Shown here piece after piece: positions 1-42,287 of a DNA stretch of 42,287 nucleotides. The translations under genes were made by a program, and so were the position numbers. Position 1 is the first letter of the stretch. Each line of letters starts with the position of its first letter. The stretch is from an uncultured Nitrososphaerales archaeon (lineage in GTDB: Archaea; Thermoproteota; Nitrososphaeria; Nitrososphaerales; Nitrososphaeraceae), in assembly GCA_963695855.1 (NCBI GenBank), contig CAVOHZ010000005.1, forward strand, positions 1-42,287, read 5' to 3'. Under the pieces are notes generated by a model. The model saw nothing but the letters and a program-made list of their open reading frames with translations, was not told the origin of the DNA and did no database searches.

Positions 1-96
1 TAAGTCAAGTGCCTCGTCTGATGTCATATCTTTTTAACTACCAGGTCTAAATTCTTGAATAGGTAAAGCTTAAGGTATCCAGAATATCATAATTCT

Positions 97-363
97 ATGT
101 ACCGTGGTTCTTCTAAATTCAACATCACTACCGTACAGAAGAACAGTATAAGGAAACTGATGAAAAATACTGCAGACAAGAGACATTATCGTAGATTACT
201 GGCAGTAATCTAGAAGAGCTATGGTAGAACTTAGCAAGATATAACAAAGGAACATGATGTCAGCCTTACCTCGGTCCAGAGATTTGTATCAAAATATCTC
301 AATGCTGGAATTAGTGATTTGGAAATAAAGATAAAGAAACAAGTAGTACAAAATCCCGTATAA
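97..363 (+). pseudogene. IS630-like transposase N-terminal helix-turn-helix remnant
   Basis: Manual translation MYRGSSKF...RHYRRLLAVI*KSYGRT*QDITKEHDVSLTSVQRFVSKYLNAGISDL has two in-frame TAG stops. The pattern matches the IS630-type HTH; no DDE domain follows. Confidence 0.6.
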
Positions 364-735
364 CACATGGAAACAGTATACTATCCTTTACAGTAGGAAA
401 ATCTTTTTAACATACTAAGTACCCTAAATCAAAATAATTTCTCCCTTTTGTTGTTGTTTTTGTCTAACTGGATGTTCTTTTTTGTAAACGGTAAAGTCAT
501 GCCTTCTTTTTTTCTGTGATGATTAGATTTATAGAATATTTTTCCTTCTGTGTTGACCATCCATTGGGTCTACAGTATGTCTTCTTCTTCTTGCCTGAAT
601 AGTACTCTTTCTTCCTCTTCTTGTTCTTACGTATCGCTCTGTCTGATTGCGCTATGCACTTTTGATAATTTCCTTTGGAAGAAAATAAATTCTTTTCATG
701 AAATATCTAAAATGGATATAAGCGATTCACAAATC

Positions 736-1257
736 TTAAGATTCCCACAGATGTCCTATAAAATTTTGAATAAGAATTCTTTTTAAAGGCCTATCACTTT
801 GTAGAGATATGCATAAATCATATAACCCTGCTATAATTCGAAAAACATAATCGCTGGGAAAAAATTGTTTTAAAAAATTTTCTAAATTTTTCAATGTTTT
901 TTGTATTCTTAATTTATCATCAGGAGTTAATCGTTTTTTTTCTTCTTTTTCTGGTTCAATAAAGTAGGGAGGAGTGGGTTCATAGTTATAATAGTTAGAT
1001 TTAGGGAGACGATTATTAAAATTATCATAATGATAATATGTTTTATCATGATTCATTGCATATCTGTTGTTGTTGTTTTCGTTATTTTCATAATTACTAT
1101 CACGATTTAATGGTAAATCGGAATGCTGAAATACTGAATTTCTTCTTTGTTGTCTTCTATCCTCACCTACTACTGTATGAACAGTATTTAAATGACGCTG
1201 GAGATTCCACCTTCTACTGAAGAATCTATCACATTTATGACATTTCCATGTTTCCAT
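736..1257 (-). CDS. C2H2 zinc-finger protein with Asn-rich linker
   Basis: N-terminal CHKCDRFFSRRWNLQRHLNTVH fits C-x2-C-x12-H-x4-H. Confidence 0.8.
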   Translation of the reverse strand: METWKCHKCDRFFSRRWNLQRHLNTVHTVVGEDRRQQRRNSVFQHSDLPLNRDSNYENNENNNNRYAMNHDKTYYHYDNFNNRLPKSNYYNYEPTPPYFIEPEKEEKKRLTPDDKLRIQKTLKNLENFLKQFFPSDYVFRIIAGLYDLCISLQSDRPLKRILIQNFIGHLWES

Positions 1258-1789
1258 GATAAAATTTTAGATTTTGAATCTAATAAAAGGAACAACTAAT
1301 TTATTTAGAATTCCCCCATTTCTACTCCGAGTGACTCCTCGGAGACTTGGTGACTTCGAATGTAGAATGCAGGATAAAATTTTAGAAAGGTAAACTGATG
1401 AATTTATGCAAGTTAATAGAAATTTTTATTCTCGGTACAGTCATTGAGAGGCAACAATATTACCAGATACTCATCAATCATCTTTGTTAAATTATCTTTT
1501 TTGCATTAAAGTGGATAACCTTTTAATTCTTCAATAACGACTGTATGCAATAAAATTTGACTATGACTTTAGTGAGCTGATGGTATACACAGGTCAAATG
1601 GCCAGGTGAGAGGACTCATCAATGCCCTAGCATACTGATGTAGTATTTTGAGAAGGGGTATAGTATTGAGAAAAGGACAGTATCATCCAAACACTCTAAA
1701 TGGAAGAAGGGAGCCAGCGTACAAGCTTGGCCATGCGGTACAGCAGGTAGAAATGGATGACATAACATGCGAGGAGAGAGTTACATGTA

Positions 1790-1970
1790 AAAAATGATCA
1801 CAGTCCAATTCATACACCTACATCTGGTAAGGATGTAAAGCCTGCTGGCACATTTGAAACTAGTCTTGTTTCAGGACAATCCAGTACCTATACCTATGCC
1901 CACACTGCAGGAATATTGATACTTCTGTGCTTTGCATCCATGCATACAGGGGAAGTTAAGAGTTGTGTAA
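1790..1970 (+). pseudogene. Plastocyanin/cupredoxin (blue copper) domain remnant
   Basis: Manual translation gives KNDHSPIHTPTSG...GTFETSLVSGQS, then after a frameshift EY*YFCALHPCIQGKLRVV*, a decayed HTxTSG / YFCxLHPxMxG copper-site motif. Confidence 0.65.
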
Positions 1971-2139
1971 TCATATTCATTATTCCTATCTGTAAGATAT
2001 CACTTATCCTTCTACCATGTTTCTCATTGTATTATACACTCAGCTAAAGCTCAATCTAACAGAAATAATTATCAAAGAGGCAAATGGTAGTTTACTATAA
2101 TTGTCAATCTCTGCATTTACATGACTGTTAACACTTAAA

Positions 2140-2467
2140 ATATTTTCCTTGGGTAAAAGCAATGCAACAAGAAAAAGTATCCAGCCAACTAGCGTCCCGA
2201 CATTACTTAAAATAAGTATTTTTTTCTTCCATATGTGTCAGACCATCTTCCTAGTATCGGAGCCCCAATAAGTTGAAAAGTAGGATATGTTGCAGACAAA
2301 ATACCGAAAACTATTGCATTACCACCAAAATCCTTGACTAGAAACACTAGAAAGGGCAAAACAATACTAAAACCTAGAGTTCCGATAAAATTAATTAATA
2401 GTATAGGAAAAAATTGAATCTGGTTTTGTGCGTTCGGTACATCTGCCTGATTCTTACGAAATCTCAT
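2140..2467 (-). pseudogene. MFS transporter (TetA/DHA1-like) N-terminal fragment
   Basis: TM1-2 plus motif A (GRWSDTYGRK). A frameshift in an A-run near 2220 is followed by ILSNVGTLVGWILFLVALLL in another frame, then truncation. Confidence 0.8.
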
Positions 2468-2526
2468 AGTAGGGTCGCTCTATATGCAGTCCATAGGTTA
2501 TAGTTTGTGACTAGCAATATGCCTTC

Positions 2527-4211
2527 CTATTCCTGGAGTACTTTATGAACAAATGAGACCCCAATTGATCCTTCGCCCACAGCTGATGCAACACGTTTGA
2601 TACTGCCACTCCGTACGTCGCCTACTGCGAAAACACCCGGCAAACTGGTTTCAAGCAAGTATGGTTGACGCATAAGAGGCCAGCTTGCAGCACTGAGATT
2701 TTCTGGCGACAGATCAGAGCCGGTCTTTATGAAGCCTTTGGAGTCAATTGCCATACAGCCATTGAGCCAACTAGTGTTCGGATCGGCACCCATCATGATA
2801 AATACATAGCTTAGTTCATGTTTCTCAGTCTGTCCTGTTTCATTGTTTCGCCAGTAAACCGAATCGAGATGATCGCCTCCTTGTAGGGCAACAATTTCTG
2901 TTTTTAGTCGTAATACAATTGTGGGGCTATTCTCTATCCTACGAATCAAATAGCGTGACATATTCTTAGCCAAGCTTGTAGATCTTACTAGCATGTGTAC
3001 ACGCTTTGTCGTCTGTGCCAAAAACACGGCAGCCTGACCTGCTGAGTTTCCTCCCCCAACTACAATTACTTCATCTCCTCCACACAATTGTGCTTCCACA
3101 TAGGTCGCACCGTAATAAACTCCTGCACCTTCAAATCGGGACAGGTTTTCCAATGATATCTTTCGATATTGAGCACCAGTGGCAATCACAACAGTACGTG
3201 CAAAAATTTGAGCTCCATTCTCAAGTTCAACAACGTACGGTTTACGATCGCAGATAAGTCGTGTGGCCCTAGCAAAGAGCATATCTGCACCGAACTTTTG
3301 AGCTTGAAGATATGCTCTCAGCTGCCAGATCCTGGCCGGATATCCCGGTGGGAAATCCCAAGTAATTTTCGATTTTTGAGCTTGAACCAGCCTGGCCACC
3401 AGGAGAACTTGTCTCTAGCACCAGAACATCTAGTCCTTCTGAAGCACCATACACCGCTGCAGCCAACCCCGAGGGACCAGCTCCTATAACTACTAGGTCT
3501 CGTACATGGATTTGGTCTACAGATTCATTGAAGCCAAGGCAGTCTGCGATTTGTTGGTTACTGGGATTCCGGAGAGCCAATTGGCCTCGATAGATCAATA
3601 CTGGTATTTCGCTGGCAGAAATTTTGAAACTATCCACCAGATTCTGTACGTCAGGATCGCGTTCTAGATCTATGTAGGAATATGGGTGTCCATTGCGCAT
3701 CAGAAACTCTTTGATCCGAAGCGTATCGGCTGAGTATGATGACCCTACGAGAACAATGTCTCCAACACCAGCAGCTATTCAGCTCTACTCTGCGTAGTAT
3801 GAACGCCCGCATCAATATATCGCTGAGTTCAGCATCAGTCTGTACCAAAGCCAGCATTTGTTGGTGATCTAGTTCTATTACATTACCTGGCTTAGTAGCA
3901 CGTGCCCGGACTAAAGACCGGCGGCCGGATAGCATGTTAACCTCTCCGGTGAATTCACCAGAACCATGGACAGTCACAAGGGTCTCATGGGCACCAAAGG
4001 GGCGTACAATCTCGACTTCGCCTGTAATTACCACAAAGAACGGTACAGATGTATCTCCCTGCTCTATTAGCACTTCACCAGACTGCACTGAACGCACATG
4101 TCCATGGGCTTCAATACGATCAATCTGCGCTGACGTTAATTTCGGAAATATTTGTCCAATACGGGAGCTGGTTAGAGGAAGTCCTCTGCGTGCATCACTC
4201 ATACTTATCAC
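2527..4211 (-). pseudogene. cNMP-binding domain plus thioredoxin-reductase-like FAD oxidoreductase, split by two frameshifts
   Basis: Three overlapping ORFs give consecutive parts: cNMP domain (EQGD...GEFTGE), FAD motif GAGPSG/IENYLGFP, and ATG/GGGNSA/GVFAVGD. YYGAT replaces the CxxC, as is typical of this fusion family. Confidence 0.85.
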
Positions 4212-4694
4212 TTCTGGTGCAGTTGCTACTCATAAACATCGCTCAGCGCTCTATCATAGAAAATAAGAAGACTAAGTCAAGGTCTCCTTTCACTATATTA
4301 GCTCCTTTATTTCTGAGGTCTTGAGCCGCAGATGATTGAGTATTTCTAGTGAGTGCATATACTTTATGTTTTTTTCTGAAGCAATAATCTAGCTAGTGAA
4401 TCACCCTGCTGCCAAGTTGCACCTGTTACCAAAATCTTTCTTTGATTTGCAACCATTATGAAAGCAATGATAATTCATCCAAGTATTATTTAACTATGGT
4501 AATAAGTTGAGTAACCAACTTTACAATTAAAAATCTAGTTAATTTGAGATAAACACGATACATAAATAGTAAAATTGGTATATTTTGCATATATGTCAAA
4601 GTCATTACTGATGTATAATCAGGCAGAAAGAAAGATCAATAAGATTTCCTTTTTATGTATTATAAAATTTGTATAAACCCATGAATGTAGTTGC

Positions 4695-4720
4695 AGGGTT
4701 CAAGTCTCAACCTCGGTGTT
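4695..4720 (+). other. Degenerate tRNA 3'-end-like fragment (possible att scar)
   Basis: gggttcaagtctcaacctcggtg resembles a T-loop plus 3' acceptor strand; there is no 5' tRNA half. Confidence 0.35.
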
Positions 4721-4845
4721 AATCATTCGTGGTTTAATTTATATTCTTAATACTAGGAAAGTAAAAATTATAACTAAAAACAGATTCCAATTACATGTAA
4801 TACTCCAAACCCTTTAAGCTTAATTTTATGGATAGAAAAATGAAG

Positions 4846-4885
4846 TGAACCCATTTAGTCAATGGGACCAAGCAGATATGAACCC
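4846..4885 (-). repeat. Dispersed att-like site B (33-bp-unit family)
   Basis: 4847-4879 gaacccatttagtcaatgggaccaagcagatat is the reverse complement of 7150-7182 with one mismatch; tgaaccc recurs 33 bp later. Confidence 0.85.
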
Positions 4886-5162
4886 ACATTATAACACGAT
4901 TAAATTTATAGCTCTTTATCTTTATATTGTATTAGTCTAAGTATTTTGTATTGCATACCATAAGATTTGATTGCTCTTTCTATGAAGATAGTGGAATTCC
5001 ACAATATTTAAGGACACTTAATAAATGATCTGCTAATCTAATGTATTTGGATTGCTGTTGTTTATTCAATAATTATTAATTGTAGGATTTTGTTAGCTAT
5101 AATCGCTTTTAGAATGAATGATTTTATAAATGCTTAAATAGAAAATTCATATTATAAAGTTA

Positions 5163-6257
5163 ATGAAAATCAGACTTGCTCTGTATTTTTCAGCAATTAT
5201 AATTATACTAACAACATTTGCCGTTAGTGGCTCACTTTTTTTAAATAGTAATACTCTATTAGTATATGGCATGGAATCTTCCAACTATTCTACTGTAGAA
5301 AAGAATACTAAAATATTTTTAGAGAATCTCCAACAAAGCGGTGGTCCTCCAATCTATACTTTGACACCCACAGAGGCTCGCAAGGTACTATCTGGACTTC
5401 AAGCATCTTCACTAGAAAAAGTTCCTCCTGCTGAAAATCCTCCTGCTGTAATTGAGAACAAAACTATTCCTGGAGGTCCTAATGGTGAAATATCTATTCA
5501 GATAGTCAAACCACAAGGTAGTGACAACAAAACCCTACCAGTTGTCATGTATTTCCATGGTGGTGGATGGGTTCTTGGAGATTTTGATACTCACGAGAGG
5601 TTGTTGAGAGAACTTGCTAACGGCGCCGATGCTGCTATTGTATTTGTCAGTTATACTCCTTCTCCTGAAGCAAAATATCCAATACCTGTAGAAGAAGCAT
5701 ATGCTGCTACAAAATGGGTTGCAGAGAATAGTCAAACCCTAAATTTAGATTCTTCCCGTTTAGTAGTAGCTGGTGACAGTGTAGGGGGTAACATGGCTAC
5801 TGTAGTTGCATTACTTGCCCAAGAACGTGGTGGTCCTCATATCGCCTTCCAGCTACTCTTTTATCCAGTTACAGATGCAAATTTTGACACTCCATCATAT
5901 TTGAAATATCAGGAAGGTTACTGGCTTACACGTGAGGCAATGAAATGGTTTTGGGATAATTATCTTTCAAATGATACTAATAGAAAAGAACCGACTGTAT
6001 CTCCACTGCAAGCATCAATTGACCAACTCAGTAAGTTACCGCCTGCACTCATCATAGTAGGAGAGAATGATGTACTACGTGACGAAGGTGAGGTCTATGC
6101 TCATAAACTGATGCAGGCTGGCGTTCCTACTACTGCAACTCGCTACCTAGGTACTATACATGATTTTGTGATGTTAAACCCTATTACTGATACTCCTGCA
6201 GCACGAGGTGCAATAGATCAGGCTTCTCATACACTTAAAGAAGTATTAACAAAATAG
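5163..6257 (+). CDS. HSL-family esterase/lipase (alpha/beta hydrolase_3) with N-terminal signal or anchor
   Basis: HGGGW oxyanion motif, GDSVGG nucleophile, ENDVLRDEG Asp, IHDF His, and a hydrophobic N-terminus. Confidence 0.93.
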   Translation: MKIRLALYFSAIIIILTTFAVSGSLFLNSNTLLVYGMESSNYSTVEKNTKIFLENLQQSGGPPIYTLTPTEARKVLSGLQASSLEKVPPAENPPAVIENKTIPGGPNGEISIQIVKPQGSDNKTLPVVMYFHGGGWVLGDFDTHERLLRELANGADAAIVFVSYTPSPEAKYPIPVEEAYAATKWVAENSQTLNLDSSRLVVAGDSVGGNMATVVALLAQERGGPHIAFQLLFYPVTDANFDTPSYLKYQEGYWLTREAMKWFWDNYLSNDTNRKEPTVSPLQASIDQLSKLPPALIIVGENDVLRDEGEVYAHKLMQAGVPTTATRYLGTIHDFVMLNPITDTPAARGAIDQASHTLKEVLTK

Positions 6258-7142
6258 AACATAGTCTATATCTATTTTAATTATTCAAATATTTTTTGGA
6301 AATGAAATTATATAGACAATACTTGTGAATGTAAAAATTATCAATACAAAAAATCAAATTACAGTAGATCTGTCTCAATTCCTTTTTCGTGTTCTCTACT
6401 TTTGTGATCTTTCCACTGTAATAGCTTCATATCATAATAAAAGAGAAAAAATGATAAGACACAAACAGATAACAAACCTACAGTACAACTAGTCAAAGCA
6501 AATGTAACAAATGAAGCGGTAGAAAACTTAGTTGAAGCATATTAGACAAATATCGATATATAGAAATATTGGTTAATGTGGTTGGATCTTTTATCGGAAG
6601 AGAGACAGTAGTTGAGCTTGAGGAAAAAATAAGACATGATGATGACACTCAATCTAAAATCGGCATTCTTAATAAGTGAACATATTACTAGACAATTATC
6701 TCTTCAAAATATGGAAAAATAATATATGTCTTTTCTATATAGAATCGGTTTACATTCTGAAGGTTTTGATTCTGCTTAGGCAGGATCCAAATCTGGACTA
6801 ATAAGACTTGTAAAATCCCTTGCTATTATAGAAAGTGGAAACAATAACATAAATCTTTTATAGAAAAATAGATATATAATCATATAAAATGATAAATACA
6901 AAAAATTGTCTATAGTTAAAATTGACAAGATAAAATCAAATATAATTTATTATTCTTTGTCAATATTTTCAATTGTTTTTGTTAGTTATTTATTGGTAGT
7001 GCACTCAATTAAGATTTTTTAAAATAAATTTTCTAATACTTTTCCGAAATTTGACAAGATAATTACCTTTTTCTTTTATAAAATAAATAATTCATTACTT
7101 TTATTTTTAACAATTAGAATCAAAATTTCTAGAATATATATA

Positions 7143-7182
7143 GGGGATGATATCTGCTTGGTCCCATTGATTAAATGGGTTC
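7143..7182 (+). repeat. Dispersed att-like site C (inverted partner of site B)
   Basis: atatctgcttggtcccattgattaaatgggttc; 32/33 inverted identity to 4847-4879. Confidence 0.85.
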
Positions 7183-7426
7183 CATAACTAAAATTTAGTC
7201 TTTTTTATCAATATCTAAATTGCCAAATACTATTACAACTTTTAGATTGTTATTTTGATGATGTTCTCAAGAACCATTATTTCTCATGTATTCAAGAAAT
7301 TCGTTTATTATATCAATATTTTTAGAATTAGGAATATGTTGAATTCTTCGTATTGTTGTTGATAGTTTCATTGGCATTTATAGTCTAACCTCCTCTTATT
7401 TTCAAAATATAATACCAAATCCAAGT

Positions 7427-7491
7427 ATATGAACCCGGTTATATAATGGGACCAGTGGGATCTGAACCCTTGGATAAAGTGGGACCAGTTA
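7427..7491 (-). repeat. Dispersed att-like site D (tandem 33-bp units)
   Basis: tgaaccc-N10-tgggacca at 7430 and 7463. The minus strand reads gggttcagatcccactggtccca, nearly identical to the site upstream of the integrase. Confidence 0.85.
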
Positions 7492-7954
7492 TTATGATAG
7501 ATAAAATTTAATTTAAAATTATTAACCAACCAATTCTTGAAGCGAATACACCTATGGTGAATATAATCCAAAGGGATTGATTTTATCATTAAAATGGTAA
7601 TATATTAGTTTATAATAAATTAATTGATAATTCAATATTCAAATGACAAATATGTAAGATACACATTGATAATTTATAGTTGAAAGTTTTTTAACTATTG
7701 TTCTGTTCGCGCTTTGGGATTTAGATCTAGTGTAATTGTGTAACAGATCTATAATATTTATCAAGTTTTAAAAAATATGTTTGAATAATTCTTAAAATTC
7801 AATTAATATCCAAATTTGCTATACGTTATAGAATTTTGTGTTTCTATTAATTGTTGGTTGCAATAGTTTTTCTGTTGTTCTAATATCATGATCTGGCTTT
7901 TAAGCTGTTTGAAAACCTTTTTTAGGATTATCTAAAATAACATCATATAGTGAA

Positions 7955-8731
7955 TTGGACGAAGTTAGTGAAGAAGTGATTGAAGATATAGTAAAAATTC
8001 CAATTTCTGTACATGATACATATGAAAATAAAGATAAAATGTTGAAAGGAGTTTTCTCGATTCCTCCTAATTCCAATTTCCTGGTTATCTTTGTTCATGG
8101 TAGCGGAAGTGGAAAGAATAGTGAGAGAAACAAGTATCTTGCCCAATTTTTTAACAAGGATGGTCTTGCAACATTACTTGTAGACCTACTTACAGAGGAT
8201 GAAGTGAATTCAGACATAAGAACAGAAAAAATTAGATGCAAAATTCCTGGACTTGTATTAAATAAGTTCAATATTGGGCTCCTGACAAAAAGAATCATAT
8301 CAATAACCGACTGGATGATAAGAAATACTAGATTACAAGAAAAGAGATTTTTGATTGGATACTTTGGATCAAGCACAGGTTCTACAGCAATGATAGAAGC
8401 AATAGGTCATTTAGATTCAATTGTAGAAGGTGAAGATCTCATTAGTGTTTTAGTTTCAAGGGGAGGAAGAGTAGATTTGACTAAAGAGGATTCGTTGTCC
8501 AAAATTAAGATTCCCACTCTTTTTGTCATTGGACAAAGAGATCATAAATCAATTATTGAAAGTAACAAAAAAGTATTAGAAAAAATAAATTCTGAAAAAA
8601 AGAAATTGGTTTTATTGGAAGGTGCGTCCCATCTATTCGAGGAACCAGGTAAAATAGAAGAGGTGGCAAAAATAGCATCCGGATGGTTTAGATGTTATTT
8701 TCAGATAAAAGCAAAATCGATTCAAGTTTAA
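7955..8731 (+). CDS. Dienelactone-hydrolase-family alpha/beta hydrolase (phosphoribosyltransferase-associated type)
   Basis: HGSGSG..RN, GYFGSSTG, VSRGGR and GASHLFEEPG motifs; the TTG start is uncertain. Confidence 0.85.
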   Translation: MDEVSEEVIEDIVKIPISVHDTYENKDKMLKGVFSIPPNSNFLVIFVHGSGSGKNSERNKYLAQFFNKDGLATLLVDLLTEDEVNSDIRTEKIRCKIPGLVLNKFNIGLLTKRIISITDWMIRNTRLQEKRFLIGYFGSSTGSTAMIEAIGHLDSIVEGEDLISVLVSRGGRVDLTKEDSLSKIKIPTLFVIGQRDHKSIIESNKKVLEKINSEKKKLVLLEGASHLFEEPGKIEEVAKIASGWFRCYFQIKAKSIQV

Positions 8732-8975
8732 TAGTGGGTTATCAATGAATGAATTATTTGAGACAAGTGTCAAAGCTCGTTGGAAGATGAACTGAGCAGA
8801 CTGCATGATGCCAATTACCATCATTATCATTATATGACTTAAGTGCGATAGGACTTTCTATAATCTTAATCTCCTGATAGGTGCACTATATTATGATTGC
8901 TTATGCATTGCTAGTATATTTTCTCAGAAAGACTGAATAATTTTTATCAAACAAGATTTGTTTACTATTGTGGTA

Positions 8976-9338
8976 ATGCAAAATACACAAGTTAACGAAT
9001 TCGAATGGTATTTACGCGATCATTTTTTCCGGCAGTTTAATCAAGGCAGACAACAATTCAAAAAAGAGTTACTTGCAGGTGAGATGATTAGTTTGTAATT
9101 GAGATATAGAAATTCTAATTTGCAGGATATCGATGAAATGATAACTGCTGTGGTTGAAAACTTGGTTTCCCATCAAGTAATAAAAAAGACTGAGAATAAT
9201 TCATTGGAACTGGAAGGCAGATTTTCTCGTTTACAGTGCTCTAAATGTTTTTACATTTCCTATCTGAATAGTAATGAACCTAGGAATTGCCTGAGATGTT
9301 CATCAAGTGAATTGCATGATTTTCCTAACAAAAAGTAA
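8976..9338 (+). pseudogene. Hypothetical zinc-ribbon protein with premature stop
   Basis: Frame opens at ATG 8976 (MQNTQVNEFEWYLRDHFF), has TAA at 9096-9098 and continues in frame to CSKC...CLRC. Confidence 0.7.
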
Positions 9339-10042
9339 GTAGGTGTTAATCCTCTTTATTGTCATTGAGCCATTCGTAGGTAAAACTACTTTCTTTTTAT
9401 TACCTACCTGACAGCATCGTATGTGTTTATGACAATGATATGAACAATATGAACGCAATAAAAATTAGTAGATAGAGGTAATTAGAAAATATGAAGAAAG
9501 GAATTAGAAACTTAATTTTTATTTTCTTATAAATTTGAATGACTAACATAACAATTTCCAGTATAAGACTAATTTTAGATTCTACCGTGTGACAGTATCT
9601 AGGTGTCACACGATGAAAGTAAATTTACCCTAGAGAGAGAGAAAAAATTATTATTATTAAATAAAATTCATAATGCTTAGCCTAATAAAATTTGCTGATG
9701 ATAGTATTAAAATTAATAGAAAGAAAATGAAAAATTTGAATATACAAAATAACAGAAAATATTCTTCTCTCTGTAGTTCCAAAATATTTTCTACGTATGA
9801 CATTGTCACACTAAAAATGTCACACGCTGAAAGCAAATTTACTCCAGAGGCAGAGATAAAAAAATTAAATATATATCAATCTAATTTTTTAATTTTATAT
9901 TATTGTAGTTGAGCTCAATTATATTCTCAATTGATTGATTTAAACTTTCAAGAGAATATAATGAAAAAATGAAGATGAATATATAATATAAAAAGAATGA
10001 ATCAATTTACTTAAAATTAAGAAATAGATATTATAGTATATA

Positions 10043-10336
10043 GTGTCATTAGAAAGCTCTACTAAGAATAATATAGTAATACCAATCCAGGATCTAATAG
10101 AAATATTTGCCCATCTTGGAACCCATACTGATCTTGAGACCATTAATCAGATTTTATCAAGAAAGGATGAATCATTACCTTATATCATTAAAATAGCTCA
10201 AGAAGAGGAATATTGGTTTCCAGAAGATGGTGAATATGCATCATGGACTCCAGTTTGTGCCCTACATTTGTTATCTGTTATTGGTGGCACAGAAGCAATC
10301 AATGCTTTTCTAAATTCTATCGAAGAATTCTCTTGA
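10043..10336 (+). pseudogene. Truncated helical protein (DUF1186/HEAT-like N-terminus)
   Basis: WTPVCALHLLSVIG motif; short ORF ending about 85 bp before a tRNA-like fragment. Confidence 0.4.
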
Positions 10337-10400
10337 TATTTTCAAAGATACTCCTGACATGAGGAAAGGATTTAATAGCAATAATTCTTTTTTATACAAG

Positions 10401-10440
10401 AACCCCCAAGTATACCTTATGGGTTCGAATCCCTTCCCAT
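10401..10440 (+). other. tRNA T-loop-like fragment with imperfect palindrome (possible att scar)
   Basis: aacccccaagtataccttat-gggttcgaatccc; no full cloverleaf. Confidence 0.45.
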
Positions 10441-10724
10441 GTTTATCAATTGATTGATAGTTTTGTAAAATAATCATCGTGATTGATTGATTAATTGAAA
10501 AGTTTATAATGATAAGTTAAAGACACACAATATTATCACAATTATAGAAATTTGGGTTTATCATTTTTTATAATAGAATACTAGATAAAAATTAGCAACT
10601 AGGCAGATATCATATTTTTTTCCATAGTACGAAATAATCCAGAAAGACGGATAGGAACTGTGGGATCTTTGCAAGATTTGAATGTTGCAATATCACGGGC
10701 CAAGGAAAAACTATTTGTTGTTGG

Positions 10725-10946
10725 AGGAATGCTAAAAACTGTATGTAATTATCAGAATACTGGAATGGTGCTCCCACTTTGTCTTTATTCATATTCTTGA
10801 TTTCTTCATAGGATGATCTGATGAAATCTAAATCTATTAGAACACGTCCACGTTCTATCAAAGATTCATTATAATCATGCCATGATTTGTTTGCTGGCAT
10901 GTGTTAGAATAATTGGAAGAAAATGATAAAAATTATGCTACAAACT
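10725..10946 (-). mobile_element. IS5-family transposase N-terminal fragment with one terminal repeat
   Basis: MPANKSWHDYNESLIERGRVLIDLDF...GAPFQYSD is an IS5-family N-terminus. The end motif aattatgctacaaact (10931-10946) matches 37994-38009 at 14/16. Confidence 0.8.
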
Positions 10947-10996
10947 AAAAAAAAAAACAAATCTTATATAATATATTACTTATATATAGTAACACA

Positions 10997-11413
10997 ATGG
11001 TAGAGAAGAGTATCTCTAACAAGGAAATTATTGCTACCATAATACTGTTTGGTTCAACATGATTTATTTTTCAAACCTTGATTTCACAGTCTCAAGATAA
11101 CAATATCAACAATATCAATAATAATGCTTATGCACAATCTGATTTAATTGGTACTACATCTGGTAATAATGCTCCAAATACAGATATTTTAAATCTTGCT
11201 ACAGGTTATACGATTGAACCAGTAGTTTGGAATCTGACTGCGTCTGACACTGTTATATTTGATGATGAGGGTAATATGTACATAGGAGAGGCAGGCTATC
11301 CATTTACTAAAATTCCCCAAGTTCCACGAATTTTAAAAATGGAACCTAATGGAAATCTCTCTGTATTTGTTGATACTAAACTAAATTCTCCAATAGGCAC
11401 TGGAACCATTTAA
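10997..11413 (+). pseudogene. Secreted glucose/sorbosone-dehydrogenase-like beta-propeller, N-terminal fragment
   Basis: Signal-like start at ATG 10997, in-frame TGA at 11060, then GYTIEPVVWNLT...FDDEGNMYIGEAG; truncated. Confidence 0.65.
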
Positions 11414-11582
11414 AGATGAAAAAAGAAGTTACGTATCTATCTGGAATTGGATTCAAAGATTTGGTTCTTTCCTCTTCTTTGCTTTGTGGCACTTTACCCA
11501 CTTGTCACACTTCTAGGGAATGTATATTATTATTTGAATCAATATTGATATCGCTATTCGTTATTAAATTGTGTTAGTCGTG

Positions 11583-12443
11583 CTATCGCGCAACTCCTTT
11601 TGTTGCGTTTAGGATTAATTGCGCAACCTCATTTGGATGCGATACAGGTGATGCATGACTAGACGGAAGTGAGATAGTAGTAGCATTCATCTGTTTTGCG
11701 AACATATGTTCGCGAGCAGGAGGGATAACGTGGTCGTTCTCAGACACCTGATACCATGTTGGGAGTTGCTTCCATGCAGGAGGGCCAGATTTTTCGTTTA
11801 CTATGCCTGATACATTAGCTGGTTTCTGGACAACAGCCAGAACCTTAGCCAGAGACTGATCAACATCTTGAACAAAAAAATCATGGAATATAGCTGGGTT
11901 TATGTATGCGAATCCTGCCTTATCGAAGATCAAGAGAGGCTTTCCTTCAAACTCTTTCGGAAAAGGTCCGTGTTGTTGGCCCTCGCTAGGGGCATGAGCA
12001 GCAACGTAAACAAGGCCTTTAACGTTGGGTTCATTATAACCAGCATTCGTGATTACAAATCCACCATATGAGTGGGCTACAAGAATCACCGGTCCGCCGA
12101 CGAAGTCAATTGCACGCTTTACAGTAGCAATGTCATCTGCTAGAGAATGGAGCGGAAGTTGTACAGCTATGACTTTATGTCCTGCGTTCTGTAGAATGGG
12201 AATTACTTTGCTCCATGAAGATCCATCAACCCATAGCCCATGGACTAGAATAATATTCACATTTGTGGCATTTGTTGTTGCCATGCTCTGTGATGTTCCT
12301 TGGGGCTGCATTGATGCATTATTCTGCTGCGCGTTAGCCAACCCAGGCTGTACTCCAGTTAATGTAATACTTGCAATAACTGTCATGGTCACATAAAATA
12401 AACATAAAATTTTTGCTTCTGATATATGTTCTTTCATTCCCAT
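11583..12443 (-). CDS. Secreted alpha/beta hydrolase (Abhydrolase_6)
   Basis: LVHGLWVDGSSW, AHSYGG, ENDHVIPP and SSHAS motifs, plus a signal peptide. Confidence 0.9.
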   Translation of the reverse strand: MGMKEHISEAKILCLFYVTMTVIASITLTGVQPGLANAQQNNASMQPQGTSQSMATTNATNVNIILVHGLWVDGSSWSKVIPILQNAGHKVIAVQLPLHSLADDIATVKRAIDFVGGPVILVAHSYGGFVITNAGYNEPNVKGLVYVAAHAPSEGQQHGPFPKEFEGKPLLIFDKAGFAYINPAIFHDFFVQDVDQSLAKVLAVVQKPANVSGIVNEKSGPPAWKQLPTWYQVSENDHVIPPAREHMFAKQMNATTISLPSSHASPVSHPNEVAQLILNATKGVAR

Positions 12444-13099
12444 ATTAATTGAAAATAAAGGTCTTATATAAGCATTTTAGGAAGTCGGCTATACAAAATG
12501 AACTATAGCAGACAATTTCGATTAGCAATATATAATTAGGGTCACAACCGGAATTCAACAGCAATAGTTGTTTTATTTCATCCTAATTAACTGCGGCCAT
12601 GCTGTCTTTTATTGGTTAACGTAATTAACATCTACGTTTGCTGGTATTGTTGTTTGATGAATTGATCACCAAATATAATATATCTTACTAGTGCGATAGA
12701 TAATATTATCTTAATAATTGAGATATGCAGTTATGCAGTTATGATTTAGATACAATGCATGGTACCGTAACTTGTGTTTGCCTTATCTACTATAATAGAA
12801 TTCAGGTAATTTAATTTGTGAAATTGAAATATTTTCTAAAATTCCAGGAATACTAGATGAATAAAGTAATTCATGTATTTTTAAAATTTATAGGTCTTAC
12901 CTATTTAATTATTTATTGAGGTTACATATTTTTCCTTTAATATCTATGAGTTATATGATACTAATTAAAAATCGTTTTAGAACAGAAAAAGGAAAAAGAT
13001 ACAGTATTAAAAGGAAAATGATCTGATATTTCATTAGTTAATTTTAATGCTATTCAGCTATCAGTAATATTTGGAGTTTCAATGCCATAAACATTCAAA

Positions 13100-13504
13100 T
13101 TCTTCAATTGGCAAATCTAATTCCTTTTATAAGTTATCTATATCAATAACATAAATATTTCCTGCATTATCAGCTGCTACATGCCTTCATGAGAAGATAA
13201 TATATTGTCTAATTTTACCATTCTACCATTCTTTAACAAATGTACCATTAGTCGTAAACTTTTGTATTATCTCATTTTCAGTATCAAGAACATAAACATT
13301 TCCTGCACTATCAGCCGCTATACCTGTAGGATTTGAAAGGGTTGCAAAGATTTGATTATCTGTTCTAATTGATTTATCATATTGATAAATATATTCTATT
13401 TGTGGATTTAAAAAATAAAAAATCATTAAAGTAATCGATCCTATTAATATTATTGATAAAACAGCTAAAGATATTTTTTTACTAGTTGTTTTGTTTTTTT
13501 TCAA
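13100..13504 (-). pseudogene. Membrane-anchored NHL-repeat protein remnant
   Basis: NPTGIAADSAGNVYVLDTENEIIQKF followed by a stop; a second repeat VAADNAGNIYVID lies beyond the stop at about 13140-13180. Confidence 0.75.
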
Positions 13505-13748
13505 TTAATAATCATCTATTGAATTAGTTACAGTAACTAAAATATATATAAACATTGATTCAGAACACTTGGATAAGTATTCAGATATTCCATTTTACTT
13601 TTCTCTCTTTGATATGACTGATTTAATATTGATGATAATATATTAAATTAGTAGCAATAAAAAAGATATATTCAAAAAATGATTATTAGAGTAATAAAAT
13701 TATAAAAAGTAGAACATTCGAATCTCTATTTTATGGTTTAAACTACAT

Positions 13749-13784
13749 TAACTGGTCCCACTTTATCAAAGGGTCAAATCTCAC
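13749..13784 (+). repeat. Dispersed att-like site F (inverted partner of site D)
   Basis: taactggtcccactttatcaaagggtcaaatctcac matches the reverse complement of 7455-7491 at 33/37 with one gap. Confidence 0.85.
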
Positions 13785-13899
13785 ACATTTAGCTTAAAAA
13801 TAATACTGAACCTTTCTATGCTTTTGCTGCTCTTACTCAATATAATGAGAATTATTTAAGTAATATATTCTACTTCCTTATAGAATCCATCTAGTTCAC

Positions 13900-14002
13900 G
13901 GCCGTGTTAAGTTAAGGAAAATAGACGGATAGAATTGAAAAAATATTGTATAATAGAATTATATAATACGACTATTACTTTACTCCTTAAGTTAACGGGG
14001 CC
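13900..14002. mobile_element. 103-bp MITE with IS6-like terminal inverted repeats
   Basis: Left ggccgtgttaagttaagga versus reverse-complemented right ggccccgttaacttaagga (16/19). Both resemble the ends of the IS6 remnant at 14457-15182; no TSD seen. Confidence 0.6.
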
Positions 14003-14456
14003 CAATTATTACTCTTTTTCAAGATACTTAAATCATAATTTCAAAATTTTTTCTATTAGTATATTATTATCTAATCTCGTTAAGCATTAAACTTTTCATT
14101 ATAGCTAATTTGCTAATTTTTAGCGAATTACAGATCAGTTAGTTCTATCGGATCAAACTTTTAATTATATAATAAATATTAGAATAAGTCGGTGAGTTCA
14201 TTAACTTAGACTTGATACAACCCACAAGTCCAGATCCCAGATAAGGAATGTCCTCAGTTTTCAGTCCTATTTCTGTAGGCTCAGCCTGAAAACTTCGAAG
14301 AGATCATTATATGAAGTTGCTATGATCTGACAAGACTAGGAATGACTAACTATTTCCATTCCCACAATTTTTCAGAAAACTTACCTTCAGAATCAACTCT
14401 ATTTCCAATAACCCGATCAAATTATCAAGAAATGACAGGCTACCGACTGATTTAGT

Positions 14457-15182
14457 GGCTCTGTTCAGATAAGCAGCAAAAGCTATAGCTGAGAATGTTT
14501 CAAATATACCATTAAAATTAAATTTGAAAGAAATAAAACATCTTCTTTTATTGTAATGTACTCTCTTTATCTGTATTTTCTTGGTCTCAGTCTACGAAAT
14601 ACGTCTAAGGCATCAACTATATTTAGAGATGAGAAAAGAAGTTATGTTTCTATTTGGAATTGCATTCAGAGATTTGGATCCTGTCAGATCTATAAACGAA
14701 AAAGAGTAACTGCTTTTATTATTATAGATGAGACCGTTGTTCAGATTGGTAACCCGCATTTCTGGTTATGGATTTGTATTGAACCTGTTCATAAATCTAT
14801 ACTCGGGATCTATATTCAGAACAGAGAAGCATGTTTGTAGCAGAAAATGTTATCAGATTGCTTGTTCCAAGGTATGGAAAACATACAGTATACACTAATG
14901 ATGGTGGTACGTGGTGATATCCACAAGCATGCAACTTTTTAAATCTAAAACATAGACTGCATTCTCCTTTACAGAAAAGTCTGATTGAAAGAGTAATGCA
15001 GTATTTCAAGGATAGGACAGAATGTTTTGATGATTACTATCCTTGCACGCAAGAGGAATGTAATCTATTTCATGTACATAATTGGGTACAATTCTTTGTT
15101 TCAATGTATAATGATACTATAGCAAATAATAAGAATTATTTTTGGTTAAAGGAGGTGAATATTAACTTAAATTAATACAGCC
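14457..15182 (+). mobile_element. IS6-family element, transposase inactivated by frameshifts and stops
   Basis: [22 protein letters not shown] and ERVMQYFKDRTECFDDYYPC fragments; imperfect TIRs ggctctgttcagataag / cttaaattaatacagcc. Confidence 0.85.
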
Positions 15183-15497
15183 TGAGAAAGTAGAAAAGAA
15201 AATATTCTAGCAATAATTAAATGAATTTTTTCAACTAAATAGTATTTGCTAAAAAAAATTTTTATATTTTAGACAAAAGTCAATTTGATTTATTTTGGTA
15301 TAGAAAAAGGAAGAAATAGTAGTGATATTGAAAGATGGTAGTAGAAGAAGTTAAAAAACTACTTCCTTTAATATTATTACCATTTCGATTATATGGACTA
15401 GGTTATGGTTGAATATGGTTGAATTTTTCAATTCCCAAACCACTGAATAATTATTTATATGATAGAGACCTAGGCTTTTACAAATTATTGTAAAGAA

Positions 15498-15875
15498 TTA
15501 GAGTTTGTCATGATATAAAAAAGATTTTAATACACTTTCATTCACGGTATCAATTAAGTTAGATATCGATACACGTTTTTTGAGCATATTAAATTTATAA
15601 TTACATTTCAATTCAGCAAAATCAGACATTATGATTACATTTAGTTTTGGATTTATTTCTAAGAGTTTGGTTCCCATAAATAACCCATTTGCATTGGGCA
15701 TTTTATCATCAATAATTAATAATGCATATTTATCTGAATTTTCCTTTATATGTTCATATGCCAAAAGCGGATCAATGAAACTAGAAACATCGTAGCCACT
15801 TATCTTTAAAGCCTCGCTAAATATATTTAATAAATCTGGATCCTCATCGATTATGGCTATGGATTTAGTAATCAT
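15498..15875 (-). CDS. Stand-alone response regulator receiver domain
   Basis: IIDED acidic pocket, IIDDKMP phospho-Asp, MS and K positions. Confidence 0.88.
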   Translation of the reverse strand: MITKSIAIIDEDPDLLNIFSEALKISGYDVSSFIDPLLAYEHIKENSDKYALLIIDDKMPNANGLFMGTKLLEINPKLNVIIMSDFAELKCNYKFNMLKKRVSISNLIDTVNESVLKSFLYHDKL

Positions 15876-16146
15876 AATAATATAGATTAAATGTAAGAAA
15901 TCTATTTAAGTATGATTTGTATTCCCTTTTTTGAAAATTTTGTTGCTTATATATACTTTTAATCGATCAATCAAACGAAAGAATCTAGGTAGGTCATCAT
16001 TGTTGTTGTCATAGTCTGGAGGAATAATTATAATTTTCTTCCAACCAAATTCTGTTTGTCTGTTTCTACTACGTTAGTTCAAGCTATGAAAATTGTCTAA
16101 TTAAATTCTCTTCAAGTATTAAATAAAATATGAAGTAGTAAATTCT

Positions 16147-16833
16147 ATGAATTCTAATAATAATATTGAATGGAATGATGTTATTAAAAAGGAAGCAAGA
16201 GGTATTAATGATGAGGATTTAGGTGAAGTAGAAGAAGTTCAAGGTAACTATATACTTGTACAAAAAGGAATGATTAACAGAGAAAAGTTTTACATTCCAA
16301 AAGATCAAGCCGAAAGTTATGATGGAGCTGTATTAAGATTTAGATTTTCTGAGCAGGATTTAAGTCAATTTCAGCGTGAACCACCAACTATATATGATGA
16401 GAACAGTATGCAAGAACAAGAAACAAGTCAGGCTACAAAAACTGAAACTGATCAAGAAGAAAATATACCATTAACAGAAGAAAGATTAGATGTCTCTCAA
16501 AGGATAGAAGAAAATCAAGCAACAATTACTAAAAAACCAAGCGAAGAAACTAAAACAGTAGAAGTTCCTTTAACACAAGAAGAAGTAGGTATTGAGAGAC
16601 CTACAAGTAGCGATGATGGTCGTGGTAGTAATGAAACGGAAGCACAAAGTCCTCTTATACAATCACTTCAAGAAATAAAAATACCATTAAAGAGAGAGGA
16701 AGCCAAAGTTACAAAAAAACCATATGTTAAAGAAGTTGCAGCAGTAAAAAAGAAGGCTAAAACAAAGAAAAAAAAAGTAACTAAAGATGTAACATCCGAA
16801 GACCTAGATACATCAAATATAGCTAAAAAATAA
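16147..16833 (+). CDS. PRC-barrel-like plus DUF2382 (YsnF/AvaK) domain protein
   Basis: DEDLGEVEEV...KFYIPK N-domain; IPLTEERLDV, VEVPLTQEEV and IPLKREEAKVTKKPYVKE motifs. Confidence 0.85.
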   Translation: MNSNNNIEWNDVIKKEARGINDEDLGEVEEVQGNYILVQKGMINREKFYIPKDQAESYDGAVLRFRFSEQDLSQFQREPPTIYDENSMQEQETSQATKTETDQEENIPLTEERLDVSQRIEENQATITKKPSEETKTVEVPLTQEEVGIERPTSSDDGRGSNETEAQSPLIQSLQEIKIPLKREEAKVTKKPYVKEVAAVKKKAKTKKKKVTKDVTSEDLDTSNIAKK

Positions 16834-16856
16834 TAAGCCAAATAAAATTTTCTATT

Positions 16857-17414
16857 TCATTTATTCAATTTTCTAGTCCAATTTACAAGATTTTGAAGTA
16901 ATTGTCTTACAAACATTTGAGTATTTTCATCGACTAAATTTCCATTTGCATCAAATTTATTCTGGGCAAAGGGTACTATGACTTCTGGTCCGTTAATAGG
17001 ATACATATTTAGATATACAAATATCTGTCTAAGATGATACTGAGCCCTAGCACCTCCTAACATACCAACAGAAGCACTCATTATAGCAACTGGTTTTTCA
17101 TTAAATGGATTATCTCCATATGGCCGTGTGGCACAATCAATTGCGTTTTTTAGAACACCTGGTACTGAATAGTTATATTCTGGAGTTGCAATTAGAATCG
17201 CATCTGCTTCTCTTATTTTTGATTTAAACTCTTTTACCTTCTCTGGCATATTATTCTCAGTATCTTGATTAAATGCAGGAATACCACCAATATCAAATAT
17301 TTCTAGATTTGCATCCTCTGGAATTAAATTTGCTGCCGCACGTAGAAGAGATTTATTATAAGAATGTACTCTGAGACTGCCTGCAAAACCAAGAATTTTT
17401 AACTTCTTATCCAT
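16857..17414 (-). CDS. NADPH-dependent FMN reductase (ChrR/SsuE family)
   Basis: GSLRVHSYN, TPEYNYSVPGVLKNAID and GGARAQYHLRQ motifs. Confidence 0.95.
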   Translation of the reverse strand: MDKKLKILGFAGSLRVHSYNKSLLRAAANLIPEDANLEIFDIGGIPAFNQDTENNMPEKVKEFKSKIREADAILIATPEYNYSVPGVLKNAIDCATRPYGDNPFNEKPVAIMSASVGMLGGARAQYHLRQIFVYLNMYPINGPEVIVPFAQNKFDANGNLVDENTQMFVRQLLQNLVNWTRKLNK

Positions 17415-17496
17415 ATCTTTAAAATTAATACACCTTGTTTTTAGGTTTTTAAAGTCTATTTTATGATGTAATTCTCAATATAACTGACGTAGAGTA

Positions 17497-17520
17497 GTCG
17501 AGTCCCACTGCCGGCGCTCA
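17497..17520 (+). other. Degenerate tRNA 3'-end-like fragment (possible att scar)
   Basis: GC-rich gtcgagtcccactgccggcg in AT-rich intergenic DNA resembles TCGAGTCCC plus an acceptor strand. Confidence 0.35.
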
Positions 17521-17876
17521 ACTCGTGCAGTCATACAAGAAGATATTTGATTTAAAGATTGTAAGTCGAGTATATTATATTTTAAATATATAAATTTATA
17601 AAATAGAATTGATATATTTAATTACTTTAGCGGATTACAAACATGACTGATTCATCCATTCTGTCTGTCATCTTAATAGATTATCTCTCCGCAGTAGAAA
17701 GGATAAAATAAATTATTCACTTTCTTCGTTCAGGGATTGGATTACAACTTGCCAATACGAAGTCGGTAAATGTAACTGCGATAAAGTGGTTTATCTTTAT
17801 TGATAAAAGGAAATATTTACAGGTATATTGATCTAAATAAATAAATCAAATAACTAATCTTTCTTGTAATAATCTG

Positions 17877-18527
17877 TTACTCTAGCGATATTTTGTTATA
17901 AACCCTATTATTATCTAATTTAATTTTACCATTTGGATACTTTATTGTAGGTATTTTAACGAGTATATATCGTTGGTCAAATTTTATAGATACTGTGGAA
18001 GAACAAATGATCAATGGTATAAATATTTGACTATTAGAATTTACTAAATCTAAAGCTATATTCAATATATCAGAATAAGTTAAACAGAATTCATTTGGTT
18101 CAAATCCACGACACCAAGCATTAAGATCATGCATTATTGATGCTGTATAATATCGCCTTGCAGCTTCTCCTGTGGCAATATCATGGTTAACGTTGTTGTG
18201 TAAATAATCCCACCATTCTGTAAAACCATAAATATAATCGACTGAAGATTCTTTTGATAAATATTCCCAAAATTCATTTAGTCTTTCAGAAGAGCCTTCC
18301 CATGTATTATTTTCTATCACATAGCTTACAAGTACTGCAGAATTTATTGCACCAATAGATGTACCAGCGACAATGTCTACAATTGGTTTATTTTTAAATC
18401 CTCTTTCCTTATCACTTTTGGTGACCATTTCATGTAATGCCTGATACACCCCTGCTTCATACGCTCCAAGCGAACCGCCACCTTGTAGGATTAATACTCT
18501 TTGGAAGTTCGGTACCCTTTCTTGCAT
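17877..18527 (-). pseudogene. Patatin-like phospholipase, N-terminal part only
   Basis: QGGGSLGAYEAG and GTSIG are present and the DGG motif is absent; sequence after ARRYY (about 18145) looks unrelated. Confidence 0.8.
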
Positions 18528-18935
18528 ATGATATAAACATGTCCGGAGAGATCCTATTATATTTGACCTTCCAATTAGAATAACATTTTCTTTCAGATTA
18601 TGCCTGGTAGGTTAACAATTATGTAAGTGCAGAGATTGACAATTATAGTAAACTACCATTTGTCTATTTAAAAATTATTTCTGATAGATAGAGCTTTAGG
18701 TGAGTGTATAATACAATGATAAATATGGTAGAAGGATAAATGACATCTTACAGATAGGAGTAACGAATATGATTACACAACTGTTAACAAAGCAACTGCT
18801 AAGGCTCAAACCAAAATTAGTCGAGCGTGATTCATACATCAAGAATAATCAGTTATTGACGATTTTAGAGTAGCGGAACTAAATATAAAATAGGGACTAT
18901 TTGAATTAGATTAACTTACTTCTTCCATATCTAAT

Positions 18936-19616
18936 TTAAATAGAAATAGAAAAATTATTTGATATCCATTTTCTGGCAACAAATATATCTTCCTGAATTA
19001 AATTGTGACTTGATTGCTGCCACTTTAATACAATATTTGCATTAGCTTTTTGAAATAGAGTATAAAGATTTTCTGTTTCAACTCTAGAGACTATAGGATC
19101 ATTTACTCCTGCGGCTAATAGTACTTTTTTGCCTGAAAGGTCTGGTAAAGGATTAGGAATTAAGGGAACCATTGCTCTGAAAAGAATTGCACCTTGAAAT
19201 ACGTCTGGATGCAGAAGTAGTATACTGGTAGCAATATTAGCTCCATTTGAAAATCCTACTGCTATTGTATGTTTTAAATCAAACTTATAATGTAAAGAAC
19301 ATTTTTTAATGAAATCAGCAAGCTCATGAGTTCTAAATTTAAGATCTTCTATATCAAATACTCCTTCAGCCAGTCTTCTAAAGAAGCGAGGCATACCATT
19401 TTCCAATACTTTTCCTCTGGAACTTAATATTGATGCATTAGGTTCAATTTCCTTTCCAAGGAAAATAAGATCTTCTTCATTTCCACCTGTTCCATGTAAT
19501 AGTACGAGTGTTAAATTACTATTTATTTCATCATATTCTCTTTTGTTATTGGAAGTATTAGTAGAAGAAGATTTAATAAATATATGATGAAATCCAAAAT
19601 CATTCGATTTAATCAT
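18936..19616 (-). CDS. Phospholipase/carboxylesterase (MhqD-like alpha/beta hydrolase)
   Basis: LLHGTGGNE, GKVLENGMPRFFRR, GFSNGAN, DPIV and SHNL motifs; lies downstream of a ring-cleaving dioxygenase as in Bacillus mhqED. Confidence 0.92.
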   Translation of the reverse strand: MIKSNDFGFHHIFIKSSSTNTSNNKREYDEINSNLTLVLLHGTGGNEEDLIFLGKEIEPNASILSSRGKVLENGMPRFFRRLAEGVFDIEDLKFRTHELADFIKKCSLHYKFDLKHTIAVGFSNGANIATSILLLHPDVFQGAILFRAMVPLIPNPLPDLSGKKVLLAAGVNDPIVSRVETENLYTLFQKANANIVLKWQQSSHNLIQEDIFVARKWISNNFSISI

Positions 19617-19642
19617 TTTCTTGTTGCTCCTGTTTATTCTCT

Positions 19643-20635
19643 TTATTTTGATTTATCTTTATTATCATAGTGAGGTAATTCTATCTTTGTTAATACCCTT
19701 TCTAATCTTCCTCTCATGGGTTCAAGCCATTGTGGTAACATCAGTATTTTTCCTAAATCTTGTACTTTTTGATCTACTGTAAATCCTGGTGGATCTGTAG
19801 CAATTTCAAATAAAACTCCTCCAGGTTCTCTAAAATATACTGAATGAAAGTATGTTCTATCAATTACTGGCGTCGGATTTAGTCCTATTTTTATAATATT
19901 TTTTCTAATTGATATTTGAGATTCATCCGATGATGTTCTAAAAGCTATATGATGAACTGTTCCTATTCCAATTCTTCCATAAGGAGTATAAGGCAAACAG
20001 AGAACATCTAATATTTTTGCACCAGTATTAGATTGTGAATCTTCTATTTGAAAACGAAAACGGTTACCTTCATTTTCTATCATTTTGTATCCCATATCTT
20101 TTAATATTTCTGAAGTACGCTCATATCCTTCTTCTGATAAACTTACAGAATAAAATCCCCTTATACCGTTTTCATATGATATTGGACCATCTTTCCAAAA
20201 TCTTTCATCATTTTCCTTTGCTGATGAATGAGCGACTAATTCTAGTTCGAGACCATCAGGATCATAGAGTTTTATTACTTGCTCTTCCTTGTCAAAACGT
20301 TTTGTAGGTCCTTCAAAACCAATATCATTATTTTTTAGACGATCTTTCCAAAAATCAACAGAGTTTGGAGGTATTAAAAAAGATGTTGTTATAGCTTGAC
20401 CTGTTCCTCTATAACCTTTTGGAGAATCAGGCCAAGGAAAGAAAGTAAGAATTGTTCCAGGATGCCCTATTTCATCTCCATAATATATATGGTATGTTGT
20501 TGGATCATCAAAATTAACGGTTAATTTGACCAATCGTAATCCTAATAACTTTGTATAAAAATCAATATTTTTTTGTGGATCGCTACAAATTGCAGTAACA
20601 TGATGAATTCCTAATACATTATTTGTACTATTCAT
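19643..20635 (-). CDS. Ring-cleaving dioxygenase / glyoxalase (MhqA/MhqE/MhqO family)
   Basis: GIHHVTAI, TVNFDDPTTYH, GTVHHIAFR and DRTYFHSVYFREPGGVLFEIATD motifs. Confidence 0.95.
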   Translation of the reverse strand: MNSTNNVLGIHHVTAICSDPQKNIDFYTKLLGLRLVKLTVNFDDPTTYHIYYGDEIGHPGTILTFFPWPDSPKGYRGTGQAITTSFLIPPNSVDFWKDRLKNNDIGFEGPTKRFDKEEQVIKLYDPDGLELELVAHSSAKENDERFWKDGPISYENGIRGFYSVSLSEEGYERTSEILKDMGYKMIENEGNRFRFQIEDSQSNTGAKILDVLCLPYTPYGRIGIGTVHHIAFRTSSDESQISIRKNIIKIGLNPTPVIDRTYFHSVYFREPGGVLFEIATDPPGFTVDQKVQDLGKILMLPQWLEPMRGRLERVLTKIELPHYDNKDKSK

Positions 20636-20659
20636 CTAATTCTTCTTATACCTCTTTTT

Positions 20660-22312
20660 TTATAAAGACTCTGCTATAAAGTGGGAAACCATAGGTGGAT
20701 TCTTATCATTATGGAAAGATCGAACTTTATCTTCTATTTCTCTATCAGCTACAGTAAATCTTTCATGCTGTCGAAGATGTTCTTCCCAAGATTCTAATAT
20801 AAAAGTTTCAATGTACTCACTAGGATTTTCTCCATCATAATACAAGGCCCAATGAATGGCTCCATCTCTTTTTCTAATTCTACTCCATTCTTTCATAATT
20901 GTTTCAAATTCCTTTTTATTTATAGGATCAATTTTATACTTTACTTCTATCATTACAGGTTTTTCTTCTTTTCCAGATTCAAATATAACATTTGGAATTG
21001 ACCAGTGAGCATAAGATGTCCTATCAATTTCACCTTTTTTTATCAACCGATATCTTGTAAAAGATATTAAGCCTATCACTAGACCAACGGCTGATAAAAT
21101 CAATGCAGTACGTACATCAGAATATATTGAAACTTGTCCCCATATGAGACTTCCAACAGCTATTCCACCTTGAAACACTGCTTGATAAGTAGCTAGTAAT
21201 CTCGTACCTACCCAATTAGGACCTGCTTTAAAAGCAGAAAAATTAAAGCTGGATAAAAGAGTAATCCATGCTATTCCACTTCCAATCATTACTAGAAAGA
21301 TTTGAAAGAAATTATCAAGTTGTGAAAGCAAAATCATAGTTATTGCAAATAATATACTTGCAGCCACAACTAGCCGATCAATAGAGATTATTTGTATTAT
21401 TTTTGGAAGCATAATTGTACCACCAATTATAGCTCCTATGCCTAAAGCTCCTAAAAGTAATCCATATTCAGCAGAGCCAAATCCCAAAGTATTTCTTACA
21501 AGAGAAGGCAATAATGCAAATAATGCACTTCCAAAAATTGTAAAGGCTGTAGCACGTATTAGAACAGATTGAACATCAGGAGAATATTTTAGATATCTAA
21601 TTCCAGCTCTGATAGCTCCAGTGATATGTTCAGGAGGTAGAGTAGTATTTTGTTCTTGATGGTCACTACTAGACCATCTTCTTAATACAATAATAATCGA
21701 TATAAAAGTTAGAGAATTAATTAAAAAAACTGCCCAAGGTCCGCTTAAAGCAATTATAAAACCACCAACAGTTGGTCCCACTGCTCTTCCTATATTAATT
21801 GCAACTCCACCAAGAGTAATAGTTGATTGAGATTCTTCTTTAGAGACCATCTCTAAAGAAAGGCGTATCAATAATGGCGTACTTAATGCTGCTCCTAGTC
21901 CTAAGGCAAATGTTAATTGTATTAACAATAACGGAGTAGTCATGTTAAACAATGTAACAATAGCAAGTGCAAATGCTATTGCTAGCATATAGCCTTGACT
22001 AATCATAAGAAGCTTATGACGATTAAGAACATCTCCAAGAGCTCCACCAGGTAACGCCATAACAACAATCGCCAAGCTAGCTGCAGCTGGTATCAAAGCA
22101 ACGAGAAACGCTGAATCAGAAAGGGAAGTCATAAGCCACATAGCTCCAGTATCATGCATTGATGAGCCAATATTTGAAACGACAGTTGCAATCCATAATG
22201 CCCTATAAATGGGGTGATGTATTATGGGTTCCCAACCAGATCTACTTACTTCCTTTTTTTTCTGTTCTTTATTATTATTATTTTCTTTTTGAGAACTTGT
22301 ATCATCTTTCAT
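20660..22312 (-). CDS. MFS transporter (MFS_3/DUF894 type) with C-terminal soluble domain
   Basis: About 12 hydrophobic segments; C-terminal RKRDGAIHW and ESWEEHLRQHER. Confidence 0.92.
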   Translation of the reverse strand: MKDDTSSQKENNNNKEQKKKEVSRSGWEPIIHHPIYRALWIATVVSNIGSSMHDTGAMWLMTSLSDSAFLVALIPAAASLAIVVMALPGGALGDVLNRHKLLMISQGYMLAIAFALAIVTLFNMTTPLLLIQLTFALGLGAALSTPLLIRLSLEMVSKEESQSTITLGGVAINIGRAVGPTVGGFIIALSGPWAVFLINSLTFISIIIVLRRWSSSDHQEQNTTLPPEHITGAIRAGIRYLKYSPDVQSVLIRATAFTIFGSALFALLPSLVRNTLGFGSAEYGLLLGALGIGAIIGGTIMLPKIIQIISIDRLVVAASILFAITMILLSQLDNFFQIFLVMIGSGIAWITLLSSFNFSAFKAGPNWVGTRLLATYQAVFQGGIAVGSLIWGQVSIYSDVRTALILSAVGLVIGLISFTRYRLIKKGEIDRTSYAHWSIPNVIFESGKEEKPVMIEVKYKIDPINKKEFETIMKEWSRIRKRDGAIHWALYYDGENPSEYIETFILESWEEHLRQHERFTVADREIEDKVRSFHNDKNPPMVSHFIAESL

Positions 22313-22364
22313 AAAGAATTGTTACCTTGTTTGTTATTCGTTCTATGGTTTGAAATTGCTACTT

Positions 22365-24320
22365 CTAAAAAGAGAAAAAATCATCACAACATGCACACAT
22401 ATAATTACTATATTGAATTTTTACATTTTTATTGTCTACACTAATTCCTTTGGAATCTATTATTGATGAATTCTGATTTTCATTATTTTTATCTTTATCT
22501 TTAACAAGATGGTTGTTATTGTTATGATCTTTATTAGAATTTGCAGTTATTTGTTTTTGTCGTTGTAATAATGATGGATTATTGCTATTTTGAATTTGAT
22601 TTTGATTGTTTCTTGTGCTATAATATCCACCAAAAATAGAAACAGGAGACCATGAAGGAATAACATCTAGAGATGCAAGTGAAAGATTTTGAAATTCTTC
22701 TTTTGCATATACTATTCTCCCACCCACTATAGTAAGAACAGAATCAATTTCTTTAATTTGTTCTTCTTCAACAGAGAAATAATCATCACTCAATACAGCA
22801 AGATCTGCAAATTTTCCTATTTCAATTGAACCCTTTTTCTCTTCTTCATTTGAAAACCATGCACTACCAAGCGTGTACAATCTAAGTGCTTCCATTCTAT
22901 CAAGACAATTATTTTTAGACCTTAATGTTGTGCCACCAACTGATTTTCCTGTTACTAGCCAATAAAGCGAAATCCATGGATTATAAGTAGATACTCTAGT
23001 TGCATCTGTTCCTGCCCCTAAAGGAACGCCCATTTCAATTATTTTCTTTATAGGTGGAGAGTTTTCTGAGACTTCTTTCCCATATCTTTCAATAAAGTAT
23101 TCACCTTGAAATGCAAGTCTGTCTTGTATTGCTATTCCTCCACCTAATTTTTTTACTCTTTTGATATTATCTTCGGATATTGTTTCTGCATGATCAAAAA
23201 ACCATCTTAAACCGTTAAAGGGAATTTCATTATTTACTTCTTCATAGACATTTAAAAATCGTGTAATTGATTCATTGTATGTAGCATGTATCCTAAAAGG
23301 CCATCTATTCTTTACTAGAACTTTAACAACTTCCTTTAGTTCTGACTGCATTTGTTCTGCCAAGTCTGGACGTGGTTCCAATATATTTTCATAGTCAGCT
23401 GCTGAGAAGACTAACATTTCGCCAGCTCCATTCATACGATAAAAATCATTTCCTTCACCAGGCTTTACCATTTTTATCCAGTTTGTAAAGTCTTCTAATT
23501 CTTTTTTTGGTCTCTGGGTAAAGAGATTGTACGCAATACGAACGGTAAGGAGACCTTCTTTTGCTAAATCACTTATTACCTTGTAATCGTCAGGATAATT
23601 TTGAAATCCTCCTCCTGCATCAATAGCACTAGTGACACCAAAACGATTGAGTTCATACATGAATTGCCTTGTAGAATTGATTTGTTCATCAGAAGATAGT
23701 TTTGGACCTTTGGCTAATGTTTGATAAAGTATTGTTGCTGCAGGTTTTGCAGTTATCAAGCCTGTTAGATCACCAGTTTCATCATGCTCAAATTCTGCAT
23801 CAGGTGGATTTGGTGTATCTTTATTATATCCAGTAGCTTCAATTGCTTTTTTATTAATCATCGCACAATGATAAAGATGCAAAATAAATGCTGGTATACT
23901 TCCAGTATTTCTTTCAATTTCCTCTATAGTAGGCATTCTTTTCTCTTTGAATTGAAGCTCAGACCAGCCTCCAACTACTCTAATCCAATGTGGATTGGGA
24001 GTATGTTGTGATTGCTCATTAATTCTATTCAAGGCTTCAGATAGAGTAGGTATACCATCCCATCTTAATTCTAGATTATAGTTTAAGCCACCGCGTATAA
24101 TGTGAAGATGAGAATCATTTAAGCCTGGAATAACTGTTCGTCCATTTAGATCAATAACTTTTGTATTATCTCCCTTGTAAGAAAGGCTATCATCATTATT
24201 ACCTACAGCAATAAAAATACCATCTTTTATAGCTACAGAAGATACAAAATTTTGATTATTATTTATTGTCGCTATACGACCGTTTATAAGAATAAGACCT
24301 GCCTCTTTAGTCATATCCAC
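22365..24320 (-). CDS. Amidohydrolase_3 family metal-dependent hydrolase (YtcJ-like)
   Basis: PGLNDSHLH, RIHAT, FFDHAE, GTDATR and GKFADLAVL motifs. Confidence 0.93.
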   Translation of the reverse strand: MDMTKEAGLILINGRIATINNNQNFVSSVAIKDGIFIAVGNNDDSLSYKGDNTKVIDLNGRTVIPGLNDSHLHIIRGGLNYNLELRWDGIPTLSEALNRINEQSQHTPNPHWIRVVGGWSELQFKEKRMPTIEEIERNTGSIPAFILHLYHCAMINKKAIEATGYNKDTPNPPDAEFEHDETGDLTGLITAKPAATILYQTLAKGPKLSSDEQINSTRQFMYELNRFGVTSAIDAGGGFQNYPDDYKVISDLAKEGLLTVRIAYNLFTQRPKKELEDFTNWIKMVKPGEGNDFYRMNGAGEMLVFSAADYENILEPRPDLAEQMQSELKEVVKVLVKNRWPFRIHATYNESITRFLNVYEEVNNEIPFNGLRWFFDHAETISEDNIKRVKKLGGGIAIQDRLAFQGEYFIERYGKEVSENSPPIKKIIEMGVPLGAGTDATRVSTYNPWISLYWLVTGKSVGGTTLRSKNNCLDRMEALRLYTLGSAWFSNEEEKKGSIEIGKFADLAVLSDDYFSVEEEQIKEIDSVLTIVGGRIVYAKEEFQNLSLASLDVIPSWSPVSIFGGYYSTRNNQNQIQNSNNPSLLQRQKQITANSNKDHNNNNHLVKDKDKNNENQNSSIIDSKGISVDNKNVKIQYSNYMCACCDDFFSF

Positions 24321-24429
24321 TCATCTTGACAAGTTTTAATGATAATTTAGGGAAAATGCCGAAAAAATAGTGAATATATGTATTTATTTGATTTTTAGTA
24401 TTATTTATTAATGATTCCATTATTATTAT

Positions 24430-25092
24430 TTAACCTTCTCTTGCATGCTCACCTAGCATAGCTCTTGCATATTCTACTCCAAGTCCATATGTACCTGCAT
24501 CTTCTCTTACTACTTTCATTACTGCATCATATGTGTCTGTCCTGGCCCAGTCGCGTTGTAATTCTAATAGGAATTGTAGCCAAGTCATAGGTACCGCTCC
24601 TGCTTGAATTAATCTCTCTATTGCCATGTCATGTGCAGTAATTGATGTTCCACCACATGCATCAGCGATAACATAAATTTCATATCCTGCCTCCATGGCT
24701 TGAATAGCTGGCATTACAATACAAACTTCTGTCCATAGTCCTGCTAAAACTAGTTTTTTCCTTCCAATTTTCTCTACCTCTAAGACTACGTTTCGATCTT
24801 CCCAGCAGTTCATAGTCGTTCTATCTATCATTTGTTTATCTGGATACACTTTTTTTATCTGAGGGAACATAGGACCAGAAAAACTTTTTTCTGCCACTGT
24901 AGTTAAAATAGTTGGAACATTGAATATCTTTGCTGCCTTTGCAAGGCCTTCAGCATTATTAATTAGAGTCTGTCCATCTATGGATTTTACACCAAAGGCC
25001 ATTTGCGGCTGAAAATCAATCATTATTAACGTACAGTTGTCAGGGGTCAGTAAGCTATGAATTTTATTATTAACTAAGCTTTCGCTTGTCAT
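24430..25092 (-). CDS. ycaC: Isochorismatase-family cysteine hydrolase, YcaC type
   Basis: IDFQPQM (Asp), DRTTMNCWED, GLWTEVC (Cys) and ELQRDWAR motifs. Confidence 0.9.
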   Translation of the reverse strand: MTSESLVNNKIHSLLTPDNCTLIMIDFQPQMAFGVKSIDGQTLINNAEGLAKAAKIFNVPTILTTVAEKSFSGPMFPQIKKVYPDKQMIDRTTMNCWEDRNVVLEVEKIGRKKLVLAGLWTEVCIVMPAIQAMEAGYEIYVIADACGGTSITAHDMAIERLIQAGAVPMTWLQFLLELQRDWARTDTYDAVMKVVREDAGTYGLGVEYARAMLGEHAREG

Positions 25093-25742
25093 TAAATGAT
25101 ATTATGCAACATACATAAAAGGATTTTCTTAACCATTTATTAACATAACAGATCTATATTCATATATGAAATGATAGGTTGAAATGATTAGTGTTATAAA
25201 ATAAATTTTAAATTAATATTGTATTTTATTATCATCAATGTCTGAAATAGAAAGATCTGTAAAGCTAGTGAAATAGGTCAAGTAATAGGTAAAAAAATGG
25301 CTTTTATTAATATCAAAGACTCTCGCTCAAATTCATCTTTTCATTTTAGTGAATCAAAAAAATATTATCAGTAATAAGTAATAAAGTTTTATGTGAAAAA
25401 TGTAACAGTTAAAGCGAGAGACAACAGTCATAAAAATAACTCCAACGATAAATCTAATGAAATATTGGTTTTAAAGTGGATAGATTATAAAAGCAAAGAA
25501 CATAAAAAATAATTCTAACTAGTTTTCTATCACAATAATAAATTGTGACTATTATAAAAAATACTTTAGAACAACATTATAATACATGAAATTTTATGAC
25601 AAATGACATATTACTCGATTTGTGATCAATAAACTTTCAAATTGAGATATATTAAGGAAGTCGAAGTTATAAATACTAAACAGGCATTCCAAAAAATTAT
25701 CATTAAGGATTATTTTTGGATTATACCTGCAATTAAATAGTG

Positions 25743-25810
25743 CCACTTTATATTAAGGGTTCAAATCCCACTGGCCCCATTACAAACCTGTGTCTTTATT
25801 TAGTCCCACT
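25743..25810 (+). other. Integrase-proximal att-like site H (tRNA 3'-end-like)
   Basis: ccactttatattaagggttcaaatcccactggccccatta contains the T-loop consensus GGTTCAAATCC and an acceptor-like strand, but only 3 bp of T-stem. It lies about 50 bp before the integrase ATG and is homologous to sites D and F. Confidence 0.75.
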
Positions 25811-25831
25811 CAATATAAGATATTACAATAA

Positions 25832-27112
25832 ATGACAATCAATAGCTCTTTTATTGAAGCTGTGTCAAAAGAAGAACATAATAAGGAAATGACTCCCTAT
25901 TTGATGTTCAAATATGCTACTAAGACAGAGCTAACAAGAAAATACTATGAAAGAAGGTTGAAAAGATTTTTCGACTTTATCGAATTTGATACTCGGGAAA
26001 ATGATTTTGAAACTAGATGTAACACATTTGCAGAAAAAGCAAAAAGTAACACAAATTGGACATTAAGTCAAGTCATACGATTTTTGCAATATCAAAAAGA
26101 AAGAGTTGATAGTAAAGAGATAACTAGTGCAACTCTAAAGAACTTTGTCAAGTCAATAAAGGTATTTTGTGAGATGTCTGATATTTCTATTCCTTGGAAA
26201 AAGATTACAAGGGGACTACCAAATGCTAGACAGTCAGCAAATGATTGAGCTCCAACAATAGAAGAGATTCTTAAACTGATACAATATCCAGATAGAAGAA
26301 TAAAACCAATTGTCTACACAATGGTATCATCTGGGATAAGATTAGGAGCTTGGGATTATCTAAAATGGAAACATATCATTCCAATTAATGATGAAAAAGG
26401 AGAGATAGTAGCAGCCAAGATAATTGTGTATGCCGGCGAGGTTGATGAATATTATTGCTTCATTACTGAAGAAGCGTATAGCTCACTATTAGATTGGATG
26501 AAATTCAGAGAAGAATATGGTGAAAAGATTAGCGGAGAATCTTGGTTGATGAGATACATCTGGCAAACAACTAATGTAAACTACGGGGCTAAATGGGGAT
26601 TAGCAACATGTCCTAAAAAATTGAATAGTTATGCTATTAAGAGAATATTAGAGCGGGGATTATGGTCCCAGGGTTTAAGAGAAACACTTGAAAAAGGAGA
26701 AAAGAGACACGAATACAAAGCAGCTCATGGTTTTCGTAAATTCTATAAAACTAGAGCAGAACAAGTTATGCGTCCTCTGAATGTCGAGATAACACTTGGT
26801 CATAATATTGGACTTTCGGGGTCATACTACAAACCAACTGGGAAAGAAATTTTAGAAGATTATCTAAAAGCAACTGGTTTACTTACAATAAATACCAATC
26901 AAAAAGTTCTAGAGAAAGAGATTACTAAACTAAAAGAAAAAAGTCAAGATAATGATTACGTTATAAGAGCCAAATTATATGAGAAAGATGAACAAATTAA
27001 GGAACTTAAGAAGAGCGATAAAGTTAAAGAAGATGCATTAGCTCATGTATCAGATCAGTTGATGATATTAACTGAAAGAATTCAAGAGTTGGAGAGAAAA
27101 GAATCAAAATAG
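25832..27112 (+). pseudogene. Tyrosine recombinase/integrase with one in-frame TGA (26246-26248) and C-terminal coiled coil
   Basis: ORFs 25832-26248 and 26321-27112 are in one frame ([35 protein letters not shown]). Catalytic R (GIR), HxxR (HGFR), H (LGH) and Y (SYY) are intact. Confidence 0.92.
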
Positions 27113-27433
27113 ATCAGGATTAAAAGCGGGTTCGGTGGTATCCGTCATGCTAGCACTCTAATAAAAGAATCCTAAGTAGGGTAAATAAAAGAAGTTTATA
27201 AATTTTATCTATAGTTGTTATTGTAGATTTATTTTTAAATTCTGATATCTTCTCATGAGATAATAATACCTTTATTTTTTGAAAATACATTTGAGAATTT
27301 CAATCCTAGTAGAGGCTCAGAATGCTCGCTTCGAATCCAACTGATTGATTTAGTCATAAGTTAAAATTCGACTATTATCAAGAAATTAACTTTTTGATAT
27401 TTTTAGTTCCAAAATTCGGTTTATAGTTTTCAT

Positions 27434-27660
27434 CTCGCAATCCTATAATAGTTCTATTAAAACTGATCCCATATAGACAAATATCCAGCAGTAGCAAACT
27501 TCCAATCCTATAATAGTTCGTTTAAAACTATATTTCGAATTTACATTTGCGTAGCTGAATCTTGCTTTAAATCCTATAATAGTTCGATTAAAACTACAGT
27601 TATGACCTTAAACTCTATGTCTTTAACCTCCTTTCAATCCAATAATAGTTCGATTAAAAC
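27434..27660 (-). CRISPR. Orphan mini-CRISPR array, 4 repeats and 3 spacers
   Basis: 30-bp repeats at 27434, 27499, 27565 and 27631 (plus-strand consensus CTTTCAATCCTATAATAGTTCGATTAAAAC); unique spacers of 35, 36 and 36 bp. The minus-strand repeat ends in ATTGAAAG. Confidence 0.9.
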
Positions 27661-27717
27661 TTGAACACGATAAATTACGATTATTACAATTACAATCCTT
27701 ATCTAATGACTCGTTAA

Positions 27718-27930
27718 TTATTTATTTGGATCTTTAAAATCCTGTACAAATTCAAACTTGTTCAAGTCATAACTCATAAATTTGCTATAACAGTTAATAC
27801 ATAATTTTCTCTTATTCGCTACATCAATTTTTCCTTCGTTAAATCCCTTCCTGCAGTACCTATTGTCACATGTAAACACTTCATTATAATTTACCCAAAT
27901 ATCGTCAATTGACTCTGGATACATCGTCAT
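27718..27930 (-). CDS. Small Cys4 zinc-finger-like protein
   Basis: 70 aa with CDNRYC...CINC, ATG start, AT-rich TATA-like sequence about 30 bp upstream. Confidence 0.65.
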   Translation of the reverse strand: MTMYPESIDDIWVNYNEVFTCDNRYCRKGFNEGKIDVANKRKLCINCYSKFMSYDLNKFEFVQDFKDPNK

Positions 27931-28007
27931 ATTATAATAAATTTATCAGACCAATTAAAAAAGTTTATCTTAGAATTTTTTAATCCTAACCCAGTTAGCT
28001 AATAATG

Positions 28008-28610
28008 TCAGCAGTAAATTCTATAATTACTTTTGGAGCTATAGCACTTATCGGTTATATTCTTTATAATAAATTCTTTCCAGGTCAGGGTATTGACCAG
28101 ATACTTCAGGGTATAGGCTCTTATTCCTTTTGGATTAATTTTCCTAGATAATGTCACACTATCTGTTTGAGTTGGATACCTATTTCTATCCCTGGTTATT
28201 AAAAGTTCTCTTTCACTATTGTTATAGTCTCTCACTATTATCTTGTTTTTATGAATTATTTTTATAACTTCTTTATAGTGTACATGACTATCGTGGCCAT
28301 CACGGTTTCTGTGGTAAGGACCATCCTTTGGTAGTGGTTTGCAGTTTTTGTCTTTTGAAGGATCACATGGGTGGGGTTGTTGGTAGTGTTGTTCCTGGCT
28401 CTGTCTCATCTGCTCCTCAGGCAACACCAAAAGGACCAAAGAATTCAGAAGCACTTACATCTTCTCCAGCAGTTGTATCAGCAGCAGGAGAAGTAAATCC
28501 ATTATTGTTAATGATTGTATATGCTCTATCTGTATCTGTTGCTTTAATAAGTGTCACAATTCTATCAGTTAAAGTAATTACTACTAATATACAAGATAAA
28601 ATAATTTATT
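28008..28610 (-). pseudogene. Degraded secreted low-complexity protein, 5' end abutting IS481
   Basis: Hydrophobic ILSCILVVITL start, Pro/Thr-rich segment and CDPSKDKNC spread across frames with stops. Confidence 0.4.
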
Positions 28611-28618
28611 ATACTAAT

Positions 28619-29667
28619 TGTTGTACTTACACAGATAGGTAACAGATTCACTTACCAACATGGGTAACACTTTTTATCTGCTTATTTGTTTTGATATTCT
28701 TACAACTATTTAATCTTCCTTTCATAAGAAACATTTCAGATGGTGTGTGACCATTGATTCCACCATGTTCTCTTGTTTCATTGTATGCTTTGACAAACAT
28801 GGAATATCTTCTCTTTCCTTCTTCTCTGTTGGAAATATTTTCTATTGCCAAAAATTCATTTTTGACTATCTTGTTATATGCTTCAATTTTACCCTGTAGT
28901 TGTGGATATCTAGCAGGTATGGATTTATCTTTAATGTTGTTACGTTGTAGAAAACGTCTGAATATTTTGGATGTAAGCTGTTTACCATTATCATGCAGTA
29001 CCTTGAGAGGTTTACCATTCTCTACTATGTAGTCTTCCAGTACCTGTAGTACATCTACACTTCGTTTTCTTTCAGACCAGTCACTTGTTACCTTTCTTGA
29101 ACAGTCATCTTCACAACTGATAAAATAGTTCTTTTGAGTAGAATTCTCAAGGTAAAATGGTCCTAAAATGTCCATCTGTACCATTTGATTGGGTTTTTCC
29201 ATTGCAAATCTTTTGTATTTTCTATTTCTGATCTTGCATCTTAGTATGTTCAGTCCATGTCTTTTCAGTATCTTGTAGATGGTTTTTGTACTGAAGGAGA
29301 TATCATTCAGTCGTCTTAACCTGAACCTTATGCGATTGTAACCAAATCTTTTTGTTACACGTAAATCCAATATTTCCTGTTCTATCTCATTTGTTACTTT
29401 TCCAGGTTGTATATTATATGGTTTCCTACTTTTATCCCGTAAACCGTCTATTCCATTCTCAAGGTACCTGTTCTTCCATTTGTAGTATGACTTTCTAGAT
29501 GTATGATATCTATTACAGATATTAGTTACAGTATCTCCAGTCGACTCTTTCTCATGAATTAAATTAAATTTTGTTTGTAATTCTATTTTTTATACACTTC
29601 CTAGCAGATTAGGAAGTGTTACCTATCTCGGTAAATGAAATTGTAACCTATGTTGGTAAGTACAACA
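28619..29667 (-). mobile_element. IS481-family insertion sequence (1049 bp)
   Basis: TGT...ACA ends: tgttgtacttacacagataggtaaca versus tgttgtacttaccaacataggttaca. Extra subterminal repeats near 28651 and 29616; flanks actaat/tctaat (5/6, TSD-like). Confidence 0.92.
28648..29586 (-). CDS. IS481 DDE transposase (HTH plus rve); canonical start codon missing
   Basis: QMDILGP, HDNG and GKIEAY carry the DDE triad. The frame stays open upstream of 29370 through the HTH (SRKSYYKWKNRYLENGIDGL) to an ATA codon at about 29586. Confidence 0.85.
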   Translation of the reverse strand: MELQTKFNLIHEKESTGDTVTNICNRYHTSRKSYYKWKNRYLENGIDGLRDKSRKPYNIQPGKVTNEIEQEILDLRVTKRFGYNRIRFRLRRLNDISFSTKTIYKILKRHGLNILRCKIRNRKYKRFAMEKPNQMVQMDILGPFYLENSTQKNYFISCEDDCSRKVTSDWSERKRSVDVLQVLEDYIVENGKPLKVLHDNGKQLTSKIFRRFLQRNNIKDKSIPARYPQLQGKIEAYNKIVKNEFLAIENISNREEGKRRYSMFVKAYNETREHGGINGHTPSEMFLMKGRLNSCKNIKTNKQIKSVTHVGK

Positions 29668-29811
29668 TCTAATATCTGCCAAAATTAAGTGCTATAATAT
29701 TGGTTATTATGGCTATTACATTTGTATTAGGTTTAGTTTAATAACAATATATATACACTTACTTTTTTATAGTAAATTTGAAATCTTTGGTTAGTGTATA
29801 TGTTATTTAAT

Positions 29812-30792
29812 ATGAGTTCATTAGAAGCAAAAATTAAACGTAAACCTTATACAGGAAAAGATCCAATGTCACCAGAAGAAATTCTCTCACATGAACCTAC
29901 TGCTGTAAAACGAGATCCACATGATCAAATAATTGCGAAAGGAGGAAAGACAGGAACTGATACAGAAGAAGCAAAAGAAATGTACAGAAAAAAAGGTATG
30001 ACAAAAGTATATCCATCACAAGCAGAAATTAAACGTAAACCTTATACAGGAAAAGATCCAATGTCACCAGAAGAAATTCTCTCACATGAACCTACTGCTG
30101 TAAAACGAGATCCACATGATCAAATAATTGCGAAAGGAGGAAAGACAGGAACTGATACAGAAGAAGCAAAAGAAATGTACAGAAAAAAAGGTATGACAAA
30201 AGTATATCCATCACAAGCAGAAATTAAACGTAAACCTTATACAGGAAAAGATCCAATGTCACCAGAAGAAATTCTCTCACATGAACCTACTGCTGTAAAA
30301 CGAGATCCACATGATCAAATAATTGCGAAAGGAGGAAAGACAGGAACTGATACAGAAGAAGCAAAAGAAATGTACAGAAAAAAAGGTATGACAAAAGTAT
30401 ATCCATCACAAGCAGAAATTAAACGTAAACCTTATACAGGAAAAGATCCAATGTCACCAGAAGAAATTCTCTCACATGAACCTACTGCTGTAAAACGAGA
30501 TCCACATGATCAAATAATTGCGAAAGGAGGAAAGACAGGAACTGATACAGAAGAAGCAAAAGAAATGTACAGAAAAAAAGGTATGACAAAAGTATATCCA
30601 TCACAAGCAGAAATTAAACGTAAACCTTATACAGGAAAAGATCCAATGTCACCAGAAGAAATTCTCTCACATGAACCTACTGCTGTAAAACGAGATCCAC
30701 ATGATCAAATAATTGCGAAAGGAGGAAAGACAGGAACTGATACAGAAGAAGCAAAAGAAATGTACAGAAAAAAAGGTATGACAAAAGTATAG
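29812..30792 (+). CDS. Hydrophilic tandem-repeat protein (5 x 65 aa, last copy slightly short)
   Basis: Unit KRKPYTGKDPMSPEEILSHEPTAVKRDPHDQIIAKGGKTGTDTEEAKEMYRKKGMTKVYPSQAEI; ATG at 29812 preferred over GTG at 29794. Confidence 0.8.
   Translation: MSSLEAKIKRKPYTGKDPMSPEEILSHEPTAVKRDPHDQIIAKGGKTGTDTEEAKEMYRKKGMTKVYPSQAEIKRKPYTGKDPMSPEEILSHEPTAVKRDPHDQIIAKGGKTGTDTEEAKEMYRKKGMTKVYPSQAEIKRKPYTGKDPMSPEEILSHEPTAVKRDPHDQIIAKGGKTGTDTEEAKEMYRKKGMTKVYPSQAEIKRKPYTGKDPMSPEEILSHEPTAVKRDPHDQIIAKGGKTGTDTEEAKEMYRKKGMTKVYPSQAEIKRKPYTGKDPMSPEEILSHEPTAVKRDPHDQIIAKGGKTGTDTEEAKEMYRKKGMTKV
29831..30791 (+). repeat. 195-bp tandem repeat, about 4.9 copies
   Basis: aaacgtaaaccttat starts at 29836, 30031, 30226, 30421 and 30616; no differences found by eye. 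Confidence 0.97.
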
Positions 30793-30873
30793 TAATGTAA
30801 TAGTAGTAATAGAAAAGTTTAAACTTTGATATTTTTTTGTTCAATTGAATTGATTGATAATACCAAATATCAA

Positions 30874-31149
30874 GAGCCTATCCGAAAACTTCTCTCTTAT
30901 ATGTGATCCAAGCACAGACAAAATGTAATATCGCAATATAGTTATCTTCCTTCTTTTCCCATCTAATCAATAATCGTCTGAATCGATTCATCCATGAATG
31001 TGTTCTCTCAACTACCCATCTTCTTGCTCTGTATTTCGGTATCCTTCTTCTCTTCTTCTTTGATCATTATTGTAGTCTTCTCCTCTTTTGCAAACATGTA
31101 TGGTATAATCATATTCTTCAAGTAATTCATACACCTCAGGATAGTCATA
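30874..31149 (-). mobile_element. IS5-family transposase C-terminal remnant with right end
   Basis: Manual translation YDYPEVYELLEEY... and RRWVVERTHSWMNRFRRLLIRWEKKEDNY...VFG*, ending ggataggctct. Confidence 0.88.
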
Positions 31150-31505
31150 ATTGCACCAATTAATCTACCGTTTCTGCAAATCATATCAAGGCCATTTAGA
31201 CACATATCACAAGTTCCATCAAATACTTTGTTATGCACAACTACTCTGTCTCCTTTCTTGATATTGCTATTGTTATTTACATGGCTTCCAACTTGTTCTA
31301 CTATGCCACTTGACTCTGCTCCTGGTATATGTGGAAGAGGATCTATTTTTGGCAATCCGCCAGAAACCACAAAGTGATCTATAGGATTTACACCGGTTGC
31401 TTTAACTCTAATCAGTATGTCATGATCACTTATTTTTGGTTCTTCTGCATTATCTATAACCTTTAAATTCTCTAAACCAGGCTTTTCGAAAATAGCTGCC
31501 TTCAT
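31150..31505 (-). pseudogene. Zn-dependent alcohol dehydrogenase/MDR family, GroES domain only
   Basis: GVNPID, PHIPGAESSGIVEQVG and DGTCDMCLNGLDMIC motifs; cut at RLIGAI and fused to the IS5 remnant. Confidence 0.88.
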
Positions 31506-31621
31506 AATAATGTAAAAAGAGACTATCTCATTTTATTTATGACTTTTTTTATATTCATTGGCCAATTATGCTAACAAAAATACAAACTCACAGTGCTTGC
31601 AACACCCAAAACCCCGATAAA

Positions 31622-32112
31622 CTACATATACTTCTTATTGATCGCAAGGACAGACAAAAGCCAGTCTTTGGCTTTTCTAATTTCTTCTAGAACCAATTCG
31701 TGTCCACTGTTTTGCCAATTTATGGATACATCTGCTCCAGCTTTTTGCAGTAGACTAAAAAGATTCTTAGTTTCTTGGCTAGTGACTATTGGATCATGTA
31801 AGCCAGCCGATATGAACACATGTTTGGAATTAAGATCTGGTAGTGGCTCTGGTACAAGTGGCACCATAGGACGGAAGGGAATAACAGAAGAGACAATACT
31901 CGGCCGAAGTAACAGTGCGCTTGCTGCTATGTTTGCACCATTTGAATAACCTACTGCTACTAGGCGTTGTAAATCAAATCCATAAACCTTAGATGCCTCT
32001 TAAACAAAATCTGCCAGTTCATGAGTACGAAATTTCAGGTCCTGCATATCAAAAACTCCTTCAGCTAGCCATCTAAAGAAACGGGGCATCCCGTTCTCCA
32101 GTACTTTGCCTC
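31622..32112 (-). pseudogene. Second MhqD-like carboxylesterase, 5'-truncated with internal stop
   Basis: GKVLENGMPRFFRWLAEGVFDMQDLKFRTHELADFV*EASK...GYSNGAN...MVPLVPEPLPDL; TAA at 32000-32002; paralog of 18936-19616. Confidence 0.9.
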
Positions 32113-32301
32113 CTCTAATCCTTCTTCAGAGAATCTATCTAACCAGTATAATGCCCATGGTCTGCTTCTGTGTAATTCATCAGCAGCATAAGCAGGAATG
32201 ACATTTTCATTCTCTACCTTTATTACAAGAAGTAATCTTTCCTTTACCTTGAGATTTGTTTCCTTCTTGTATAATCTAATCAATTCAGTTTTGGAATACA
32301 C
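32113..32301 (-). mobile_element. IS630-like transposase HTH fragment
   Basis: ELIRLYKKETNLKVKERLLLVI...AADELHRSRPWALYWLDRFSEEGLE, fused out of frame to the esterase remnant. Confidence 0.75.
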
Positions 32302-32521
32302 AGTGATAATAGTATGAAATAAACAAGATAACAGATAGCTTTTACTCTTTATCTGGTATGATGATAATAAAATCTGATTAGAAAATATAGGCTAAGTGGT
32401 ATACTATGTCATCTATGATATTTATAAGAAATATATTCTATTGTATGATTTTATTATAAAATCATTTATTATTGTAAAGTTAGTATGAATAAGTTTTTTC
32501 TAAAAATAGATATTTAATCGA

Positions 32522-32794
32522 TTGAATCATTTTTTTAGGGGAGAATCAAAAGAGAATTCTATAATTAAAGGAATAATAAAAAGAAAATTAGAAGAATGGT
32601 TCGATGGTATCGCTGTAAAAGAATATCTGACTTCAGGAAGAAGGATAGATGTATTTAATTTTCACTATAGTGGAGTACAAATAGTAGTTGAGATTACTTG
32701 GTCAACAGGAGAAACACATTTTCTAAAAGATATAGATATTCTTCAAATGTCGAATGCATTAATAAAAATTTTTAGGTTCTACAATTCTAAATAG
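32522..32794 (+). pseudogene. PD-(D/E)xK nuclease-like fragment
   Basis: KEYLTSGRRIDV...IVVEI pattern; short ORF with TTG start. Confidence 0.4.
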
Positions 32795-33005
32795 AAATAG
32801 GAACTACTATATAAATTATCAGAGATAAACAATTTATTATGTATTAAATTATAAAGATGATAAATATAACTTCACTTTTTGTAATATTCTCTTTTATTGT
32901 GTTATTATATTTGGAACTAATGTTTATGCACAATTAGATAAATCTAGAGATAGATAAAGATAGCAAGAAGAAACTACAGAAAATTGGAATAAACTCTTTG
33001 ATTTA

Positions 33006-33374
33006 TTGTATGCAGGCAATAAAGTATGGGCTAAAAATGCTGCTGTTTTAGTAGTTGTTATTTCAAGAAAGAATTTTGAATACAATGAAAAGCCTACAGT
33101 CACACATCAGTTTGATGCCGGTGCAGCATGGGAAAATTTAGCATTAGAGGCATGTGACCGAGGAATTGTTACACATGGAATGGAGGGATTTGATTATCAA
33201 AGAGCTAAGACTGACTTGGGCATTCCTGAATCCTATGATGTTATGGCAATGATTACTATTGGAAAGAGAGGACCTAAAGAAAATCTTCCACCTAAACTTC
33301 AGGAAGTTGAATTTCCTAATGTTCGAAAGCCATTGACTGAAATAGTGATGGAAGGATATTTTAGAGAAATATAA
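33006..33374 (+). pseudogene. Nitroreductase family protein, C-terminal part
   Basis: FDAGAAWENLALEA, HGMEGFD and terminal RKPL motifs; the N-terminal RRSxR/APS motifs are missing. Confidence 0.85.
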
Positions 33375-33588
33375 AAAAATTAATTATTTTTTTTAACTTT
33401 AGAAATTTGATCTAAAAATTGAAAAATCTATAACAATTTAAACTTCTATTACTTCAAATTGATTTGTAAGATAGTATTCTGAGTTAGATAATCGATTATA
33501 GTTAATTGTGAAGTTTCAATTATCTTCATTGATTATAAGTAAAATTCAATTACTCTAGTATCACTCTAATATGAGCACAAAATGAGCC

Positions 33589-33687
33589 ATTTGAAAGGTA
33601 TTTGAAAGGTATTTGAAAACAATTAGAAACCAATTTGAAAACAATCTGAATACCATTAAATAATGATTTGAAAGGTATTTGAAAGAA
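33589..33687. repeat. Phased 11-bp tandem repeat, 9 units, consensus ATTTGAAA(G/A)NN
   Basis: atttgaaaggt x2, atttgaaaaca, attagaaacca, atttgaaaaca, atctgaatacc, attaaataatg, atttgaaaggt, atttgaaagaa. Confidence 0.8.
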
Positions 33688-33903
33688 TTTAACGAGTTTA
33701 AAATTGAGTGGAATGAGTTCCCAGTATTACAAATAATGATAATCCATTCCGTTTTATCAGTCTTAAATCAAATCAATCGATAAAATCTAATCATAAGTAA
33801 TCATCAAAAAAAAGATTCAATTCTATCTTTGAAATATTGCATCACTCTTTCGAAGTTATAGATACAGAAAAATTGATTTAAACTTGATATACACGGGTAA
33901 TGT

Positions 33904-34944
33904 ATGGTAGAAACTAAGGCTATTAGAGAAATTCATCTAACTAGGTATCCAGTAGGGATGCCTTCAGAAAATAATTTTAAACTTGTACAAGTTGAGATTC
34001 CAGAGCCAACAAAAGAAGGAGAATTTTTGGTGAGAAATATTTGGATGTCTGTAGATCCATATATGCGTGGTCGCATGAGGGAAGAAGGAGGTAATAGTTA
34101 CATACCTCCTTTCAAGTTAGGTCAACCTTTAGAAGGTGCATGTATAGGTCAGGTTATAGCTTCAAAAAATAACCAATTTGCTGTAGGTGATTATGTCTTG
34201 GGAAATTTTGGTGGCTGGCGTGAATATTGGTTATCAAATGGAACAGATGTTATAAAGATCAATCCTAAGATAGCTCCAATTCAATCATTTCTTGGAACAT
34301 TTGGTATGCCCGGTCTTACTGCCTATGTCGGGCTTTTAAAGGTTGGAGAGCTTAAAGAAGAAGACACAGTATTTGTTTCAGCAGCCTCGGGAGCAGTAGG
34401 ATCTATTGTATGCCAAATCGCTAAAATAAAAAATTGTCGTGTTATAGGAAGTGCTGGTTCAGAAGAGAAAGTAAAGTGGCTTGTCGACCGGGCAGGAATA
34501 GATTATGCATTTAATTACAAGAAGGTGGATGATATTTCTACTGAACTCAAAAAGGTCTGTCCTAATAAAATCGATATATATTACGATAATGTAGGTGGGA
34601 AACATTTAGAAGCAGCACTTGATAACATGAAAATATTTGGTAGAATTGTACTTTGTGGTATGATATCACAATACAATTCCAAGTCTCCAATTCTTGGTCC
34701 ATCGAATCTCTCTTTGGCTATAGCCAATCGACTCAAACTTCAAGGATTTATTGTTAGAGACCATTATGATATGCTAAATGAGTTTCATGCCTCTATGGCA
34801 AAATGGGTTGGTGAAGGAAGGATCAAATGGAAAGAAACAATTTTAGAAGGTATAGAAAATGCACCAAAAGCTTTCATTGGTCTTTTCAAAGGAGAAAACT
34901 TTGGCAAAATGCTGGTAAAGATTGGACCTGATCCCGCTATATAA
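33904..34944 (+). CDS. NADP-dependent oxidoreductase (CurA/prostaglandin reductase-like MDR)
   Basis: SVDPYMRGRM, GMPGLTAY, SAASGAVG, DNVGG, CGMISQYN and GENFGK motifs. Confidence 0.95.
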   Translation: MVETKAIREIHLTRYPVGMPSENNFKLVQVEIPEPTKEGEFLVRNIWMSVDPYMRGRMREEGGNSYIPPFKLGQPLEGACIGQVIASKNNQFAVGDYVLGNFGGWREYWLSNGTDVIKINPKIAPIQSFLGTFGMPGLTAYVGLLKVGELKEEDTVFVSAASGAVGSIVCQIAKIKNCRVIGSAGSEEKVKWLVDRAGIDYAFNYKKVDDISTELKKVCPNKIDIYYDNVGGKHLEAALDNMKIFGRIVLCGMISQYNSKSPILGPSNLSLAIANRLKLQGFIVRDHYDMLNEFHASMAKWVGEGRIKWKETILEGIENAPKAFIGLFKGENFGKMLVKIGPDPAI

Positions 34945-35233
34945 GTTAAGACAATTGTTTAATGATCTCCTATTCACTTTAGAGCAAATAAACTCATTTT
35001 AAAAATTATGAAATAGCTTGTGACCACTTTTTATCTATTAAAAAAAATCTAAAGTTTTTAGTAAGTTAGATACAATTATCCAATGTGCCCAATCTTTTGC
35101 ATTATTGTTCATAAAAATAATATTATTAGATTCACATTTTATTTATTATGGATTACTATATATTTTATCTAGATTTAACTACTAATTTTTAGAGTAAAAA
35201 TAAATATGGATCGATGTTTAGGAAATTGATTTA

Positions 35234-35704
35234 TTAGCGTAATCCTAGAGCATCTTTCAAATCTATTTCATGATCCTGTTCCTGTACAATAATTCCTCTT
35301 AATGTCTCAGATAAAGCAAATTCACCAGCGCGTTCAGCCTGACGAATCCTTTCTCTATAATTTTTGATCGTCTCTTGTTCCTGTCTTAAATCTATCTCAA
35401 GCATTGTCTTTGAATCCTGTGAATACTCAGCATCTTCACTTTTCACTGTCGGATCTCCTCCAAGATAATCGATCTGCTTGGCTACCTTTAAGGCATGTTC
35501 TAATTCTTGGGAGGCATGCTCTTTCAATTGTTGAGCTATATCTCCATACTCTGCTCCCTTTAATGTAGAACTGAACACAACATATTGGATAATTGCTTTA
35601 TATTCCCTTGCCAAGTCTTCATTTAATCCTTTTACTATTTCTTCCTTGCTAGAAGCTGATGCTATTTCGGCATCTGCAGGGGTATTATTAGTCTTATTTG
35701 ACAT
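35234..35704 (-). CDS. Ferritin-like (bacterioferritin/Dps-like) protein
   Basis: Diiron ligands in LAREYKAIIQY, QELEHA, QEQETI and QEQDHE. Confidence 0.88.
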   Translation of the reverse strand: MSNKTNNTPADAEIASASSKEEIVKGLNEDLAREYKAIIQYVVFSSTLKGAEYGDIAQQLKEHASQELEHALKVAKQIDYLGGDPTVKSEDAEYSQDSKTMLEIDLRQEQETIKNYRERIRQAERAGEFALSETLRGIIVQEQDHEIDLKDALGLR

Positions 35705-36850
35705 ACTTTTCTTTGAGACATTCCTCCTATATAAAATTGATAAATCATGTTACATTAGTTTTGGCCAATGCAGTTAACAAGTAGTATATAGTTTGTTAAA
35801 TGTTCTTTAGATTGTTAAAATTATTCACCTCATTCAATGTATGATGATATTTAGAGAAAACAAAATACTTGTTTTAAATTTAAAATCTATGGAAAGTAAA
35901 ATATTAAAAGAGACATTACATAACTTTATTAATATCTAATATAAGAATTAAAGTACGGATACAAGAATATATAACTACCATAGTGATATTATATTTCTTT
36001 CAAATACTCTATGCTACTAGATTAAAAATAAACAATCACAGCTAAATCTACTTTGCTAAATAAACAGTAATTATCATTTAAATTTAATGATAATAAAGTT
36101 ATTGGCAGTAGTACAATTTGACTCATATTTGTTTCACATCCATAGATACAATTAAAAATATTAATACTCAAGGAGAAAAGAAGGCTCTAAAAAGTATAAA
36201 ATTACAAGTGTATCAATAAATCTTTTTTTCCTAAAAGAAATCTATTAATAAATTGTGCATTTTTAAGAACTAAACAAAACAATTCAATAATAATATATAA
36301 AATTTATTCATGTAATATATTCTTGTTCTAATATCATGATTGTTTTTAAAAAGTATTATTTTATTATTTGGAGAGTTTTTAGTTAATTATCAAAGATCAG
36401 GAAATGATAAAATAATAATAATAAGAATAATTCAATATACTTTTAACACTATCCTCCTTAATAATTAATACAATAAGTAAAGTTTATGCTATTGAAAAGA
36501 TTATTAATTCATTATATGATATGTTTCCTATCTATCTTATATAATGTGTGAAAATATCAAAACAACAACAATCAATATTTTATCGTATAGACCTACGGTT
36601 TCTAATCCTCTTATTACTGGAATTCTTAAGATAATAATGCTCCAAGCTAAGAATTACCTTTGCTTTCGTATTCACTTATTTACAAATTCAAGACTAAAGA
36701 TATTTTTGAAATTTAATAATCGGATCTATAATCCTTTAGGAAATTATATGTTCATGCTATGAATAACGATACAACATGCAGGGAGTTTGAATGTATATAG
36801 AACCGTCATCGTCATTGCAGAAGCAGCCCACCAAAAAACATGATATTTAA

Positions 36851-37501
36851 CCTATTAAAAATATCCTTGAAGACAAATCACTTACCTTTGCTGAAAAGAT
36901 AATAAGTTTAAAGAATGTTGAAACAGACAATAAATCTAAAAAAATATCTATAGATGGTGATATTGTTATTGTAGATGTGGATCTTGCTATGGCACAAGAT
37001 AGTACACGTCCTTTAGCAATACGTTCGCTTAATGAAATGGGCATAGATAAGCTCCGTGATCCCTCAAAGGTTTTGCTGGTTCTTGATCATACCTTTCCTG
37101 CAGCAGACGAAAAAGTGGCAAATTTACATGCTTTGATAAGGAATTTTGTCTCAACATACAATTGTATGTTAGTAGAGAGCTCTATCTCTCATCAACATAT
37201 TCTTGAACATCTTGCTAATCCAGGAATGATGATATTAGGAGCATACTCGCACACTTGCCAAGCTGGCTGCATATCTGCTTTTGCTACTGGAGTTGGAAGT
37301 ACGGAAATTGCAGCAGTCTGGGCCACAGGTCAGTTATGGTTACAAGTACCCCAAACCATCAAGATTAACTTGTCAGGGGATTTTAATAAAGGCGTATGTG
37401 CACGAGACTTAATTTTAAACTATATTGGAATAGTAGGTGAAGACGGTGCTAACTACAAGGCGTTAGAATGGAAATTTTCAAATAATTATGTTTCTATTTA
37501 G
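36851..37501 (+). pseudogene. 3-isopropylmalate dehydratase/homoaconitase large subunit, N-terminal half
   Basis: TFAEKII, LDHTFPA, SHQ, GAYSHTC (DSHT altered), ATGVGSTE and GANYKALE motifs; truncated before the Fe-S cysteines and followed by an IS5 remnant. Confidence 0.88.
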
Positions 37502-37534
37502 AATTTTCACCATAAAAATTTTTATTTCTTATTC

Positions 37535-38009
37535 ATAGATGAGAGAAGAATAACCAAAGGCACGGTTCATGATAGCAAGAAATTTGTGCCTATGATAAAA
37601 GAGATTTCTAACAACAATAACATTACAAAAGCATATGCAGATAAAGCATATGATAGTACAGTTAATTTCAATTTGTTAGACAAATTGCATATTGAACCTA
37701 TAATATCTATCAGAAAGAATGCAAGTGGTAAAACTAGAAAATGCAAATCTAGAAATGAACAGGTACATCTGATTCAAAATATGGGATATGAAAAATACAA
37801 ACAACTAAAAAACACAGGACAAAGATGGATTGCTGAAGTAGTCTTCTCATCATTAAAACGAGTACTGGGAGAACATTTGATGTCAAAGAAATTCAGTATG
37901 CAAAAAACAGAGACTGTTCTTAAAATAATGTTGTATAACAAGTTTATCTCATTATAACACAATTTGTTTATGAATAGACTAACATTATTGTTGAATTAAG
38001 CTACACACT
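37535..38009 (+). mobile_element. IS5-family transposase C-terminal fragment with right end
   Basis: VHDSKKF, YADKAYDS and RWIAEVVFSSLKRVLGE motifs; end motif aattaagctacacact. Confidence 0.85.
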
Positions 38010-38063
38010 AGATTTTTAATAAATCTATAAATACTTTGTTCTTCAAGTAAAGCTGTAATACCT

Positions 38064-38438
38064 TTGCGTTTATCTGGGAGATCTATAGCGATTGTAGATG
38101 GTGAACAAGATATTTTGAATCTATTTCTGGAAGTATTAGACGATGAGGGTTATCAGACAAGAGGTTTTACTAATCCAGGTCCTTTTCTTGAATATCTCAA
38201 GCAACATAAAGATGAATTTGATTTTGTTATTCTAGACTATAAAATGCCTCCAATGCAGGGCTGCGAAGTGGCTAACACAGTATATAACATAAACCCCAAG
38301 ATAAAAATGATATTATTAACTGCATACAGTGATATTGTAAACAATACACGCAATCTAGAGGTTATCAAAAAACCAATAGACTTACACCATCTCTTAGATA
38401 TAGTCAGGCGATATATGGACCGCTCCGTTATTAATTAA
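38064..38438 (+). CDS. Stand-alone response regulator receiver domain
   Basis: IVDGE, ILDYKMPPMQG, LTAY and KKP motifs. Confidence 0.88.
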   Translation: MRLSGRSIAIVDGEQDILNLFLEVLDDEGYQTRGFTNPGPFLEYLKQHKDEFDFVILDYKMPPMQGCEVANTVYNINPKIKMILLTAYSDIVNNTRNLEVIKKPIDLHHLLDIVRRYMDRSVIN

Positions 38439-38794
38439 TAAATGAATAAAAAATCTACAATCACAATTCCTATAATGATTTTAGCTTAAATTCTCAAGAT
38501 AAATAAGATTATTAACTCGCTTCACTGATCAGTAAAGTAAAATAATAAACCAATTTTCTCATGTTCTTTTAGAAGGAAAATAATGTCTATTCCCATGAAT
38601 AATCTTCATTGACAAATACAAAACGGTAACAACAACAATGATGAAGAACATGAACTTATGCGTCTAGCTGCTAAACTCTTTAACTATGAAAGTAATTGAA
38701 AGTAAATTAGACACTTAATTTCTTAATATTGAAATTGATTTCCTTAGTTATAGGAAAATCAACAATTTGAATAACAAATATTTATTTACAATTT

Positions 38795-39175
38795 TTAGTC
38801 ACTTTTATATGCAGAAAGAAATGAAATCGAACCTTTCAATAAATCTCTTCCCTTAGGTGTGATAGAATATAAGCTCTTTTTGACAGGCTTCATAGTCCCT
38901 TTTTGTGATGGAATATCTGTACTGTCAACATATCCTCCACGCTTTAGTCTGTGTTCTAATGAATCCTTTAACGTAGCTGAGACTTTGAATATTTTACCAG
39001 ATGTTTTGAGAGCAATTATTTCTGAAATTTCTGTAGAATTTAAGGGTTTATTTGATTCATTTAACGCCATTAAAATTATAAAACTATTTGAAAATTGTGC
39101 TCCTTCTATCATTTCATAATTTTTAACTATTGAAGTCCAAGTATTTTGATCGATTGGTATCTTGGGTGAATTCAC
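38795..39175 (-). CDS. Winged-helix (PadR/MarR-like) DNA-binding protein
   Basis: KPLNSTEISE...RLKRGGYV...LYSITPKGR. Confidence 0.7.
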   Translation of the reverse strand: MNSPKIPIDQNTWTSIVKNYEMIEGAQFSNSFIILMALNESNKPLNSTEISEIIALKTSGKIFKVSATLKDSLEHRLKRGGYVDSTDIPSQKGTMKPVKKSLYSITPKGRDLLKGSISFLSAYKSD

Positions 39176-39179
39176 TATT

Positions 39180-39325
39180 TTGACAACAAAACTAAAATAT
39201 GATGAAGCTCTACAGGTACTAAGACAAAGTTTTAGCTATAGAGCCATCATATATTGGAGCATTAAATGGCAAAGCCAATGTTTTACAAGATCAGCAAAGA
39301 TATGATGAAGCAATACTTTTCCCAT
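39180..39325 (+). pseudogene. TPR-repeat remnant
   Basis: KYDEALQ, frameshift, then DKVLAIEPSYIGALNGKANVLQDQQRYDEAI. Confidence 0.6.
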
Positions 39326-39464
39326 AAAACTACATATTTGAGGAGTAAAAACTTCTACAAATTAATACCAAAAGTAACATTATGAAAGATAATTCTGCTT
39401 AATTAAACTCTTCGAAATATTATTATGACAATTTTTTATATAAAAATAAAAGAGTTGGTTATAG

Positions 39465-40022
39465 TCAATTATTTGCTTGTCTTTTTTTGATATGGAATTT
39501 GAGCGTTTCGAGTAGTGTCTCATAATCCCATGAATGATCATAACGTATTCCATTTAGGTAAAAAGTTGGAGTACCATTTACGCCACTTCGTACACCACTA
39601 AGAAAATCTTCTCGGATATGATCTGCATGAGTATGATTGAACATATCATCATCAAACCTAGACATATCTAATCTTATGCTGTCTGCATAGTCACTTAAAT
39701 TCTCATCATCTAGTGCTTGTTGATGTTCATAGAGATAATCATGCATCTCCCAAAACTTATTTTGCCCAGCAGCACTTTCTGCAGCTTCTGCTGCATGTTG
39801 AGCATGAGGATGAGCTTGAGTAATTGGAAAATTGCGAAAAACAAAACGAAATTTATTACCAAGGTTATTTTGAATTTTTTTGATTATTAAATAAGCTTGT
39901 CCACAATATGGACATTCGTAATCTCCATATTTTACCAATGTTATATGTGCATTATTAGGGCCCTGAATATGGTCACGATTCTCATTGACAGGCAGTGAGA
40001 GTTTTGCAGTTTCCATAATCAT
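39465..40022 (-). CDS. DsbA-family thioredoxin-fold oxidoreductase
   Basis: YGDYECPYC, FRNFP and GVNGTPTF motifs. Confidence 0.93.
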   Translation of the reverse strand: MIMETAKLSLPVNENRDHIQGPNNAHITLVKYGDYECPYCGQAYLIIKKIQNNLGNKFRFVFRNFPITQAHPHAQHAAEAAESAAGQNKFWEMHDYLYEHQQALDDENLSDYADSIRLDMSRFDDDMFNHTHADHIREDFLSGVRSGVNGTPTFYLNGIRYDHSWDYETLLETLKFHIKKRQANN

Positions 40023-40050
40023 GTCTATCCCTTCTTACTTTTTATTCTTG

Positions 40051-40590
40051 TTATTTTCCTTGTGGTTGCGATATAGATTCTAAAGCTTTTAGTATTCCAT
40101 CAGCTCCAGGATTCACACCTATTGGTGAAACATAGCTCCATCTAATAAGTCCATCTTTGTCAATTAAGAATAAGGCTCGTTCGGTTACACCGTCTTTTTT
40201 GCGATATACTCCATACTTTTTTGCTATCTTACCTTTAGGTTCAAAATCTGCAAGCAATGGAATTCGAAGGTTCCTTTCCTTGGAAAAAGCAAGATGACAC
40301 CAGATGCCATCAACTGATATTCCAATAACTTCAGCATTATAGCGTTGAAATTCAGGTAAAAGTTCGTTATATAAAGTCATCTCATCACCACAAACAGGAG
40401 AAAAGTCTGCAGGATAAAATACAAGAATTACCGGTCTTCCAGAAAATTGCTTTAAAGATATAGTCTGATCTGGGGTACTATGAAGAGTAAAGTCAGGAGC
40501 GATAGTGCCAGGTTGCAATAGTGATGACTGCTGTGATTGGTGTTGTCGTTGTCGTTGTCGTCCTTGCAGTTGTGATGTTGTCTCAGACAT
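40051..40590 (-). CDS. Peroxiredoxin (AhpC/TSA, AhpE-like)
   Basis: FYPADFSPVC peroxidatic motif, ISVD and ERALFLIDKDG. Confidence 0.92.
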   Translation of the reverse strand: MSETTSQLQGRQRQRQHQSQQSSLLQPGTIAPDFTLHSTPDQTISLKQFSGRPVILVFYPADFSPVCGDEMTLYNELLPEFQRYNAEVIGISVDGIWCHLAFSKERNLRIPLLADFEPKGKIAKKYGVYRKKDGVTERALFLIDKDGLIRWSYVSPIGVNPGADGILKALESISQPQGK

Positions 40591-41550
40591 AAATTTAAGT
40601 ATTAATCATTGGATATATGCATTGTGTATAAAATATTCTTGAATGTTATTCTACCATTACTACAGCATAGATTTTAGATAAAATAATCATTGATTTAAAA
40701 AGTAGAATTCATTGAAAAATTTAATCTTAGTTATAATCATTAATGTCTGGAATTTATTTCAAATACTTTTTTTTAATGTAATGCAATTGTCTCAGCTATT
40801 TCAAATGAAATTATCGGTTTCTGATTCAATATATAGTCATCAAAATTATAAAACCAGCAGAAAGTTGTGCTCATTGTATAATTTATTAATTGTCTAAAAT
40901 ACTATATAATTTGTTTCTTTAATAAAATTCTTTTCTATATGTGCAAGAATTTTTACAAAGATCAAATACCATTACAAGATGTAGTTCTTTTCAGGTCAAT
41001 AATTTCCTTAATTCCTGATACATTATCAGATCTTTCAACCTAAAAAATTCTGTTATCTGCAGCAATAAATGATTCTAAATATAGGCAATGCCAACGTCTC
41101 TTTTCATTATTTTATGTGTAGCAGCAATATCACTATAATCAAATTTTTGTAATGCCCTAAACTTTTCCCAATATGCGGTTGGAATAATTGTTGTTAATGC
41201 CTTTTTATTTCTGCTTGTCCAACCTATTGCTATTACTGTTAATCCATTTTTACATTCAACTTTATGAAGGCTATCACAGTCACAACCATACCCATTACTA
41301 CAAATCTTTTCTTCTTTAATGTATAATATCGCATGTTCTTTTGGATTGACAATATTGCGATCTAGCTAAAAAGCCAATGAATATATCCAGGTATTTCAAA
41401 ATGTTTGGAAAATTATAATTATCTATGATTTTGCTGAAGGTGGGTTTGCTAAATTGTTTTATTTATCTACATTTTAATAAATATTAGAATTATACTATGA
41501 ATATATGAATAAACAATTTTTTAAATATTGATTTATGAATAAATATCCTT

Positions 41551-41832
41551 CTAGTTTATTTTATTTGTGAAACTACTAGATTTATTTTGTTTTGATTTCA
41601 ATTTTAACAATTCCTTTGTATATGCTTCGTCGTTACCATGGACTGCTGTAAGATCCTTAAACATCATGAAAAGGGTATTGTATTTACGAAGATCTATTAA
41701 TTGATTCTCAATAGACTCTAGAGGATTATTAGAACGGATTGCTATAGATAAAACACTACGAAGCATTGACTTTCGATCAGGTTCGAGCAGAAAATCAAAC
41801 AAACGATCCATTTCTTCATATTTTGAAGCCAA
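41551..41832 (-). CDS. Hypothetical protein (possibly 5'-truncated)
   Basis: 93-aa ORF with TTG start and protein-like composition; no motif recognised. Confidence 0.45.
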   Translation of the reverse strand: MASKYEEMDRLFDFLLEPDRKSMLRSVLSIAIRSNNPLESIENQLIDLRKYNTLFMMFKDLTAVHGNDEAYTKELLKLKSKQNKSSSFTNKIN

Positions 41833-41976
41833 TTCTCAGTAATTAAGTGTTCCATTACATCATTTTTTGTAATTTTTTATAGTCATTGATGAATGTTTTT
41901 ATTAAAGATGTAATGCAACTAACTATACTTTTACTCCCTTACTTATTTTTATACTATAATTTGTATAGTAAAATCA

Positions 41977-42287
41977 ATGAGTAAATCAAATGTAATGGAA
42001 AAAGAACAAGCGAAAGAAATTGGAAGTCATGCTCAGATCTTCATTTATCGAATACCTAAAAAGAATCATGACGCTATAGTACTACTCAATAAACAAATTA
42101 AAGACACATTTCCAGAATATGGGCCTATTCACTCGGAATTATTTTACCTCAGCAGTACAGAGACTATAATGGATTTTGTAAATATAACAGAAACTCTCTT
42201 GGCTAACCAAGACGAGGAGGAGGTTTGGATAGAGATACAATCCTACAGAGACCGTAATCACCGAGATGAAGTAATGACAAATATGGA
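41977..42287 (+). CDS. DUF1428 (YbaA-like) family protein, runs off window end
   Basis: Manual translation MSKSNVMEKE...FIYRIPKKNHDA...EEVWIEIQSYRDRNHRDEVM. Confidence 0.75.
   Translation, partial: MSKSNVMEKEQAKEIGSHAQIFIYRIPKKNHDAIVLLNKQIKDTFPEYGPIHSELFYLSSTETIMDFVNITETLLANQDEEEVWIEIQSYRDRNHRDEVMTNM

What the first reader, a model, noticed from the sequence alone, without database searches (positions are those of the whole stretch)
27434..27660. Orphan mini-CRISPR array immediately downstream of a tyrosine integrase
Seen: four 30-bp repeats at 65-66-bp spacing with unique spacers tgatcccatatagacaaatatccagcagtagcaaa, tatatttcgaatttacatttgcgtagctgaatcttg and tacagttatgaccttaaactctatgtctttaacctc. 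The array is about 320 bp after the integrase stop, and no cas gene lies within 27 kb to the left or 14 kb to the right. Known: repeats ending ATTGAAAN supply the 8-nt handle in type I-B/III systems, and mini-arrays on viruses and integrative elements can borrow host Cas against competing elements. Inference: this is an att-integrase-mini-array module of an AOA integrative element, transcribed on the minus strand; the leftmost repeat is the most diverged, as expected for the trailer end.
Basis: partly seen in the sequence, partly recalled or inferred. Interest (0 to 1): 0.8.

Follow-up and report, generated by a model that had tools for sequence, protein, structure and literature searches.

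The report
Decaying orphan CRISPR mini-array, cas-less archaeon
The four repeats are a real CRISPR mini-array, but it sits in an ammonia-oxidising archaeon that has no cas genes, looks like a decaying leftover that has been copied around the genome, and lies beside a broken integrase gene that does not travel with it.

Summary
Observation confirmed: four 30-nt repeats (27434, 27499, 27565, 27631) with three unique 35-36-nt spacers, read on the minus strand. The repeat belongs to a family that forms long arrays beside complete type I-B cas operons in related genera.

- **No Cas to borrow.** The 99.87%-complete genome has no cas gene. Eight family scans and a tblastn with two relatives' I-B operons found none. 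Cas1 was over cut-off in 0 of 25 genomes of the genus. Two relatives keep only cas fragments.
- **Signs of decay.** All four repeats differ from each other, three of them in the 8-nt handle.
- **The array is not unique.** A second copy with the same three spacers lies on contig C6 without any integrase. A second pair (C2/C4) has other spacers.
- **A shared flank.** All four arrays lie about 113 nt from a tRNA-Thr(CGU) 3' end or its remnant. Two other species have an array beside the same tRNA; in one the flanking genes are housekeeping genes.
- **The integrase is an incidental neighbour.** It belongs to the tyrosine-recombinase family. However, it is a pseudogene (in-frame TGA) and uses a different tRNA-derived att.

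No protospacer was found. Verdict: orphan type I-B relic, ordinary; interest low to moderate.

The parts
27631..27660 (-). Repeat 1 (leader-proximal), 1 mismatch to the consensus
27595..27630 (-). Spacer 1 (36 nt). Absent from the metagenome variant L072.
27565..27594 (-). Repeat 2, 1 mismatch, in the 8-nt handle (ATTTAAAG)
27529..27564 (-). Spacer 2 (36 nt)
27499..27528 (-). Repeat 3, 2 mismatches, one of them in the handle (ATTGGAAG)
27464..27498 (-). Spacer 3 (35 nt; 36 nt in the C6 copy and in L072)
27434..27463 (-). Repeat 4 (trailer end), 3 mismatches, two of them in the handle (ATTGCGAG)
27320..27433 (-). Trailer of about 113 nt, about 70% identical to the trailer of the C2/C4 arrays. 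The C4 trailer is 96% identical to that of species G014.
27300..27319 (+). Degenerate remnant of the 3' end of tRNA-Thr(CGU). It is att-like and marks the point where homology to the C2/C4 arrays begins.
27127..27299 (.). Segment shared with C3 461277-461485 (94%) and with L072. Its left edge at 27127 joins three different left contexts.
25832..27112 (+). Pseudogene of a tyrosine-recombinase family, with an in-frame TGA at 26246-26248. Not part of the array module.
25744..25788 (+). tRNA-derived att-like repeat of the integrase family. It is not from tRNA-Thr, and the genome holds many copies.
27718..27930 (-). ORF70, a small CxxC...CxxC protein that ends 57 nt upstream of repeat 1. It is conserved in C6 (two copies) and in G019, and its gene is also present in L072 (cut by the contig end).
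28008..28454 (-). ORF148, no family match. It is duplicated together with the array on C6.
28618..29670 (-). IS element with an rve transposase (ORF 28648-29370). Inserted in the C5 copy only, not in C6.

Best explanation
The feature is a genuine type I-B-family CRISPR mini-array of 4 repeats and 3 spacers, read on the minus strand. It is orphaned and decaying.

The genus once had type I-B cas genes and lost them; broken cas6 and cas1 pieces survive in two relatives. Small arrays were left behind, and the ancestral one sits just downstream of, and convergent with, tRNA-Thr(CGU) in the core chromosome.

The window's array is a diverged paralog or xenolog of that locus. Its homology to the ancestral locus starts inside the tRNA's 3' end, which is an integration (att) hot spot. 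I infer that it was separated from the tRNA, moved and duplicated (C5 and C6) by recombination among mobile-element remnants.

The neighbouring integrase is a nonsense-mutated member of an unrelated element family that targets a different tRNA. It ended up next to the array through one such junction, at 27126/27127.

Without Cas6, Cascade, Cas3 or Cas1-Cas2 in the cell, the array cannot currently be processed, used for interference or extended. That it was ever active, and how it moved, are inferences. That it is orphan, multi-copy, linked to tRNA-Thr and not linked to the integrase is shown.
For: 1. Repeat family and type.
- The pattern with up to 3 mismatches gives long arrays in G027 (91 hits), G044 (98), G047 (25) and G059 (21). 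All four have Cas1 (E about 1e-97) and Cas6.
- In G027 the operon is cas6, an unnamed 666-aa gene, cas7 (I-B Cst2/DevR), cas5b, cas3, cas4 and cas1b, followed by the array in the same orientation.

2. No cas genes.
- The genome is 99.87% complete in 11 contigs.
- Cas1, Cas6_C, RAMPs, DevR, Cas2, Cmr2 and the Cas5 domain each gave 0 hits. cas3_core gave only sub-threshold helicases.
- A tblastn of 34 ORFs from two relatives' I-B operons found no cas homolog.
- In the genus, Cas1 was over cut-off in 0 of 25 genomes. Cas6_C was found in 1 of 25 (G019), where it is split by an in-frame stop and directly abuts 2 repeats. G012 has a 52-aa Cas1-like frame with a stop.

3. Decay.
- All 4 repeats differ from each other, and 3 of the 4 carry a change in the last 8 nt.
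- Between the C5 and C6 copies, the repeats differ at 3 of 120 positions. The trailer differs at 3 of 113 and other non-coding flank at 19 of 399, so the repeats show no sign of constraint.

4. Multi-copy and tRNA-Thr link.
- Arrays lie at C5, C6 (same 3 spacers), C2 and C4 (spacers A, B, A, a tandem duplication).
- The alignment shows all four lie about 113 nt from a tRNA-Thr(CGU) 3' end or its remnant.
- G014 has tRNA-Thr, a 96%-identical trailer and a 7-repeat array between housekeeping genes. G020 also has the array beside that tRNA.

5. Integrase not linked.

6. No target found for any spacer.
Against: - Arrays at the orthologous tRNA-Thr locus share no spacer between G000, G014 and G020, although the flanks are 95% identical between G000 and G014. 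That implies spacer turnover after these species split, which needs Cas1-Cas2 at some point. This fits a recently active or trans-served array better than an old fossil.
- The metagenome variant L072 lacks exactly the leader-proximal unit (repeat plus spacer 1) and has a perfect consensus first repeat. This is what polarised acquisition of spacer 1 in the C5/C6 lineage would look like, although a deletion explains it too.
- The genome also keeps three arrays of 9-13 nearly uniform repeats of a second family, which does not look like long neglect.
- Assemblies can miss mobile cas-bearing elements, and contig C4 ends inside an array.
- The counts behind the 'no constraint' argument are small.
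- No RNA data could be examined.
Confidence: 0.67

Rival explanations
1. This is a live, mobile-element-borne mini-array served in trans. The cassette (tRNA-Thr att, trailer, array) rides on integrative elements. It becomes functional whenever the cell also hosts a mobile type I-B cas module, and then targets competing elements. Such cas-bearing integrated elements are described in Nitrososphaera.
For: - The array is embedded in mobile-element debris: an integrase pseudogene, att-like repeats, an IS, and an 18.2-kb insertion relative to C3.
- Homology between the array families starts exactly inside the tRNA-Thr 3' end. The left edge at 27127 joins three different contexts: C5, C3 and L072.
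- Spacers differ between species at the orthologous locus.
- L072 differs by one leader-end unit.
- PMC6563490 (passages read) reports two thaumarchaeal integrated elements with stand-alone arrays served by host I-B cas, and two elements carrying full I-B systems.
Against: - No cas genes occur in this genome, and effectively none in the 25 genomes of the genus.
- The repeats are individually mutated, including in the handle.
- No conserved leader was seen among 7 arrays.
- None of the 3 spacers hits anything beyond the arrays themselves: not in the own genome, in 300 other genomes of the order, in the fetched loci of relatives, or as exact words of spacer 1 (IMG/VR) and spacers 2 and 3 (metagenome contigs). 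The one metagenome hit is another copy of the array.
- The repeat was not found in IMG/VR contigs.
- No intact element with two att ends around the array was demonstrated.
- The ancestral tRNA-Thr array in G014 lies among housekeeping genes.
Confidence: 0.17
2. The repeats have been co-opted for a role outside CRISPR immunity. They might act as a structured 3' UTR or terminator region of the conserved small zinc-ribbon ORF70, which ends 57 nt upstream, or as a recombination site.
For: - ORF70 is identical in C5 and C6 (0 differences in 213 nt), while the array and its flanks differ.
- The pairing of array and ORF70 also occurs in soil metagenome contigs (record 10).
- Homology to the array-less ORF70 copy on C6 (90866-91322) starts exactly at the repeat edge, 27661.
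Against: - ORF70 exists without an array at C6 90866-91322, and the C2/C4/G014 arrays exist without ORF70.
- No terminator-like site was found in 27100-28100, and there is no Rfam match.
- The repeats carry no conservation beyond the neutral level.
- There is no direct evidence for any such role.
Confidence: 0.05
3. The C5 and C6 copies are not paralogs. They are strain variants of one locus that the assembler kept apart, so the 'duplication' is an assembly effect.
For: - C5 is a short contig (42 kb), and much of it has 80-99% identical counterparts elsewhere in the genome.
- Contamination is estimated at 1.61%.
- Soil contigs carry the C6-type variant.
Against: - The flanks differ. C5 has the integrase cassette and C3-like sequence on the left and an IS on the right, whereas C6 has other sequence to the left of 111123.
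- This rival would change only the copy number. It would not change the nature of the array, its orphan status or the tRNA-Thr link.
Confidence: 0.08

Closest known systems
Orphan (cas-less) CRISPR arrays left in genomes after loss of cas genes
   Same: Regular repeat-spacer architecture from a cas-associated repeat family, with no cas genes in the genome. The repeats are degenerating, spacer blocks are duplicated by recombination, and cas pseudogene fragments survive in relatives.
   Different: The array family occurs as several very small copies, each tied to a tRNA-Thr 3' end. The arrays persist across a genus in which none of the 25 genomes searched has Cas1, yet their spacer content differs between species.
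Stand-alone CRISPR arrays on thaumarchaeal integrated elements (NCAV2-E1 and NitIsl-E1; PMC6563490, passages read)
   Same: Same phylum. The repeats are related to type I-B, the arrays have no adjacent cas genes, and integrases and mobile elements are nearby.
   Different: Those arrays are large (96 and 69 spacers). Their repeats are identical to a host array that has functional I-B cas genes, so use in trans is plausible. Here the array has 3 spacers, mutated repeats and no host cas genes, and it is not inside a demonstrable intact element.
Virus-borne mini-CRISPR arrays of Sulfolobales viruses SPV1 and SPV2 (PMC6858448, abstract and passages read)
   Same: Very small arrays without cas genes.
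   Different: Those arrays have 1-2 spacers and a host-like promoter-bearing leader. Their repeats match the host's active system, and their spacers hit closely related viruses. Here no conserved leader, no host system and no target were found.
Type I-B CRISPR-Cas loci of related genera (for example G027:C29 and G047:C18)
   Same: The repeats match the window consensus at 27-28 of 30 positions, the unit length is about 66 nt, and the orientation is the same, ending in ATTGAAAG.
   Different: Those arrays are long and uniform and directly follow cas6 through cas1 (and, presumably, cas2). The window's array has no cas genes and non-uniform repeats.

Membership tests
CRISPR array | At least 3 direct repeats of 23-47 nt at regular spacing, separated by unique spacers of similar length | tested here: met
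   4 repeats of 30 nt and 3 spacers of 35-36 nt
CRISPR array | The repeat belongs to a family found next to cas operons | tested here: met
   Repeats differing at 2-3 of 30 positions form long arrays beside type I-B cas operons in G027, G044, G047 and G059
Functional CRISPR-Cas system | cas genes for processing, interference and adaptation present in the same genome | tested here: not met
   Seven of eight family scans gave 0 hits, and cas3_core gave only sub-threshold helicases. A tblastn with two cognate I-B operons was negative. The genome is 99.87% complete.
Functional CRISPR-Cas system | A conserved leader with a promoter upstream of the first repeat | tested here: inconclusive
   The 150 nt upstream of 7 arrays of this repeat show no conserved block. 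Only 57 nt separate the ORF70 stop from repeat 1. Archaeal promoters were not modelled.
Functional CRISPR-Cas system | Spacers match foreign DNA (protospacers) | tested here: not met
   No match in the own genome, in 300 other genomes of the order (up to 3 mismatches), or in the fetched loci of relatives. Exact words of spacer 1 (IMG/VR) and spacer 2 (metagenome contigs) found nothing. The spacer 3 word found only another copy of the array. The public-collection scans were exact-match only.
Functional CRISPR-Cas system | The array is transcribed and processed into crRNAs | not testable with these tools
   No RNA run holding the stretch was listed
Mobile-element-borne mini-array used in trans | The array lies inside a delimited virus or integrative element | tested here: inconclusive
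   The array is surrounded by mobile-element fragments and att-like breakpoints. No element with two ends enclosing the array was found. The ancestral copy in G014 lies between housekeeping genes.
Mobile-element-borne mini-array used in trans | The repeat is (nearly) identical to that of a cas-associated array of the host | tested here: not met
   The host has no cas genes. Its longer arrays use another repeat that matches at only 19 of 30 positions by my own position-by-position comparison.
Tyrosine recombinase (neighbouring ORF) | Catalytic R...HxxR...Y residues and a match to PF00589 | tested here: met
   R7, H136, R139 and Y169 are invariant in 25 aligned sequences. 13 of the 25 members hit PF00589, best E 1.2e-10. 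The window protein alone gives no Pfam, NCBIfam or PDB sequence hit. A profile search against the PDB gave only XerA at E 0.73.
Tyrosine recombinase (neighbouring ORF) | An intact open reading frame | tested here: not met
   An in-frame TGA at 26246-26248 falls where the C8 paralog and the family consensus have Arg
Integrase-array module | The integrase and the array co-occur in paralogs and relatives | tested here: not met
   The pairing occurs in 1 of 4 arrays in this genome. It occurs in 0 of 38 fetched loci of relatives (164 kb) and not in L072.

The most novel reading that the evidence does not exclude
The unit 'tRNA-Thr 3' end, 113-nt trailer, mini-array' is a cassette that tRNA-Thr-integrating elements captured from the chromosomal CRISPR locus by imprecise excision. 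It now travels with them. In a genus whose chromosomes carry no cas genes, type I-B cas modules would be transient mobile guests that reactivate these small arrays from time to time. That would explain why orthologous arrays in cas-less sister species hold entirely different spacers, and why an environmental variant differs by exactly one leader-end spacer.
Probability: 0.13. Interest if true: 0.6.

Novelty: new member of a known kind. Interest (0 to 1): 0.3.

Why it matters
Taken as an 'integrase-borne weapon array', this would have been a new example of CRISPR use by mobile elements in soil ammonia oxidisers. The evidence points instead to a common outcome of cas loss: small orphan arrays that decay and get shuffled by mobile-element recombination.

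Two things remain of some value.
- A whole genus of soil ammonia-oxidising archaea appears to lack cas genes yet keeps arrays at a conserved tRNA-Thr site. Spacer content there differs between species. This raises a testable question: are cas genes in this lineage supplied only transiently by mobile elements?
- Spacer-based virus-host linking for these archaea should be treated with caution. The spacers may be old, duplicated by recombination, and not under selection.

Tried and rejected
- **RNA evidence.** The look-up of sequencing runs listed no RNA holder, so nothing can be said about expression.
- **Soil metagenome contigs.** Read laying on four soil metagenome DNA runs showed contigs with the C6-type variant of the array and no new spacers. 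No contig bridged 27112-27219. That absence is not evidence.
- **Exact-match scans.** In IMG/VR the repeat core, a degenerate repeat and a 25-mer of spacer 1 gave 0 hits. In metagenome contigs a 26-mer of spacer 2 gave 0 hits. A 27-mer of spacer 3 hit one contig, which is another copy of the array and not a protospacer. Diverged protospacers would be missed by these scans.
- **Anti-cas spacers.** I blasted 41 spacers of both repeat families against two relatives' I-B operons and the other fetched loci and found no hit. I therefore rejected the idea that these are anti-cas orphan arrays.
- **ORF70.** It has only 6 close homologs and no family, so it gives no clue.
- **Integrase by sequence alone.** Pfam, NCBIfam, PHROGs and the PDB gave nothing for the window protein. 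The profile search against the PDB was not significant. Membership rests on the homologs.
- **Leader comparison.** It gave no conserved block. The bacterial-type promoter and terminator scan is not informative for an archaeon.
- **Structure of the C2/C4 arrays.** I could not resolve whether they are two copies, or the occupied and empty states of one tRNA-Thr site. C4 ends inside the array and is 100% identical to C2 over 246 nt.
- **Not used or not available.** Supplementary files of the papers were not opened. The supplements of PMC6563490 may list repeat sequences that I could not compare.

Full report
**Observation.** The window is a whole 42,287-base contig (C5) of a 3.55-Mb, 11-contig, 99.87%-complete genome. 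The genome encodes archaeal AmoA, so the organism is an ammonia-oxidising archaeon. Four 30-nt direct repeats lie at 27434, 27499, 27565 and 27631. They are separated by three unique spacers of 35, 36 and 36 nt. On the minus strand the consensus is GTTTTAATCGAACTATTATAGGATTGAAAG. The copies carry 1, 1, 2 and 3 mismatches to it, going from the 27631 end to the 27434 end. The pattern hits the genome 14 times at up to 3 mismatches, and a reversed control hits 0 times.

**What kind of repeat it is.** I searched 61 genomes: G000 plus 60 relatives from its genus, family and order. The same repeat family (2-3 differences) forms long uniform arrays in G027 (91 hits), G044 (98), G047 (25) and G059 (21). 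All four also have Cas1 at E about 1e-97 and Cas6. In G027 the array directly follows an operon named by NCBIfam as cas6, an unnamed 666-aa gene, cas7 (I-B Cst2/DevR), cas5b, cas3, cas4 and cas1b. The repeat there has the same GTTT...GAAAG orientation. So the window's repeat is a type I-B-family repeat.

**Orphan status.**
- In G000, family scans for Cas1, Cas6_C, RAMPs, DevR/Cas7, Cas2, Cmr2/Cas10 and the Cas5 domain found nothing. cas3_core matched only sub-threshold helicases.
- A tblastn of all 34 ORFs of at least 100 aa from two relatives' I-B operon loci found no cas homolog. The only hits were translation artefacts across the arrays and one unrelated gene.
- In the 25 genomes of the genus, including G000, Cas1 was over cut-off in 0 of 25. 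G012 has a 52-aa frame scoring 18.9 bits with a stop codon.
- Cas6_C was found in 1 of 25, in G019. That gene is split by an in-frame stop into two ORFs and abuts two repeats.
- The repeat itself occurs in 12 of the 25, including G000. The loci I fetched hold arrays of 1-12 repeats, and G010 has 26 scattered hits.
- The genome also has three longer arrays of a second, related repeat: 12, at least 9, and 13 copies. Their flanks also lack cas genes.
- The picture is loss of cas genes across the genus with arrays left behind.

**The array is one of a family.** C5 27219-28617 is 98% identical to C6 111123-112522, including all three spacers. An IS with an rve transposase (28618-29670) interrupts only the C5 copy. 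A second pair, C2 123025-123252 and the end of C4, carries spacers A, B, A. That pattern is a tandem duplication of a 132-nt block, not adaptation. The last 246 nt of C4 are 100% identical to C2. Further degenerate solo or double repeats lie on C10 and C6.

**Signs of decay.** In C5 every repeat is different, and three of the four carry changes in the last 8 nt. Differences between the C5 and C6 copies are listed below.

| Region | Differences |
|---|---|
| Repeats | 3 of 120 |
| Spacers | 1 of 108 |
| Trailer | 3 of 113 |
| ORF70 | 0 of 213 |
| ORF148 | 3 of 447 |
| Other non-coding flank | 19 of 399 |

The repeats show no sign of constraint, although the counts are small.

**The tRNA-Thr link.** On C4 an intact tRNA-Thr(CGU) at 134571-134645 is followed by 113 nt and then the trailer-end repeat, convergent with the tRNA. 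C2 keeps only the last 16 nt of the tRNA before the same trailer. C5 (27300-27319) and C6 keep a degenerate remnant. Homology between the C5/C6 and C2/C4 families is about 70% and starts inside that tRNA end.

In species G014 the same tRNA has a trailer 96% identical to the C4 trailer, followed by a 7-repeat array. The neighbouring genes are housekeeping-type: AIR-synthase-like and phosphoglucomutase on one side, and DUF790, CorA and a permease on the other. G020 also has the array beside this tRNA, but inverted. So the ancestral site is chromosomal, just downstream of a tRNA that serves as an integration hot spot. The window's copy is a diverged paralog or xenolog cut off at the att core. Its left edge at 27127 (GGGTTCGGTGG...) joins three different contexts, in C5, C3 and the metagenome contig L072. 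Relative to C3, C5 carries an 18.2-kb insertion at 8939-27126. The region is a patchwork made by recombination among mobile-element remnants.

**The integrase.**
- ORFs 25832-26248 and 26321-27112 are one 426-codon frame broken by a TGA at 26246-26248. The C8 paralog and the family consensus have Arg at that position.
- The window protein alone matches no Pfam, NCBIfam, PHROG (at useful E-values) or PDB sequence.
- A search restricted to longer proteins found 71 proteins of 462-586 aa. The last hit matched only 30% of the query and carries an NHL-repeat domain.
- In an alignment of 25 sequences, R7, H136, R139 and Y169 are invariant. 13 of the 25 hit PF00589.
- It is therefore a tyrosine-recombinase family pseudogene.
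- Its own att-like sequence, at 25744-25788, comes from a different tRNA. That tRNA gene on C8 (91508-91603) is followed by an integrase homolog. The att-like sequence is scattered in many copies through the genome.
- The other copies of the integrase (C8 156 kb, C3 368 kb and others) are not near arrays.
- No catalytic-domain homolog lies in 38 fetched loci of relatives (164 kb, most of them around their arrays) or in L072.
- A conserved att-integrase-array module is therefore not supported.

**Targets.** None of the three spacers matches anything beyond the arrays themselves.
- Own genome: no match.
- 300 other genomes of the order, at up to 3 mismatches: 1 of 301 genomes hit for each spacer, and that one is G000 itself.
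- Fetched loci of relatives, including two cas operons: no match.
- Exact words: spacer 1 in IMG/VR found nothing, and spacer 2 in metagenome contigs found nothing. The one hit for spacer 3 is contig L072, which is another copy of the array.
- The repeat itself was not found in IMG/VR contigs.

L072 is a variant of the module with three repeats. It lacks spacer 1 and has a perfect consensus first repeat.

**Points against a simple fossil.** Arrays at the orthologous tRNA-Thr site share no spacer among G000, G014 and G020. L072 differs by exactly the leader-end unit. Both observations would fit adaptation in the fairly recent past, or cas genes supplied by transient mobile elements. Such elements are described for Nitrososphaera (PMC6563490, passages read). 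Deletion and recombination can also explain both, and duplicated spacers in C2, G014 and the long arrays show that recombination acts on these arrays.

**Comparison with known systems.** This is an orphan type I-B array, which is a known kind.
- It differs from the stand-alone arrays on thaumarchaeal integrated elements. Those have 96 and 69 spacers, and their repeat is identical to that of a host array with cas genes.
- It differs from the virus-borne mini-arrays of SPV1 and SPV2. Those have a leader, a host system and reciprocal targets (PMC6858448).
- I searched the paper library twice for such arrays in this group. I found no description of tRNA-Thr-linked mini-arrays in a cas-less genus of ammonia-oxidising archaea. 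One paper's table lists '2 CRISPR loci' for Ca. Nitrosocosmicus exaquare without detail (PMC5398378). I did not establish that the present genus is that one.

**Verdict.** The proposed functional module and the borrowing of host Cas are not supported. The best explanation is a decaying, duplicated orphan array (confidence about 0.67). The main rival is a trans-served array carried on mobile elements (about 0.17).

Noticed in passing
G000 C8:550856-551614, C8:583607-584187, C10:1185528-1186360 (outside the window): Three longer orphan arrays (12, at least 9, and 13 repeats) of a second repeat, CTTAGAAATTGACTAAAATAGGTTTGAAAC. The repeats are nearly uniform and several spacers are duplicated. No cas genes lie in the flanks.
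   Followed up: partly
G000 C8 spacer at 551214 versus C3:303179-303213: One spacer of a long orphan array matches the organism's own genome (37-nt alignment, 92% identity). A self-target like this would be tolerated only without Cas.
   Followed up: no
G019:C70 (L051) 4745-5524: A cas6 homolog (37% identical to the G027 cas6, E 2e-32) is split by an in-frame stop and directly followed by two repeats. It is a visible relic of a CRISPR-Cas locus in this genus.
   Followed up: partly
window 29825-30791: Five tandem copies of a 195-nt unit, 99% identical, inside ORF 29794-30792 (65-residue protein repeats). The C6 paralog aligns over fewer units.
   Followed up: no
window 28618-29670: An IS with an rve-type transposase is inserted in C5 but not in the C6 paralog. 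Six other full-length copies at 98.9% identity or more lie elsewhere in the genome.
   Followed up: partly
window 8939-27126: An 18.2-kb stretch is absent from the otherwise contiguous paralogous site C3 460222-461485. It includes a 6.6-kb block (18878-25465: MFS transporter, amidohydrolase, isochorismatase) that is 98% identical to C10 1408750-1415339, and it ends with the integrase pseudogene.
   Followed up: partly
window 25744-25788 (+) and 7447-7469 (-); many sites on C3, C8 and C10: A tRNA-derived att-like repeat (core GGGTTCAAATCCCACTGGCCCCA) and a related variant occur in dozens of copies. In the C8 paralog, inverted copies flank the integrase gene.
   Followed up: partly
G000 C10:1359282-1359434 (also C10:1666954-1667300 and C3:256289-256474): Odd arrays in which the 3' two-thirds of a CRISPR-like repeat recur at a 38-nt period together with a fixed 'spacer'. 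These are not a normal CRISPR architecture.
   Followed up: no
L072 (metagenome contig) 1711-1873: An environmental variant of the window's module has three repeats, lacks spacer 1, has a perfect consensus first repeat, and has a third, different left context at the 27127-equivalent boundary.
   Followed up: yes
G000 C2:123055-123069 versus about 24 IS copies: The first 15 nt of spacer A of the C2/C4 array equal a sequence near the matched end of a multicopy IS (the family at C2 121940-122877). This may be chance multiplied by copy number.
   Followed up: no
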